Virus record (IMG/VR): IMGVR_UViG_3300009656_000002
Direction: 5' to 3' (one strand)
From: a virus
DNA: 51,248 bases
In this document: piece by piece, positions 1-51,248 of the stretch
How the letters are laid out: each line of letters opens with the position of its first letter
How positions within the stretch are numbered: position 1 is the first letter of the stretch
Translations under genes and position numbers: made by a program
Notes under the pieces: generated by a model
The model's database searches: none
What the model saw: the letters and a program-made list of their open reading frames with translations, nothing else
What the model was told of the DNA's origin: nothing

Positions 1-123
1 AGTCGCGCTTCGTGCGGTGGACGGATGAGGAGAAGGCAGTCGTGCGCACGGCGACCTCGCGCGCCGATGCACAGCGCCTCTATCGCGATGCGTTCCCGGA
101 CTCGAAGCGCGGGCCCGGTGCCG
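1..123. repeat. Terminal direct repeat, left copy (circular-assembly overlap)
   Basis: Bases 1-123 are identical to 51126-51248; an ORF reads straight through the junction. Confidence 0.95.
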
Positions 124-157
124 CCGCGAGAATGTGGTACACGCTACGGGGGACGAC

Positions 158-523
158 ATGATAGATACGAGCTGGTCCGAGGTGCGCGGCGCGATGGTCG
201 CCGACTGGCACGCCGGGTTCAAGCTCGGCGAGATCGCGGCGCGGGTGGGGTGGAGTCCCACCGTCGTCTCTCGTGTGCTGCGGGAGCACGGCATCAACCC
301 GCGCGGACGGCCGAGAGCGCATGGAAAAGCGCCCAGGTGGTCCGACGCCGAGCTCGTGGCGGTGGTGTTCGCACGGGACCAGGGCGACGCCCGGCAACGG
401 TACCGGGCGCGGTTCCCCGAGTCGGGGCGAACCGACGACGCGATAAACCGACGGTACCACGTGGCGAAGCGGCAGGGCGAGGCGTCACCGGCGCTGCGGC
501 AGTTGCGGGAGGGCGCGGCGTGA
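158..523 (+). CDS. HTH + Myb/SANT-like repeat DNA-binding protein (paralog family)
   Basis: LGEIAARVGWSPTVVSRVLREHG HTH, then WSDAE...YRARFPESGRTDDAI; ATGA overlap with upstream gene. Confidence 0.7.
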   Translation: MIDTSWSEVRGAMVADWHAGFKLGEIAARVGWSPTVVSRVLREHGINPRGRPRAHGKAPRWSDAELVAVVFARDQGDARQRYRARFPESGRTDDAINRRYHVAKRQGEASPALRQLREGAA

Positions 524-789
524 CCTGCCCCTTTTACGTCGCCAGTCGGCACCCGTGTGCCCTCGGCGAACCGGACGGCCGGCACTGCGGGCCGAAGCAG
601 TACCCGGTCTCGCCCTGCAACCTGGACGAGATCGGGCGCGGGGATGCGTGGCGGTCGATCTCTGGGTGGATAACGGCGCCCTTCGTAACGGTTGACCCTG
701 AGGGCGATCTGCCGTGGGTTCGGTACGGCGTCCTTTCCGAGATGCCGGCTCCGCCCGAATTGTTCGCCGCCGTCGGGTGGTCGCCGTGA
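520..789 (+). CDS. Small Cys-rich hypothetical protein
   Basis: GTG start coupled by GTGA overlap; CPFY..HPC...HC...PC. Confidence 0.5.
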   Translation: MTCPFYVASRHPCALGEPDGRHCGPKQYPVSPCNLDEIGRGDAWRSISGWITAPFVTVDPEGDLPWVRYGVLSEMPAPPELFAAVGWSP

Positions 790-1220
790 CCGTCCGCATA
801 ACGGCGGAGCAAGCCGCCGGGCTCGGGCTCGACGTGACCGTGCCGAAGGAGGCGAAGTACCACAACCGGCCCAAATGGGTGGACGGGATCCGGTTCGCGA
901 GCACGGAGGAAGCGGACTTCTATAGCTACCTCAAGATCCTCAAGAAGGCCGGGGAGGTCACCGACTTCGTCGTCCAACCGCCATTTCCACTTCGGCCGGC
1001 CTTCGAGAAGCACGGGATCAAGTTCCGCGCGGAGGTCTATTTCGCCGACTTCACCGTCAACTATGCCGACGGCCGGCGGCGCGTCTACGACGTGAAGGGC
1101 GAGAAGGGGTCACAGACGCCCCTTTTCCGGTCGAAACGGGCGAATTACACCTATCTGTACGAGGAGCCCCTGTACATCGTCACCCGGGACGGGAGAGGTT
1201 GGAAGGAGTCGCTCGAATGA
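786..1220 (+). CDS. DUF1064-like PD-(D/E)xK endonuclease
   Basis: KYHNRPKWVDGIRFASTEEADFY, QPPFPL, YFADF.V.Y.DG...VYDVKG motifs. Confidence 0.8.
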   Translation: MTVRITAEQAAGLGLDVTVPKEAKYHNRPKWVDGIRFASTEEADFYSYLKILKKAGEVTDFVVQPPFPLRPAFEKHGIKFRAEVYFADFTVNYADGRRRVYDVKGEKGSQTPLFRSKRANYTYLYEEPLYIVTRDGRGWKESLE

Positions 1221-1300
1221 CGACCTCCAGAATTATCACCGGGGACGCCTGCATTGGCTCCAGTGGAAGCGAAGGGGTCGATGAGACACGAAAGCGGTGA
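1217..1300 (+). pseudogene. Remnant of DNA methyltransferase N-terminus
   Basis: MTTSRIITGDAC matches the start of the intact MTase at 15671 (VTARIICGDAL), then ends after 27 codons. Confidence 0.5.
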
Positions 1301-1351
1301 CAGAAAATGCAATTAGAAAGTTTTATCCATTCTCTGGTGAAAGGGATTGTT

Positions 1352-1516
1352 ATGGGAAACTATCGGCGGACGGCGTCGGGCGAAGTGGTCGTACAGGTGA
1401 CCACGCTGATCCCCGTCGCGGTCGCGGAGAAGCTCGATGAGCACCTCGTGAAGAAGTCGGCCCTGGCCCGAAACCTCTTGATCGAGCACGTCAGGAAGAC
1501 CTACGGGGTGGCCTGA
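1352..1516 (+). CDS. Ribbon-helix-helix (CopG-like) regulator
   Basis: Beta strand VQVTTLIP, helix VAEKLDEHL, helix KSALARNLLIEHV; AT-rich TATA-like tract at about 1317-1328. Confidence 0.6.
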   Translation: MGNYRRTASGEVVVQVTTLIPVAVAEKLDEHLVKKSALARNLLIEHVRKTYGVA

Positions 1517-1573
1517 AAATGGGGGCGATCGTGGTGCGATCTCCGGACTCGCACGTCCACCATGCCCGGTGGA

Positions 1574-1887
1574 AATGCGTACTGTCTGAACTTCTCTCCC
1601 AGAAATGGGGAGCGTCTCACGAGAAAACGGTTCGCACCGGACAGAACAACAGTACGCAATGCGTACTGTTTGATCTTTTTTCCCACGGGACGAGACCCCG
1701 GGCCGTCGAGGGGGCCGTTCGGCCTCCTCTGACCTCCATTTCCGGGGGCTTGTTGTATAGATTGCTTTTCAATCTATATATACTCTCTCTAAGAAAAATA
1801 ACGGCGCTCCGGCCTCTGGTGTCTCCGGAAAAAAAGAGAAGTTCAAACAGTACGCATTGCGTACTGTTGTTCGGGGGCGTCCGAACA
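1574..1887. promoter_or_regulatory. Symmetric palindrome cluster, candidate replication origin or operator array
   Basis: 23-bp palindromes at 1648-1670 and 1846-1868 lie within 30-bp inverted repeats (1644-1673 / 1843-1872); partial third copy 1574-1597; central AT-rich palindrome TATAGATTG-N5-CAATCTATA at 1756-1778. Confidence 0.7.
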
Positions 1888-2426
1888 TGAAACCCCGCCA
1901 CACAACCGTAAATCTCGACGACGAGAAGGTCGCACGGGCCCGCGAGATCGGGGGGTACGGGATCCTCACAACGATATGCACCATTGCCCTCGACGACTTC
2001 CTGGCGACGTGCCCGATCTCGGGGCTCTCGGACGAGGCCCGGATCGAGATCGAAGAGATCCGGCTCAAGATCAACCGGGAGCGAACCAGGAAGCGGATCA
2101 TGGCCGCGTGTATGAAGGAGGTCGCCGGCGGGCACATGGGAGTCGTGGCGAAGTTCGGCCTCCGCCGGAAGCTCCTCCAGGAGATCACCCAGGCCGCGCG
2201 GGAGTGGTGGTACGAGAAGTTCCAGGTGCTCCCCTCGGACCCGGAGATCCACGCGGCGATCAAGGAGTATTACGTTGACAATCAGCCCGACCTCGACGTC
2301 CTCCGGGGCGAACAAGTACAGAGGACCATGGAGGACTACGTGGCAACACACCTGGAGATGAAGACCGCGCCGGTGACAGTCATGGGCCGCGACATCGGCG
2401 GGGCCCGGGAGGACTGCGAGGTATGA
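1887..2426 (+). CDS. Protein with N-terminal RHH-like domain, possible origin-binding/initiator
   Basis: RHTTVNLDDEKVARARE...TICTIALDDFL; immediately downstream of the palindrome cluster. Confidence 0.45.
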   Translation: MKPRHTTVNLDDEKVARAREIGGYGILTTICTIALDDFLATCPISGLSDEARIEIEEIRLKINRERTRKRIMAACMKEVAGGHMGVVAKFGLRRKLLQEITQAAREWWYEKFQVLPSDPEIHAAIKEYYVDNQPDLDVLRGEQVQRTMEDYVATHLEMKTAPVTVMGRDIGGAREDCEV

Positions 2427-2776
2427 CGGCCGACACCGACGCCCGCGACGAGGGATCCCAGGCCCTCGACGCCCTCTTCCTGGCCGTCTCGACGGAGCGC
2501 GACGTCCCGTCCCTCTGCGAATATCCGGCCGCCACGGTGGCCGCCGCGAAGGCCGCGATCGCGACATTGACCGCCGAGGTCCGGGCGACCCGTGACCCGG
2601 CCGCCCGGGACACCATCGACGCGATCACCGAGCACCTCGCCGACCTGGCCCGGTTCCGGGAGGAGAAGATCCTTCACCTCCGGGACGCCCCGGCGCCTCT
2701 CACGGCCTCGCCGGCAGAACGGATCGCCCACGCCGAGATCGCGGCCACGATCGCCAGGCTCCGGGGGACCGCGTGA
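2423..2776 (+). CDS. GINS15/Gins51 A-domain-like protein
   Basis: ER..PSLCEYP...helical...LARFREEKILHL...T.SPAE pattern resembles the archaeal GINS A-domain; no B-domain. Confidence 0.45.
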   Translation: MTADTDARDEGSQALDALFLAVSTERDVPSLCEYPAATVAAAKAAIATLTAEVRATRDPAARDTIDAITEHLADLARFREEKILHLRDAPAPLTASPAERIAHAEIAATIARLRGTA

Positions 2777-2846
2777 ACCAGACTCAGTGACGGGCCGAAG
2801 CCTTCGCGGCGACCATCCGCGCGACTCTCGAAGAGGACTATCCAGC

Positions 2847-3185
2847 ATGACCGACACCGAACCGATCGCGCTGACGGAGCGCGAGATGGACTATTTGACC
2901 GAAGACCGGCTCGACACCGAGCACGTCACGGGCGAGTTCGACCTGGAGATAGAGGAGACGATCGTCGGCAAGGCCCGGTATCCGCGGACCATCAAGGCCG
3001 CATGTAACCCGGCCCTCCGCGTCACCTGTTGCGAGTTCACTCCAAACAACGACTACCGGGTCAACGACGGGGCCGGCGAGTTCGTCCCGACCCATGCGTT
3101 CATCATCCAGGATCTCGGGGCGGGTACGGTCAATATCCAGTTCGGGACGGTTAACGCCGTGAACACACCGGAGGCCGAACCGTGA
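2847..3185 (+). CDS. Hypothetical protein
   Basis: Acidic, beta-rich ORF with typical codon usage. Confidence 0.6.
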   Translation: MTDTEPIALTEREMDYLTEDRLDTEHVTGEFDLEIEETIVGKARYPRTIKAACNPALRVTCCEFTPNNDYRVNDGAGEFVPTHAFIIQDLGAGTVNIQFGTVNAVNTPEAEP

Positions 3186-3306
3186 GCCCGTTCTGGCGGT
3201 ATGCCCTCCTGGCCCTTCTCGCGGTCGTCCTCCTCCGTGCCATGGGGGCCGCGCCGTCGCTCGCCCACGGGCGCGTCCCCGTCTCAGCCCCCGCGGGGGT
3301 GTCACC

Positions 3307-3768
3307 GTGAGCCGCCCGTCGGAAGGCCAATGGGCGTGCGCTCTCGCCCGGGAGACCGCGAAGCGCTCGACCTGCCTCCGCCGGCACGTCGGGGCCGTCC
3401 TCCTCGACCGGCTCGGCCATGTGATCGCGACCGGGTATAACGGGGCGCCCGTGAACGAAGACCACTGTACCACATGCCTCCGCGAAGAGCTCGGCGTGCC
3501 CCAGGGGACGATGTATGAGATCTGCCGGAGCGTGCACGCCGAAGCCAACGCCGTGATCCAGGCGCGCCCGTTGGCGAGCGACGGCACCCTCTACCTCGCG
3601 ACCATCGACCCGAAGACCGGGGAGGTCGTCGAAAACTGGCCGTGCTCCATGTGCGCCCGGCTCCTGGTGAACGCCGGTGTCCGGGAGGTCTCCATGCTCC
3701 GGCCCGACGGGTCGATCGCAACCGACACCCCGCATACCTTCCTCGGAGTCGTCCGGAGGGGAGAATGA
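3307..3768 (+). CDS. dCMP deaminase (ComEB/CDA-like zinc deaminase)
   Basis: STCLRRHVGAV, TGYNG, VHAEANA and WPCSMC motifs. Confidence 0.9.
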   Translation: MSRPSEGQWACALARETAKRSTCLRRHVGAVLLDRLGHVIATGYNGAPVNEDHCTTCLREELGVPQGTMYEICRSVHAEANAVIQARPLASDGTLYLATIDPKTGEVVENWPCSMCARLLVNAGVREVSMLRPDGSIATDTPHTFLGVVRRGE

Positions 3769-3838
3769 GCGACCTCCTCAAGGTCCAGGGGCTCGGGCGC
3801 GGGGACTATCTCGTCCACGTCCCGGCAGGAGTCCGGCC

Positions 3839-4102
3839 ATGACCGAACCCATAACCTACCCGGGAGAGGCCGGGTTTATCCCGCCGCCGGCACCCGAGGG
3901 CGCCGAGCGCTTCACGAAGGCAATCGCCGATGTTATCGCCTATGAAAAACTCCCCCCGACGACCCGGTCCTGGGTCAAGAGCGTCGACGGCGACGTGGCG
4001 ATGGTCTGGATCCTCTGGCCCGTGAGCGAGACCCCGGCCCCCCTCCGCTTCCGGATCGAAATGCTCGGGGACGAGAACCTCCGGTGGCAATGGATACCAT
4101 GA
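3839..4102 (+). CDS. Hypothetical protein
   Basis: ATGA-coupled ORF in operon. Confidence 0.5.
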   Translation: MTEPITYPGEAGFIPPPAPEGAERFTKAIADVIAYEKLPPTTRSWVKSVDGDVAMVWILWPVSETPAPLRFRIEMLGDENLRWQWIP

Positions 4103-4263
4103 CCGACACCACGCCCTGCGGAATCGTCACGGACGGGCACGACGTTTGCCTCGCGTGTGCCTCCACGACCTGCCCCAGGGCCCACCACGACGGCCGGACG
4201 TGCTCGGGAGGGTGTACGCCGTGCCGATGCGGGAGGGGGGCGAAAGCATCACAATGCATATAA
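4099..4263 (+). CDS. Small Cys-rich protein (paralog of 45925-46077)
   Basis: TPCGIV..DVCLACA..CP..H..RTCSGGC..C.CG; 54 aa, below the ORF-track cutoff. Confidence 0.6.
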   Translation: MTDTTPCGIVTDGHDVCLACASTTCPRAHHDGRTCSGGCTPCRCGRGAKASQCI

Positions 4264-4302
4264 TGCTGCGTACAATAATGCACCATATAGGAATGCACCA
4301 CT
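4253..4302 (+). repeat. AATGC(A) direct repeats upstream of terS
   Basis: AATGC at 4253, 4262, 4277 and 4292; AATGCACCA twice, 15 bp apart; AT-rich. Confidence 0.6.
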
Positions 4303-4866
4303 ATGGCGGGACGCGGAAAAGGCAACGAAGCACAGAAACGTGCGGAGATAGCCGGCCGGAGAGCAATCGTGGCCGAAGAGTACCGCAAGAAGAAAACCAC
4401 CCGGCAGATCGCCGAAATGCTCGGGTGCGACCACACCACGGTCGTCCGGGACGTCAAAGCCATTATCGCGGAACGCCGGAAGCACGCCCAGATCGATATA
4501 GAGGACGCGCTCGCCAACGAGATCGCCGGCCAGAACGCCTCGGAGGCGAACCTTCTGGCGATCGCCGAAGACGAGGAGCAAACCCCCGCGACCCGGATCG
4601 CCGCGGAGGCCGCTCTCGTCCGGGTCCGGGGCGAACGCGCGAAGCTCCAGGGCCTCTATGCCGCGCAACGGGTCGAATTGACCGGGAAGGACGGCGGGAC
4701 CATTGACGTCCGAAACTATCACGCCGAGCTCGCTTCGGTCCTCGATAAGGTCTTTACCGCCGGAGCTCCGCCGGCCGTTCATGGAGAGCCTGAGCCCTCA
4801 GGCGGCGAAGAGGCTGGCGACGGATTGGGAGATCCTCTTAGCGAGGGACAACCAGCTCCCACCTGA
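4303..4866 (+). CDS. terS: Terminase small subunit
   Basis: HTH QIAEMLGCDHTTVVRDV; C-terminal RVELTGKDGG motif; directly upstream of and overlapping terL. Confidence 0.8.
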   Translation: MAGRGKGNEAQKRAEIAGRRAIVAEEYRKKKTTRQIAEMLGCDHTTVVRDVKAIIAERRKHAQIDIEDALANEIAGQNASEANLLAIAEDEEQTPATRIAAEAALVRVRGERAKLQGLYAAQRVELTGKDGGTIDVRNYHAELASVLDKVFTAGAPPAVHGEPEPSGGEEAGDGLGDPLSEGQPAPT

Positions 4867-6484
4867 AGGCGACTGGACCAAGTGGCTTTTACTTTCTGGG
4901 AGAGGAAGCGGGAAGGCCCTCGCGCTCGACACGCCCCTCCCGACTCCCGGCGGATGGACGACCATGGGGGAGGTCCGGCCCGGGGCCCGCCTCTTCGACG
5001 AGACCGGCGCCCCGTGCACCGTTACGGCCGTGCACGAGGTCCAATTCGGCCGGCCGTGCTACCGGGTGGTCTTCGATGACGGATCGGCCATAGTCGCCGA
5101 CGCGGGGCACCTCTGGCGCACAACGGCGCGCGCCACGGGCCCGGCCACGGTCACGACCGATGAGATCCGCGCCACCCTCACCCACGGGCCCCGCGGCGAC
5201 TTCAACCACTCCATAGACGGCCCGGGAGACCTCTGCCGCGCGATCGTCGCCGTCGAGCCCGTCGCGTCCGTCCCCGTGCGCTGTATCGTGGTGGACTCGC
5301 CCTCGCACCTCTTCCTCGCCGGCCGCTTCATGGTCCCGACCCATAACAGCCGCGCGGGGGCCGAGTGGGTGATCAAGACGGCCCGCAATAACCCCGGGTG
5401 CCGGATCGCCATGGTCGCCAGGACCGCGGCCGACGTGCGCGACGTCATGATCGAAGGCGACTCGGGGATCATGAACATCAGCCCCGCCGACTTCACGCCC
5501 CGCTACCGGCCGAGCATCCGCCGGCTGGAGTGGCCGAACGGGAGCCAGGCCACCCTCTTCAGCGCCGAGGAGCCCGACGCGCTCCGGGGCCCCCAGCATC
5601 ATTTCGGGTGGTTGGACGAGATCGCGGCGTGGTCCCACCCCGAGGCTTTTGAAATGTTCCTCTTCGGCCTCCGGCTCGGCACTCACCCCCGGGTCGTGAT
5701 CACAACGACCCCGCGGCCGACGAAGATCATCAAGGATCTCATCGCCGACCCCACCTGTGTCACCGTCCGGGGCTCGACCTACGAGAACCGGGCCAACCTC
5801 GCGCCCGCCTACTTCTCCCAGATCATCCGGAAATACGAGGGGACACGCCTGGGGCGCCAGGAGATCAACGGCGAGATATTGGACGACAACCCCGGGGCCC
5901 TCTGGACCCGGGCCATCATCGACGCCAACCGGGTATCGGCCCTCCCCGAGCTCGTCCGGATCGTCGTCGGCGTCGACCCCGAAGCGTCCAGCGGAGAGGA
6001 GTCCGCCGAGACCGGGATCCTCGTCGTGGGACTCGGTGCCGACGGCCACGGGTACGTCCTCGACGACGTGACGATCCGCGGGACGCCCGGGGAGTGGGGC
6101 GCGCAAGCCGTGAGCGCCTATTCCCGGTGGGAGGCGAACAAGGTCGTGGGCGAGGTCAACAACGGCGGCGAGATGGTTGGGTATGTGGTCGGGACGTGCG
6201 CGAACGCGGCCAACGTCTTTGTACCGTACCGGGCCGTCCGGGCGTCCCATAGCAAAGAAGCCCGCGCCGACCCCGTGAGCGCCCTGTATGCTCAAGGGCT
6301 CGTCCATCACGTCGGCGTCTTCGCCGAGCTCGAAGATCAAATGACAGAGTGGGTACCGGGCCAGGGTATGCGGTCGCCGGATCGTGTCGACGCCCTGGTG
6401 TGGGCCATAACGGACCTGATGCTCGACATTGAATACGAGGCCACGGTCTATGACGAGGTGCCCGCTCCATTGACCTCCTGGTAA
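4703..6484 (+). CDS. terL: Terminase large subunit (Terminase_6 type) with intein
   Basis: Walker A GRGSGK/S, LRGPQ, Walker B WLDE, nuclease VGVDP and DRVDALVW. Confidence 0.95.
   Translation: MTSETITPSSLRSSIRSLPPELRRPFMESLSPQAAKRLATDWEILLARDNQLPPEGDWTKWLLLSGRGSGKALALDTPLPTPGGWTTMGEVRPGARLFDETGAPCTVTAVHEVQFGRPCYRVVFDDGSAIVADAGHLWRTTARATGPATVTTDEIRATLTHGPRGDFNHSIDGPGDLCRAIVAVEPVASVPVRCIVVDSPSHLFLAGRFMVPTHNSRAGAEWVIKTARNNPGCRIAMVARTAADVRDVMIEGDSGIMNISPADFTPRYRPSIRRLEWPNGSQATLFSAEEPDALRGPQHHFGWLDEIAAWSHPEAFEMFLFGLRLGTHPRVVITTTPRPTKIIKDLIADPTCVTVRGSTYENRANLAPAYFSQIIRKYEGTRLGRQEINGEILDDNPGALWTRAIIDANRVSALPELVRIVVGVDPEASSGEESAETGILVVGLGADGHGYVLDDVTIRGTPGEWGAQAVSAYSRWEANKVVGEVNNGGEMVGYVVGTCANAANVFVPYRAVRASHSKEARADPVSALYAQGLVHHVGVFAELEDQMTEWVPGQGMRSPDRVDALVWAITDLMLDIEYEATVYDEVPAPLTSW
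4916..5347 (+). mobile_element. Class-3 mini-intein (144 aa, no homing endonuclease) in the TerL Walker A motif
   Basis: Starts Ala (ALALDTPLPTP); block B HLW, block F VRC, block G PTHN followed by Ser +1; removal restores GRGSGKS. Confidence 0.9.
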
Positions 6485-6541
6485 AGCAAAACTCTTATCT
6501 CCCGCGCGACTGAGCATTTACCAAATCAGCGGAGGGTGTAG

Positions 6542-6922
6542 ATGGGAGGTAACGGAGCATCGAGCAAGGGGGCCGGGGGCGGGGCAACCGTCCCCGTGAC
6601 ATCGAAGCGGTTTTACACGATGCCGGCGCGCGACATGCCGGCCGAGACTGCGACCGTTGCCGGGCGCAAGCTCGCCGCACAAAACGGGTTCGTTGATTAC
6701 AACTACCGCGGGATCATCCTGCGGCGAAAGACGGACGGGAGCTACATCGCTCCGCTCTATTACGACCAGCTCAAGTGGCTGAGTCGGTACGGCTACCCCA
6801 AGAAGGGCGGGGGGCCGGCGACCGTGAAGGCGATGGAATCAACGATCGATAAGGCCCTGGCGAACGCCGAGAAGGCCCTGAAGAAGGCGGCGGACGCCCG
6901 GAAGAGGAAGAAGGCGACGTAG
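6542..6922 (+). CDS. Basic protein with MGGNGASSKGAG leader
   Basis: Leader shared at DNA level with 9017; Lys/Arg-rich C-terminus; abuts DUF4417. Confidence 0.75.
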   Translation: MGGNGASSKGAGGGATVPVTSKRFYTMPARDMPAETATVAGRKLAAQNGFVDYNYRGIILRRKTDGSYIAPLYYDQLKWLSRYGYPKKGGGPATVKAMESTIDKALANAEKALKKAADARKRKKAT

Positions 6923-7690
6923 ATGGGCGCCGGCTATGCCATGCGGAACTGCGTGAAGCCGTGCGGGTCGCTCGACACCCAGAACACCCGGCTTTTGGAC
7001 TTCGTCGACGTCACGAACGACTCGGAAATGCCGATCATCCACGACACCCTCCTGAGTCCGCCGGCCGAGATCATGATCTGGGAGGGCCGGCCCCGGCTCT
7101 ATGCGGGGAAGTTCGTCCACCTCTACACGGAGGATTATCGATTTGAACAACTCTGGCGCCGGCCGGAGTTTTATTTACCCAAGATCCAGGCGTTCGCCGG
7201 GATATTCTCGCCCGACTTCTCCCTCTTCCGCGACTGGAATATCCACGTCCAGCGGAATAACGTCTACCGTTCGCGCCTCCTCGGCGCCTACTGGCAAGCG
7301 AACGGGATCCCCGTGATCCCGATCGTCTCGTGGGCCGGGCCCAAGACGTATTCGTTCTGTTTCGACGGGATCCCCGAGGGGTCCATGGTCGCGGTCTCGA
7401 CCGTCGGCGTCCACCGCGAGCGCGAGGCGCGGGCGATGTTCAAGGCGGGGCTCAAGGAGATGCTCGACCGGATCCACCCGCGGGCCGTCATATGCTACGG
7501 GAGAATCGAGAAGCTCCTCGGGGAGGTGCCGGAGCACTTCTACCCCTACAAGCCCGACCTCGTCGCGAAGGTCTCGCCCCTCTACGAATATGTCCGGAAG
7601 GACGCCCGGCTCATCCCCCAGGACGGGCCCCTCGTGCACCTGGAGACGCCGGACGGGCCCCGGCGGGAGCTCGTGGAGGCGCTCGCGTGA
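6923..7690 (+). CDS. DUF4417 domain protein
   Basis: HLYTEDYRFE, SPDFS, YRSRLLGAYWQ.NGIPVIP.VSW, FCFDG and VAVSTVG motifs. Confidence 0.85.
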   Translation: MGAGYAMRNCVKPCGSLDTQNTRLLDFVDVTNDSEMPIIHDTLLSPPAEIMIWEGRPRLYAGKFVHLYTEDYRFEQLWRRPEFYLPKIQAFAGIFSPDFSLFRDWNIHVQRNNVYRSRLLGAYWQANGIPVIPIVSWAGPKTYSFCFDGIPEGSMVAVSTVGVHREREARAMFKAGLKEMLDRIHPRAVICYGRIEKLLGEVPEHFYPYKPDLVAKVSPLYEYVRKDARLIPQDGPLVHLETPDGPRRELVEALA

Positions 7691-7869
7691 GCCGGCCCCG
7701 TGAGGCCGTGGTGGAGCCCCTGGGGCGCCTCGTGCTCCGGCCCGATAAGAAGGCCAACGGGGCCGCGTGCGATATGTGCGACCGATGCTTCGAGAAGGTC
7801 AACGTGGTCCGGGTCGACGGCGACGCGGTCCTCATGTGCGACCTCTGCCTCTCGTTCGCGCTCTATTGA
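7687..7869 (+). CDS. Zinc-ribbon protein (paralog of 8701 and 10265)
   Basis: CDMC...VNVVRVDGDAVLMCDLC. Confidence 0.6.
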   Translation: MSRPREAVVEPLGRLVLRPDKKANGAACDMCDRCFEKVNVVRVDGDAVLMCDLCLSFALY

Positions 7870-7926
7870 AAACAAAATCAAAACCTTTTTCTCTCTGACT
7901 ACCATATGGTAGTCGGTGACAACTGA
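7870..7926 (+). promoter_or_regulatory. Promoter/operator with perfect 18-bp palindrome and GGTGA RBS
   Basis: A-rich and T-rich tracts, then GACTACCATATGGTAGTC at 7897-7914. Confidence 0.65.
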
Positions 7927-8268
7927 ATGACCATCACCGACAACCACGCCGCGCGGGTCGAGCTCGCGCGCGCCGCGGTCGAGGCCGCGGAGGCCCGGCT
8001 CGGCCGCCTGGAGGCCGTGCGCGAGCATGGGGCCCCCGACCCGACGATCGCGGCGGAGATCGAGCTCGCCGAGCGCGACCTGGCGGAGAAGCGCCGGGCC
8101 CTGGATGCAACCGAGGACGCGCTCTCGCGCGAGTGGTGCGGGACGTGCGCCGACTTCGCGCCCGAGCGCCTCCCGGGAAAGGAGACGAACCTCTATGTCG
8201 GGACGTGCCGGCACACGGGCGATCCGACCTCCTGGAGCCAGCGGTGCGGGTGCTGGAGGCGCGCCTGA
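7927..8268 (+). CDS. Coiled-coil protein with C-terminal Cys cluster
   Basis: Helical N-terminus; C..C...C.H...C..W C-terminus. Confidence 0.65.
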   Translation: MTITDNHAARVELARAAVEAAEARLGRLEAVREHGAPDPTIAAEIELAERDLAEKRRALDATEDALSREWCGTCADFAPERLPGKETNLYVGTCRHTGDPTSWSQRCGCWRRA

Positions 8269-8708
8269 TGGCCCGCAAATTCCCGTCCGGCCACTACGAC
8301 ACCCCGCTCGGCGAGTACGTGAACACCACGACCGGGAAGGCCGTGTACGCGCTCGCCGACCGTTCGGGCCGGTGGTGCGTCCGCGGGCCCGTGCTCGCGC
8401 ACCGCACCGGCAAATGCGACACGGTCCCCGAGGCGATCGCGAAGGCGAAGGCCGCCCTGGAGGTCTCGCACACGGCCGACCGGAAGGCCGGCAACGGGCC
8501 CGGCCCGATCGCCTGGCGGGAGGGGGCTCCATCGGTCCCCGGGCACCGGCACGGCCGGGAGGTCCGTATGACCGACGACTACTGCTCCCACCGGGGCCCC
8601 ATGCCCGGGTGCGGGTGCGGCCGGTGGTGCAACGCGCGCCGCGTCCCCCTCTCGGCGGGCCCGTGCGATCCGAACTGCGAATACCGCACGGCCGCCCGGG
8701 GTGGTTAA
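8268..8708 (+). CDS. Hypothetical protein with Cys-rich C-terminus
   Basis: TGATG-coupled start at 8268. Confidence 0.55.
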   Translation: MARKFPSGHYDTPLGEYVNTTTGKAVYALADRSGRWCVRGPVLAHRTGKCDTVPEAIAKAKAALEVSHTADRKAGNGPGPIAWREGAPSVPGHRHGREVRMTDDYCSHRGPMPGCGCGRWCNARRVPLSAGPCDPNCEYRTAARGG

Positions 8709-9027
8709 GACGGCCGTATGCCCGATATGTGGACACCGATGGGTCGCCCGGTCGACGGCCCCCTGGCTGACGTGCTCACGGTGCCAGCGGAAGCATAAGC
8801 GGGGGGACGTGGCGCCCCGGGCCCTCGGGCTGGCGGTCGTCTATCCCGGCCGCGCCCGGTGCCAGGTCTGCGACGAGCTCGCGGAGGCCCTCGCGCCGGC
8901 CGCGGTCGGGGACGAGCCCGTGCTCGCGTGCGCCCGGTGCGTCGGAGCCCCGGACAAATGTGGAAATGTTGATATGCGGACCAGAGAAAAGAGAACACAA
9001 CCAGGCGGTGACAAACATGGGAGGTAA
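8701..9027 (+). CDS. Double zinc-ribbon protein
   Basis: CPICGHRW...LTCSRC...CQVC...CARC. Confidence 0.65.
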   Translation: MVKTAVCPICGHRWVARSTAPWLTCSRCQRKHKRGDVAPRALGLAVVYPGRARCQVCDELAEALAPAAVGDEPVLACARCVGAPDKCGNVDMRTREKRTQPGGDKHGR

Positions 9028-9388
9028 CGGAGCATCAAGCAAGGGGGCCGGGTCGGCACCCGCGAAGAACGCGGCGATCGCGCCCGCGGACGATCTGGAG
9101 CGCCTCAAAGCGATCGGAAAAGAGTGGACCGGCGGGGGAAACCATCGGATCTACTTCAACGATCTCCGGTCGCTCTACGGCCTCGATGCAACCTATTACG
9201 GGACGGGCAACATCTCGTCGGCGTCTATCGACGGCGTGGCTATCAGCAATAGCAAAGCCAGGGCGCTCGCCACGGATCTCCAATTCGGAAAGGTCTGGTA
9301 CGACGTGAAGACAAAAACCTTCAATCAGAAGGGGTTGTCGGATAGTGTATTCGAGCGCATCGTGAAGGCAATCCGCCGGAGGGCGTGA
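9017..9388 (+). CDS. Protein with MGGNGASSKGAG leader
   Basis: 36-bp leader nearly identical to 6542-6577; GGTGA RBS. Confidence 0.75.
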   Translation: MGGNGASSKGAGSAPAKNAAIAPADDLERLKAIGKEWTGGGNHRIYFNDLRSLYGLDATYYGTGNISSASIDGVAISNSKARALATDLQFGKVWYDVKTKTFNQKGLSDSVFERIVKAIRRRA

Positions 9389-9391
9389 TCC

Positions 9392-9862
9392 ATGGGTGGA
9401 AGTGGGGCGTCCTCGCGGCCGGCACCCAACCGGACCACATACCCCGACCCGGTCGCGGGCCAGGCGATCGTCGGCGAGACGTACGACGGCGTAACGTACC
9501 GCATGACCCGGAACGACCTCAAGAAGTCCGTCCCGGAAGACGAGCGCCTCAAGGCCGCCGCGGAAGCCCTCGCCGCACTCGACGCCGAGAAGGCCCGCCT
9601 GGGGAGGAAATACCCCTTGCGAAAGCGCGAACTCGCCCGGCAACAGCTCATGAGCTCGGTCGACTACCGCCTTGGCCTCGGCCAGGGCAAGCTCGACCGC
9701 ATCCGGGGCGTGTCGTACACCGAAGCCAGAACGACCTCGGCGTATAACATGGGCTATCACGAGGGGTGGAACGACAACCCGAGCCACTGGAAGCAGCAGA
9801 GGGCCACAAACCCGAACTTTTGGGCCCACGACAACAAAAAGCCGGTGCGGAAGCGGCGGTAA
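9392..9862 (+). CDS. Basic protein with MGGSGASS leader
   Basis: Leader variant; Lys/Arg-rich C-terminus. Confidence 0.7.
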   Translation: MGGSGASSRPAPNRTTYPDPVAGQAIVGETYDGVTYRMTRNDLKKSVPEDERLKAAAEALAALDAEKARLGRKYPLRKRELARQQLMSSVDYRLGLGQGKLDRIRGVSYTEARTTSAYNMGYHEGWNDNPSHWKQQRATNPNFWAHDNKKPVRKRR

Positions 9863-9897
9863 CATTTTTAAATCAAGACTACCAACGGTAGTCTTGT
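9863..9897 (+). promoter_or_regulatory. Archaeal TATA box plus operator palindrome (leaderless promoter)
   Basis: TTTTTAAAT about 30 bp upstream of ATG 9898; CAAGACTACC-AAC-GGTAGTCTTG at 9874-9896. Confidence 0.7.
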
Positions 9898-10260
9898 ATG
9901 CGACTCGAATATCAACTCCCAAGCGGGGCATGGTACGCCTGTGGCGACCGCACCGACGAGTTCCTGGATATGTGTGTCCGGTTCGGAAACCTCCCCGACC
10001 GCGCCACCGTTCTCGCGACACTGGCCAACGGATACAAGGTCCGGAACGATCCGAACGACTGGTATTCGTTCTGCCGCGACGGCGAGGCCGCCGACGCGCT
10101 CGAAGCGCGGGCCCGGGCGCAACGGGAGGCACACGAGCGCGATCAAGAGGCCCGGCACGGGCCGGTCCTCAACTGCCGGTCCTGTGGCCAGAGCGGGCGC
10201 TCGGGAAACTACCCCTTCTCGACCAACCCGGGATCGGGCTACTGCGACGATTGCCGGTGA
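9898..10260 (+). CDS. Hypothetical protein with C-terminal zinc finger
   Basis: CRSCG...YCDDC. Confidence 0.65.
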   Translation: MRLEYQLPSGAWYACGDRTDEFLDMCVRFGNLPDRATVLATLANGYKVRNDPNDWYSFCRDGEAADALEARARAQREAHERDQEARHGPVLNCRSCGQSGRSGNYPFSTNPGSGYCDDCR

Positions 10261-10264
10261 TCCC

Positions 10265-10531
10265 GTGATCGCAACGTGCCCCCATTGCTCGTATGTCTGG
10301 CGATCGGATGCCGGGAGGGATCGGATCACCTGCCCCAACTGCGGCCGGAAGTTTCCCCGCCCCGCGGTCGACATCGTCGTCCTCGGGCGGGGCGTCCCCC
10401 TCAAGACGACCTGCGACCTCTGCGGGTATCCGAAGGCGGAGCTCAATGTCTGCCGGATCGATGGCGAGTCGGCCTTCGTGTGCTCCGTCTGCCTGAAGGG
10501 GGCGACCGCCCCGCCCCACCCCCAGGAATAA
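10265..10531 (+). CDS. Double zinc-ribbon protein
   Basis: CPHCSYVW...ITCPNC...CDLC...NVCRIDGESAFVCSVC. Confidence 0.65.
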   Translation: MIATCPHCSYVWRSDAGRDRITCPNCGRKFPRPAVDIVVLGRGVPLKTTCDLCGYPKAELNVCRIDGESAFVCSVCLKGATAPPHPQE

Positions 10532-10643
10532 ACCAACAGTCTTTTTATAGCCCGCCGCGATCTCTAAGTAAAGGGGCACTAATGGTGGGTCGGGGTCGTT
10601 ATCGGAGGCCGGGGAACACTCAGCGCGACCGCGGGGGGCACTA

Positions 10644-13157
10644 ATGGCCGCCCGCGTCTCCAACCGGGTGATCGCCGAACGGATCGATGAATTAGAAACG
10701 TTTATCGAGGATTCACTCACCGAGGCCGTCTCGGCGAACGCCTCGTGGAAAGACCCCCTCACCCTCACCCTCGCGCTCGGCGACGGCGAGGACGAGTATT
10801 CAGTGGATCAGATCCGCGAGGCCGCGCGGAATTGTTACGAGGCGTACCACGCGAACGCCCTCATCCGCCGGGCCGTCAACGTCAAGAGCCACTTCGTCTG
10901 GGGCCGGGGCGTCACCATCACCTCGGACCAGGTAGAGGTCAACGCGGTCCTCACCGACTGGCTCGAACGAAACCAGGGAGAGCTCGGCCACCTGGGGCGG
11001 GTCGAGAAGGAGATCCAGGTCCAGATCGGCGGCAATTTATTCTTACTCTGCCAGGTCGACGAGCTCGGCGCCGTGGAGGTCGTGACCGTCCCGATCAGCG
11101 AGATCGCCGGCTACCTCCGCGACCCGAAAAACCCGCGGAAGGTCTGGTACTGGAAACGGACGTTTACGGAGTACACGGTCCAGAAGGACGGCACGAGTAC
11201 GGGAAAGAGCCAAACCTACTGGTATCCGGCGCTCGGGCATAATCCCGAAAAGCAACCGAAGACGATCGGGGGGACGCCCGTCGTCTGGACCGACCGGCTC
11301 TACCACGCGCCCCTCCCGCGCGCGGGAAAGGGCGTGTACGGCCTCCCGGCGATCGTGGCGGGGATCCCGTGGGGCAAAGCCTACACGCAACACCTGAGCA
11401 ACGTGGCGAGCATCAACGCGGCCCTCGCGACCTTCGCGTGGAAAGCGACCGGGGCGAACCCGGCCGCGGCCCGCGCCGTCGCGGACATCGTCGACCGCCA
11501 GAAGAGGACGCCGATCCCGGCCGGGTCCACGCTCGCCTCGACCCCCGGGGTCACCATGGAGCCGATCCGGACGGCCGGGGTCGCCACGAGCGCGGACGAG
11601 GCCCGCCGCTTCGCGCTCATGGTGTGCTCCGACACGGACGTCCCCGAGCATATCCTCCTCGGGGATCCCAGTACGGGGAACCTCGCGACCACGAAGACGA
11701 TGGAGCGCCCCCTGGAGCTCGCCGTGCTCGACCGTCAGGCGTGGTGGGTCGATACCCTCACCCTCCTGGGGTCGTTCGCGGTCGAGGCCCGGGTGCTCGC
11801 GCAAGGCTTCGCCCCGCTCACCGGCAAGGTCGAGTTCGACGACTGGGGCCGGCGCCAGGTGCTCGTCTCCGTCCGCCGGGTCGTGAAGGACCACGAGACG
11901 GATCGCGAGGTCACGGAAGCCCGGGCCGCGAAGGCCGCGCCCGGCACGAAGGCGACGAAGAAGGAGGCCGCCGACGCGAACCTCGGGCCCGTCCGGGAAG
12001 AGGTCGCCGAGGTCACGGTCGAGTTCCCCGCGATCCTCGAACACGACCCGGTCTCGGAGGTCGCCGCCATCATCAGCGCCGCGACCGCCGGCACGGGGTC
12101 GCTCGCCGGGATCATGGACCGGGCCACCTTCCAGCGGTTGCTTTTGCGGGCCCTCAACATCCCGAACGTGGACGACGCGATCGCCGAGATGGACGACGAG
12201 GACATCGCCCGCCAGGTCGAGAGGCATGAGAACCCGCCCGAGCTGGAGCTCGCCCGCCAGGCCCAGGCCGCGAAGCTCGGCGGGGAGGAGCCCGACGAGG
12301 ACGACGAGGACGCGCCGCCGGCGAAGAAGGGCGTGAAGAAGCCGACGAAGCGCTCCCGGGACAACGACGTCGAAGAAGGGATCGAAGAGTCGCTCTCGGC
12401 CGTCGCGACCGCGCTCCAGGAGGTCGCCCGGACGGCCCTGGTGGAGGCGGAGCTCGCCGAAGCCTTCGATCCCACGGCCCCGGGGAAGTGGGTCACCCTG
12501 AAGGACGGCCGGCGGGTCTACATTAAGGACAAGGGGGCCGGCACGGGCCCGATGGGCCCCGGGACCGCCCAGTCGACGCTCGGGGCGGAACCGGCACCGG
12601 CACCGGAGCAACTGGCACCCGGGCCCGTCGACGAGCGCGGCCGGCCGGCCGCCGTGCGGAAACGGCTCGACGAGTTCACCGAATGGCACGCCGAGGACCG
12701 GGTCGAGAGCCTCCTCGTCGTGGCCCCCGACGGCTCGACCGTCTTCTACGGGACCGGGGACGTGCGAGGCGTCCCGTTCGACCCCGAGGACGCGGCGAAG
12801 TTCCCGGGATGCACGGCGATCCACAACCACCCGAGCGACAATTCCTTTTCGGATAAGGATCTCGCGATGACCGTAACGCACGGGATCGCCGAGCACGTCG
12901 TCGTCTCGCCGAAGTACGTCTTCTCCCTCGACACAACGGCGTACTCCGATCACGACGCGCACCTGGCCCTTGCCCGGCACGCGGTCGCCGAGGGCTCCCT
13001 GTATGCGAAATATCGCCCGAAGGTCCGGTCTGGAGAGATGGGCGAGAAAGAGGCGAGCAATGAGCACACACACGAGACCATGCAGATCGTGGCGTCCGAG
13101 TATCCCGGGATTCACTACACCCGGTGGATCCGCGGAAAGGGGATGGGGATACGATGA
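10644..13157 (+). CDS. Portal protein with C-terminal WxTxxG motif and JAB/MPN-like domain
   Basis: First large structural gene after terL; portal-like N-terminal about 510 aa (NALIRRAVNV, GGNLF, YGLP); acidic linker; KWVTLKDGRRVYI; E...HNHPSDNSFSDKD. Confidence 0.75.
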   Translation: MAARVSNRVIAERIDELETFIEDSLTEAVSANASWKDPLTLTLALGDGEDEYSVDQIREAARNCYEAYHANALIRRAVNVKSHFVWGRGVTITSDQVEVNAVLTDWLERNQGELGHLGRVEKEIQVQIGGNLFLLCQVDELGAVEVVTVPISEIAGYLRDPKNPRKVWYWKRTFTEYTVQKDGTSTGKSQTYWYPALGHNPEKQPKTIGGTPVVWTDRLYHAPLPRAGKGVYGLPAIVAGIPWGKAYTQHLSNVASINAALATFAWKATGANPAAARAVADIVDRQKRTPIPAGSTLASTPGVTMEPIRTAGVATSADEARRFALMVCSDTDVPEHILLGDPSTGNLATTKTMERPLELAVLDRQAWWVDTLTLLGSFAVEARVLAQGFAPLTGKVEFDDWGRRQVLVSVRRVVKDHETDREVTEARAAKAAPGTKATKKEAADANLGPVREEVAEVTVEFPAILEHDPVSEVAAIISAATAGTGSLAGIMDRATFQRLLLRALNIPNVDDAIAEMDDEDIARQVERHENPPELELARQAQAAKLGGEEPDEDDEDAPPAKKGVKKPTKRSRDNDVEEGIEESLSAVATALQEVARTALVEAELAEAFDPTAPGKWVTLKDGRRVYIKDKGAGTGPMGPGTAQSTLGAEPAPAPEQLAPGPVDERGRPAAVRKRLDEFTEWHAEDRVESLLVVAPDGSTVFYGTGDVRGVPFDPEDAAKFPGCTAIHNHPSDNSFSDKDLAMTVTHGIAEHVVVSPKYVFSLDTTAYSDHDAHLALARHAVAEGSLYAKYRPKVRSGEMGEKEASNEHTHETMQIVASEYPGIHYTRWIRGKGMGIR

Positions 13158-14383
13158 TCGGGATTGACGACTCGGCACACGAGCACCTGTATTACTCCCC
13201 GGTGTGCGCCCATTGCCGGCACCTGGACGAGACCACGCGGTTCAAGTGCGCCGCGTTCCCCGACGGGATCCCGTTCGCCATCTGGGACGGCGAGAACAAG
13301 CACACCTCGCCCGTCGACGGCGACCACGGGATCCGGTTCGAGCCCCTCGCGGCCATCGCGGAGGAGGTCGACAACCTCGACACCTTCCGCCTTCCGCGCA
13401 AAAAGGCGAAGGCGAAGACCAAGACCCGGGACACCTACGGGGCCCCGGGCCACTGGGTCACCATCCACGGCCGGCACGTCTTCATAACCGATGAGCCGAA
13501 CAACCCCGACCGCCCGTACGGGATCCCGTCGGAGCACCCCGGGCTCAAGGATATGCCCGATTGGCCCGAGGGCGAATCGGTCTTCGACCACAAAGTCCCG
13601 GTCCCGAAGGGCCTGGCCGAAGCGAAGACGACCGCCGACCTCGAAGCCTGGTACAAGGAGAATTACGAGGACTTCAAGATGGAGTTCGACGGGGCCGACT
13701 TCGAGACCGCCAAACAGACGGCGATCACGTATAACGAGCTCGCCACGCGGTATTACGACCTCGGTGTCAATGTGAGCCGGGTGACCGTCGACGACTGGAT
13801 GGACGAGAACGTGTACGCCGCGTATGAGAACGGGAAGATCTACCTGAACGGAAAGGCGTGGAAGGATCCCGTTGGGCTCGCCGAGTCCGTACGCAAGAAC
13901 GAGGCAACCGGCTTCCACCCCAAGGGCGTGACCGATCCCCAGTCGATCCTCGTCCACGAATACGGGCACGCCGTTATGGACGCGGTGAGCAAGGACCGCG
14001 CGACCACGACCTTCACGGGCTACACCCGCGCAAGCTCTCTTGCGGATCAATATGCGCGCCCGCCCCGTGAGGGGACCGTCGACGCCGCCATGCTTGAGTA
14101 TTACCGGAGCTCCGACTCACGGGCCGCCATTTCGGAGTACGCCGTCAAGGGGCGCTCCATCGACGAGGAGACATGGGCCGAGGGCTTCGTCGCGATCCAT
14201 TACGGCGCCCCGGCGAGCGCGCTCCCGCGCGTGAAGATGCAACGGAATATCATCGAGATCCTGACCGAGTCGCGCCAGAAGGATCTACCGTGGCCGGTCG
14301 CCGTCGAAACGCTCCCCGAGAAGAAGCGCAAAAAGGCCGAGGCGGAGCTCGACGCCGTGCTGAGGAGGCTGAGGGACGTATGA
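13154..14383 (+). CDS. Modular cargo protein: Cys/His CxAFPDGIP domain + WxTxxG motif + zincin metallopeptidase
   Basis: CAHCRH..CAAFPDGIP..GDHGIRFEP; HWVTIHGRHVFI; HEYGH..ISEYA..EETWAEGF. Confidence 0.75.
   Translation: MIGIDDSAHEHLYYSPVCAHCRHLDETTRFKCAAFPDGIPFAIWDGENKHTSPVDGDHGIRFEPLAAIAEEVDNLDTFRLPRKKAKAKTKTRDTYGAPGHWVTIHGRHVFITDEPNNPDRPYGIPSEHPGLKDMPDWPEGESVFDHKVPVPKGLAEAKTTADLEAWYKENYEDFKMEFDGADFETAKQTAITYNELATRYYDLGVNVSRVTVDDWMDENVYAAYENGKIYLNGKAWKDPVGLAESVRKNEATGFHPKGVTDPQSILVHEYGHAVMDAVSKDRATTTFTGYTRASSLADQYARPPREGTVDAAMLEYYRSSDSRAAISEYAVKGRSIDEETWAEGFVAIHYGAPASALPRVKMQRNIIEILTESRQKDLPWPVAVETLPEKKRKKAEAELDAVLRRLRDV
13317..13359 (+). repeat. 43-bp exact direct repeat, copy 1
   Basis: acggcgaccacgggatccggttcgagcccctcgcggccatcgc, identical to 14525-14567. 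Confidence 0.95.
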
Positions 14384-15447
14384 CCTACACCAGGGCGCCG
14401 GCCTGTATGGAGTGCCGGCATTACGAGCGCGGGACGGACGACCCGGTCCCGCGGTGCGCCGCGTATCCCGACGGGATCCCGGACGCCATCTTCTTCGACG
14501 GCAACCCGCACACGGCCGCCAGGAACGGCGACCACGGGATCCGGTTCGAGCCCCTCGCGGCCATCGCCGAGGCCGAAGCCTATCCCGGGACGGAGTGGAG
14601 AACGATAAACGGCCGGCGCGTCTGCATATCCGGAGATTGCCCCAAGGGGACGCGGATCGAAGACCTGCCGGGAGAGAAGGCCGGGGCCGGTTCGTTGGAC
14701 GATCGGCGGTACCTCGATGACAACGAGAAGGACATGTACCTGGGGGTCGACAAGCGATACGATCGCGACAAGAAAAAATACTATGTCCTCAAGTCGGACG
14801 AGGAGGAGAAGCGGCAGCGGGATCAAAAGGACCGCGAACACCGCGAGGAGCGGGCCCGGCTCGAACGGGAGGCGAAAGAGAAGGATCCGGGCGCGTTTTC
14901 AGTGGTGGTCGGGAAGACGACGGTCCCGGGCGCCGTGTACAGGGTGGACTACCCGCTCGGCAAAAACTTGCACTGCGCATATTTCGACAAAGACGGAAAC
15001 CATATCGATACCGACATTGGAAAGGCAACGCCCGACGAGATCGCCCAGTGGAGCGCCCGCGCGAAAGAGGTCGTCGCGACCACCGCGAAGATCGGGATCG
15101 ACCCCGCCGAGGATCTCTATGTCCGGTACGGCCGGATCCCCAAGGGCGGGCGCTCGCTCAATCACGCCACGCGGGAACTGGAGAAAGGCACGTCGGTCTA
15201 TTCGGGCAAGTTCGACCCCGAGACGGGGTTATTCGACATCGCCGACACGCTCGGCACCGGGCAATTCCAGGTACTCGAAGCGGCGGGAAAGACCCCGTAC
15301 CTCGTCCGCGGTGAGAAGATCGGCACCGGGTCCGACGGCGAGCCCGTGCTCAAGGACGCCTATGCCACCCACCAACTGAAGGTCACCGCGGACGGCCTCG
15401 CCATCGTCAAGCGTCTCAGGCGGCCACGGAAGACAGGCGGGGGCTGA
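14380..15447 (+). CDS. Modular cargo protein: Cys/His domain + WxTxxG motif + unknown effector (possibly ART-like)
   Basis: CMECRH..CAAYPDGIP..GDHGIRFEP; EWRTINGRRVCI; YVRYG..GTSVY in the C-terminal part. Confidence 0.7.
   Translation: MTYTRAPACMECRHYERGTDDPVPRCAAYPDGIPDAIFFDGNPHTAARNGDHGIRFEPLAAIAEAEAYPGTEWRTINGRRVCISGDCPKGTRIEDLPGEKAGAGSLDDRRYLDDNEKDMYLGVDKRYDRDKKKYYVLKSDEEEKRQRDQKDREHREERARLEREAKEKDPGAFSVVVGKTTVPGAVYRVDYPLGKNLHCAYFDKDGNHIDTDIGKATPDEIAQWSARAKEVVATTAKIGIDPAEDLYVRYGRIPKGGRSLNHATRELEKGTSVYSGKFDPETGLFDIADTLGTGQFQVLEAAGKTPYLVRGEKIGTGSDGEPVLKDAYATHQLKVTADGLAIVKRLRRPRKTGGG
14525..14567 (+). repeat. 43-bp exact direct repeat, copy 2
   Basis: Identical to 13317-13359. Confidence 0.95.
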
Positions 15448-15449
15448 CC

Positions 15450-15674
15450 GTGCCGCCCCGGTGCGAGGACTGCCGCTTCGCCGCCATTGAGGACGCGAAG
15501 CTCGGGACCGGCGACTGCCGCCGGCACCCGCCCTGGCCCGGGAGGGGCTACCCCTGTGTCTCGCGCGATCAATGGTGCGGGGAGTTCCGGCCGCGCGACT
15601 CTCCGGCCGTCGTGCCGATCACGCCCCGGCCGATCAGGTTGAACCTCGTGGACCTCCGGGGGCGGAAGGTGTGA
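15450..15674 (+). CDS. Small Cys-rich protein
   Basis: CEDCRF...GDCRRHPP...WCGEF. Confidence 0.65.
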   Translation: MPPRCEDCRFAAIEDAKLGTGDCRRHPPWPGRGYPCVSRDQWCGEFRPRDSPAVVPITPRPIRLNLVDLRGRKV

Positions 15675-16633
15675 CAGCGCGGATCATCTGCGGCGACGCG
15701 CTCACGGCCCTCTGCGACCTTCCCGACCAGTCGGTTAATACCTGTGTCACCTCGCCCCCGTACTGGGGGCTGAGGGACTATGGCGTCGACGGACAGATCG
15801 GTCTCGAAGAGACGCCGGAGGCGTACGTCTCCCGGCTCGTCGAGGTCTTCCGCGAGGTGCGGCGGGTGCTCGCCGACGACGGGACGCTCTGGCTGAACCT
15901 CGGCGATTCGTACAACGCGGCGGGGCGGGCCGGACACGGGACACGGATCGGCTACAAGCAAGGGACCAACCGGGCGAGCGCGAACGGCTCCGACGCGAAC
16001 CGACCAACGGCACCGGAGTTAAAAGAAAAAGACCTCGTCGGCATCCCGTGGCGCGTCGCGTTCGCGCTCCAGGCGGACGGGTGGTATCTCCGGCAGGACA
16101 TTATTTGGCACAAGCCGAACCCGATGCCGGAGAGCGTTCGCGACCGCTGCACGAAGGCACACGAATACCTCTTCCTCCTGAGCAAGTCACCGCGGTACTG
16201 GTTCGACCATGACGAGATGACAGAGGAGTCGGTCTATCCCCCCGGCACCCGGAAGGACGTTCCGAAAGGGGGCTTCAACTCGAAGTATGCCGGTGACGTT
16301 GCGCGGAAGGGCGACGAGTCTTTCCGGGCAATCCGCGAGAGGCGCAACCGCCGCGACGTGTGGACGGTCGCCACGAAGCCATACGCCGAAGCCCATTTCG
16401 CGACGTTCCCCCCAGACCTGATCCGGCCGTGCGTCCGCGCGGGATGCCCGGTCGGCGGCGTGGTCCTCGACCCGTTCGCCGGTGCCGGCACTACCGGACT
16501 GGTCGCGCTCGAAGAGGCGCGGAACTTCCTCGGGATCGAGCTCAATCCCGAGTACGTCGCGCTCATCGAAAAGAGACTCGCGCCCCTTCAGAGCATCGCC
16601 ACCCTCGACCAATTCACGGAGGCCGAAGCGTGA
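15671..16633 (+). CDS. DNA N4-cytosine/N6-adenine methyltransferase (beta class)
   Basis: Catalytic VTSPPY precedes SAM-binding DPFAGAGTT; IIWHKPNPMPES. Confidence 0.93.
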   Translation: MTARIICGDALTALCDLPDQSVNTCVTSPPYWGLRDYGVDGQIGLEETPEAYVSRLVEVFREVRRVLADDGTLWLNLGDSYNAAGRAGHGTRIGYKQGTNRASANGSDANRPTAPELKEKDLVGIPWRVAFALQADGWYLRQDIIWHKPNPMPESVRDRCTKAHEYLFLLSKSPRYWFDHDEMTEESVYPPGTRKDVPKGGFNSKYAGDVARKGDESFRAIRERRNRRDVWTVATKPYAEAHFATFPPDLIRPCVRAGCPVGGVVLDPFAGAGTTGLVALEEARNFLGIELNPEYVALIEKRLAPLQSIATLDQFTEAEA

Positions 16634-17532
16634 CCCTCGCCCTCGCGGAGGCCGCGGCCGAAGCCCTCGTCCGGGTCGAGGTGGCCCGGCGCGAGCTCTT
16701 CCTCGCCCCGCTCCGGTCGCGCATGGCCCGGGTGGCCGGCGTGCACTTCGATAATCAGAAGACCGTCCTGGAGCGAAAACTCCGCGAACGGGGCGCACAC
16801 CTCAACGAGTCCGTCTGTCGCGAGGGGCTCGGGGACGCCGTCGCGGGGCTCATGATCACGATCTTCGACGAGTTCGCGGTCGATACGGCCGACGCCATGC
16901 GCGAGATCCTGATGATGGCCATGGAGGGCGCCATCAAGCACCGGCTCCTCGATTTTGGGTACGCCATGAGCTTCTCCCTTCGCAACCCGGCGGCCCAGAG
17001 ATACCTCAAGACCTACTGTCTCAACGAGATCAAGAAGATCGACGCCACGACCCTGAAGATCATGAAGGGGATCGTCTATCAAGGGCTCTATGAGGGCGCC
17101 TCTTACACGGAGATCGCGGCCCGCATGGTTTCGAGATATGCCGCGTTCGGCACCCCGGTCCCCCAGCATCACCTCCGCAACCGGGCCGAGCTCATCGCCA
17201 CGTACGAGACCGCCACCGCCTACGAGGCCGCGGGCCGCGAGGTCGCGGACACCATCGCGAAGAAGGGGATCCCCATTGAGAAGTCGTCGATCACCGTGGG
17301 AGACGACCGGGTCGACGCTGAATGTCTGGCAAAGGAGGCGCAGAAGTGGATCCCCCTCGACCAACCCTTCACAACCCACCTTCAGAAGGACAACGTCGAG
17401 CACCAGCGCTCTCCTTTCCACATCGCGTGCCGGTGTACTACGATTTACCGGGTGGCAACGAAACGGGCCCGGGAGATGCTCGCCCGGTCCCCGAACCCGG
17501 CACCCGTCGAATTTTACGCTATCATTAAATAG
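16630..17532 (+). CDS. MuF/SPP1 gp7-like head morphogenesis protein
   Basis: RAELIATYET, GDDRV..EC and H..CRC motifs. Confidence 0.8.
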   Translation: MTLALAEAAAEALVRVEVARRELFLAPLRSRMARVAGVHFDNQKTVLERKLRERGAHLNESVCREGLGDAVAGLMITIFDEFAVDTADAMREILMMAMEGAIKHRLLDFGYAMSFSLRNPAAQRYLKTYCLNEIKKIDATTLKIMKGIVYQGLYEGASYTEIAARMVSRYAAFGTPVPQHHLRNRAELIATYETATAYEAAGREVADTIAKKGIPIEKSSITVGDDRVDAECLAKEAQKWIPLDQPFTTHLQKDNVEHQRSPFHIACRCTTIYRVATKRAREMLARSPNPAPVEFYAIIK

Positions 17533-17570
17533 GGAGGGTTGAAATTTTAGCGTAAGGAGGGAAGAGAGAG

Positions 17571-17942
17571 ATGGCAAACGAGTCGGCGATCGCGGTCGTG
17601 GAGGCCGCGCTCAAGAATGGGATGGGGCTCGCGGCGGAGTTCTGCAACGATCCCGAGGGAAACGAGTGGCACGCCATGACCTACGGCTTTACGGCCGGGT
17701 GGACGGCGGACGACCCCGCGCTCAAGTTCGACGTGAACTTAATCCCGGTATGGTATCCCCAGGCCGTGCGGGACGCGATCCTCGGCGAATACCATTATTA
17801 TAACTGGGGGTGGACGATCGGGTGGACCGCGGACTCGGCCCTGGAGCGCCTCGGCGGCTTCCTGAAGGAGCACGCCCTGAAGGTCGGCGCCGGCCTCGCA
17901 CTCATCATCGCCGGGTACGCGAAGACGAAGGGGTGGCTCTGA
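17571..17942 (+). CDS. Membrane-anchored hypothetical protein
   Basis: C-terminal hydrophobic segment VGAGLALIIAGY. Confidence 0.65.
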   Translation: MANESAIAVVEAALKNGMGLAAEFCNDPEGNEWHAMTYGFTAGWTADDPALKFDVNLIPVWYPQAVRDAILGEYHYYNWGWTIGWTADSALERLGGFLKEHALKVGAGLALIIAGYAKTKGWL

Positions 17943-18079
17943 TGGCCGCCGACGACTGGCCCGGGTGGCCGTGGGAGAAGCACCTGGCCCGGGGCCAACC
18001 GACGATCACCCGGCGCGCGGACATGCCTCCCGACGAGCCCGACCCGGACCTCCCCTTCGTTGGGCTCTCGGACTGACCC

Positions 18080-18472
18080 ATGACGCACGAGCTTGACCCA
18101 GCCGGGTACCGATGGCTTCGGGCCCGGGTCGCCGAACGCTGGCGCTATCTCGCCGTCTACGACGTCGATATGAACGAGGTCGCCCGGCTCGACACCCAGG
18201 CGGACCCCCGGGTCACGGTCACGGTGAACGACGCGACCGCGGAGGTCGAGTACGAGGCCCGGCTCCGGGGGACCGACCCCGAGCTCGCCGGCCTCCTCCC
18301 CGTCCGGCTCGGGGCCACGCGCCTCTTCCCAACGGCCGACGGGGACGACGGGCGATCGCGCGTCTCCTATGCCGGGGTCGTGATCGAGACCACGGCCGAG
18401 TCCAAGACCCTCCGCCATACGGTGCACGTCCCGGCGGCGCTCCTCCAAGAGGTTTATGTGAATGGTTCGTGA
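18080..18472 (+). CDS. Hypothetical (probable structural) protein
   Basis: Beta-rich ORF overlapping the adhesin gene. Confidence 0.55.
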   Translation: MTHELDPAGYRWLRARVAERWRYLAVYDVDMNEVARLDTQADPRVTVTVNDATAEVEYEARLRGTDPELAGLLPVRLGATRLFPTADGDDGRSRVSYAGVVIETTAESKTLRHTVHVPAALLQEVYVNGS

Positions 18473-20801
18473 AATGCTCCCGCCGGCCGAATTTTCGCCC
18501 GACGCCTATCTGACCCAGCCCCTCGCCATCGGCGAAGTGGCCGAGATGCACCTGACGACGACCGCCTGGCTTCCGCCCGCGCCGAACGTCTGCATCATCA
18601 ACGACGCCGGCAAATACGAGATTGTTCGATATGAGTCGATGGACGCGACCTCGCTCTACACCCTGACGCGGGGCGTCTCGCTCAACGGGGCCCTCGGGGC
18701 CCCGGTCGCGCACGACGCGGGGATCGCCGTCTACCGGGGCGATTGCGCCCTCGACGACATCGCCTTCGCCGAGAACATCCGGTATCTGATGGAGAAACAG
18801 GTGATCGGCGTCCGGTGGGACCGGGGGGCCGGCGGCACGAACCACACCGACCTCGTCCTGATCGACGACAAGGGGAACGCGATCCCCTCGCTCCCGTTCG
18901 ATAGTTTTGATAACCACATGCTCTGGGGCAACATCCGGCGGGTCACGGTCTCGGCGAACGGGGCCGTCACGCGCGGGACGAACGCCCGCGGGGACGGGCT
19001 CACGCTCGACGGGAGCGCGGGGCGCGTCATGGTGGAGATCCCGAAGTTCTGGGTCCGCGCCGAACGCACGGCGACCGGGGTCTATAGCTGGTGGGTCTCG
19101 TCCGTCCCCCAGTCGGGCTTCGAGGTCCACCCGGCCTTCCGCCAGCGCGGCGGGGTCGAGCGGGACTTCATCTATGTGGGGGCCTACGAGGCAGCGCTCG
19201 CCTATCGCGACTACCCGGCCCACGCCTCGACCGTCCTGGCCCTCCATTCATTCTCCGGCGCCCAACCGGCCACGGGCAATGGGTCGATCCGGGCGCTCGC
19301 CTTCACGTCCGGAGGGCCGAGCGCGCCAACCGTCGGCGAGACCCTGACGGGCGCGACCTCGGCCGTGACCGCGGTCCTCGTCGACTACAACCTCACGTCG
19401 GGGACGTGGGCCGGCGGAGACGCGGCCGGCACGCTCATCCTCCGCCAGGTCTCGGGCACGTTCGGGAGCGAGAACCTGAACGGCTCGGCCTCGGGCGCGA
19501 ACTGCATGACGGTCGGCGGGGCCGCGGTCGGGCTCTACCTCGACGAGGACGACGCCCGCGGGTACGCGGACGCCATCGGGCCCGGGTGGGGCCTGGAAAA
19601 CATCTGGACCAACCGGGCCTGGCACCTCCTGATGGCGATCGAGTATCAGACCTGGGATCTCCAGACTGCGCTCGGTCGCGGGGTGGTCGACCTCGCGGCC
19701 GGGACCGGGTACGCCGGCCGGCTCACGGGCTACGGCGGGGCGGACGCGGCGATCGCGACCAACGGCACCGGGAAGGGGGCCGGGGTCGATGGCGAGGCGG
19801 CGATCGTCTGGCGGGGGATCGAAAACCCCTGGGGGAACGTCTCGACATACGTCGACGGGCTCCAGGCGGACGCGTACGCGAACGCCTATATCGTCCCGCG
19901 CGAAGGAACGGTCGCGCTCACGACCGGCGACGCCAGGCCGTTCGAGCTCCCCGCGTCCAAGCTTCCCCATGATGACGGGCATGTCTCGGACCTCCTCTTC
20001 GAGGGGCTCACCCGGCTCCTCCTCCTCCCGGGGTCGGTGACCGGGGGGTCGGCCTCGACCTATTGCTGTGACAGGTTCCTCGCGCCGGCCGCGGTGAGTG
20101 GCGCGGCCGTCGGGGGCTCGTGGGCCTCCGGCGACGACGCCGGGCTCATGGCGATGGATTGCGACCTCCCGGCATCGGTCGGCGAGCGCACCCTCGGGGC
20201 CCGGCTGGAGTTCATCGGGCCCGAGCCCATGTCGGCGGGGTCGGTCCTGGTGTCCACGGCCAACGACGACGCGACCCTCTTTCCCCCGCCCGTGACGGGC
20301 ACGGCGACCCCGACGGCGCCGTATGCGGCATGGTCGGACGCGAGCTCGGGGACGATCGCGTGGGACGCGCCCCAGAAGGTGCTCCACCAGGACGGCGGGT
20401 ATTGCCGGGCCGCGGCCGGCGCCGGGGAGACCAACCTCCTGAAGGTCCAGGGCTTCCGGTTCAACATCCCGGGCACGGCCAAGATCACAGGGATTCAGGT
20501 GATCGTCTATTGCAAGGCCACGGCGAAGGACGTCGGGACGAACGTCGTGGACGATGCCGTCCTCAAGCTCATCAAGGCCGACGGGTCGCTCTCGGCGTCG
20601 AACTTCGCCGACGCCGGGAACTGGTGGGAGGTCACGGCCGAACCCATGAGCCACGGGGGCACGAACTCCAAGTGGGGCGAGACGTGGACGCCGGCCGACA
20701 TCAACTCGGGGGAGTTCGGGGTGGCCCTCGCGGTGACCCAGGCCGGGACGGCGATCGCCATGGTGGACTTCATCGGCGTGCGGGTCTATTACTCAGTCTG
20801 A
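18462..20801 (+). CDS. Fibre/adhesin with CLec (FGE-sulfatase-like) fold and C-terminal jelly-roll domain
   Basis: VMVEIPKFW, HPAF, YVGAYEA, GIENPWGNV and GGSW...G...GARL motifs. Confidence 0.65.
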   Translation: MVREMLPPAEFSPDAYLTQPLAIGEVAEMHLTTTAWLPPAPNVCIINDAGKYEIVRYESMDATSLYTLTRGVSLNGALGAPVAHDAGIAVYRGDCALDDIAFAENIRYLMEKQVIGVRWDRGAGGTNHTDLVLIDDKGNAIPSLPFDSFDNHMLWGNIRRVTVSANGAVTRGTNARGDGLTLDGSAGRVMVEIPKFWVRAERTATGVYSWWVSSVPQSGFEVHPAFRQRGGVERDFIYVGAYEAALAYRDYPAHASTVLALHSFSGAQPATGNGSIRALAFTSGGPSAPTVGETLTGATSAVTAVLVDYNLTSGTWAGGDAAGTLILRQVSGTFGSENLNGSASGANCMTVGGAAVGLYLDEDDARGYADAIGPGWGLENIWTNRAWHLLMAIEYQTWDLQTALGRGVVDLAAGTGYAGRLTGYGGADAAIATNGTGKGAGVDGEAAIVWRGIENPWGNVSTYVDGLQADAYANAYIVPREGTVALTTGDARPFELPASKLPHDDGHVSDLLFEGLTRLLLLPGSVTGGSASTYCCDRFLAPAAVSGAAVGGSWASGDDAGLMAMDCDLPASVGERTLGARLEFIGPEPMSAGSVLVSTANDDATLFPPPVTGTATPTAPYAAWSDASSGTIAWDAPQKVLHQDGGYCRAAAGAGETNLLKVQGFRFNIPGTAKITGIQVIVYCKATAKDVGTNVVDDAVLKLIKADGSLSASNFADAGNWWEVTAEPMSHGGTNSKWGETWTPADINSGEFGVALAVTQAGTAIAMVDFIGVRVYYSV

Positions 20802-20839
20802 GGGGCCCTTCCGGGCCCGCCACCCCCCTTAGATTTTAC

Positions 20840-20877
20840 AATAGTTTTAAGTCGGGTAACCAGAGAGACTTCCTCGG
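20840..20877 (+). promoter_or_regulatory. TATA-like promoter for the head operon
   Basis: AT-rich TAGTTTTAAG about 27-30 bp upstream of ATG 20878. Confidence 0.5.
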
Positions 20878-21894
20878 ATGAAATCGCCAGGTGGTGACGG
20901 CCCGGGAGTCCTGATTCAGGAGGACTTTCAGCCCCTCGTCGAAGCCGAGATCGCGGCGGACGGAACCATCCCTGTCTGCGTGATTAAAGCCGGCTGGTCG
21001 AAGAACAAGCGCTATTATTCAGAGAGCGTTCTGACGCGCGCGGCCTCCATCTACCGGAAGGGGACGCACATGCTCTGGAACCACCCCGGGCCGAACGCAT
21101 TACGCGAACAACCCGGCGGCGACTTGAACGCGATCGCGTCTGTTCTGAGTGAAGAAGCGCACTTCGACCCCGTCGGCCCGATCAATCCGAAGACGGGAAA
21201 ACCCAACGGAGCGGGCCTCTATGCCCGGGCCCGGTTGATCTCCACGTATCGCGACCGTATCCTGGAGCTCGCCGAGACCATCGGCCTCTCGCACCGCGTC
21301 CGCGGCCGGGAGGTCGCCGGGACGGCCGAGGGGAGGACGGGGAAGATCGTCGAGGAGATCTACGACCCGGCGAAGTACGGGCTCCCGCCCGTGACCGTCG
21401 ACTGGGTCGCGAGGCCCGCCGCGGGCGGGTCGGTCCTCGTCGAAGAGGAGGAGATGCACATGGTAGACGAAGAGATCACGAACTTTGAGGAGGCGATCGC
21501 CGAGCGCGACGCCCGGATCACGACCCTGGAGGAGGCTCACGCCGCCGCCGAGGCCACGATCGCCGAGCACATGACCACGATCGCCGGCTTCCGCGCGCGG
21601 GAGATCCTCGCCGAGAGCATCGCCGCCGCGAAGCTCGACGAGGCCGTGGAGGCCCGCGTCCGCGCCCTCGTTGCGGGGACGGCCCTGCCGATGACCGACG
21701 ACCACGCCCTCGACGAGGCCGCCTATACGGCCGCCGTCTCGGAGACCATCGAGGCCGAGAAGAGCTACGCCGCGACCATCGCGGAGGCCGCACGCGCCGC
21801 GCCCGTCGGCGTCCCCGGCGGGTCCGGGTCGACCGGCGCCGTCAGCGACTTCCTGGACCGCACCGGCGGGATCCGGGCCCCGCGGAGGGGATAG
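20878..21894 (+). CDS. Prohead protease/scaffold
   Basis: WNHP and IGLS motifs, VDWVARPAAGG; Ala/Glu coiled-coil C-terminus; upstream of capsid genes. Confidence 0.75.
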   Translation: MKSPGGDGPGVLIQEDFQPLVEAEIAADGTIPVCVIKAGWSKNKRYYSESVLTRAASIYRKGTHMLWNHPGPNALREQPGGDLNAIASVLSEEAHFDPVGPINPKTGKPNGAGLYARARLISTYRDRILELAETIGLSHRVRGREVAGTAEGRTGKIVEEIYDPAKYGLPPVTVDWVARPAAGGSVLVEEEEMHMVDEEITNFEEAIAERDARITTLEEAHAAAEATIAEHMTTIAGFRAREILAESIAAAKLDEAVEARVRALVAGTALPMTDDHALDEAAYTAAVSETIEAEKSYAATIAEAARAAPVGVPGGSGSTGAVSDFLDRTGGIRAPRRG

Positions 21895-21900
21895 AGCACC

Positions 21901-22527
21901 ATGACCGACAACCGATCCAACATCGCCGGGTCGTATCCCTCGACCGGCGTAAAACAGACGTGCGCCCTGATGGAAGGGGCGCCGACCGTCGGAACCGCCT
22001 ACGGCACCGACGGCCTGAAGAGCCCGACGATCACCTGGGCCGAGGAGCTCCACGAGGGCGACATCGTCACGATCGCGAACGATAACGACTTCACCTTCGC
22101 CGCGCTCGACGGCATCCCGGCTGTCGAGGCGCCCCAGAACACGGAGAGCCTTCCGTGGGGCCGGATCACCTCGACCCCGACCATCCCGGTCAACTCCCCG
22201 CCGACCACGGCCGCGGCCGACTCGCTCGCCAAGCGCCTTGCGGGGAAGTACTACCGGCGGGCGATCGTCGAGTTCCCGTATCTCAACCAGATCGTGAAGG
22301 CCGAGGTCTACCAGAACGGCTCGAACGCCACGATCATCGGCGTGGGCGCGACCCTCAACGGGAATATCACCGCCACGCTTCGCGAGCACAAGCTCTGCCT
22401 CACCCAGGCCGCGGCCAACGGGACGGGCGTGATCCCGCTCCACTACGTCGCCGCGGGCCAGGCCGGCGACCTCTCAAACATCCTCGTCGCCGTCACGGGT
22501 GCGATCTACTGGGTCACGGGGGCATGA
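21901..22527 (+). CDS. Head decoration/cement protein (putative)
   Basis: Position between protease and MCP; Gly/Ala/Thr beta-rich. Confidence 0.5.
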   Translation: MTDNRSNIAGSYPSTGVKQTCALMEGAPTVGTAYGTDGLKSPTITWAEELHEGDIVTIANDNDFTFAALDGIPAVEAPQNTESLPWGRITSTPTIPVNSPPTTAAADSLAKRLAGKYYRRAIVEFPYLNQIVKAEVYQNGSNATIIGVGATLNGNITATLREHKLCLTQAAANGTGVIPLHYVAAGQAGDLSNILVAVTGAIYWVTGA

Positions 22528-22530
22528 ATC

Positions 22531-23496
22531 ATGGTAAGCGGAACTACTGACAGATACCTGAAGTCCGACGTCGCCCTCCCGGTCCTCTACCGGATCATGG
22601 AGCCGCGCCTCGCAATGTTAGACCTCATCCCGTTCGTCAAGGAGAAGACGGACCACTTCGTCTTCATGCGCGACGCCACAATGAGCGCGGACGCGAAGAA
22701 GGAGACCCCGGCCCCGTTCGAGGACGGCGCCTTCCTGCCGGAGATCGACCGGAGCCGGAAGACCACGGTCGCCGACATCACGAGCGCCAAGGGCTTCTCG
22801 ATCCGCCTCTCGCGGGCCCTCATCCGGGACGAGTCCCGGGCCGAGCCCGAGCTCCGCGCCGCGTACGAGCGCGCCGGCTTCTGGATGGCGGAGGCCCTCA
22901 ATGCCTCCATGCTCGCGGCCATGACGGCCGGCGCGACCACGTCGTTCACGTACTTCAACCCGACCGTCGCGTGGTCGGACGGGGAATGTGTCCCGCTCGA
23001 AGACCTCCTGGCCCTCGGCCAGGACATGGACCGGGACGGGTACGAGTACAAGCTCACGGACGCCTACGTGCTCAAGCCGTGCTGGAACGAGCTGAATAGC
23101 TATCTCTTCAGCCTCGACGTCCAGGGCGTCACCCGGGAGATGTACGGCCGGCCCGAACGCCCGAACCGCGACACGATCCGGATCCCCGCGCTCGACCTCG
23201 ACGTGCACAAGCTCCAGGCCAGTTCCGGCTTCGCCGACGGCTACGTGCTCGGCGTCGACAGCGAGCACCCGGGCGCCGAATACCACTACTACGTAGATCC
23301 GAAATACGGGTCGGCGTCGGTCTCCTACCCGACGATCGAGAACGGGACGCGGGTCGAGAAGACGGTCCCGAACTTCGGGATCCACTTCAAGCAGTTCGAG
23401 GAGGACGGGAGCCACGACACGATCCTTCAGTTCTGGTACGAAGGGAAGACCGCGGTGCGCGAACCGTACGCGCTCCTCTACGGTAGCGGGATCTGA
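22531..23496 (+). CDS. Major capsid protein (HK97 fold)
   Basis: 321 aa, canonical position; GAFLPEI, KGFSIRLSRALI, AEALNASML pattern. Confidence 0.8.
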   Translation: MVSGTTDRYLKSDVALPVLYRIMEPRLAMLDLIPFVKEKTDHFVFMRDATMSADAKKETPAPFEDGAFLPEIDRSRKTTVADITSAKGFSIRLSRALIRDESRAEPELRAAYERAGFWMAEALNASMLAAMTAGATTSFTYFNPTVAWSDGECVPLEDLLALGQDMDRDGYEYKLTDAYVLKPCWNELNSYLFSLDVQGVTREMYGRPERPNRDTIRIPALDLDVHKLQASSGFADGYVLGVDSEHPGAEYHYYVDPKYGSASVSYPTIENGTRVEKTVPNFGIHFKQFEEDGSHDTILQFWYEGKTAVREPYALLYGSGI

Positions 23497-23506
23497 GGTG
23501 TAGGCG

Positions 23507-24331
23507 ATGGCATACACCGCCCCAACCAGAAAAGAGTTCCGGAGCCGGAAGGGCAAGATCCCCGACAAGACCGCGGACGAGTTCAAGAAGATCGACGACG
23601 AGCTCGCCGCGGTCCAGGCCGGCGCCCTCCTCGTCGACGAGGCGAAGATCATCGTCGGCGACGCGACCGGGACCGGCGTGGGTGTCGCCATGTCCGGCGA
23701 CGCCACGATCGCCGCCACGGGTGCGGTCACGATCGCGGCCGAAGCGGTCACGCTCGCGAAGATGGCCGACCTTGCCCAGGGCTCGCTCATCGTCGGCGCC
23801 ACGGCCGGCAACCGGCCCACCGCGCTCGACGCGAAGACCGCCGGCCAGATCCTCGTCGGCGACGGGACGGACCTGGCGAGCGTCCCGGTCTCCGGTGACG
23901 CCACGCTCGCCGCGACGGGCGCCCTGACGGTCGCGGACAACGCGATCACGAACGCGAAGATCGCCCCGGCCTTCCTCCAGCGCGCGAAGGTCGCGCTCAC
24001 CCCCGGGGTCGCCGATGAATGGGCCTTCAGCTTCCAGAACCCGGAGGCGACGAAGATCATCGTCTTCAAGGGCATGATCCGGATCACGGCCGGCGGTGGG
24101 ACGCCTCTCGCCGTTATGAACGTCGGGACCGGGGACGAGGCGACGAGCGCGAATAACAACCTCTGGAACGAGCTCGACATCACGACCCCGGGCATCTTCC
24201 AGACGACGTGCGACAAGGTCTTCGTGCTCGACGAGAAGGGCGGCACGACGGACTTCATCAACGGCCAGATCAAGACCCAGAACGCCGAGGCCCTCGCGGG
24301 CGACGCCTACTTCTGGTACACGGCGATCTGA
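23507..24331 (+). CDS. Minor head/fibre-like structural protein
   Basis: Repeated I.VGD.T......SGDAT.AATGA.T units. Confidence 0.55.
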   Translation: MAYTAPTRKEFRSRKGKIPDKTADEFKKIDDELAAVQAGALLVDEAKIIVGDATGTGVGVAMSGDATIAATGAVTIAAEAVTLAKMADLAQGSLIVGATAGNRPTALDAKTAGQILVGDGTDLASVPVSGDATLAATGALTVADNAITNAKIAPAFLQRAKVALTPGVADEWAFSFQNPEATKIIVFKGMIRITAGGGTPLAVMNVGTGDEATSANNNLWNELDITTPGIFQTTCDKVFVLDEKGGTTDFINGQIKTQNAEALAGDAYFWYTAI

Positions 24332-24343
24332 GGGGGTCTGGCC

Positions 24344-24715
24344 GTGGTCTACACGTACACCCTGACGAACGACATCGGAAAGGTGCGGTTGCTCGTCCCC
24401 GACCGCGTCCAAACGGGCGCCGCGTTTACGGACGAGGAGATCACGGCCCTCCTGGCCCTCGAAGGCGGGGACGTCTACGGGGGCGCCGCGGCCGCGTGCG
24501 ACGTGCTCGCGAACGACGAGGCGCTCGCTGGGAAAGTGATCTCGGCGAACGGCGTCTCGACGAACGGGGTCGCCGTCGGCCAATACTTCAGCGCGAAGGC
24601 CGAGAAATACCGGGCCCGGATCGGGTCGGCCGGCACGGCGGGCGGTGAATGGGTCGGGGTCGCTTCGGCGGCCGTGGACCAATTCACCGACACGCAGATC
24701 GGAGGCACCGACTGA
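24344..24715 (+). CDS. Head-tail adaptor (gp15-like)
   Basis: IGKVRLLVPD...FTDEEITALL motif. Confidence 0.75.
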   Translation: MVYTYTLTNDIGKVRLLVPDRVQTGAAFTDEEITALLALEGGDVYGGAAAACDVLANDEALAGKVISANGVSTNGVAVGQYFSAKAEKYRARIGSAGTAGGEWVGVASAAVDQFTDTQIGGTD

Positions 24716-25086
24716 TGGCCTCCTCGCGTCCCCTCATCCCGTCCAACTGGCTCACCGTCGGGCTCGCCGGCCGGTGGCATACGACCGTCGCGCTCCAGGA
24801 GCCGACCGAGACCGTGAACGAGCACGGGGACGTCTCGACATCGTTCAAGACCGTCACGGGATGCTCCGCGGTCGACGCGATCGTCCGGCACGAGGGCACG
24901 GTCGAGGTCGAGAAGGACGGCGTTATGGTCCAGGTCTCGACCTACAACGTGATCCTCAAGGGGTATTACCCGGCCGTCACGGACAAGCACCGGGTCGTCT
25001 ACCAGAGCCGGAACCACGGGGTCGTCGCGTACGACTCGCCCCCGGGCTCGCCGTTCACGCACCTGGTTATGCGCGAGGTCGTCTGA
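24715..25086 (+). CDS. Head closure/stopper (gp16-like)
   Basis: Position and beta-barrel pattern (VALQEP..NEHG, KHRVVY..HGVV). Confidence 0.7.
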   Translation: MASSRPLIPSNWLTVGLAGRWHTTVALQEPTETVNEHGDVSTSFKTVTGCSAVDAIVRHEGTVEVEKDGVMVQVSTYNVILKGYYPAVTDKHRVVYQSRNHGVVAYDSPPGSPFTHLVMREVV

Positions 25087-25373
25087 TGCCCGACGACGCC
25101 GCCGAGGAGCTCACCGACACCACGCCGGTCACGCACGCCGAGTGCTACCACCACCGGACCCTCATCAACAATCGATTCTCGACCATCGAGGGGGTGATCG
25201 AGACCCTGACCAAGCAGATCGACGCCGTCTACAAGAAGGTCGATAGCACCGACAAGAAGGTTAACGCCCTGACTGACAAGCTCGACCGCGGGGTATGGAT
25301 CCTCGTCTTGATCCTCATCGGGATACTCCTGGGGCGGGGTCTCGACGTCGCGGCCGTGATCGGGGGGCTCTGA
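25086..25373 (+). CDS. Coiled-coil plus single TM protein (holin-like candidate)
   Basis: Heptad region followed by VWILVLILIGILLG. Confidence 0.55.
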   Translation: MPDDAAEELTDTTPVTHAECYHHRTLINNRFSTIEGVIETLTKQIDAVYKKVDSTDKKVNALTDKLDRGVWILVLILIGILLGRGLDVAAVIGGL

Positions 25374-25380
25374 GCGTCCC

Positions 25381-25905
25381 ATGTCCGGCTTCACGATCTC
25401 GCTGGTGGCGAAGGGCGACGGGGCGACCCTCGATCGCATCTACGACGCTCTCGTACGTGAGGCCGAGACGATCGCGTGCGCCGGCGCGCTTCCGATCGCG
25501 AACTATGCCAAGATCATCGTGCGGAAGAAGACCGGGACGCTCGCGAGGTCGATCCACATCGGCGGGCACGCGGACCTCACGCCGGACACCCGGCTTAACG
25601 CGGACCTCTTCGAGTACGGCGAGATCGCCATGCCGGAGCGCTCCGCGACCGGGGCCGCGGTCTTCGTCGGGACGAACCTCAATTACGCCCCCATTATCGA
25701 GTTCGGCGGGGCCGGGCGGATCTCGGCCGCCGCGAAGGTCGCGCTCCACAAGTACGGCGGGGGCCAGATAACGGGCAACTTCCGCCCGGCGTATCCCTTC
25801 CTCCGGCCGGCCTTCGAGTCCGGCGCCGTCCGGGAGGAGTCCCGGGAGGCCGTCGTGCTCTCGGCCCAGATCATCACCCAGCACGCGCTCGCCGGAGGGG
25901 CCTGA
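25381..25905 (+). CDS. HK97 gp10-like neck/tail completion protein
   Basis: KTGTLARSI, VGTNLNYAPIIEFG and PFLRPAF motifs. Confidence 0.85.
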   Translation: MSGFTISLVAKGDGATLDRIYDALVREAETIACAGALPIANYAKIIVRKKTGTLARSIHIGGHADLTPDTRLNADLFEYGEIAMPERSATGAAVFVGTNLNYAPIIEFGGAGRISAAAKVALHKYGGGQITGNFRPAYPFLRPAFESGAVREESREAVVLSAQIITQHALAGGA

Positions 25906-26279
25906 TGGTCTCGACCGACTGGAGAGCGCTCCTCGTCACCTGGCTCAAGGACAACGTCACGACGAACGTCTACCACCTGGTGCCGCCGGGCTCGCCCGCG
26001 AAGCCGTTCCTGGTGTACCAGGTGATCGCCGACCCCGAGATCTGGGGCCACCACGGGCCCGCGCTCGTCCAACTCTCCGCCTATGCGACCACGTCCGACG
26101 GCGCGTTAGCCGTCCGCAACGCGATCCGTTCCGCGGTGGAGGACCGCGGGACGGGGATCGTGTCCGCGACCGACCGGATCGAGGCGATCACGCTCGCCGA
26201 CGACCGGGAGGACCACGACACGGTCTTCGGCTATCGCCAGGACCAGGACGTCCACGTCCTCCACGTTAAGAAGAGGTAA
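25905..26279 (+). CDS. Tail terminator (gp17/DUF3168-like)
   Basis: PFLVY, VQLSAYA and AVRNAIR patterns; position. Confidence 0.75.
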   Translation: MVSTDWRALLVTWLKDNVTTNVYHLVPPGSPAKPFLVYQVIADPEIWGHHGPALVQLSAYATTSDGALAVRNAIRSAVEDRGTGIVSATDRIEAITLADDREDHDTVFGYRQDQDVHVLHVKKR

Positions 26280-26284
26280 CCACC

Positions 26285-27112
26285 ATGGCACAGACCACTG
26301 TTCAGAATGACAACGCGATCCTTTTCGGGTCGGCAAAAATCGAGATCGCCCCCTACACGACGGGCGTGTATTCCAACATCGGCGCCGCCGACGGCATCAA
26401 ATTCAACTTCAAGCCCAAATTTGAAGTAATTGAATTTGATAACACGGAGGTCTGGAAGAAGTACGCGAACGCCGACGAGGCCACCATCTCCGGCACCTGG
26501 TACGAGCTCTCCGCCGAGAACATCAAAAAAGTCTTGGGCGGCATGGCGAACCTCGGCACGGTCACGACCGACCCGGTCGCCGTCACGAACGAGGCGATCA
26601 CCCTGACGGGCGTGGTCTCCCAGCGCCTCGCGCACAAGAACGGCGACGGGACCGAGGTCGCGACCATCACGGTCAGGTCGGAGTCCGGCGGGGGCACGAC
26701 CTACACCCGGGCCGCGGTCGGCTCGTCGTCGTCTGACTACGCGATCGCCGTCGACGGTGACGGGTACACCACGATCGTCCGGATGGCCGACTCGGACATC
26801 GCCACGGGCGCGACCGTCTTCGTGAACTACACCTACACCCCGGCGGCATCGAAGACGATCGACGTCGGCGGGATCACGGCGCTCGACTTCCTGAAGATCC
26901 GCCTCACCAACACCCGGCCGAGCGACACCAAACAGTTCATCGTCGTGTGCCACAAGGCAACGATCGAAGGGGATCTCTCGTGGACGTACGGGAAGGACGG
27001 CAACCTGAAACCCCTGGGGAGCCCGTTCGCGTTCAAGGCCATCAAGGACACGACCCTCGCGTCCGGGTACCAGCTCTTCCAGATCAAGGACGAACAGTCG
27101 GTGGTGTGGTGA
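26285..27112 (+). CDS. Major tail tube protein
   Basis: ILFGSAKIE N-terminus; ISGTWYE; position before chaperone and TMP. Confidence 0.8.
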   Translation: MAQTTVQNDNAILFGSAKIEIAPYTTGVYSNIGAADGIKFNFKPKFEVIEFDNTEVWKKYANADEATISGTWYELSAENIKKVLGGMANLGTVTTDPVAVTNEAITLTGVVSQRLAHKNGDGTEVATITVRSESGGGTTYTRAAVGSSSSDYAIAVDGDGYTTIVRMADSDIATGATVFVNYTYTPAASKTIDVGGITALDFLKIRLTNTRPSDTKQFIVVCHKATIEGDLSWTYGKDGNLKPLGSPFAFKAIKDTTLASGYQLFQIKDEQSVVW

Positions 27113-27113
27113 T

Positions 27114-27479
27114 ATGGCGGATACCGCCACCCCCACCGTCTTCGAGCCGAAGGAGCGCGAGAAGGTCGCGCTCATCATCGGCGGCGAGGAGGTCGACATC
27201 ACGCGGATCCCCATGAGGACGCTCATCAAGGTGCTCGACCTCGTCGGGACGGACGCCGAGAACCTCGGGATGGGGAACTACGAGAAGACGTTAACCGCCG
27301 TCGCGCTCGTGTGCGAGCCCAAGAACGAGGCCGTGACCAAGGACTTCCTCCTGGACCTCGACGCCTTCGACGAGGTGATCCCCGCGCTCGCCTTCGTCAT
27401 GGCGTACGTGAACCGGCGGGCCGCGGAGTTCAAGGCCGTCACGGACGCGGAAAAAAACCCGACGGTCTTATCGAGTTAG
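27114..27479 (+). CDS. Tail assembly chaperone (G-like)
   Basis: Between tail tube and TMP; ends just after the slippery site. Confidence 0.75.
   Translation: MADTATPTVFEPKEREKVALIIGGEEVDITRIPMRTLIKVLDLVGTDAENLGMGNYEKTLTAVALVCEPKNEAVTKDFLLDLDAFDEVIPALAFVMAYVNRRAAEFKAVTDAEKNPTVLSS
27452..27458 (+). other. -1 programmed ribosomal frameshift heptamer A AAA AAC
   Basis: X XXY YYZ consensus; the -1 frame stays open to 27748 (YGWTPDYILDRL). Confidence 0.8.
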
Positions 27480-27748
27480 TCGCCGCGCTCGGTATGATCT
27501 ACGGCTGGACGCCTGACTACATCCTGGACAGGCTGACGGTCGAGGACGCGGTGCGATTCGTCGCCGCCGGCTCGCGGCTCATGGGAGGCGGTCGCCGCCC
27601 CGGGCTCCAGCCGGCGCTCTCGGCCGCGGGCCCGGGGAACTATCCGGAATCTCCGGATAGTTCGGCGCGGAGTGCTCCCGATCACGAGCTCGGCACCTAC
27701 CAGGAGCCCGACCGGGCGGGCTTCTGGAAGGTCGCCACGGGGAACTAG
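27458..27748 (+). CDS. Tail chaperone frameshift extension (T-like)
   Basis: No own start codon needed; GWTPDYIL motif typical of gpT; abuts TMP. Confidence 0.7.
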   Translation, partial: PDGLIELVAALGMIYGWTPDYILDRLTVEDAVRFVAAGSRLMGGGRRPGLQPALSAAGPGNYPESPDSSARSAPDHELGTYQEPDRAGFWKVATGN

Positions 27749-30700
27749 ATGGCGAACACAATCGAAGAGCTCTCATACAAGTTCGGCGTCGACCTCGACG
27801 ACCTCAAGGCGGGCTTCGCGGAGGCCGGCGCGGACGTCGCGACCTTCTCCGCCGAGACGACCGCGAACCTCCAACAGGCGCGGATCCAGTTCGAGGCGTG
27901 GGCCGACTCCCAGCGGGAATGGGCCGCGGAGGTCCAGAAATACGCCAACGGGGAGTATTCGGTCTATTCCGTCCGGGGCGTGAGCGACGACGCCCTCTCT
28001 CGCGCCAGCGGGATCGAGGACGTGATCGCGGCCCGCGAAAAGGAGCTCTTCGCGACCGAAGCGGTCACCGGGGCCCTACGCGACCAGGCCACGGCCGCGG
28101 ACGAGGCCCGGGCCGCGGAGGCCGCGCTCAAGACCGAGCTCGACGCCCTCAATGCGTCGGCGGAGACCCTCGGCCGGGGTCTCGAAATCCTCGGCGGGAT
28201 CCTCGTCGGGCTCGGCTCGGCGACCATTCTTCTCAGGGACGACGCCCGCCAGATGGAGGCTTCGTTCGCGACCACGGCGCTCGCCATGAACGCCGACGCG
28301 GAGGCCGTGGAGGATCTCGGGTACTCGCTCCAGTCGGTCACGGACCCGATCGCCGACGTCGCGGGCGCCATGGACTACTTGAGCCGGGCCGGGGTCGACG
28401 ACATCGAGACCATGGGCCGGCTCACGGACGCCCTCGGGCTCCTCTCGACCGCGGTCGACGCGCCGGCCTCCAGCCTCGCGCGGACCCTCGTCCCGGCCCT
28501 CCAGGCGATGAACGAGCCCCTCGCGAACCTTCCCCAGTACGTCGACGGCTTTACGGCGATGTTCCGGGAGAGCACGGTCGAGATCGGCGAGTTTTCCAGC
28601 TTCATCCGGCGCGTCGGGCCCGACCTCCAGGATCTCGGGCTCTCCCTGACGGACGTCATGGCGATCGTCATGGCCCTGACGGAGCGGGGGATCGAGGGCT
28701 ACACGGCATTTCGGAAGATCAACGAGGCCATCCGGGAGGTCAAGGGGGCCGCGGAAGAGCTCGAAACCCTCGTCGACCAACAGGAGCGGCTCGGCGACCG
28801 GATCGAGGACACGGCCGCGGCGATCGCGAAGTACGAGGCGAGCCTCTCGCTCTCGACCGAACAAATCGAACGCATGGCGGACGCGACCGACGGCGCCGAT
28901 AAGGCCCTCGCCCGGCTCGCGAGCCGGGCCCGGGACGTCGAAGAGGCCATGGCCGACTACGCCCGGACGGCCGCGGACGACGCCGCCGAGGCCGCCGAAC
29001 GCCTGGCGGAGGTCCACGAACGGGCCGCGGCACGGGTCGCCGAGTTCGAGGAGCGGATCGCCGACACGGCGCGGGCCGTCGAGCGATACCGGCGGAACTC
29101 CGCCGAACGCGCCGCGGAGGCCGTGGAGGCCCTCGCGGACGCGCACGAGAGCGCCGCCGACCGGATCGCCGACTACCAGGAGCGGATCGAGGCGACCGAA
29201 AAGGCCGTCGCCCGGTACACGGAGGACGCCGCGGAGAAGGCAGCGAAGGCCGCGGACGACATCGCGGACGCCCACGAACGGGCCGCGGAGCGGATCACCG
29301 ACTACGAAGAGCGGATCGTCTCCACGCGCGAGGCGGTGATCCGGTATCGCCAGGACGCGATCGAGAAGGCCGCGGATGCGGAGGAGCGGCTCGCCGCGGC
29401 CCACGAGACGGCCGCCGAGAAGCTCGCCGACTACGACGAGAAGATCGCGAAGCTCACGGCCCGGCGGGACGAGGGGCTCCCGGGGCTCGTGCTCGCGGAC
29501 CCCGACACGTCCGCCGCGGACGCCGAGATCGCGAAGCTCGAAGCGGCCCGGCAGAAAGTGGTCGATAATCTCGCGAAGACGGACGCGAAATACGAACGCG
29601 ACCGCCGGAAGGCCATCGTCGCGGAGGCCGAGTATTACGACGCCTCCCAGAAGAAGGTCGCGGATTACCAGAAGGCGATCGAAAAGACGAAGGCCGACCT
29701 CGTCGAGGCGGACGAGGAGTACGCGAAGGCCCGGGCCCGGGCGCTCCGGGACGAGGCCGACTACTTCGAGCGCTCCCAGAAGGCGCTCGACGACTACGCG
29801 AAGGGGATCGCGGACACCAGGGAGGGGCTCGCCGACACGGAGGCCCGGTACGCGAAGGACCGGGCGAAACAGGCCGAGGCGGACGCCGAGTACTACCGGA
29901 CGCAACAGAAGCGGGTCGCGGACTACCGGGCGAGCATCGCGCAAACGCGCGAGGACGAGGCGAAGGCCGAAGCGGACGCCGCGAAGGAGGCCGAACGCCG
30001 GAAGGAGCGCGAGGCCGAGTATTACGAGGACCAACGCGAACGCCTGGCAGAGATCGCGGCCCAGAAGGTCGAGATAGAGGAGGAGCTCGCGAAGGCCCTC
30101 CAGAAGATCCGGGACGAGACCGTCCCGACGGAGGAGGAGACCCGGGCGTACGAACGGAACCGGGATCTCCTCGCCGACCTGAAGACCGATTACGACGAGC
30201 TCACGACCACGATCGACGAGAAGACCGCGGCCCTCAACCGCCAGCTCACGCCCCAGGAGAGGCTCGCCGAGCTCCTCGGGATCTCGCTCGACGACCTCAA
30301 GACGTACAACGACCTGACGGCCGACGGGACGGGGAAGGCGAAGGACTACGCCGCGGCGCAAGAGATCGCCGTCGGCACCATGGATCGCTGGGGCTACTGG
30401 CTCACGACCCTGAAGCAACAGGCCGCGGACCTCCTGGCGCCCCTCGAACCCCTCGCCCCGGTCTTCATCGGGTTAGGGGGAGCGCTCGCCTTCCTCGGCG
30501 GGCTTTTGCCCACCGTCGTCGCCCTCCTGGGGCCCGAGGCGGTCGCGGGCGGTGCCGGGCTCTCCGGGGCCCTCGTATCGCTCGCGGCGGCGGCGGCCAC
30601 GAGCTTGAACCCGGTCCTCCTCCTCCTCGGCGCGCTCTCCGGGGGCGCGGCGATCCTCTGGGGCATGTGGACCGCGTCGGAAGATCTGCGGACGTCCGTC

Positions 30701-32458
30701 GGGAACCTCCTGGGGGCGTTTTCCAGGGTCGGCGACGGCTTCATGGCGTGGGCCGGCGGGGTCTACGAGTTTCTGAGCACGAAGATCGGCGGGGCCCTTA
30801 AGTTCCTGGGGGACTTCTACGCCGAACAATTAACAAAAATCACCGACTGGATGGCCGGGGACGGCGCCGGGGTGATCGAATTTCTCCAGTCGGCCGCCGC
30901 GTGGATCGGCGATCGCCTGGTCGGCGCGCTCGGCCTCTTCGTCGACATCTGGCAGATGTACGTCGCTCCGCCCCTCATGTGGCTCGTCGACAAGGGGCTC
31001 GACGTGCTCCTCTGGGGGCTCGGGGTGCTCGGCGACTGGTTCACGTCCCCGGCCATCCAGCACGGCTTCAGGACGGCGAGCGAGCTCCTCGGCGAGGTCT
31101 GGACATGGATGGGGAAGGTCGGCGCGATCTTCGAGGCCGCGGCCGGGCTCATCGGTGAGGCCGTCGGCGCGATCGTCGACATCCTCAGCGGCAAGGAGAC
31201 CAAGCACGACATGGCCGGCGCCGCCGGGAAGGTCTGGACGGCGATCGGGGACGCGATCCCGGGGGCGTGGAAGCTCATCACGGGCGCGGTCTCGTTCGCC
31301 TGGGACCGCCTCGTCGACTGGGTCGAAGACCCCGGGCCCATGGGCGCGTGCGGGATGCTCACGACCGCGGTCGGCACGGTCTGGACGGCGCTCAAGGTCG
31401 CGGTCCCAGTCGCCTGGGATCTCATCCAGGACGCGCTCGGGTATGCGTGGGATCTCATCGTCGGCTGGGTCAAAGACCCCGGGCCGAACGGCGCGCTCGG
31501 CACGGCCACGGCCGCCATGGGCGCGATCTGGAGCGAGATCGAGCTCGCGATCCCGGCCGCGTGGGAGCTCGTGCTCGGGGCCGTGAAGGCCGCGATCGGG
31601 CTCATCGCCGGGTGGATCACCGACCCGGGCCCGGGCGGGGCCCTCGGGATGCTCGTCGGCGCGGTCGGCGCCATCTGGAAGGGGATCGAGGGCGGGATCG
31701 AGGGCGCGTGGGACGGCATCAAGACGGCCCTCTACAAAGCGACCGTCGGGGTCTACAACTTCATGATCACCGACTCGCCCCTCAACAAGCTCGTGTCGTG
31801 GGCCGCGAACATCTGGCAGGGCATCGTCGACACCTTCAGCCAGTCGATCACGGTCACCGCGCCTACGGTCGTTAAGGCGCCGGCCGTCGTGCCCCCGGGC
31901 CAGGTCGGCGGGTACAACCCCCAGACGGGCCAACCCGCGGGCCCCGCGGCACCGGCGCCGAGCGCGTCGGCGCCCGTGGCCCACATGGACTACTCGCCCC
32001 AGTTCGGCGGGGCGCCCCTCACGGTCTCGTTCGACGCCTCCGGGTCGTCCGGGAGCATCACGAGCTACGACTGGGACTTCGGCGACGGCACCGGAGGGTC
32101 GGGAAAGCGGGTCACGCACACGTACAATTACACGGGGACGTATTACCCCCGGCTCACCGTCCGCGGGCCCGGGGGCTCGTCCTCGTGGTCCGGGTGGATC
32201 ACGGTCTCGGGCGGCGGCGCGCACGGCGCCCCGGTCCATCACCAGGGCGGGATCTTCCGGGCCCCGCCGGGCCAGGACGAGGGGATCGCCGTGCTCCAGG
32301 ACGGCGAGAAAGTCATCCCCGTGGGACAGGTTAAAGCCGATGGAGGAGACATAAACATTAACATATATAACCCGGACCCCGAGACCCCCTCGCGCTCCCT
32401 CGTGAAGGCCAGGAGCGCGGCCCGGCAGATCCTCGGGAGCCGGGGGGTGTCCCCATGA
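27749..32458 (+). CDS. Tape measure protein with C-terminal PKD domain
   Basis: 1569 aa; Ala/Glu helical repeats of about 40 aa, hydrophobic segments, DPGP repeats; YDWDFGDG...VTHTY..G.Y..RLTV. Confidence 0.9.
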   Translation: MANTIEELSYKFGVDLDDLKAGFAEAGADVATFSAETTANLQQARIQFEAWADSQREWAAEVQKYANGEYSVYSVRGVSDDALSRASGIEDVIAAREKELFATEAVTGALRDQATAADEARAAEAALKTELDALNASAETLGRGLEILGGILVGLGSATILLRDDARQMEASFATTALAMNADAEAVEDLGYSLQSVTDPIADVAGAMDYLSRAGVDDIETMGRLTDALGLLSTAVDAPASSLARTLVPALQAMNEPLANLPQYVDGFTAMFRESTVEIGEFSSFIRRVGPDLQDLGLSLTDVMAIVMALTERGIEGYTAFRKINEAIREVKGAAEELETLVDQQERLGDRIEDTAAAIAKYEASLSLSTEQIERMADATDGADKALARLASRARDVEEAMADYARTAADDAAEAAERLAEVHERAAARVAEFEERIADTARAVERYRRNSAERAAEAVEALADAHESAADRIADYQERIEATEKAVARYTEDAAEKAAKAADDIADAHERAAERITDYEERIVSTREAVIRYRQDAIEKAADAEERLAAAHETAAEKLADYDEKIAKLTARRDEGLPGLVLADPDTSAADAEIAKLEAARQKVVDNLAKTDAKYERDRRKAIVAEAEYYDASQKKVADYQKAIEKTKADLVEADEEYAKARARALRDEADYFERSQKALDDYAKGIADTREGLADTEARYAKDRAKQAEADAEYYRTQQKRVADYRASIAQTREDEAKAEADAAKEAERRKEREAEYYEDQRERLAEIAAQKVEIEEELAKALQKIRDETVPTEEETRAYERNRDLLADLKTDYDELTTTIDEKTAALNRQLTPQERLAELLGISLDDLKTYNDLTADGTGKAKDYAAAQEIAVGTMDRWGYWLTTLKQQAADLLAPLEPLAPVFIGLGGALAFLGGLLPTVVALLGPEAVAGGAGLSGALVSLAAAAATSLNPVLLLLGALSGGAAILWGMWTASEDLRTSVGNLLGAFSRVGDGFMAWAGGVYEFLSTKIGGALKFLGDFYAEQLTKITDWMAGDGAGVIEFLQSAAAWIGDRLVGALGLFVDIWQMYVAPPLMWLVDKGLDVLLWGLGVLGDWFTSPAIQHGFRTASELLGEVWTWMGKVGAIFEAAAGLIGEAVGAIVDILSGKETKHDMAGAAGKVWTAIGDAIPGAWKLITGAVSFAWDRLVDWVEDPGPMGACGMLTTAVGTVWTALKVAVPVAWDLIQDALGYAWDLIVGWVKDPGPNGALGTATAAMGAIWSEIELAIPAAWELVLGAVKAAIGLIAGWITDPGPGGALGMLVGAVGAIWKGIEGGIEGAWDGIKTALYKATVGVYNFMITDSPLNKLVSWAANIWQGIVDTFSQSITVTAPTVVKAPAVVPPGQVGGYNPQTGQPAGPAAPAPSASAPVAHMDYSPQFGGAPLTVSFDASGSSGSITSYDWDFGDGTGGSGKRVTHTYNYTGTYYPRLTVRGPGGSSSWSGWITVSGGGAHGAPVHHQGGIFRAPPGQDEGIAVLQDGEKVIPVGQVKADGGDININIYNPDPETPSRSLVKARSAARQILGSRGVSP

Positions 32459-33354
32459 CGGAACGCTTTTACTGGACCCCGCCGGGGTCGGCGATCGAGG
32501 TGCCCCTCATCGAGCCGACCTACGTCCCCCAGGCCGGCCGGACGGGTCTGGACAACATCGGGGCCACCCTCTACTCGGCGAGGGCGCCGTATGAGGACGG
32601 GGCGCGGGCGATAGGCGGGAGCTTCGACCCCCGCGAGGTCGTCTTCCCGTTCGTCATGATCGCCGAAGACCCGGCGACCATGCCGGCCCTCCGGCGCGCG
32701 ACCATGCGGTTGTTCGCGCCGAACGCCGGCGTCGGCGTGCTCCGGTGGGTCCACGAGGACGGCGTGTCCTGGGTGCTCCGGTGCCGGGTCGTCGAGGGCG
32801 TCCGGTGGGATCCCCCGGGGGCGCTCGGCCAACACCGGCTCAAGGGGACGCTCGTCCTCCAGGCGGACGACCCCTTCTTCTACGACGCGGCGCTCAACAC
32901 AGCGAGCGCGCCGATGTTCACCGGGGGATGGTCCCTCGGGGCCGGCGATCCCCCGGGGACGGGCGAGTGGGGCTTCCCCCTCTCGTTCGGTGAGAGGACG
33001 GGCGTGATCGCCGTGAACAACGCCGGCGACGTCGCCGTCCCGTGCACGCTCACCCTGACGGGCCCGGCACGGTATCCCCAGTTCGAGAACCTGACGACCG
33101 GGGACGTCTGGAAATGCACCCAGCCCCTCCTCGCCGGCGAGCAACTGATCGTCTCCAGCGTCTTCGGCGCCAAAACGGTCTACCACTTCAACCCGGCCAC
33201 GGGGGTCCGGACGAACGCGCTCGCGACCCTCCGCATGGGCTCGCAATGGATCGACCTCGTCCCCGGGCCGAACGAGATCTCGTTCGCGGGCTCGGAGAGC
33301 GCCGAGAGCGCCACGCTGACCGTTGAATGGTATGCCAGGTATTTAGGAGCTTAG
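32455..33354 (+). CDS. Distal tail protein (Dit-like)
   Basis: Follows TMP; L.ADDPFFY, NAGDVAVP..LTLTGP and L.PG.N.I motifs. Confidence 0.8.
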   Translation: MTERFYWTPPGSAIEVPLIEPTYVPQAGRTGLDNIGATLYSARAPYEDGARAIGGSFDPREVVFPFVMIAEDPATMPALRRATMRLFAPNAGVGVLRWVHEDGVSWVLRCRVVEGVRWDPPGALGQHRLKGTLVLQADDPFFYDAALNTASAPMFTGGWSLGAGDPPGTGEWGFPLSFGERTGVIAVNNAGDVAVPCTLTLTGPARYPQFENLTTGDVWKCTQPLLAGEQLIVSSVFGAKTVYHFNPATGVRTNALATLRMGSQWIDLVPGPNEISFAGSESAESATLTVEWYARYLGA

Positions 33355-33358
33355 TAGT

Positions 33359-33772
33359 ATGTCAATCAGAGCTAGACTCACAACCAAGGACGGGACTCTG
33401 GCCGACGCGGCCAACCCGATCCACACGACGGGGGGAGCCCCCACCGTCACGAAGGCGACCGGGAGCGCGGCGATCGCGCTCTCGTACACGCACGCGACCG
33501 AGGCGTTCGTGCTCGACGCGGTGACCGTCCACTTCAACGCGGCGCCGGCCGCGGCCGGCGACCTCACCGTCACGCTCGACAGCGCCCAAGGGGCCGCGTA
33601 CGATACGGTCCTGGCACGGGTCGACCCGTCCGCGACCGTCGCGACCGACATCGTGGTCGGGTTCGACGGCGGGGCGCTCCCGTGCGAGCCGGGCGACGCG
33701 GTCGTGGTCGCGTACGCGAACCCGAGCGCCCGGACGTTCGGCGCGACCATCCGCACGCGGCGGGTGGGGTGA
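33359..33772 (+). CDS. Hypothetical tail-region protein
   Basis: Beta-rich, in tail operon. Confidence 0.55.
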   Translation: MSIRARLTTKDGTLADAANPIHTTGGAPTVTKATGSAAIALSYTHATEAFVLDAVTVHFNAAPAAAGDLTVTLDSAQGAAYDTVLARVDPSATVATDIVVGFDGGALPCEPGDAVVVAYANPSARTFGATIRTRRVG

Positions 33773-33773
33773 G

Positions 33774-35312
33774 ATGGCTCCGAAGATCACCGTCAACGGC
33801 CGCCGCGTCGGGGAGTACGGCGGCTATGACGCCCTGGTCTACCAGGACGGCGGCACCGTCACCGCCGAGAACCGGCACGGCGCGACTATCTCAAGCAGCG
33901 ACGACGCCGCGACCGTCCTCCAGGCGGCGATCACCCCCGGCGGGACCGTCCTCGTCGACGCCGGCGAATACGTGCTGGAGGCGACGCAGACCCCGGACTT
34001 CTCCTTCGCGTACAGCGTCTGCCTCATCGTCCCGCCGAGCAAAACCACCCGCCTCATCGGCGCGGGCTCGGGGGCGACGACGCTGAAGCTCGCCGACGGC
34101 CAGAACGCCGTGGACCGCGGGGCCCTGATGATCATGGCCACGGGCCAGAAGGCCGGCGGCGTCTACGGGCCGACGTACGACGGGCTCGAGATCGCCGGGA
34201 TGACCCTGGACGGCAACAAGGCCAACCAGACCCTCGGCCCGATCTGGATCGACGGCTCCGGGCTCATCCTCACCGGGGGCAAGCGGGCCGGCACGGTCTA
34301 CGATCGCTACGGGCTCCACCTGCACGACCTCGAGCTGAAGAACAGCCAGGCGGCGGCGGTCTACTGCGGCAACAACTCGGGGGGCGTGGAGAACTTCGCC
34401 CTCCTCGATCACCTCTACGTGCACGACTGCGGCGCCCGGGCCATCGAGATCGACTTTACGGACCACGTCACCGCTCGAAACATCCTGACCCACAACAACG
34501 GCGAGGACTACGCATCGGCCGCGTTCACGGGGATCATCGCGCACAACAACCCCGCCACGCTCGGGGCGCGCACGATGGCCGACCGGCTCGTCCTCGAGAA
34601 CGTCACCACGTACGACCGGCTCTACCTCAAAAACCTGCAACGGCCCGTCGTCCGCGGGCTCTACTCCGACACGACCGCGATCACCGATGCGGCGAACGTC
34701 TGCGGGGTGAACCTGTACCGCTGTTACGAGGCGGTGGTCGAGGTCGACTACGTCGCCGCGCCGACGGTCGGGATCTGGGCCCACTCGTACGTCCCCGAGG
34801 GCGGGAGCGCGCTGACCGTCCCGGTCGCCTACATCCACAACCGGGGGCTCATCGTCGCCGCGACGCCGGTGAAGGCCGACTATGGCGCGTTCGTCCACCT
34901 CGACGGCGGGGAGATCCGGGGCATCCCGGACGCGACCTGCTACGGGTTCTACGTCGACGCCGCCGGGAACCACTGTTCCAACGTCTACTTCGGCACCGAC
35001 CTCGACTACCTGATCGCGGGCGGCACCGGGTCCACGACCCTCACCGGGTGCCGGTCGGCGGCGGCCCTCCCGAGCTCCGGCACGATCGTCAACTGCGGCG
35101 GCAACGTCAACTTCAAACTCCAGGCGACCGGCACGAGCACCGGCACGGGCTCGGAGCAGACCATCGCCCACGGGCTCCGCGCCGCGCCGACGCGCGTCTC
35201 CGTCACCCCGACCGAGACAGGCGCGACCGTCTCCGCCGTCTGGGCCGACGCCACGAACCTCCACGCCACCGTCACGAGCGGGAAGGCGTACGTCTGGAGC
35301 GCGGAGGTATGA
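33774..35312 (+). CDS. Right-handed beta-helix tail spike/adhesin
   Basis: DDAATVLQAAI..GGTVLV.AG.Y, LIGAG, TLDGNKANQ (pectate-lyase-like) and TIAHGL C-terminus. Confidence 0.75.
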   Translation: MAPKITVNGRRVGEYGGYDALVYQDGGTVTAENRHGATISSSDDAATVLQAAITPGGTVLVDAGEYVLEATQTPDFSFAYSVCLIVPPSKTTRLIGAGSGATTLKLADGQNAVDRGALMIMATGQKAGGVYGPTYDGLEIAGMTLDGNKANQTLGPIWIDGSGLILTGGKRAGTVYDRYGLHLHDLELKNSQAAAVYCGNNSGGVENFALLDHLYVHDCGARAIEIDFTDHVTARNILTHNNGEDYASAAFTGIIAHNNPATLGARTMADRLVLENVTTYDRLYLKNLQRPVVRGLYSDTTAITDAANVCGVNLYRCYEAVVEVDYVAAPTVGIWAHSYVPEGGSALTVPVAYIHNRGLIVAATPVKADYGAFVHLDGGEIRGIPDATCYGFYVDAAGNHCSNVYFGTDLDYLIAGGTGSTTLTGCRSAAALPSSGTIVNCGGNVNFKLQATGTSTGTGSEQTIAHGLRAAPTRVSVTPTETGATVSAVWADATNLHATVTSGKAYVWSAEV

Positions 35313-35692
35313 CCGGCTTCGGCGAGGGGCCGTTCGGGCTCGGGCCGTTCGGCGGCATCGACGACCCGACCGCCACCTACGGCGAGATCGTGCTCTCCGA
35401 GGCCGACATCGCGCCGATCGACCACGAGCCGACGTGCAACGCGACCGACCTCCAGAACGGCCGCGTCCGGCTCCAGGGCTCGAGCGTCTCGCGCCGCGCG
35501 TGGACGATCGACGCCCTGGCCGACGACCACGCCGAGATCGAAGCGCTCGCGGCCCTCACCGGCCAGCACCTGACTCTGAACATCAACGGCGTGGAGTACC
35601 CGGGCGTGATGATCCGGGGAGAGATTGCCGAGGCGCCCCTCGCTCCGTCCTGGTGGGGCTACCGGGTCGACCTCGTCGAGGATCCAGTATAG
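35309..35692 (+). CDS. Hypothetical baseplate-region protein
   Basis: GFGEGPFGLGPFGG N-terminus. Confidence 0.55.
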   Translation: MTGFGEGPFGLGPFGGIDDPTATYGEIVLSEADIAPIDHEPTCNATDLQNGRVRLQGSSVSRRAWTIDALADDHAEIEALAALTGQHLTLNINGVEYPGVMIRGEIAEAPLAPSWWGYRVDLVEDPV

Positions 35693-35705
35693 GAGCATCT
35701 GACAC

Positions 35706-35999
35706 ATGGCACACGACCCGGTCGACTCAAATTCGACCTATACGGCGACCTTCGCGTTCGAGAAGGCCATGCTCGGCGCCTACGCCGGGCGCTGGCAACA
35801 GTTAGTCAACGACAATCTCGACGCCATCGACACAGCGATAGCCGGCCGGGCCGCGGCGAACCACGCGCACACGGGCACGTACGAGCCGGCGATCGCGACC
35901 CTCGCCGTCGCGAAGGGCGGCACGGGGACCGGGACGGCGCCGAGCGCGGGCCAGGTGCTCACCATCGACGAGAACGGCGATCCGATCTGGAGCTCGTGA
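35706..35999 (+). CDS. Small tail fibre-associated protein
   Basis: NDNLDAIDTA, HAHTG and LAVAKGGTG motifs. Confidence 0.6.
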   Translation: MAHDPVDSNSTYTATFAFEKAMLGAYAGRWQQLVNDNLDAIDTAIAGRAAANHAHTGTYEPAIATLAVAKGGTGTGTAPSAGQVLTIDENGDPIWSS

Positions 36000-36003
36000 T
36001 CCC

Positions 36004-38472
36004 ATGACGGACGGCGAGCTCGTGGACCTCGTGGGCGTCCCGGTCGCCGAGACGGCCCCCTCCGGGCTCACGGCAACGGGCGATCCGTATGCGGCCCTCC
36101 CCGATTGCCCCCTCGCGGTGGTCTGGTTCGGCGGGGCCGTGTACGCCGTGCTCCCGTTCGGCGGCCCCCTCCGGTTCGACGGGGCGGCGTGGACCCCGCT
36201 CCCGGGCATCCCCTCGCCGGACATCACGCTCGCGTGCGTCCACGGGGGCGCGCTCGTCTTCGCGACCCCCTCGGGCGCGTGCTGGCGGTACACTGGCGCG
36301 ACGTGGACCGGGCTCCCCTCGACCGGGCTCGATTACACGGCCGCCCTCCTCTCGATCCGCGGGATCATGTGCGCCTTCGGCGGCATGTACGGCGAGGGCG
36401 ACGCGGCGGCGTGCGCGATCGCGGCCTTCAACGGGGCCACATGGTCCGCGACCCTGACGGACGAGGCCGGGGGGGAGGTCGTCGCGGTCGTGCCGGACGG
36501 GGCGGAGGGCTTCATCGTCGCCGCCTCGAATTGTGGGGACACCCAGACGGGGTTGTACGGGCTCTCGTCATACTTCGCATGGGCCGGGCCCGGGGCGGCG
36601 ACCATGACCCGCACGGGCGGGGGCGGGGCCTCCCGGTGGGTCGAGAGCGCGGCGCTCGTCGACGGGGTGCCGCACGTCCTCCTCGCCGAGACGTTCGACG
36701 AGGGGATCGTCCACACCGTCGACCGATGGACCGGCACCGCCTGGGAGACCGTGGCCGGGCTCGGCACCCTCCCCCTCCACGCGGGCCTCCTCCCGGACGG
36801 CGCCGGGGCGGTCCTCTGGGCGTCGACCGGGGCGTGGGGCGAGACCTTCGCGTCCTCCCTCTCACAGTACGACGGGGTCGCCGTCGCCGAGCTCGTGGAC
36901 CTGGCGCCCGCGGCCGGGACCGACGACCATATCGTCTTCGGGTGGGTCGACGGTGCGACCCTGACGGCCGTGGTCGAGAACACCGCCGACGGCTACCGGC
37001 TCCAGGACTTCGCGATCGCCCGGGTGATCGTCGTGCCGGCCGCGGCCTCGTGGACGGACGGCCCCGACCGCTTCGCCCTCTCGCGCTTCGGCCGGCGCGC
37101 GGTCCCGGCCCCAACGGCCCCGACGTGCGAGCCCGACCGCTTCGGCCTCTCGCCCTTCTCCCGGCGATACGTCGAGCCCATCGAGGTCGTCGGCGCGGTC
37201 CTGGAGGCCACGGCAACGATCGCCCTCGGCCGGTGCGGGGCGTCGGGTGCGGTCGTGCACGGCCTGACGGGGGAGATCTCGCCGGCCGCCTCGACCGTCT
37301 TCGCGCGCCTCCGGGCCCCCGTGGTCTTCGTGCTCGACGCGGCCCGGCACCCCGTCGCGGTCCTCGACGGGTACGAGCTCTTCGAGTGGGTCGACCACTG
37401 GCGCGAGCCCGACGAGTGGACCCTCATCATCGACGCGAAGGTGCCGGGCGCGAAGACCCTGGCGACCGGGGCGTTCATCGCGGCCGTCGTGCCGGGCGGT
37501 GAGACGAAGGTCGGGCTCATCGACGACCCCGGGGTCTCGCTCACGGGGACAGACGGCGTCGAGGCGATCGTCGTGACCGGCCGGTGCTACGGGTCGATGC
37601 TCGGCGCGAGAAACGCCCTGGCGGGGACCGCGTCGGGCTCGGGGACGGACGCCTGGGGCCTGACATCGACGTGGGACGGCGGCCAACCGGGCTCCCCTGC
37701 CGGCGCGATGGCCTATTACGTTCATCGGAACGCGATCGCCCCGGCCGAAGCCTACCGGGCCGTCCCCGACCTCGCGATCGGGACGCTCACGGCCACGGAG
37801 CTCCAGGTCCGGTATAACGCCCGGTTCCAGCCGATCACGGAGATCCTCCTGGAGATCTGCCAGTACTCGGGGCTCGGGTGGAGTATGCGGTACGACGAGG
37901 ACGCCGGCCTCTTCCGGTTCGACGTGCTCGGCGGCCGGGACATGACCGGCCGGGTGGCGTTTTCCCCCGACTACGGCACGGTCGCCGGGATCGCGTTCGC
38001 GCGCCGGACGCGGGACGCCCGGAACCTCGCGTGGGTCGCGGGCCAGGGCGAGGGCGCCCTCCGCGACGTGCGGGGGTATTACGACACGGCCCGGTATCCC
38101 CGGGGCCCGCCGTCGGGGCTCGCCCTCCGCGAGATGTTCGTTGATGCACGAGACATCGGGCCGACGTCCGAGACGACCCTCAAGGAGCGCGGCGACCAAA
38201 AGCTCGCGGAGGTCGCCGAGGAGGCGAGCGTGGAGTTCACGCTCCTTACGGGCGGCGCGTACGATTACCCCCGGGACTTCCGCACGGGCGACGTGGTCCG
38301 GGCCGACTACCCGGGATGGGCGTCGACCGAGGCCCGGATCGTCGCCGTCGGGCAACGCTGGGACGCCGACGGGCGCACCGTGACCGTCGCGGTCGGGTCG
38401 GAGCCCGCGGACGTGAGGAAGACCATACTCGACCTGGCACGGCGCCAGGACCAACAGGAGAGGAAAGGATAA
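36004..38472 (+). CDS. Baseplate hub/Tal-like (ReqiPepy6 Gp37-like) with N-terminal propeller-like region
   Basis: NLAWVAGQGEG..R, EMFVDARD, DF..GDVV and VGSEP motifs. Confidence 0.75.
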   Translation: MTDGELVDLVGVPVAETAPSGLTATGDPYAALPDCPLAVVWFGGAVYAVLPFGGPLRFDGAAWTPLPGIPSPDITLACVHGGALVFATPSGACWRYTGATWTGLPSTGLDYTAALLSIRGIMCAFGGMYGEGDAAACAIAAFNGATWSATLTDEAGGEVVAVVPDGAEGFIVAASNCGDTQTGLYGLSSYFAWAGPGAATMTRTGGGGASRWVESAALVDGVPHVLLAETFDEGIVHTVDRWTGTAWETVAGLGTLPLHAGLLPDGAGAVLWASTGAWGETFASSLSQYDGVAVAELVDLAPAAGTDDHIVFGWVDGATLTAVVENTADGYRLQDFAIARVIVVPAAASWTDGPDRFALSRFGRRAVPAPTAPTCEPDRFGLSPFSRRYVEPIEVVGAVLEATATIALGRCGASGAVVHGLTGEISPAASTVFARLRAPVVFVLDAARHPVAVLDGYELFEWVDHWREPDEWTLIIDAKVPGAKTLATGAFIAAVVPGGETKVGLIDDPGVSLTGTDGVEAIVVTGRCYGSMLGARNALAGTASGSGTDAWGLTSTWDGGQPGSPAGAMAYYVHRNAIAPAEAYRAVPDLAIGTLTATELQVRYNARFQPITEILLEICQYSGLGWSMRYDEDAGLFRFDVLGGRDMTGRVAFSPDYGTVAGIAFARRTRDARNLAWVAGQGEGALRDVRGYYDTARYPRGPPSGLALREMFVDARDIGPTSETTLKERGDQKLAEVAEEASVEFTLLTGGAYDYPRDFRTGDVVRADYPGWASTEARIVAVGQRWDADGRTVTVAVGSEPADVRKTILDLARRQDQQERKG

Positions 38473-38474
38473 CC

Positions 38475-39542
38475 ATGACAGAGCAAAGCGGATTTTTCGC
38501 CGACGGTGTCGGCGACATCAGGCGATACAGCCAGGCCCACCTCGCGGCGGCCCTGATGCTTTTCGCCCGGAACGGCGTCTCGCATATCTTCGGGAACGGG
38601 TGCCAGGTGGCCGTCACGACCCCGGCGACCCGTGCGGTCACCGTGGCCGACGGGTGCGCCCTCATCCAGGGGTATTATTACCAGAACGACGCGACGATCA
38701 CCCTCCCGATCGCGGCGGCGGACGCGACGAACCCCCGCATCGACCGGGTCGTCCTCCGGCTCGACGCGCTCGGCGACCGTGCCATAACGGCGCTCGTCGT
38801 CACGGGGACGCCGGCCGCGACCCCCGCGGCCCCGGCCCTTGTGCGCTCTGGCGGGCTCTACGACATCGGCCTCGCGACCCTCCTCCTCCCGGCGAACGCC
38901 GAGACGGTCTCGGCCGTCACGGACACGCGCATGATCGCCGAGACGTGTGGGTATATCGAGCCCTGGCGGGTGAGCCAGACGTCGTTTTACCCGACCGCGG
39001 CCGTCAACATGCAGGGCCAGAAGATCACGAACCTGGCGACGCCGACGGCGAACGGGGACGCCTGTACGTTGGGGGTGGCCCACACCCTCTGGGAAAGCGC
39101 GATCCAGAGTGCGAATTTTGCGGGCGACCTCGTCCCAATGGCCGGGGCCCCGGGCATGCTCGAAGACCTCGGGGCGGACCACTCGAACCCGGCATCTGGA
39201 AAGCACATCTTCGGCCGGCGGGTCAACAGCGGAGACGTCGAGTGGCTCCTCTGCAACGGGGCCGAGGTCCGTAAGACGACCTTCGGCGTCGAGTCCCGGG
39301 ACATCGGGTATGGCGACCTCTACACGGCGATCGGGGACGCCTATGGCACCCCGAGCGGCGGGTCGCTCTTCTTCCGGCTCCCGAACTTCGAGGGGGCCGT
39401 GATGGGCTTCTACAAGGCCGGGGCGACGGGGTTCGGAATCATCGGCCAACGGGTGCTCCAGCTCCCGGTCACCATGACCGCCGGCGGCGGAGCCGAGATC
39501 CCCGCGCGTTTGACCGTCGGCGGGATGCTCATCAAGGTGTGA
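38475..39542 (+). CDS. Upper baseplate/tail fibre with tail-collar domain
   Basis: EQSGFF, VADG.ALIQGY, NPRIDRVVLRL; WLLCNG..LYTAIG..YG..FRLPN. Confidence 0.8.
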   Translation: MTEQSGFFADGVGDIRRYSQAHLAAALMLFARNGVSHIFGNGCQVAVTTPATRAVTVADGCALIQGYYYQNDATITLPIAAADATNPRIDRVVLRLDALGDRAITALVVTGTPAATPAAPALVRSGGLYDIGLATLLLPANAETVSAVTDTRMIAETCGYIEPWRVSQTSFYPTAAVNMQGQKITNLATPTANGDACTLGVAHTLWESAIQSANFAGDLVPMAGAPGMLEDLGADHSNPASGKHIFGRRVNSGDVEWLLCNGAEVRKTTFGVESRDIGYGDLYTAIGDAYGTPSGGSLFFRLPNFEGAVMGFYKAGATGFGIIGQRVLQLPVTMTAGGGAEIPARLTVGGMLIKV

Positions 39543-39543
39543 T

Positions 39544-41655
39544 ATGGTGACAAAATACGTTTTCGCGGCGCCCGACTCGTCCGACGCAGACCGGGCCGCG
39601 GCATCCGCCGGGTGCCTCTTCTCGGGGTCGTGGACCACGGCCCAGAAGGCGATCATTTCGTCGAACACGGCCTCGGAGATCGAGTTCCGCGCCGGCACCT
39701 ATGCCTTCTCCGGGGCCCTGACGGTCGGCAACAACACGAATTTCCACGGGCCCGCGGGGTCGATCCCCGTCCCGGCCCGGAAGCGGACCCTCGTCGACCA
39801 CGACCCGCGGACCATGGCCGTCTTCCGGTCTCTGCCGAGCCACCAGTACTCGACCGAGACCATGATCGGCGGGGCCCCGGGCGGGGTCGAGAGCCCGACC
39901 AAGCCGTCGAGTGTGAAGGCCACGATCACGACGGCGAGCGCGGGCTCGAACGTCCAGATCGCGGACGTCTACATGCTCGGGTACATAACCCTCAACCTCC
40001 CAAGCGCACGGAGCTGTACGGTGTTCCGGGTCGTGATCTCGAACTACCTGGGGAAGGCGAGCGACTACCCGAACGGCTCCTGGTGCAACATGGGATTTGA
40101 AGCGACCGGCGCGTTCTGGTTGAAGAGCTCGTGCTCGAATATCAAATTCGATACGTGCATCAGTCAGTTCAGCTCTCACCACGGCTTTAACATCCAATTC
40201 GGGAGCGGCACAAGCACGGGTATAACGCTCAAAGACTGCCGGGCGCTCCATTCGGGGTGCGGCATGATCCGGTCGGGCGCGGATAAGAGGACCGCCCTGG
40301 CGCTCCTGAACGAGTCCCTCGCAGTCCCGGCCCTCAAGTTCCGCCAGGGGCGCGGGTATCTCTGTTGGGCCGTGGGGTTCGACTTGAACGAGCACGGCAC
40401 GGTCGACGACCTTCTCGCGGAGGACTGTTACGCCTACGATTCGTGGAAGGTCGGGTTTTACCAGGAACCGGGGCGGATCAACAAAAACGTCCGGCTCGTC
40501 CGGTGCGTGTCTGAGGAGGCGGGGAAGCGGGCCACGATCACGATCGGGACGGGGACGGGCGCGGTCGTCCGCATGATCCCGCGGGAGAGCGAGGCGTCCA
40601 ACTTCTACCTCCAGAACGCGGTCCTCTATGACTGCATAAGCCGCGGGGCCCTGAAGGCCGGGTACGACCTCTTCCCCCAGTCCGATTATACCCAGGTCGT
40701 CGACGGGGTCGCGTACCGGATGGCGCTCGTCGGGTGTAAGGACTGTGGATCTGGGTATGGTGTCGCGTGCGGCCCGTGCAACACGGGGAGAGTCCTGATC
40801 AAAAATTGCACGTTCGCGAATTACGGGCATTATGCCGTGAACCTCGCCGGTAACGGGCCGTACACGGTCAAGGGCATCCGGATCAAGGTGCCGGCCGAAC
40901 GCGCCGGGCGCCCGCCGCTTCGCATCGGGCGGTATTGCCGGGTGAATAGCGCCATGAGCCTCTCCGACGGGCGCATGGGGAACTTCACGAGCGGATTTAA
41001 GGAGTGCAGAGACGTCGCCGTCACCGTGGACGGGGTCGTGGAGGGGCTCAATGCGGGCGTGGCGGCCTACCTCGGCGGGCCGTACCAACCCAAGAGCCCG
41101 GGCGCCGTCACCCTCTCGCGGGCCACGACCCCGGTCTTCTCCCAGGCGGAGCTCGACGCGCTCTGTGTCGCGGCCACGCCGACCGATCCCGGGGATCCCG
41201 TCGAGCCGACGGACCCCGGGGATCCCGTCGAGCCGACGGACCCCGAGGTGCCGGGAGAGCCCGGGACGGCCCCGGTCGCGGCCTTCACGGGCGCCCCGAC
41301 CTCGGGGCTCGCGCCCCTCACGGTCCAGTTCACGGACCAGACCGACGGGGCCGAGTCGTGGACGTGGTCGTTCGGTGACGGGAAGACCTCGACCATCCAG
41401 AACCCGACGCACACCTACACGGTCCCCGGGACGTACCCGGTATCGTTGAACGTCGGAAAGGGCGGGATGTACGACGGGGAGCATAAGAGCGGATATATCC
41501 GCGTCTTCTCGGCCGGCGGGACCGACGTGGTCCCGGTCAACCCAGGAAACCGCGTCTGGCTCCTCTCCGACCCGAAGGTCGTCCAGGCATACGACGGTGA
41601 GGGGGCGATCGCGGCGACCATCACGCTCCGGATCGACGAGGGCCAGGCCCCATGA
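39544..41655 (+). CDS. Beta-helix adhesin with Pro-rich linker and PKD domain
   Basis: Parallel beta-helix-like repeats; PTDPGDPVE repeats; WSFGDG..STIQNPTHTY. Confidence 0.75.
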   Translation: MVTKYVFAAPDSSDADRAAASAGCLFSGSWTTAQKAIISSNTASEIEFRAGTYAFSGALTVGNNTNFHGPAGSIPVPARKRTLVDHDPRTMAVFRSLPSHQYSTETMIGGAPGGVESPTKPSSVKATITTASAGSNVQIADVYMLGYITLNLPSARSCTVFRVVISNYLGKASDYPNGSWCNMGFEATGAFWLKSSCSNIKFDTCISQFSSHHGFNIQFGSGTSTGITLKDCRALHSGCGMIRSGADKRTALALLNESLAVPALKFRQGRGYLCWAVGFDLNEHGTVDDLLAEDCYAYDSWKVGFYQEPGRINKNVRLVRCVSEEAGKRATITIGTGTGAVVRMIPRESEASNFYLQNAVLYDCISRGALKAGYDLFPQSDYTQVVDGVAYRMALVGCKDCGSGYGVACGPCNTGRVLIKNCTFANYGHYAVNLAGNGPYTVKGIRIKVPAERAGRPPLRIGRYCRVNSAMSLSDGRMGNFTSGFKECRDVAVTVDGVVEGLNAGVAAYLGGPYQPKSPGAVTLSRATTPVFSQAELDALCVAATPTDPGDPVEPTDPGDPVEPTDPEVPGEPGTAPVAAFTGAPTSGLAPLTVQFTDQTDGAESWTWSFGDGKTSTIQNPTHTYTVPGTYPVSLNVGKGGMYDGEHKSGYIRVFSAGGTDVVPVNPGNRVWLLSDPKVVQAYDGEGAIAATITLRIDEGQAP
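41179..41259 (+). repeat. 27-bp tandem coding repeat (PTDPGDPVE)
   Basis: Two near-identical units plus a degenerate third. Confidence 0.8.
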
Positions 41656-44066
41656 GCACGCGGATCCTCTGTGTCGGGGACGCCATCACGCGCGGCACCA
41701 ACCGGGACGGGTCGGGCGCGCTCCCCTCGACCATCACCTCCTACTCCTGGCGCCGGTGGCTCTGGACGGCCCTCCGGGAGAAGGGGCGGGACGTGGACTT
41801 CGTCGGGCCGCACACATGGCCCGATTTTGAAAATGTCGAGTTCGACCAGGGTAATTGCGCCTTCGGCGGGAACACGACGATCGCCTGGATGCTCGACAAG
41901 GTCCGGGCCCTCCGCGTGGCCGACGCCGCCGCGAAGGCGAAGGGCGAGGCCACGATCGCCCCCCAGGTCGCGCTCGTCCTCATCGGCACAGAGGACGCCT
42001 ATAAACAGACGACGATCGCAGACCGGAAGGCCGGGATCCTCTCGCTCGTCACGGAGCTCCGCGGGTGGTACGCGGACCACTACGCGACGGGCGCGCTCCA
42101 GGTCGTTCTTTCAACCCTCCCGCCGACGACCGACGGCGAGAACGGGGCATACCGGGACCGGACCCAGATCCAGCCGTTCAACCTCGCGCTCGCCGAGCTC
42201 GTCACGACCCTCACGAAGCCCGAGTCCCAGGTGCTCCTCGTCGACCCCCACGACGGATGGACGGCGGCCATGAGCGACAGCACCGGGAGGAAGCCGAACG
42301 AGGCCGGGGACAAGCACATTTCCTCACAATTCTTCGCGGCCGTCGAGCCCCTTCTCGGCGGGGTGGGCCCCGTGATCCCCACACCCGACCCGGAGACCGG
42401 GGAGGAGCCGAATTATTCGGTCGGGTCGATCCGGGCCGAGTTCGTGACCGCCCCGGCCTCGGTTGTCGCGGGCGCCGCGGTCACGTTCACGGATAGGAGT
42501 GTCGCCGACCGGAAGAAGATGCACCGGCGGGTCGTGATCATCGACGGGATCGACCCCGGATACGTCCGGGACATGATCAAGTACGTCCCTGACGATATAT
42601 TCAAGCTCACTATCGACCCGACGACCCCGGTCGAGGGCGTGGACTGGGCCATGCAGGAGCACGCCACGGAACGGGGCCCGATCCTCATCCCCTACCCCCT
42701 GACGAACGACACGGTCCTCGTCTCCGACCGGGCGCACGCCGGCGCCGACTGGACCGGGGTCGGGGCGATCTCGTGCTATCCCCCCGTGCTCGGAAAGGTC
42801 TCGCTTCCCCTCATCGCGGACGAGGTCGCGAAGGGCCTGTACCCCGAGCACGGCCAGACCCTCCTCCACGAATTGCTCCACACGATCGAGGGGCTGGAGA
42901 GCTCGGACGATCTGTATTTCTCCGAGGGCTTCCTCGCCTGGCTGGAGGCGCACCCGTCCGACCTCGCCACGGCCTTCCTCCGAAACCCGGCGGCGATGGA
43001 GACGACGTACGAGCTCCTCAGCTTCTTTTATTATTACCTTATCGAGACGTACCGCACGACCCCGGAGCTCTGGAGCCGGCAGGTAACGTATTTCTGGAGC
43101 TTCGGCGACGGCGCGACCTCGACCGAACGCTCGCCCGTCCACACGTACGCGGCGGCCGGCGCCTACCCCGTCCACCTGACGGTCACGACCCGGGAGGGGT
43201 TCGACACGTCCGACCTCGTGACGATAACGGTCGCGGCCCCCACGGCGCCCCCGGTCGCGGCCTTCCGGGCGAGCGCGTCGGCGGGGGAGGCCCCGTTCGG
43301 CGTCCAATTCTATGACGAGAGCACGGGGGGCACCCCCGACACCTGGCGGTACGAGTTCGGGGACGGCGCCGAGAGCTCCGCGGCCACCCGGAACCCGACC
43401 CACGTCTACACGTCCCCGGGGGTCTACTCGCCCCGGCTCACGGTCACGAACGGCGCGGGGACGTCCACGGTCGAGCACGAGCACGCGATCACGGTCCTCC
43501 GGCCCCCCGCAGCCCCGCCGGCGATCCACGAGCTCGAATACGCCGGCTTCGTCGACCTCCTGGAGATGGTCGCCGAGATGTTCGGGTATATCGAGCTCCG
43601 GGACGAGGGCGGGAAGGCCCTCGCGCCCCGCATCCCGACGGCCGGCCGGATCACGGCGACCCTGGAGGAGGACACCCTTAACCTCGTGCTCCAGGTGCGG
43701 ATCCTCGGCGCGGACCTCGCGGCGCTCCCTCAGAAGATAAGCGGCGGGGAGTTCTACGAGAACGCGGTCGGTGGGGAGAGGCTCGCCCGGGCCATCTTCG
43801 AGGATATGCCGATCTGGCCCGTCCTCAATGCGTCCGTCGACGCTCTCGACATCACGATCCCGATCTCGGTCGTGGCGGAGTCCGTTCTGCCGCGGATCAC
43901 GAACTTGAGCCTCCAGAACGTGACCGGGGTCACGGGCGCGGCCCTGGTGGCCTCGTTTCGCGTCCAGAACCCTCCACCGGGCGCCGTGGTGGTGCTCTCT
44001 GAGTATTCGCCGGTGGTGCCGGTCGGGGGCCAGGCCCGGCTCTCCCTGAAGGTCGTTCGCTCCTGA
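41652..44066 (+). CDS. SGNH-like domain + HExxH insert + two PKD domains
   Basis: CVGDAIT, VDFVG and IGTED blocks; LLHELLH; WSFGDG and YEFGDG PKD motifs. Confidence 0.75.
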   Translation: MSTRILCVGDAITRGTNRDGSGALPSTITSYSWRRWLWTALREKGRDVDFVGPHTWPDFENVEFDQGNCAFGGNTTIAWMLDKVRALRVADAAAKAKGEATIAPQVALVLIGTEDAYKQTTIADRKAGILSLVTELRGWYADHYATGALQVVLSTLPPTTDGENGAYRDRTQIQPFNLALAELVTTLTKPESQVLLVDPHDGWTAAMSDSTGRKPNEAGDKHISSQFFAAVEPLLGGVGPVIPTPDPETGEEPNYSVGSIRAEFVTAPASVVAGAAVTFTDRSVADRKKMHRRVVIIDGIDPGYVRDMIKYVPDDIFKLTIDPTTPVEGVDWAMQEHATERGPILIPYPLTNDTVLVSDRAHAGADWTGVGAISCYPPVLGKVSLPLIADEVAKGLYPEHGQTLLHELLHTIEGLESSDDLYFSEGFLAWLEAHPSDLATAFLRNPAAMETTYELLSFFYYYLIETYRTTPELWSRQVTYFWSFGDGATSTERSPVHTYAAAGAYPVHLTVTTREGFDTSDLVTITVAAPTAPPVAAFRASASAGEAPFGVQFYDESTGGTPDTWRYEFGDGAESSAATRNPTHVYTSPGVYSPRLTVTNGAGTSTVEHEHAITVLRPPAAPPAIHELEYAGFVDLLEMVAEMFGYIELRDEGGKALAPRIPTAGRITATLEEDTLNLVLQVRILGADLAALPQKISGGEFYENAVGGERLARAIFEDMPIWPVLNASVDALDITIPISVVAESVLPRITNLSLQNVTGVTGAALVASFRVQNPPPGAVVVLSEYSPVVPVGGQARLSLKVVRS

Positions 44067-44133
44067 AGAAAATCAAAACAAAACTTTTTTTAAGTAGCCG
44101 ACTAATCACTATCCATGGTGACCAACACCATGG
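44067..44133 (+). promoter_or_regulatory. Strong archaeal-type promoter for the early region, with palindrome over the start
   Basis: A-rich tract, TTTTTTTAAG, then CCATGGTG-N5-CACCATGG at 44113-44133 containing GGTGA. Confidence 0.65.
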
Positions 44134-44435
44134 AAGCGAAACCGGCGGCGATCATCGTCTGCGATCGCCTCACGGACTACCAGGCGCGGCGCCTCGCGGA
44201 AGACCTCGGGCTCTACGGGTCCGACGGTCGCACGCTCGCCGACCGCATCGACTCAGAGGCTTGAGAACATGACGCAAAAAGAAGGGGTGGAAGCGGTGAC
44301 AACGGCGTCCCTTACCAACGCCAGATCTATACTGGTACCTGGGGGACATGAGTGTTTCGGTCGGGCGCTCCTGGAAGCGGCGATCATGGCAGAGCGGGAG
44401 AACAACGAGATCGGGATGACGGGGAGGGCGAGCTC

Positions 44436-44615
44436 GTGAACATCGTTCCGGCCCTGATGATATGCCCCGCGTGCGGTGCGGAGGGGCGGCGCGTGATCTT
44501 CCGGCGGGCCGCGAACGCGACGCCGACGTGCTCCCGGTGTGGGTCCACCCTCCGGCGCGCGACTCAACGAGACTTCGAGGCCCACGCCGCGAAGACCTGG
44601 GGGACGGCCGCATGA
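44436..44615 (+). CDS. Small zinc-ribbon protein
   Basis: CPACG...CSRCG; GTGA-coupled start. Confidence 0.6.
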   Translation: MNIVPALMICPACGAEGRRVIFRRAANATPTCSRCGSTLRRATQRDFEAHAAKTWGTAA

Positions 44616-45085
44616 GCGGCGAGCCGAAGACGATCACCACGGGCGGGGATCCGGACGGGGACTGCTATACGTCCATCTATGCGTCGGAAACCGGCATTGT
44701 TGCCGGCGGACGGTTCGACGGGTACGCCATCGAGCCGGCCGTGGCGCCATGGTCCGCCGTCCTGGAGCACGCGCCCCCCGGGGCCCTCGTGAAGGCCCTT
44801 TCCGGCCACGAGGGCGACCGCGAGGCGATGGAGGCCCTGGAGCGCGTGCGCGTCGAGCTCTCGCGCGAGTGCCGGCGGAGCCTCCGGGCCGCGATCGCCG
44901 CCCGCGATCAGCTCCTCGGGGAGAAATCGGACGAGATCCGATGGCTCCGGGGCGAGGTAAGCAAGATGATCGGCAAGCTCACGCCGATCGCCATCGCCGA
45001 GACGAGCGGCGCCGGCCTGAAGGGCCCCGTCGGGCCCGTGCCGGCTCCCGAGGACGACGAGTACGGGGGTGTCGGCCCGAAATGA
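44612..45085 (+). CDS. Hypothetical coiled-coil protein
   Basis: ATGA-coupled; helical C-terminal half. Confidence 0.6.
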   Translation: MSGEPKTITTGGDPDGDCYTSIYASETGIVAGGRFDGYAIEPAVAPWSAVLEHAPPGALVKALSGHEGDREAMEALERVRVELSRECRRSLRAAIAARDQLLGEKSDEIRWLRGEVSKMIGKLTPIAIAETSGAGLKGPVGPVPAPEDDEYGGVGPK

Positions 45086-45507
45086 TGGCCCCGGTCCTGG
45101 ACGAGGACGGCCAGAGGATCCCCGGGAAGCCGGGGACGTGGCTGGAGGTCGCATACGACCGGCACCTGGAGGCCGAGCGCCTCCGGGAGCGCCTGAAGAC
45201 GGTGGAGGACGATAAGGCGTACGCGCTCGACATGGCGAAGGACGACCCGATCCACGTGGTGAATCTTGGATACGGTACCGTCCGGCTCGTCGTCACCCCC
45301 GGCCGCCGAAGCATCGACAACGACCTCTTCGTCGCGGCCTTTCCGGCGCTCTGCAAGACCGTGAAGAAGGCCCCGGGGCTCGCGGCGGCCCAGGCGATCC
45401 TCTCGCCGGAGGAGCTCGCCCCGGTCCTGAAGCGGAGCGAGGACAAGCTCGCGCTCAAGTTCACGCCGACGGTCGAGATCCCGATCCGTGAGGATAGCGA
45501 ACCATGA
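45082..45507 (+). CDS. Hypothetical protein, weakly Gam/Gp157-like
   Basis: Coiled coil followed by short beta region. Confidence 0.45.
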   Translation: MMAPVLDEDGQRIPGKPGTWLEVAYDRHLEAERLRERLKTVEDDKAYALDMAKDDPIHVVNLGYGTVRLVVTPGRRSIDNDLFVAAFPALCKTVKKAPGLAAAQAILSPEELAPVLKRSEDKLALKFTPTVEIPIREDSEP

Positions 45508-45800
45508 TTCACGACACCGAAGACACCACGGCCGAGGCGCACCTCTTCCACGCGCTCGGCAACCCGATCCGGCTCCGCGTCCTCCTGACGCTCGACGAGC
45601 CGATGCCGGTCCACGACCTCAACGAGATTATCAGCTCCTATCCCGACTCGAAGCTCTCGTATCACCTCTCCCTCCTGGCGAAGCGCGGGCTCGTCACGCG
45701 CACGCCGCGCGGCAACCTCCGGATCTACCGGCGAACGGCGCTCGGCGACGCGATCGCGTTCGTGGTCCTCCTCTACCGTGCGGTTCGGGGGCGCCGATGA
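45504..45800 (+). CDS. ArsR-family winged-helix regulator
   Basis: LFHALGNPIRLRVL...SKLSYHLSLL..RGLV...GN.RIY. Confidence 0.85.
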   Translation: MIHDTEDTTAEAHLFHALGNPIRLRVLLTLDEPMPVHDLNEIISSYPDSKLSYHLSLLAKRGLVTRTPRGNLRIYRRTALGDAIAFVVLLYRAVRGRR

Positions 45801-45924
45801 CGCTCCTACTGACGCCGATCTTCGAGTGGCTCGTGCCGGTCTCCGTCCTGGTGGTCGGGCTCGCCGCGGTGCACCTCCACTGCTGCCCGCCGAAGCGCGG
45901 ACACCTCGCACGGATGGGGTGGGC

Positions 45925-46077
45925 ATGACCGTCCCAAAGACCCCGTGCGGGATCGTCTGCGTCGGGCTCCTCCCCGTGGACGTCTGCCGCTCGTGCGCGA
46001 TGGACTGCCCCGCCCGCGGCCATGAACGCACCTGTCGCGGCGGGTGCTCGGAATGCACCTGCGGGGGACACGAATGA
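45925..46077 (+). CDS. Small Cys-rich protein (paralog of 4099-4263)
   Basis: TPCGIV..DVCRSCA..CP..H.RTCRGGC..C.CG. Confidence 0.6.
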   Translation: MTVPKTPCGIVCVGLLPVDVCRSCAMDCPARGHERTCRGGCSECTCGGHE

Positions 46078-46223
46078 AGGTCACGAAGGAGAAAGTCGAC
46101 GAGATCCGAAAGTTCGCAGAGAACATCTCGGACGACGCCCGCACGCTCCGCAAACAGGCGATCAAGCTCCTCGACATCTGCGACAGTCTCGGGGAAGACT
46201 CGACGGACGAGGCGTATCAATGA
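46074..46223 (+). CDS. Small helical hypothetical protein
   Basis: ATGA-coupled at both ends; 49 aa. Confidence 0.5.
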   Translation: MKVTKEKVDEIRKFAENISDDARTLRKQAIKLLDICDSLGEDSTDEAYQ

Positions 46224-46308
46224 CCCCCCCGACCGTCTCGCGCGACGGCCCCGGGCTGCTCTTTACGGGGCTCGACGTGTTTCCGGTCAACCTGGTCGAG
46301 GTGACGGC

Positions 46309-51248: not shown

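Follow-up and report, generated by a model that had tools for sequence, protein, structure and literature searches.

A short N-terminal glycine tag paired with the TGT-like protein DUF4417: a candidate cargo-loading module of tailed viruses

The window considered here is the full 51,248-nt stretch IMGVR_UViG_3300009656_000002, from a tailed virus that is probably archaeal; CRISPR spacers link it to an archaeal MAG. As a sequence-only reading had proposed, a DUF4417 gene and three genes whose products begin alike lie between the large terminase gene (terL) and the portal gene (Table 1). ORFs 6542 and 9017 start with MGGNGASS and ORF 9392 with MGGSGASS. The first two share their leader at 35 of 36 bases, with a sole, synonymous difference and an abrupt loss of identity on both sides; the start of ORF 9392 is written with other codons. 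Past residue 12, BLASTP among the three bodies gave no match below E = 1, in agreement with their description as unrelated. Two of the proteins had been called highly basic; all three are basic, and each ends with a Lys/Arg-rich tail. ORF 6542 abuts the DUF4417 gene as described, with its TAG at 6920-6922 followed directly by the ATG at 6923, and the ATG of ORF 9017 is nested in a longer GTG frame.

Table 1. Features of the tagged-gene block and its surroundings in the window
Feature	Position	Strand	Remarks
Large terminase gene terL, intein-like insert	4703..6484	+	Pfam Terminase_6N/6C
Tagged putative cargo gene 1	6542..6922	+	126 aa, N-terminus MGGNGASSKGAG, pI 10.2, basic C-tail
Leader copy 1, 36 bases, codons 1-12 of putative cargo gene 1	6542..6577	+	35/36 match to 9017-9052
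DUF4417 gene, TGT/DpdA-like TIM-barrel enzyme candidate	6923..7690	+	255 aa; PF14386, phrog_940
Tagged putative cargo gene 2	9017..9388	+	123 aa, N-terminus MGGNGASSKGAG, pI 9.8
Leader copy 2, 36 bases	9017..9052	+	start of putative cargo gene 2
Tagged putative cargo gene 3	9392..9862	+	156 aa, N-terminus MGGSGASSRPAP, pI 10.1
Portal gene with C-terminal HNHPS-motif putative cargo domain (~12441-13157)	10644..13157	+	phrog_10963, phrog_5057

Searches of Pfam and PHROGs assigned no family to the three tagged proteins, the zinc-ribbon genes, the portal tail or the post-portal genes of the window. A homologue of ORF 6542 with the tag MGSRGASS lies upstream of DUF4417 in another viral locus (L114). 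In ORF 9392, the tag and a linker of ~28 residues are attached to a domain that is also found untagged: a 96%-identical homologue starts with MGGRGASS, and those at 45-53% identity carry no tag. The terminase is 387 aa long in close relatives. The window belongs to a 2.28-Mb assembly, throughout which 24 ORFs with an ATG start and a length of 50 aa or more begin with MGG.G, but MGG.GASS occurs only three times, all in one 2.9-kb stretch of the window.

For comparison across viruses, a module was defined by a DUF4417 gene and one or more ORFs that start M-G-(G/S)-x-G-(A/S), share its strand, lie no farther than about 3 kb from it and have bodies unrelated to each other; in the window, ORFs 6542, 9017 and 9392 have this arrangement. 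Among 81 viral loci selected by DUF4417 (1.0 Mb), 93 ORFs were found to start with the tag pattern M-G-(G/S)-(R/K/N/S)-G, all of them on the DUF4417 strand and between -3 and +3.5 kb, with none in the remaining 508 kb of that strand and none on the opposite strand. The strict tag is present in 61 of the 81 loci and variants in about 11 more (61-72/81 share the layout), and the tagged neighbors of DUF4417, where present, number one to six. In the reverse direction, 50 of 53 sites selected only by leader DNA have a same-strand DUF4417 gene in the locus, mostly abutting or overlapping, in viruses of Mycobacterium, Clostridia and streptococci and in one archaeal virus. A degenerate DNA pattern of the window's own leader found no match in viral contigs, and a locus search with a single protein recovered only one close relative. 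The earlier statement that DUF4417 genes neighbor MGGRG-type proteins is borne out as a tight two-way association, far above chance, which includes gp1 and gp2 of cluster A mycobacteriophages. Chance as the origin of the shared start is ruled out by these locus counts together with the assembly count.

The tagged genes and DUF4417 lie among packaging genes in the window virus and in loci L003 and L114; in cluster A mycobacteriophages, whose genes 1-31 are late, they occupy the left genome end. A search of 400 further genomes from the archaeal phylum of the host found no DUF4417 gene. Our literature searches retrieved no publication describing the pairing, only irrelevant papers for 'MGGRG' and only passing mentions of DUF4417. 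The block in the window is best explained as one instance of a two-part module that is widespread among viruses.

Once Met is removed, the tag has the form G-(G/S)-(R/N/S/K)-G-(A/S)-S-S, with the window variants GGNGASS and GGSGASS; the Arg of GGRG is replaced in the window and also between the 96%-identical homologues. A Shine-Dalgarno-like GGAGG within ATGGGAGGT and the near identity of the two window leaders as DNA would fit a nucleotide or translational feature, such as a GGAGG-like box behind the start codon, or else a glycine run that is due to chance or low complexity and plays no part as a peptide. This explanation is extremely improbable, and its translational or nucleotide-level form is effectively refuted by the codon data: other leaders differ in synonymous codons, including both Ser codon families, with the peptide kept. 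Moreover, the peptide is conserved from 28% to 67% GC, recurs after Prp-type leaders and internally, far from start codons, and has no counterpart among starts on opposite strands. Each genome also tends to use a single tag dialect, with one mixed locus in 23 versus 11.7 expected, a value reached in none of 20,000 permutations. Codon variation between leaders and one dialect per genome together indicate that the tag is under selection at the protein level.

Several neighbors of DUF4417 bear on the mature form of the tag. The protease Prp recognizes MLxx(D/N)LQ(F/L)F'A (PMC9405229) and processes the N-termini of L27 and of the phage 80alpha capsid and scaffold proteins (PMC9405229, PMC5744158). 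In low-GC viral loci, 11 DUF4417 neighbors carry a start of the form M..(D/N)(L/I)Q(L/F)F'GGRG (for example ..NLQLF'GGRG..), in which a Prp-like (D/N)LQ(L/F)F directly precedes GGRG. These differ from Prp substrates in that the residue after the putative cut is Gly rather than Ala; the window's three proteins lack the (D/N)LQ(F/L)F motif and start with plain Met-Gly. Prp cleavage at that site would expose the same GGRG end, which lends indirect support to the view that a mature Gly-Gly N-terminus matters. In a family of ~255-aa proteins encoded after ParB-DUF4417, GG(R/N)GASS is internal, behind a ~72-aa domain, so that a free N-terminus would need further cleavage there or is not always required.

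The window DUF4417 protein matches PF14386 over residues 31-196 with 179.4 bits against a cut-off of 28.9 (E 6e-53), and all 30 aligned relatives match the same family. Residues H66, D71, Y72, E75, W78, P97-D98-F99-S100, N113, R116 and Q125 are invariant (alignment A1). An AF2 model of the protein (pLDDT 82) and a model of a second member, 38% identical to it, were used in an unbiased structure search of 48,161 chains. The former retrieved ArcTGT (Z 9.6), QTRT2 (8.9) and DpdA (8.4) as its top three, with 155-166 aligned residues at rmsd 3.2-3.6; the latter retrieved the same three (ArcTGT 10.8, DpdA 9.9, QTRT2 9.7), and generic TIM barrels reached Z 8.3 at most. The previously proposed likeness to a TGT-like TIM barrel therefore holds as a fold resemblance for two family members. 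At the sequence level, a lenient Pfam scan of 30 DUF4417 members gave no match to PF01702 (TGT) up to E 10, and a profile search of PDB sequences returned nothing relevant and no TGT link; Foldseek against the PDB found only weak generic TIM barrels, with no match at E <= 0.001. Conservation stops at about residue 200, and the core holds no conserved Cys/His cluster like that of the C-terminal zinc-binding subdomain (alignments A1 and A3). D98 in the invariant P-D-F-S could match the TGT acid/base Asp before an aromatic residue, and no conserved Asp was seen in the alignments near the C-terminal strands, where the TGT nucleophile aligns. As DUF4417 lacks TGT sequence similarity and the zinc subdomain, and as no conserved nucleophile Asp was seen, base exchange by this protein is putative.

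DpdA, which belongs to a 7-deazaguanine DNA modification system and requires the ParB-fold ATPase DpdB (PMC10164549), offers a parallel. Many DUF4417 homologues are fused to ParB (PF02195), as also described in bioRxiv 10.1101/2025.10.10.680097, and these fusions appear to mirror DpdB plus DpdA; in the window, the DUF4417 gene carries no such fusion, and the one ParB domain found elsewhere in the virus is part of a methyltransferase fusion (48710-49942). In the DpdA/DpdB system a TGT-fold TIM barrel works with a ParB-fold NTPase on DNA, as DUF4417 may do in its ParB-fused forms, and the DUF4417 models match DpdA with Z 8.4-9.9. However, DUF4417 has no sequence similarity to DpdA, is about half its size, has tagged proteins as its constant companion, and shows no conserved equivalent of the nucleophile in the DpdA catalytic pair Asp95 and Asp256 (acid/base and nucleophile).

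The fold and the ParB fusions would also be compatible with DUF4417 being a stand-alone, DpdA-like DNA- or RNA-modifying enzyme that adjoins the tagged genes only through a shared accessory hotspot, the tag acting independently as a capsid-targeting or portal-binding peptide. Head-packaged effectors are known to concentrate in the packaging region (PMC9503650), and no DUF4417 column convincingly covaries with the G/S tag dialect, a comparison underpowered by its six S-type loci. We nevertheless consider this account quite unlikely: the adjacency of DUF4417 to leader-selected sites is too strict across diverse hosts, the contigs concerned, 1 Mb in total, carry no tagged genes at other places, and genome-specific dialects suggest a genome-specific reader.

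The payloads behind the tag are polymorphic, with 107 tagged proteins falling into 51 clusters. Pfam matches among them comprise Gln_amidase, ADPrib_exo_Tox, PBECR2/3 and DUF6883, and the payload types include ADP-ribosyltransferases and glutamine deamidases. PBECR-type RNases are also among the tagged payloads. The C-terminal HNHPS domain of the window portal shares homology with the body of a GGRG-bearing protein family whose genes follow ParB-DUF4417 in other phages (BLASTP against L044, E 2e-4), and phrog_5057 is matched both by this portal and by a tagged protein; a payload-type domain is thus fused to the portal itself in the window virus.

Two known delivery systems resemble this arrangement. 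In phage T4, the internal proteins IPI-III and Alt carry a short N-terminal capsid-targeting sequence on unrelated, often basic proteins that are packed into the head and injected; the signal attaches to the scaffolding core, and the prohead protease cuts it off at (L/I)xE. The likeness lies in a short N-terminal peptide common to unrelated, often basic proteins. However, T4 has no TGT-fold partner enzyme, the packaging role of the Gly tag is putative, and the window leader lacks an (L/I)xE site. The second comprises the MuF polymorphic toxins and related effectors, of which at least the ADP-ribosyltransferases are described as MuF or portal fusions packaged into heads (PMC9503650); these likewise place swappable effector domains among packaging genes, include the ADP-ribosyltransferase class and are presumably deployed with injected DNA; portal-fused cargo is a further point in common with the window virus. 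Here, in contrast, a tag of ~8 residues takes the place of a ~250-aa domain, with a separate TGT-fold enzyme gene as its constant partner, and Pfam searches of the three window proteins and of 60 tagged proteins turned up neither a MuF (SPP1 gp7-like) nor a portal domain.

On this evidence, the tag may designate proteins as clients of a TGT-fold enzyme, which would load them as cargo to be delivered together with the viral DNA and might couple them covalently; we give this reading an even chance. One part of the module would be DUF4417, a small enzyme-like TIM barrel of the TGT/DpdA fold, joined to a ParB-type NTPase in many phages; the other would be the one to six neighboring genes, whose otherwise unrelated products bear the tag as a portable handle. 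Swappable cargo, small basic proteins here and recognizable toxins elsewhere, would be loaded and travel with the genome to the next host. A consideration against loading is that passage of a folded, DNA-tethered protein through the portal channel would be mechanically awkward. The virion proteome of the Streptococcus pyogenes phage Str01 lists 12 proteins, with neither DUF4417 (APZ81899) nor the tagged protein (APZ81907) among them (PMC6195288). This counts only weakly against loading, since small basic proteins present in few copies readily escape detection; for cluster A mycobacteriophages, our literature search turned up no virion proteome.

The absence of the tagged protein from the Str01 list, together with the enzyme-like set of conserved residues in DUF4417 and the many toxins among the payloads, would suit a different role, in which DUF4417 modifies or processes the tag N-terminus (for example by acylation, nucleotidylation or glycosylation) and so activates, stabilizes or neutralizes the cargo in the producing cell, as part of a toxin-handling or addiction/defence cassette rather than in virion loading. 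Such a role is unlikely, given that the module consistently occupies the late packaging region in viruses, that most tagged genes in the inspected viral loci are followed by no evident immunity gene, that payload-like ADP-ribosyltransferases are known as head-packaged MuF fusions (PMC9503650), and that the window payloads are small and basic rather than recognizable toxins.

Within the loading reading, the favored chemistry would be a base exchange on nucleic acid catalyzed by DUF4417. Like DpdA, DUF4417 would remove a base from viral DNA, but as a protein-to-nucleic-acid transglycosylase it would admit as incoming nucleophile the free alpha-amine of the first Gly in the tag, leaving the cargo covalently tethered to DNA, co-packaged and injected, with a ParB clamp assisting where fused, in bacterial and archaeal viruses alike. 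This specific scheme is doubtful, and a non-covalent adaptor or chaperone role for DUF4417 would serve as a fallback. A chemical precedent for attack on DNA by an N-terminal amine is provided by glycosylase/lyases, including T4 endonuclease V (Thr2) and Fpg (Pro2), in which the free alpha-amine attacks C1' and forms a covalent protein-DNA intermediate. However, that nucleophile is the enzyme's own and the link is transient, whereas the nucleophile here would belong to a separate client protein and is purely hypothetical.

If the loading reading is true, tailed viruses of mycobacteria, gut Clostridia and streptococci and an archaeal virus would share an address-label system, in which a Gly tag of eight residues together with a single small enzyme of TGT fold suffices to recruit any protein as viral cargo. 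Such a system would not only account for genes 1 and 2 in hundreds of cluster A mycobacteriophages and for many 'hypothetical' genes beside terminase genes, but also provide a first function for a widespread DUF. Phage effectors and anti-defence proteins would become findable from sequence alone, through the tag beside DUF4417, and the tag might serve as a minimal signal by which foreign proteins are brought into phage particles. Should the coupling prove covalent to DNA, it would represent a new kind of enzymatic protein-DNA conjugation; even without packaging, the strict enzyme-tag pairing presents a testable biochemical problem.

The whole window is a single 51.2-kb contig (67% GC) from a tailed virus encoding terL, portal, a maturation protease, tape measure and tail proteins. 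Between terL and portal lies a block holding a DUF4417 gene (PF14386, E 6e-53) and three ORFs whose products share the N-terminal leader MGG(N/S)GASS, here called the tag; these are the only MGG.GASS starts in the 2.28-Mb assembly. As the sequence-only reading had described, the leaders of ORFs 6542 and 9017 agree closely (35 of 36 bases, with a sharp loss of identity at both edges), ORF 9392 opens with MGGSGASS, using different codons, and ORF 6542 abuts DUF4417 within this block, its TAG stop directly preceding the ATG of that gene. The bodies behind the leader are unrelated, as claimed, with no mutual BLASTP match below E = 1 beyond residue 12. Two of the proteins had been called highly basic; the basic character stands but the number does not, since all three have a pI of 9.8-10.2, each with a Lys/Arg tail at its C-terminus.

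Coordinates of the tagged ORFs and associated features of the window
Feature	Coordinates	Strand	Start or remark
Protospacer	3783-3814		identical spacer
terL	4703-6484	+	593 aa
terL extra segment	roughly 4916-5530		within Walker A region
Tagged ORF 6542	6542-6922	+	MGGNGASSKGAG
DUF4417 gene	6923-7690	+	PF14386
Zinc-ribbon gene	7687-7869
Palindrome copy	7897-7914		next gene start 7927
Zinc-ribbon gene	8701-9027
Tagged ORF 9017	9017-9388	+	MGGNGASSKGAG
Tagged ORF 9392	9392-9862	+	MGGSGASSRPAP
Palindrome copy	9877-9893		next gene start 9898
Zinc-ribbon gene	about 10261-10531
Portal	10644-13157	+
Portal C-terminal domain	12441-13157	+	phrog_5057
Post-portal gene	13124-14383		HEYGH motif
Post-portal gene	14377-15447
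Protospacer	16379-16410		five mismatches; in N6_N4 methylase gene
ParB-domain/DNA methyltransferase fusion	48710-49942

Several other features mark this region. The palindrome GACTACC-N3/4-GGTAGTC has only two copies in the window (0 expected), both in AT-rich gaps shortly before the following gene begins, and is probably an operator or promoter element shared within the accessory block. Three small zinc-ribbon (CxxC...CxxC) genes lie among the tagged genes, and similar ones are present in the viral loci L114 and L116-L123. The terL product is also longer than the 387 aa of near-identical relatives in L116-L123; its extra segment splits the Walker A region (..GSGKA|LALDT...THN|S..) and resembles a mini-intein.

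Among annotated proteins, those closest to the DUF4417 protein are gp1 of cluster A mycobacteriophages, in which gene 2 overlaps the end of gene 1, begins with MGGRGSGGGPGPG and encodes a Gly-rich linker followed by a 'VIP2-like toxin' or 'metalloprotease'. Between terL and DUF4417, the viral contig L003 (DUF4417 96% identical) carries three different MGGSGA.. genes, and L114 (61% identical) six MGSRGA.. genes, including a homologue of ORF 6542. By alignment of DUF4417, 80 further viral loci of 28-66% GC were gathered, giving 81 in all, and a strict tag start was defined as M-G-(G/S)-(R/K/N/S)-G-(A/S/G). All 93 such starts share the strand of DUF4417 and fall between -3 and +3.5 kb from the gene, with none in the remaining 508 kb of that strand and none in 1.0 Mb of the opposite strand; 61 of the 81 loci have a strict tag, and most others have variants. 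A reverse test selected sites only by a DNA pattern for MGGRGA(S/T)(S/T)G, with at least 2.5 kb upstream required, and found DUF4417 on the same strand at 50 of 53 sites, usually abutting. The earlier statement that DUF4417 genes neighbour MGGRG-type proteins is borne out by both counts. The consensus tag reads M G (G84/S12) (R93/S3) G (A75/S14) (S57/K12/N7) (S56/I11) G. The enzyme-like gene and the N-terminal tag are the constants of the pairing, and the neighbours that bear the tag vary.

A nucleotide-level feature of the leader and recent gene conversion are both excluded as general explanations of this constancy, because synonymous codons vary among the leaders of one genome, with both Ser codon families used in the viral locus L023. 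Within a genome the tags follow a single dialect (GGRG throughout, GSRG throughout or, in the window, GG(N/S)G); at position 3, only 1 of 23 multi-tag loci mixes variants where 11.7 would be expected, a value reached in 0 of 20,000 permutations. The tag is under protein-level selection, with genome-specific dialects, and a genome-specific reader would leave such a one-dialect pattern. Among the loci compared, six of them S-type, no DUF4417 alignment column covaried convincingly with the G/S dialect. The tag Arg is not essential, since a homologue 96% identical to the ORF 9392 product begins MGGRGASS.

In low-GC loci, eleven DUF4417 neighbours start M..(D/N)(L/I)Q(L/F)F, with GGRGAS immediately after it. 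This start matches the motif at which the host protease Prp cuts, MLxx(D/N)LQ(F/L)F'A, when it trims L27 and phage 80alpha capsid and scaffold proteins (PMC9405229, PMC5744158), except that Gly rather than Ala follows the cut. Judging from the motif, Prp cleavage would bare the same GGRG end in these eleven as Met removal does in MGGRG proteins, and the tag probably acts as a free N-terminus. A counter-example is a ~255-aa family encoded by the gene after ParB-DUF4417 (fused homologues), in which GG(R/N)GASS is internal, behind a ~72-residue N-terminal domain and ahead of a domain with an HNHPSGG motif. This family occurs in loci L024, L038, L039, L044, L060, L064 and L074, none of which has a separate Met-Gly-tagged gene; the internal motif of L038 is GGNGASS, as in the window. 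A tagged protein in another viral locus (L042:7796-8047) starts MGGRG and has a Prp-type site, LKINIQLF|A, 14 residues later, at which host Prp might sever tag from payload.

The bodies carried behind the tag are diverse, with 51 payload clusters among 107 tagged proteins. Pfam and PHROGs matches include glutamine deamidase (papain-fold toxin 1), ADP-ribosyltransferases, PBECR2/3 RNases, DUF6883 and zinc proteases, of which at least the ADP-ribosyltransferases have been described as MuF or portal fusions packaged into heads (PMC9503650). The three payloads of the window and those of L003 and L114, all small, helical, basic proteins, gave no family match. A modular build is evident for ORF 9392, because its homologues at 45-53% identity lack tag and linker entirely. 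One untagged homologue of its payload is on L242, a small contig that also encodes an initiator of the Cdc6/Orc1 type, which points to circulation of the payload family on archaeal mobile elements.

The portal protein itself ends in a fused cargo-type domain with an IHNHPSDNSFSDKDL (JAB/RadC-like, HNHPS) motif. This domain is homologous to the C-terminal body of the ~255-aa family (BLASTP E 2e-4; both match phrog_5057) and to one tagged protein. One domain is therefore found either fused to the portal or accompanied by the Gly motif, an argument for virion delivery. The two post-portal genes have a Cys-rich N-terminal domain in common (..AAFPDGIP..GDHGIRFEPLAAIAE..) and differ in their bodies, the first with a zincin motif and weak similarity (E 0.03) to the cluster A gp2 metalloprotease body; the pair makes a second series of cargo cassettes in this virus.

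DUF4417 has an invariant polar set (H66, D71, Y72, E75, W78, P-D-F-S 97-100, N113, R116, Q125). Structural models of the window protein (pLDDT 82) and of a member 38% identical to it (pLDDT 92) were compared, without Foldseek, with 48,161 chains, and in both cases the top three matches were ArcTGT (1iq8, Z 9.6 and 10.8), DpdA (7ui4, Z 8.4 and 9.9) and QTRT2 (6fv5, Z 8.9 and 9.7); TGT (3unt) scored Z 7.5 and 8.0, and generic TIM barrels at most 8.3. The proposal of a TGT-like TIM barrel is therefore upheld at the level of the predicted fold. DUF4417 is nevertheless not a demonstrated TGT family member, because Foldseek alone gave only weak TIM matches, no sequence-level link to TGT was found, the zinc subdomain of TGT is absent, and no conserved Asp is seen where the TGT nucleophile would align. 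Many DUF4417 homologues carry a fused ParB domain, and such fusions have been mentioned beside ParB-methyltransferase fusions (bioRxiv 10.1101/2025.10.10.680097). Insertion of preQ0 into DNA by DpdA requires the ParB-fold ATPase DpdB (PMC10164549), a pairing of TGT and ParB folds by analogy with which the DUF4417 context fits a nucleic-acid enzyme. The window DUF4417 itself lacks the ParB fusion common elsewhere, and the sole ParB-fold gene found in this virus is the methyltransferase fusion.

The DUF4417-tag module sits among late packaging genes; in the cluster A phage Kampy, genes 1-31 are late genes (PMC4626039). In the most likely reading, DUF4417 would recognise the tag, and the tagged clients would be loaded for delivery with the viral genome. 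One result speaks against loading into virions: neither DUF4417 nor the tagged protein is among those listed for the virion of phage Str01 (PMC6195288). The chemistry favoured here, in itself a long shot, would have the free alpha-amine of Gly-1 displace a base on viral DNA, with mechanistic precedents in base exchange by TGT/DpdA and in N-terminal-amine glycosylase/lyases.

The assembly is archaeal, with two TBP genes and ArcTGT-type genes. At the end of its contig C17 is a CRISPR array (82600-83268) of 10 spacers with the 29-bp repeat GAGTTCCCCGTGTACGCGGGGATGAACCG; cas1, cas2 and cas3 lie upstream of it. Two spacers match the window, each protospacer being preceded by AAG, and thereby tie the virus to this archaeal MAG provided that C17, whose tetranucleotide profile is consistent with the bin, was binned correctly. 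A search of 400 other genomes from the host's archaeal phylum gave no DUF4417.

Full-text literature searches found neither the tag nor its pairing with DUF4417 described. New here are the two-way statistics for the association, the genome-specific tag dialects and Prp-site variants, the replicated match of DUF4417 models to the TGT-family fold, the portal-fused payload homologue and, probably, an archaeal-virus member of the module with an Arg-less tag.

Follow-up and report, generated by a model that had tools for sequence, protein, structure and literature searches.

The IMG/VR virus record IMGVR_UViG_3300009656_000002 (51,248 nucleotides; this whole stretch is called the window below) contains three consecutive genes, of which the first encodes a portal protein and each ends in a different additional domain. 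An initial annotation read the locus as a chain of effector cassettes, swapped by recombination and attached to the portal of an archaeal virus, and the question raised is what such a chain is and how its members are held together and exchanged. The locus is probably a hypervariable capsid-cargo array of a methanogen virus, bounded by the natural C-terminal end of the portal on one side and by the Cys74 and MuF genes on the other.

Locus and host virus

The three genes lie on the plus strand at 10644-13157 (P0001), 13154-14383 (P0002) and 14380-15447 (P0003), and are coupled by ATGA overlaps at 13154-13157 (P0001/P0002) and 14380-14383 (P0002/P0003). A terminase gene is located at 4703-6484 and a head-maturation protease gene near the array at 20878-21894 (phrog_15531). 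The portal is 33% identical to that of Methanoculleus virus L4768/Blf4. Archaeal rRNA, McrA 93-94% identical to that of Methanomicrobiales MAGs and a host CRISPR spacer matching window positions 3783-3814 (32/32, the host link running via a binned MAG) support a tailed virus of about 51 kb with a Methanomicrobiales methanogen as its host, in agreement with the archaeal virus originally claimed. The features of the array and its right border are as follows.

10644-12443, plus strand: portal proper, residues 1-600 of P0001 (phrog_10963 portal, E=2.9e-60, residues 50-556)
12414-12488, plus strand: pre-hairpin helix and acidic segment, recombination joint 1 (comparison of the window with L017)
12489-12524, plus strand: hairpin header 1, WVTLKDGRRVYI (regular-expression match)
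12525-12605, plus strand: Gly/Pro-rich linker behind header 1, KDKGAGTGPMGPGTAQSTLGAEPAPAPEQLAPGP
12606-13154, plus strand: JAB/MPN+-like domain, portal-fused (E 12705, HNHP 12822-12833, S 12849, D 12858)
13154-13363, plus strand: Cys3His zinc-type domain (CysHis) copy 1, N-terminus of gene 2 (phrog_33375, E=2.6e-5)
13317-13359, plus strand: 43-bp exact repeat copy 1, recombination joint 2
13454-13486, plus strand: hairpin header 2, WVTIHGRHVFI (AF2 strands and IMG/VR pattern)
13529-14380, plus strand: lethal-factor/M34-like gluzincin domain (HEYGH 13955-13969; third-ligand Glu 14168-14170; phrog_7153)
14380-14577, plus strand: Cys3His zinc-type domain copy 2, N-terminus of gene 3 (C 14404, 14413 and 14455; H 14509; phrog_33375, E=1.6e-4)
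14525-14567, plus strand: 43-bp exact repeat copy 2
14596-14628, plus strand: hairpin header 3, WRTINGRRVCI (AF2 strands)
14629-14679, plus strand: post-hairpin linker, recombination joint 3 (comparison with L004, L017 and L019)
14680-15444, plus strand: effector domain X (relatives behind the same hairpin)
15450-15674, plus strand: Cys74, small Cys-rich gene, constant right border of the array
15675-16618, plus strand: N4/N6 DNA methyltransferase, insertion polymorphism beside the array (PF01555, E=1.7e-51)
16630-17532, plus strand: MuF-like head protein, short form without effector domain (PF04233, E=2.3e-8)

Cys74 is also present behind the array in L004, L017 and L019, and a Cys74-like gene stands directly 3' of the bare portal in L309 and L310. 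The methyltransferase gene is absent from L004 and L019 and present in L017, L105 and L106. The MuF gene product, of 300 aa, has only PF04233, and L004 encodes a 300-aa orthologue.

Hairpin headers and the domains behind them

The motif W-x-T-x(2-3)-G-x-x-V-x-I occurs once in each of the three genes, and a search of the six-frame window with the pattern W.T.{2,3}G..V.I returns only the matches at 12489, 13454 and 14596, where amino-acid frequencies predict 0.0014 by chance in the three proteins and 0.087 across all frames; the motif described as common to the three coupled genes is thus borne out. AF2 places two strands in header 2 (residues 100-104 and 107-111, pLDDT about 71) and, in a single-sequence model of gene 3, two in header 3 (72-76 and 79-84, pLDDT 73-79), with header 1 belonging to the same motif class as these predicted beta-hairpins. 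The hairpin scores higher in pLDDT than its flanks, and in the gene 3 model it is outscored only by a helix at about 140-160.

Beyond the window, a narrow DNA pattern encoding W-V-T-I-x-G-x-H-[VI]-x-I, searched with third codon positions free, matches more than 118 IMG/VR stretches, against a chance expectation of about 5 that was estimated by hand from an assumed collection size. Among the 80 loci listed, the same flanks are found in 91/91 matches, on contigs with a GC content of 0.28-0.69. The headers sit at domain borders, with Asp/Glu-rich patches before them. One of four Pfam portal families is found in 18 of 58 header carriers and MuF in three, with ART, Nudix, 2H/LigT, SNF2/DEAD, Zeta toxin or Kinase-PolyVal domains on others and no Pfam family common to all 58. 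In L047, a single 1079-aa gene reads Portal~hairpin~ART~hairpin~zincin and is followed by a stand-alone CysHis gene. As judged from these predictions and occurrences, the motif is a putative beta-hairpin module header, general at the protein level among phage polyvalent proteins and not specific to this locus.

Behind the three headers stand three unrelated C-terminal domains, as first annotated: a JAB-like domain, an HExxH gluzincin and domain X. The JAB-like domain has the signature E..HNHP..S..D (E48, H87, N88, H89, P90, S96 and D99 are invariant in alignment A7 of 12 diverse sequences), matches phrog_5057 and, in an Atlas structure search, resembles C-terminal domains of MuF, portal_3 and min_cap2 proteins (TM 0.75-0.81). 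It has no Pfam or PDB sequence match; hhalign against the host Prok-JAB gives a weak E=0.017 with the catalytic motif in register, and in an Atlas feature search the Prok-JAB and RadC clusters score no more than 0.80-0.81. Its likely membership of JAB/MPN+ is by catalytic signature and weak profile match only.

In the gluzincin domain H143, E144, H147 and E214 are invariant (alignment A5), and the profile matches the catalytic domain of anthrax lethal factor (E=1.6e-9, 41 bits) and, weakly, Zmp1/Pro-Pro endopeptidase (E about 0.2-0.3). The domain thus has the HExxH, third-ligand Glu and catalytic-core profile similarity of an M34-type gluzincin. Like lethal factor and Zmp1, it combines HExxH with a downstream Glu, but in contrast to lethal factor it is part of a virus head-module protein without receptor-binding or other toxin domains, and the match is confined to the catalytic core of about 85 residues. 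No Pfam family of any kind matches the domain, the zincin family of polyvalent proteins included. AF2 models gene 2 without confident inter-domain packing (pTM 0.34). The Pro-rich linkers of the array would suit a Pro-directed enzyme.

Domain X has no Pfam, PHROG or NCBIfam match, and relatives of it follow the same type of hairpin in P0009 (40% identity), a portal fusion in L260 (43%) and L294 (44%). The ART of related viruses is PF03496 (23.4 bits in P0007, at the cut-off of 23.4, and 35.3 bits in the L017 portal fusion) and is absent from the window itself. The effector pool of the lineage comprises several JAB/MPN+-like domains, the lethal-factor/M34-like gluzincin, Alt/VIP2-type ADP-ribosyltransferases and two domains of unknown kind (X in the window and Y in L019).

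Exchange of units at three joints

Relatives with portals 96-100% identical to that of the window differ in the number (two to four effector domains), order and content of their cassettes. Eighteen contigs from several studies (L004-L013) read Portal~JAB, CysHis~ART, 44-aa stub, Cys74, MuF; L017 reads Portal~ART, N2~JAB, CysHis~zincin, CysHis~ART, stub; L014/L015 contain ..ART, N2~zincin', CysHis..; L019 has Portal~JAB2, then CysHis~Y~N2C~JAB3 in one gene, then CysHis~ART; L022 has Portal~ART''; and in L020 and L021 the array form of the window recurs in independent assemblies. N2 is a short helical module whose second half copies the last helix of the portal, and the stub of L004, L017 and L019 is a free N2-like gene behind the terminal ART. 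Portals at 47-50% identity are bare, as is that of Methanoculleus virus L4768, and in distant relatives MuF or small genes come immediately after the bare portal. The bare portals stop at the position of ..ALQEVARTALVEA.

Three joints can be mapped. At joint 1, the window matches L017 at 99% identity as far as 12451 and from there on follows the N2~JAB gene of L017; the crossover has shared ..GAGGCGGA.. codons in the pre-hairpin helix, and the Gly/Pro-rich linker of header 1 is also present in the N2~JAB gene of L017 and the N2~zincin gene of L014. At joint 2, the L004 gene tracks gene 2 as far as the 43-bp repeat, and beyond it gene 3. The N-terminal Cys/His domains of genes 2 and 3, which were initially described as shared and as ending in this exact repeat (13317-13359 = 14525-14567), do share it, and are about 57% identical as proteins, both matching phrog_33375, a family of small phage proteins (positions 6-57 of a 72-position profile). 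The 71 nt upstream of the repeat are only 70% identical between the copies and, as 0.7^43 is about 2e-7, a perfect run of 43 nt is not expected from divergence alone. At joint 3, about 25 codons past the hairpin, L004, L017 and L019 follow gene 3 (about 94% identity) to ..IEDLPGE/G (window about 14674) and then continue into an ART domain.

On these alignments, units are shown to be gained, lost and exchanged among near-identical viruses, the mechanism being homologous recombination at three short, conserved joints on either side of the hairpin. An invariant, non-modular arrangement, set beforehand as the observation that would speak against cassettes, is contradicted by this variation at 96-100% portal identity and by one crossover exactly in the 43-bp repeat. 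Of the proposal that effectors are swapped by recombination at conserved motifs, the swapping stands, but the location inside the motif does not, since the mapped joints flank it.

The position of the joints also bears on whether motif and repeat are mere DNA-level recombination sites, left by recent duplications and devoid of protein function. The perfect repeat, together with DNA similarity of 81-89% over 19-31 nt of the motif, does mark or flank crossovers. However, the crossovers fall next to the motif and not within it, the amino-acid motif itself persists on contigs of GC 0.28-0.69 and on four portal families even with third positions free, and it is predicted to form a hairpin that is better modelled than its flanks, which leaves this explanation hardly credible.

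Cassette turnover weighs similarly on a morphogenetic role, in which JAB and zincin would process the head or portal during assembly, hairpin and acidic patch would be a cleavage site of the head-maturation protease, and the domains would be removed before or during DNA packaging. The array does lie within the head module, adjoining MuF and the protease gene, peptidase-like domains make up two of the three in the window, and the headers stand at domain borders behind acidic patches. Nevertheless, a role in assembly would call for conservation, whereas among near-identical viruses the portal carries JAB in some and ART in others, and the zincin can be missing altogether. Distant relatives with the same head genes do without any cassettes, and the ART, Nudix, 2H, kinase and helicase domains of other header carriers have no assembly role; a morphogenetic role is accordingly very improbable.

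The Cys3His domain and the proposed cargo array

Invariant C, C, C and H are present in the alignment of the Cys3His family (A6), and copy 2 is also included in alignment A3; copy 1 is modelled by AF2, with an alignment, at pLDDT 82-97. A CysHis profile built here retrieves 7,328 clusters, mostly of proteins of 55-110 aa, and elsewhere the domain, which is widespread in phages, is normally a small gene directly 3' of a C-terminal zincin or JAB domain. An HExxH or JAB motif is found in 42/56 upstream neighbours of CysHis, as compared with 17/260 other ORFs (Fisher p=1.6e-26, for loci that are to some degree related to one another). Pfam families in 48 non-redundant upstream neighbours are MuF (19), ART (6), ATLF (3, in related proteins), portal families (about 4) and Peptidase_Mx (2). 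CysHis is fused behind zincin- or JAB-type domains in P0011, P0026 and P0118, and natural fusions include MuF-JAB-CysHis-CysHis and zincin-CysHis-CysHis. In the lineage of the window, Cys/His invariably comes next after JAB or zincin, and N2 invariably after ART, a linkage that reflects few independent events and could in part reflect which blocks recombine. Neighbour counts, fusions and lineage order all fit the earlier suggestion that Cys/His may be the partner of the upstream effector.

Such a partner could be an immunity protein. The locus would then be a polymorphic toxin-immunity locus of MuF-toxin type, with C-terminal toxins by which viruses or host strains compete with one another, CysHis and N2 protecting the producing or lysogenic cell, and fusion to the next toxin a recombination accident that tethers nothing. 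Variable C-terminal domains behind a conserved junction, a small downstream partner, the free stub after the terminal ART and the mostly free CysHis gene elsewhere all suit this reading. It is nonetheless unlikely, as covalent joining of CysHis and N2 to the next effector, and of CysHis behind peptidase domains in one chain, is unusual for immunity proteins; ART, JAB and zincin, with the Nudix, 2H and helicase domains of other carriers, are the host-takeover set of polyvalent proteins; and the window ORFs that were scanned include neither an integrase nor a lysogeny module. The toxin-immunity and cargo-array readings are mutually compatible.

In the proposed cargo array, each unit consists of a carrier, an acidic patch with the hairpin header W-x-T-x-x-G-x-x-V-x-I, a Gly/Pro-rich linker and an effector domain, the first carrier being the portal and later ones Cys3His or, in relatives, N2. 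Fusion to the portal would place the first effector inside the capsid, the whole set would be delivered with the DNA, and the array would correspond to a polyvalent protein encoded in several translationally coupled pieces. Cys3His is possibly the cognate partner of the preceding metallopeptidase-type domain and, fused to the next cargo, could dock protein n+1 on protein n (portal~JAB, CysHis~zincin, CysHis~X); alternatively or additionally, it could hold the peptidase latent, while an inhibitor fused to co-delivered cargo seems counter-productive. The hairpin may be a docking or processing mark at the protein level, and the Pro-rich linkers may be cut by the zincin or the head protease. More speculative, and on balance doubtful, is the stronger version in which Cys3His binds the zincin or JAB encoded just before it, so that arbitrary cargo hangs on the portal as a non-covalent daisy chain and the hairpin, which occurs on four portal families and many types of effector in bacterial viruses and now in an archaeal one, is a universal mark needed for cargo loading or proteolytic release. 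If true, tailed viruses would share a general grammar for loading cargo that has yet to be described and that predates or crosses the divide between bacteria and archaea.

Portal- and MuF-fused effectors with zincin processing have been proposed for phages (Iyer, Burroughs, Anand, de Souza and Aravind 2017, PMC5512222; also PMC9503650), in polyvalent proteins of two to 15 domains per polypeptide whose paucity in archaea was noted (PMC5512222). The kind of locus is thus already known, as polyvalent, portal- or MuF-fused virion effectors. As there, ART, JAB-type and zincin domains are encoded in the head module of a terminase-portal virus, with a portal~JAB fusion and zincin and X genes between portal and MuF; the window zincin (HExxH+E) could process the chain, L047 unites portal, ART and zincin in one polypeptide, and Kinase-PolyVal, 2H, Nudix and helicase domains occur in proteins that bear the same type of hairpin. 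Unlike phage polyvalent proteins, the array has an archaeal host, is split into translationally coupled genes that each open with the presumed partner module of the preceding effector, and turns over between near-identical genomes at mapped joints. The window has two to three modules per protein over three coupled genes, with more per chain in L019 (CysHis~Y~JAB3) and L047 (portal~ART~zincin). New features are the archaeal host, the architecture of a chain split over several genes and two uncatalogued modules, the hairpin header and the Cys3His partner, neither of which is found in the main text of PMC5512222 or in Pfam.

In temperate phages, MuF polymorphic toxins (Jamet et al. 2017, PMC5576092) likewise have variable C-terminal ART or metallopeptidase domains and a small downstream partner ORF beside the portal, but here MuF is short and without effector, and it is the portal, CysHis and N2 that serve as carriers. 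The text of PMC5576092 makes no mention of a junction motif, recombination or archaea.

The hairpin can be compared with two kinds of short peptide. Pre-toxin junction motifs of polymorphic toxins, reportedly described by Zhang and colleagues in 2012 (CdiA VENN, Rhs PxxxxDPxGL and PT-TG), are short conserved peptides between a constant carrier and swappable C-terminal domains, with recombination around them, as here. The hairpin has no sequence relation to these motifs and, unlike them, recurs before every module in one chain and on head proteins instead of secreted toxins. The capsid-targeting sequence of T4 is a short peptide common to unrelated capsid-borne proteins that are injected (internal proteins and Alt, itself an ART), and is N-terminal and removed by the prohead protease. 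The hairpin, also unrelated to it in sequence, is in contrast often internal, at positions 400-900 of portal fusions.

The effector array of the window

The array is of a known kind, that of polyvalent proteins, portal- or MuF-fused effectors and MuF toxins. New are its occurrence in an archaeal (methanogen) virus, its split and chained architecture, in which each gene opens with the candidate partner module of the previous effector, and the direct evidence of cassette turnover, with the joints mapped. The standard survey describes a paucity of polyvalent proteins in archaea (PMC5512222). Nearly every gene of the window is viral and lies on the plus strand, and the main features are as follows.

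4703-6484, terminase
10644-13157, P0001 (gene 1), 837 aa, portal with a 240-residue extension
12606-13154, JAB-like domain on the portal
13154-14383, P0002 (gene 2), 409 aa
13154-13363, Cys3His zinc-type (CysHis) domain, copy 1
13529-14380, gluzincin domain of gene 2
14380-15447, P0003 (gene 3), 355 aa
14380-14577, CysHis domain, copy 2
20878-21894, head-maturation protease
27749-32458, 1569-aa ORF, read as the tape measure on size alone

A MuF gene lies in the head module, 3' of the portal and of Cys74 (a small Cys-rich gene) and a methyltransferase (MTase) gene. The related locus L004, otherwise 94-97% identical, lacks ~430-485 nt found inside the terminase gene at 4861-5344, giving a terminase of 387 aa versus the 593-aa ORF of the window; the extra segment fits a mini-intein.

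The portal part of P0001 is matched by phrog_10963 (residues 50-556, E=2.9e-60). ATGA overlaps couple the three genes and, as the initial annotation had claimed, all three share one motif, W.T.{2,3}G..V.I, at 12489, 13454 and 14596, which has no fourth match in six frames of the window and a chance expectation of 0.0014 matches within P0001-P0003. The Cys/His N-terminal domain with an exact repeat, also claimed there for genes 2 and 3, is borne out: both open with a homologous CysHis domain (phrog_33375), and 13317-13359 is identical to 14525-14567 over 43 bp, preceded by 71 nt with just 70% identity between the copies. No match to P0001, P0002 or P0003 was found in Pfam or NCBIfam. Programmed frameshifting or read-through over the ATGA junctions was considered and no evidence for it was found; in-frame fusions in the related loci L019 and L047 indicate that the fused state is viable, and nothing further.

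The effectors had been read as a JAB domain, an HExxH zincin and an unknown domain, and these readings stand, the first as JAB-like. The JAB catalytic signature E..HNHP..S..D is invariant in the portal extension and eleven relatives. The profile of this domain has no sequence match in Pfam or PDB; against the host's own Prok-JAB (hhalign) all four motif elements are in register, at E=0.017 only, and the domain superposes (ESM Atlas, TM 0.75-0.81) on C-terminal domains of phage MuF, Phage_portal_3 and minor-capsid-2 proteins. In gene 2 the C-terminal domain belongs to the gluzincins: HExxH and Glu are invariant, and it bears the signature IS.YA...E.FAE.F. Its profile finds the anthrax lethal factor catalytic core at E=1.6e-9 and, weakly, Zmp1/Pro-Pro endopeptidase. 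Domain X, the C-terminus of gene 3, has no match in the libraries searched (Pfam, PHROG, NCBIfam) and no usable match in ESM Atlas; it recurs behind the same motif in P0009, in a portal fusion from locus L260 and in locus L294.

AF2 predicts the shared motif as a beta-hairpin with a helix before it and a disordered linker after it, and gives the CysHis domain, with an alignment supplied, a confident fold (pLDDT 82-97). The single-sequence model of P0003 is poor (pLDDT 45.7), with the highest values at the hairpin and one helix; with a 94-row alignment, the CysHis domain of P0002 is confident in a whole model of pTM 0.34. Foldseek of the predicted model against PDB gave no match at E<=0.001, and a wide VIA-align search gave helical-hairpin matches only (Z<=5.5, residues 321-379).

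Modular anatomy and exchange at three joints

Cassette number, order and content differ among relatives with portals at least 96% identical, and one joint lies in the 43-bp repeat, which upholds the earlier claim that the effector cassettes recombine.

Order of modules in the window and related loci. A tilde joins modules in one polypeptide and a slash marks a gene boundary; N2 is a short helical carrier module, N2C its second half, the stub a 44-aa N2-like ORF, and X and Y are effector domains.
Window, L020, L021: Portal~JAB / CysHis~zincin / CysHis~X / Cys74 / MTase / MuF
L004-L013 (18 contigs; ENA, JGI, Logan): Portal~JAB / CysHis~ART / 44-aa stub / Cys74 / MuF
L017: Portal~ART' / N2~JAB / CysHis~zincin / CysHis~ART / stub / Cys74 / MTase
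L014 and L015: ..ART' / N2~zincin' (38% identical) / CysHis..
L019 (portal 96%): Portal~JAB2 / CysHis~Y~N2C~JAB3 (one gene, two hairpins) / CysHis~ART / stub / Cys74 / other gene / MuF
L022: Portal~ART'' / N2''

Every carrier (portal, N2 or CysHis) can hold every effector. The portals at least 96% identical occur as three fusions, of 837, 856 and 816 aa; those 47-50% identical, of 536-559 aa, are bare without exception, with a Cys74-like gene after them, and in the Methanoculleus virus L4768 MuF comes directly after the portal. Exchange has occurred at three joints, all placed at base level. At the first, L004 shows no difference from gene 2 up to and including the 43-bp repeat and is gene 3-like thereafter. 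At the second, the window lacks 922 bp of L017 (ART' and the first half of N2) and is otherwise equal to it, with the crossover inside codons of the pre-hairpin helix. At the third, the gene-3 type of junction is retained for ~25 codons past the hairpin, and X and ART are wholly divergent beyond. These near-identical anaerobic-digester viruses, which differ just in their portal-hung enzymes, form a natural experiment, in which base-level mapping of the joints allows the rules of cassette exchange to be read directly.

The Cys74-type protein, ..C..C....GxCR..PPWP...WC.E(W/F), is encoded at 15450-15674 of the window and, in two further loci, at L309:7668-7862 and L310:7608-8009; its gene lies directly behind the bare portal in the 50%-identity relatives and is the constant right border of the array. 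Among the fetched loci, no relatives of N2, the stub or Cys74 were found outside the window's lineage. A portal scan of the genome_contigs collection gave no match. Between Cys74 and MuF, the N4/N6 DNA methyltransferase gene (15675-16618) is an insertion polymorphism, present in L017, L105 and L106, missing in L004 and replaced in L019 by an unrelated 239-aa ORF. In L019, one 515-aa gene (12448-13992) encodes, in turn, CysHis, a hairpin, Y, N2C, another hairpin and JAB3, the third variant of the JAB domain; domain Y has no Pfam match, and its segment ..NQEGRHRAEAL.. recalls ParB/Srx-type motifs.

The CysHis domain and the hairpin header

Two widespread building blocks emerge, an effector-preceding hairpin on four portal families and a CysHis domain, in thousands of clusters, tied to zincin and JAB C-termini. 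Neither has an entry in Pfam or NCBIfam, nor a description in the papers searched.

Three Cys and one His are invariant in the CysHis family alignment. A profile search brought up 7,328 clusters, of which 1,255 have E<=1e-10; most of their members are 55-110 aa long or consist of tandem copies. The profile had no match among PDB sequences, nor the gene-3 domain among GenBank phages (tblastn). In IMG/VR loci the CysHis gene directly follows, and often overlaps, a large gene ending in a zincin of the same family or in a JAB domain. Such a C-terminus was present in 42 of 56 upstream neighbours versus 17 of 260 other ORFs (200 aa or longer) from these partly non-independent loci (odds ratio 43, p=1.6e-26), so that the annotated association of the Cys/His domain with the upstream effector is seen as gene-neighbourhood linkage to the preceding peptidase-type domain. 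Pfam matches in 48 non-redundant upstream proteins were MuF (19), ART (6), ATLF (3), portal families (~4) and Peptidase_Mx (2). The modules also occur in single chains, as MuF-JAB-CysHis-CysHis in protein P0011, encoded at the canonical position between the portal and the protease, and as zincin-CysHis-CysHis in proteins P0026 and P0118. Within the window's lineage, JAB or zincin is always followed by CysHis, and ART by N2 or the 44-aa stub. The linkage suggests that the CysHis domain is somewhat probably the partner of the preceding metallopeptidase-type domain. Jamet et al. found small ORFs behind 89% of MuF toxin genes and interpreted them as immunity genes (PMC5576092); CysHis would be the metallopeptidase-associated member of that class.

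In a low-GC IMG/VR contig (L084:6001-10185), CysHis forms the N-terminus of a 1395-aa protein whose only matches, to GNAT acetyltransferases, are weak and fall below Pfam cut-offs, encoded directly 3' of a 1041-aa ART and zincin protein, a second lineage with CysHis fused to further cargo. In loci L032 and L040, MuF-type proteins upstream of CysHis carry Hint/intein and LAGLIDADG matches, so inteins apparently occur in these head-protein genes.

Searched as a DNA pattern, W-V-T-I-x-G-x-H-[VI]-x-I matched more than 118 IMG/VR stretches, with ~5 expected by chance (a hand estimate from pattern information content and an assumed collection size). Across 80 loci listed, all 91 matches share, in this order, an Asp/Glu-rich stretch, Gly, the hairpin, x-[DE]-x-G and a Gly/Lys-rich linker. 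Among the matches listed, contig GC is 0.28-0.69, the header is close to the N-terminus in proteins of 200-500 aa and at residues 400-900 in long ones, and 18 of 58 non-redundant carriers hold one of four Pfam portal families and 3 of 58 MuF. The others of these 58 include ART, histidine phosphatase, Nudix, 2H/LigT, SNF2/DEAD helicase, Zeta toxin, Kinase-PolyVal and lytic transglycosylase, and no Pfam model is common to all. In L047, whose portal is 32% identical to that of the window, one 1079-aa gene encodes Portal~hairpin~ART~hairpin~zincin and is followed by a free CysHis gene. The header is thus general, and its retention over a wide GC range, with its flanks, across portal families and effector types argues for protein-level selection. 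Judged from sequence, it is a mark of module starts in polyvalent-type head proteins. MuF domains carry a W-x-T-x-x-D-x-R-V motif with the same spacing, considered as a possible relation.

Proposed cargo role and archaeal host

Effectors delivered by the virion are the first weapons of a virus at entry, and are hardly known for archaeal viruses. The portal C-terminus points into the capsid interior, so that a portal-fused effector domain would be capsid cargo. Such a role has been proposed for portal and MuF fusions of phages (PMC5512222). The remaining cassette proteins, co-translated from the coupled genes, would be added to the cargo, possibly with CysHis docked onto the peptidase-type domain before it; either the lethal-factor/Zmp1-like zincin or the head protease may cut the Pro-rich linkers, and the cargo would pass into the next cell together with the DNA. 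Polyvalent cargo is the likely reading of the array, and a daisy-chain tether via CysHis a rather unlikely one. If roles in loading, latency or release were shown, cargo proteins would become recognisable in any tailed-virus genome and a large number of small phage proteins now called hypothetical would gain names.

The window is the complete contig C40 (50,742 bp, GC 67.4%) within a 2.28-Mb genome of 67.8% GC that holds archaeal 16S and 23S rRNA, and whose McrA is 93-94% identical to that of Methanomicrobiales MAGs and 88-90% to that of Methanoregulaceae and Methanosphaerula. An integrated provirus was considered and rejected, as no tRNA was found and scanned ORFs near both contig ends look viral, without an integrase. 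Records of related contigs that state a source name anaerobic-digester, bioreactor or fermentation metagenomes, and biogas sludge was the source of the cultured Methanoculleus virus. The methanogen host is of practical interest because methane formation is the digester step on which these viruses act. The virus had been called archaeal, in agreement with the rRNA, McrA and CRISPR spacers of the host MAG. The CRISPR array, located where contig C17 ends and C79 begins, has a 29-nt repeat, GAGTTCCCCGTGTACGCGGGGATGAACCG, similar to repeats of type I-E. One spacer matches 3783-3814 of the window (32/32) and L019 at 28 of 30 aligned positions, and another matches 16386-16410, inside the methyltransferase gene (23/25).

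Follow-up and report, generated by a model that had tools for sequence, protein, structure and literature searches.

Organization of the portal-JAB gene

The window analysed here (a stretch of viral DNA of 51,248 nucleotides, IMG/VR record IMGVR_UViG_3300009656_000002) carries at 10644–13157 on the plus strand a single uninterrupted open reading frame for an 837 aa protein, in which a portal is fused to a C-terminal JAB domain. The identical 837 aa protein is on record from 20 contigs and is also encoded at IMG/VR locus L013; the fusion is therefore real, and the possibility that it is an assembly chimera was rejected. All of the features described below lie on the plus strand.

The portal core corresponds to approximately residues 1–540 (10644–12263) and is matched by the PHROG portal family 10963 (phrog_10963), which spans residues 50–556 with an E-value of 2.9e-60. 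A full-length AlphaFold2 model, generated with an input of 48 sequences, predicts a portal-like core with confidence, followed by two disordered linkers that flank a helix and a beta-hairpin, and then by a C-terminal domain of about 175 aa. The first linker (residues 546–581; 12279–12386) has pLDDT values below 50 and is rich in D/E and then in K/R, with the acidic stretch at about residues 546–556, in agreement with the acidic linker that the earlier note had described ahead of the domain. A long helix, identified using DSSP on the full-length model, spans residues 572–607 (12357–12464), and its 3' end coincides with a zone of crossover with the related locus L004. It is followed by a junction, WVTLKDGRRVYI (residues 616–627; 12489–12524), which was found by motif scanning and is modelled as a beta-hairpin with strands at 614–618 and 624–628, and by a second linker rich in Gly, Pro and Ala (residues 630–657; 12531–12614), with pLDDT of about 30 in the full-length model and 59–64 in a model of the domain. 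The RadC-like JAB/MPN+ domain itself occupies residues 661–835 (12624–13148; family HMM i-E 1.9e-56). The earlier note had placed the start of this domain at 12489, which is the first base of the junction (W616), whereas the fold begins near residue 661 (nucleotide 12624).

The C-terminal domain has the motif and predicted fold of JAB/MPN+ enzymes

The putative metal-binding and catalytic motif HNHPSDNSFSDKD is located at residues 727–739 (12822–12860) and contributes H727, H729, S736 and D739, with the catalytic glutamate E688 encoded at 12705–12707. The HxH-x6-SxxD spacing of the motif falls one residue short of the canonical x7. In the family HMM alignment, E688 is conserved in 176 of 180 domain copies, H727 in 178, H729 in 179, S736 in 174 and D739 in 178, and the N and P of HNHP are present in 169 and 174 copies respectively; the pattern HNHPxxxSFSxxD recurs in nearly all family matches. 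With 284 representative clusters matching the domain and each of the E/H/H/S/D residues retained in 174–179 of the 180 copies, we reject the explanation that HNHPSDNSFSDKD is a chance motif. The E/H/H/S/D catalytic set is thus intact at the level of sequence. The element least conserved across the family is a long helix at domain residues 139–166.

An AlphaFold2 model of the domain, with 82 input sequences, has a pLDDT of 91.6 and a pTM of 0.83. The first-ranked match in a Foldseek search of the PDB is the RadC protein of Chlorobium tepidum (2qlc; E 2e-3, probability 1.0), followed by Cap3, AMSH, PfJAMM1 and AF2198. The top of the structural match lists consists exclusively of JAB/MPN proteins (RadC, PfJAMM1, AMSH/Sst2, Cap3 and Rpn11), as do all of the top 12 in the VIA list; nucleotide deaminases, which have the fold in common with these proteins, are found in the lower ranks. 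Despite moderate scores, the MPN+ assignment stands because the matches are of one kind throughout and the catalytic residues are concordant. Among predicted viral structures, phage proteins that are uncharacterised or named 'minor capsid proteins' match best, and phage RadC proteins come next. Relative to RadC, the domain is extended at both ends, by a helix at the N-terminus and by a helical hairpin of some 50 residues at the C-terminus.

By motif, predicted fold and family membership, the C-terminal domain of the portal belongs to the JAB/MPN+ superfamily. The earlier note had proposed a JAB/MPN+-like domain here, and this holds, through E688 and HNHPSDNSFSDKD, through the fold and through the family; structure prediction, the check that had been suggested, returned an MPN fold rather than some other one (AlphaFold2, Foldseek). 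The portal JAB is a candidate metallo-(iso)peptidase, and is probably an enzyme of this type.

A divergent RadC-like family associated with phage head proteins

The HNHP signature of the portal JAB (HNHPSD in this protein) is of the RadC type. Using hhalign, the family profile aligns to E. coli YicR with a probability of 79% and an E-value of 1.6e-5; the E688 position is paired with the YicR glutamate and HNHPS..S..D is likewise aligned, with the match confined to YicR residues 113–184, which constitute the catalytic core. The helix-hairpin-helix region of cellular RadC/YicR is absent from both the hhalign alignment and the full-length model, where the JAB is instead preceded by the disordered linker and the junction hairpin. 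No Pfam model, including the RadC model PF04002, matches the portal-JAB protein at E≤1; one relative (P0004) scores above the Pfam RadC cut-off (28.8 versus 22.1 bits) and a few others match weakly. Searches of NCBIfam and of PDB sequences with the domain gave no match, and the family profile matched PDB sequences only in one spurious helical alignment. DNA and protein searches of the INPHARED phages were similarly without a match, and a word-indexed protein search with the C-terminal region retrieved only the protein itself. On the basis of the HNHP signature, the hhalign match to YicR and the passing Pfam score of P0004, we file the portal JAB, as far as sequences and models allow, as a divergent RadC-like JAB family for which current libraries have no model.

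To examine how the family is distributed, the C-terminal 207 residues were used to query 1.84 billion representatives exhaustively with HMMER; 284 clusters passed E≤1e-3, and 17 of these also passed E≤1e-10. Among 64 mid-length homologues, Phage_Mu_F is present on 27 and an XkdF-type prohead protease on four, with ART-PolyVal, NUDIX or 2H domains on others, and several homologues are annotated through PHROGs as head morphogenesis or minor head proteins. One homologue of 847 aa (P0085) matches a PHROGs portal family. Among the giant homologues, which are of the polyvalent type, JAB occurs in as many as four copies per protein, accompanied by DRAT-like ART, NUDIX and glutamine deamidase domains, and one stand-alone family member is positioned among a portal gene, an ART gene and a gene for a 1488 aa polyvalent protein. 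In these domain architectures, members of the JAB family are typically fused to MuF head proteins or to polyvalent proteins.

Cassettes are exchanged behind near-identical portals

Comparison with related loci shows that the JAB domain has been exchanged for other domains on an otherwise conserved portal. The portal at L004 has 93% identity across a 665-residue alignment, with almost no differences before about residue 600, and its junction then leads into an ADP-ribosyltransferase (ART) domain; the JAB is there encoded by the next, separate gene, and is 63–69% identical. At L014 the portal core is 96% identical, the C-terminal JAB is only 34% identical including the linker and 26% for the domain alone, and the next gene carries a second JAB. 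Three JAB cassettes are found in succession at L008. The catalytic residues are kept in all seven JAB cassettes, one of which has a 12-residue loop insertion.

The exchange can be followed at the DNA level. In blastn alignments, window positions 10476–12451 correspond to L004 1–1976 with 99.2% identity and 12425–14674 correspond to L004 2890–5154 with 90% identity, such that about 913 bp with the ART cassette of L004 are absent from the window, where no ADP-ribosyltransferase was found and only the adaptor parts match. The two segments overlap by 27 bp at 12425–12451, just 5' of the junction, and a 25-nt stretch within the junction (12489–12524) is 100% identical to L004. In a second comparison, L013 matches the window at 99.5% up to 13364, beyond which L013 is without the zincin cassette that is present in the window.

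A similar pattern is seen among 53 relatives of the portal. The short forms (534–627 aa) stop after the core, whereas every long form (765–856 aa) continues with WVT(I/L)xGxHxxI and then with an ART, an HEYGH zincin, a JAB or an unknown domain. The conserved junction, with the consensus WVT(L/I)xxGRxVxI, adjoins the DNA crossover. Motif scanning locates junctions at 12489, 13454 and 14596 in the window, as well as in all of the related loci. When applied to 150 bacterial and other JAB homologues, the junction expression matched only three, all of them from the archaeal virus group (a variant in P0003 escaped the expression), and by this sequence criterion the motif is no general feature of the JAB family. 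Taken at the sequence level, the JAB domain is an exchangeable cassette on the portal, and the alignments suggest that exchange proceeds by recombination at the junction-coding repeat, onto either the portal or the genes just behind it. That near-identical portals carry this JAB, a different JAB or an ART argues for a role of the domain as accessory conflict cargo rather than as a structural component of the portal.

Two further cassette genes and a recurrent N-terminal peptide

The portal-JAB gene is followed by two further cassette genes, and the three overlap by ATGA, the portal stop codon overlapping the start of the gene at 13154. The second cassette gene (13154–14383) encodes an N-terminus beginning MIGIDDS, a Cys/His domain, the junction at 13454 and an HEYGH zincin-like domain, as supported by alignment and by matches to phrog_33375 and phrog_7153 ('zinc-finger protease'). 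The third (14380–15447), recognised from its reading frame and the motif scan, encodes a Cys/His domain, the junction at 14596 and an unknown C-terminal domain that is also found at the end of P0175, a related portal. Further downstream are a MuF-like head morphogenesis gene (16360–17532; phrog_2468 and other MuF families) and a gene for a head maturation protease (20878–21894; phrog_15531, E 1.5e-11), the latter a candidate for releasing the tethered domain.

A start peptide consisting of a hydrophobic residue followed by D-D-S/R, referred to here as IDD(S/R), is encoded by 10 of the 12 genes located directly after a JAB; seven of these belong to the archaeal virus group, and the other three are on contigs of bacterial phages (L103, L105 and L107). 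The motif is lacking at L108 and L109, and none of the three genes downstream of a zincin or ART cassette encodes it. At L008 and L107, the last JAB is followed by free Cys/His mini-proteins. No separate small partner or immunity ORF follows the JAB in the window, where the next gene overlaps and begins with the IDD(S/R) peptide. From this pattern of occurrence, the peptide may inhibit the JAB, serve as its substrate or provide docking.

The virus and its probable host

Positions 1–123 and 51126–51248 of the window are identical, indicating a complete genome of about 51.1 kb that is terminally redundant or circular. The virus encodes a large terminase, portal, MuF protein, head protease and tail genes. 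Its contig was binned with a 2.28-Mb archaeal genome, whose SSU scores 1533 bits with the archaeal model and 1120 bits with the bacterial one, and which contains McrA and has a GC content of 67.8%, compared with 67.4% for the viral contig. The McrA protein has 94% identity to proteins of MAGs labelled Methanospirillum and 90% to those of MAGs labelled Methanoregulaceae, and a related portal is located in a Methanoregula chromosome. From the binning, together with McrA, the GC match and the related portal, the host is most likely a methanogen of the Methanomicrobiales, although binning does not in itself prove it. A haloarchaeal host, suggested by the GC content and the acidic linkers, was considered and rejected because the bin has McrA and the relatives of this McrA are from Methanomicrobiales. 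The host genome encodes two ThiS/MoaD proteins ending in GG and one JAMM protein; in a search of the assembly for ThiS families, matches were confined to contig C67, with none on the viral contig.

Proposed role of the portal JAB

The C-terminal crown of portal proteins faces the capsid interior, and up to twelve copies of the JAB would therefore be present per virion, beside the DNA exit channel. We propose, with a probability of roughly 0.6, that the portal JAB is a portal-tethered, virion-internal effector, a metal-dependent hydrolase that either is released and enters the host cell along with the DNA or works at the portal vertex. The JAB would be packaged in the head as an extension of the portal, in the manner of the cargo of MuF and polyvalent proteins, and the tether would be cut, with the head protease or some other peptidase as the probable agent. 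It would then be delivered with the DNA, or be active at the portal vertex early in infection. The bond hydrolysed would be an amide or isopeptide bond, and the target a host protein, most plausibly one involved in defence or regulation. ART and zincin domains are protein-modifying enzymes, and the cassette pool of this lineage comprises JAB variants, the ADP-ribosyltransferase, the HEYGH zincin and unknown domains, all interchangeable. The conflict-cargo reading follows from the disordered tether, the interior-facing C-terminus, the alternation with ART and zincin, and the presence of paralogues that vary in a surface helix with the catalytic centre kept. A virion-borne effector or toxin, the more general part of the suggestion in the earlier note, finds support in this context, namely the portal fusion, the alternation with ART, and the MuF and polyvalent relatives.

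Other activities can be considered for the domain. As a Ubl/SAMP deconjugase, the activity proposed in the earlier note and comparable to PfJAMM1/HvJAMM1, CBASS Cap3 or the Bil deubiquitinase, it would strip ubiquitin-like modifiers of a host defence or regulatory pathway. The signature, the Foldseek rank and the hhalign result all place it closest to the RadC clade and not to the Ubl proteases, and RadC domains are argued by Iyer et al. 2017 (PMC5512222) to have no groove for a ubiquitin tail. The window has no ThiS-type Ubl in a search of ThiS families, our literature search found no phage-borne JAB that reverses Ubl-based defence, and the family is common in bacterial phages, where it is widespread on MuF proteins, and is therefore not specific to archaeal SAMPs. 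Since the nearest clade is RadC, with no activity assigned, deconjugation is possible yet unsupported, and we consider it rather unlikely. The RadC affinity also fits the hypothesis of Iyer, Zhang and Aravind, in which such an enzyme acts on nucleic acids or nucleotides and would here process host or viral DNA or RNA, or a signalling nucleotide, early in infection. Both the HNHP signature and the best Foldseek match are those of RadC, the fold is common to the nucleotide deaminases in the lower structural ranks, homologues co-occur with NUDIX and 2H phosphoesterase domains, and the argument for nucleic-acid or nucleotide substrates of RadC-like domains is made in PMC5512222. A 2025 review reports only metalloproteases as structural neighbours of RadC and leaves the function open (PMC11981726). 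We hold a nucleic-acid or nucleotide substrate to be a tentative alternative of fairly low probability.

The IDD(S/R) peptide raises the question of whether the JAB acts on its neighbours, binding and perhaps cleaving the start of the next protein, either as a plug resembling a toxin-immunity pair or as a means of recruitment to the portal. The distribution of the peptide, with 10 of 12 post-JAB genes and none of three post-zincin or post-ART genes, is consistent with this, as are the free Cys/His mini-proteins after the last JAB at L008 and L107 and the ATGA overlaps of the window genes; however, the archaeal instances share common ancestry and are not independent, the motif is short, and L108 and L109 do not have it. 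A docking or processing module is an unlikely account of the domain. Recombining C-terminal tips on a conserved head-protein N-terminus are also characteristic of inter-microbial MuF-type polymorphic toxins (PMC5576092), and the JAB could be aimed at competitors of a lysogen rather than at the infected host. In the window, however, no separate immunity gene follows the JAB, and the contig, a terminally redundant genome, is that of a free virus and not of an integrated provirus. We also know of no route of delivery from a portal to a neighbouring cell, and this explanation is highly improbable.

Our preferred reading of a portal-tethered effector can be extended into a more elaborate scheme in which tailed viruses of Methanomicrobiales run a portal-anchored polymorphic effector system. 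The hairpin WVT(L/I)xxGRxVxI would be the recombination joint and perhaps the release site, and the JABs would be docking points as well as enzymes, the IDD(S/R) peptide of each following cassette being bound by the JAB before it, which would build a non-covalent effector chain (JAB, zincin, ART and others) loaded from the portal into the capsid. The released JAB paralogues would be diversified isopeptidases directed against Ubl-type or other host defence proteins. As a whole this scheme is speculative, and we regard it as decidedly doubtful.

Comparison with known systems

RadC-like JABs are among the commonest enzymes of prokaryotes and mobile elements without a known function, and near-identical portals with this JAB, a different JAB or an ART provide a clean natural experiment in which the recombination joint is visible in the DNA. 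The closest counterparts are the RadC-like JABs (PF04002) of phage and plasmid polyvalent proteins, as described in PMC5512222, which have the same HNHP-type JAMM signature and an MPN fold, with RadC 2qlc the best Foldseek match, and which are found in virion-associated multi-enzyme proteins beside ART, zincin, NUDIX and DNA methylase modules. The portal JAB differs in that the Pfam RadC model fails, the H-to-S spacing is one residue shorter, and the domain is longer at both ends, by an N-terminal helix and a C-terminal helical hairpin of about 50 aa. In contrast to the polyvalent proteins, the modules are here spread over several coupled genes, the first of which is fused to the portal.

The arrangement also resembles the MuF polymorphic toxins and MuF-cargo fusions (Zhang et al. 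2012, PMC3482391; Jamet et al. 2017, PMC5576092), with a head-internal carrier and a recombining C-terminal enzyme tip for which ART is an alternative. Here, however, the carrier is the portal, the MuF gene is separate and lies 3 kb further on, a stand-alone immunity gene is missing, and the host is archaeal. Portal-effector fusions are mentioned in the main text of Iyer et al. 2017 only for PBECR, 2H and InPase, for example BcepF1.124, and likewise have an enzyme on the portal C-terminus that is read as injected cargo (PMC5512222); beyond these, the present case has the WVT(L/I)xxGRxVxI junction and the exchange between portals that are nearly identical, and our literature search found no description of a portal-JAB fusion. 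Compared with JAMM Ubl-deconjugases (PfJAMM1/HvJAMM1, Cap3, Bil, AMSH and Rpn11), no ThiS-type Ubl is present in the window and both signature and profile point to RadC.

The portal JAB probably works similarly to phage T4 Alt and P1 Dar, as an enzyme that is incorporated into the head and enters the cell together with the DNA, although Alt and Dar are free internal proteins with targeting signals and not portal fusions, and their folds are unrelated to the cassettes except for Alt and the ART cassette of the sister virus. The junction is analogous to pre-toxin junctions such as VENN of CdiA, where a short conserved peptide before a variable domain lies at the recombination joint; the sequences of VENN and the hairpin are unrelated, and candidate roles of the hairpin are as a joint, a docking site or a cleavage site. 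The portal JAB is thus not a new kind of system, as RadC-like cargo on head proteins is known. It extends the theme of MuF and polyvalent cargo to viruses of methanogens, and what it adds is cassette exchange, seen at the DNA level, on the portal of a methanogen virus.

A conserved junction precedes each effector domain

Every variable effector domain in the window and in the related viral loci L004, L008 and L014 is preceded by a conserved junction motif, WVT(L/I)xxGRxVxI, which in the window is located at 12489, 13454 and 14596. The motif is predicted to form a beta-hairpin, and recombination joints between sister viruses coincide with it.

Behind the portal gene the second cassette (13154–14383) encodes a Cys/His mini-domain (phrog_33375; pattern CxxC...C...FPDGIP...GDHGI), the junction, and a HEYGH zincin-like domain (phrog_7153). 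As a free-standing protein of 75–80 aa, this Cys/His domain is also encoded behind JAB genes in L008 and in the bacterial phage contig L107. The third cassette (14380–15447) is similarly arranged, with a Cys/His domain, the junction and a C-terminal domain for which a family match was sought and none was found, and this same C-terminal domain forms the tail of the related portal P0175.

A short peptide starts the genes behind JAB

Of twelve genes immediately behind a JAB domain, ten open with a hydrophobic-D-D-S/R peptide, which in the window is MIGIDDS (13154–13175). Equivalent starts are present in the related viruses at L004:3640, L008:3640 and 4596, and L014:9992, and in bacterial phage contigs at L103:5581, L105:5561 and L107:653. 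When N-termini were compared, no such start was seen in the three genes following zincin or ADP-ribosyltransferase (ART) cassettes. The peptide is a candidate partner, or plug, for the JAB domain. In the unrelated contig L105 a Pfam DUF4417 gene (4373–5017) lies directly 5' of the stand-alone JAB gene.

Genome completeness and probable host

The first and last 123 nt of the window (1–123 and 51126–51248) are 100% identical, and the window is therefore a complete viral genome of ~51.1 kb, either circularly assembled or terminally redundant. The assembly containing the viral contig, considered here through its contigs C32, C67 and C68, is a methanogen of the order Methanomicrobiales; its McrA is 94% identical to that of MAGs carrying the label Methanospirillum, and 90% to that of Methanoregulaceae MAGs. 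Two ThiS/MoaD proteins, both GG-ended, adjoin each other on C67.

Neighboring modules and polyvalent proteins

S-adenosylmethionine lyase is a classic anti-restriction activity, and in L008 the protein encoded ahead of the JAB cassettes (1–1674) has such a domain (PF23780), with the same junction motif on both sides of it. In the window, an ORF at 6923–7690 matches the nuclease family phrog_940, and a DNA methyltransferase gene (15572–16633; phrog_67, E 6.7e-77) comes after the effector cassettes and before the MuF head morphogenesis gene. This methyltransferase completes the module set typical of polyvalent proteins, although here the modules are separate genes.
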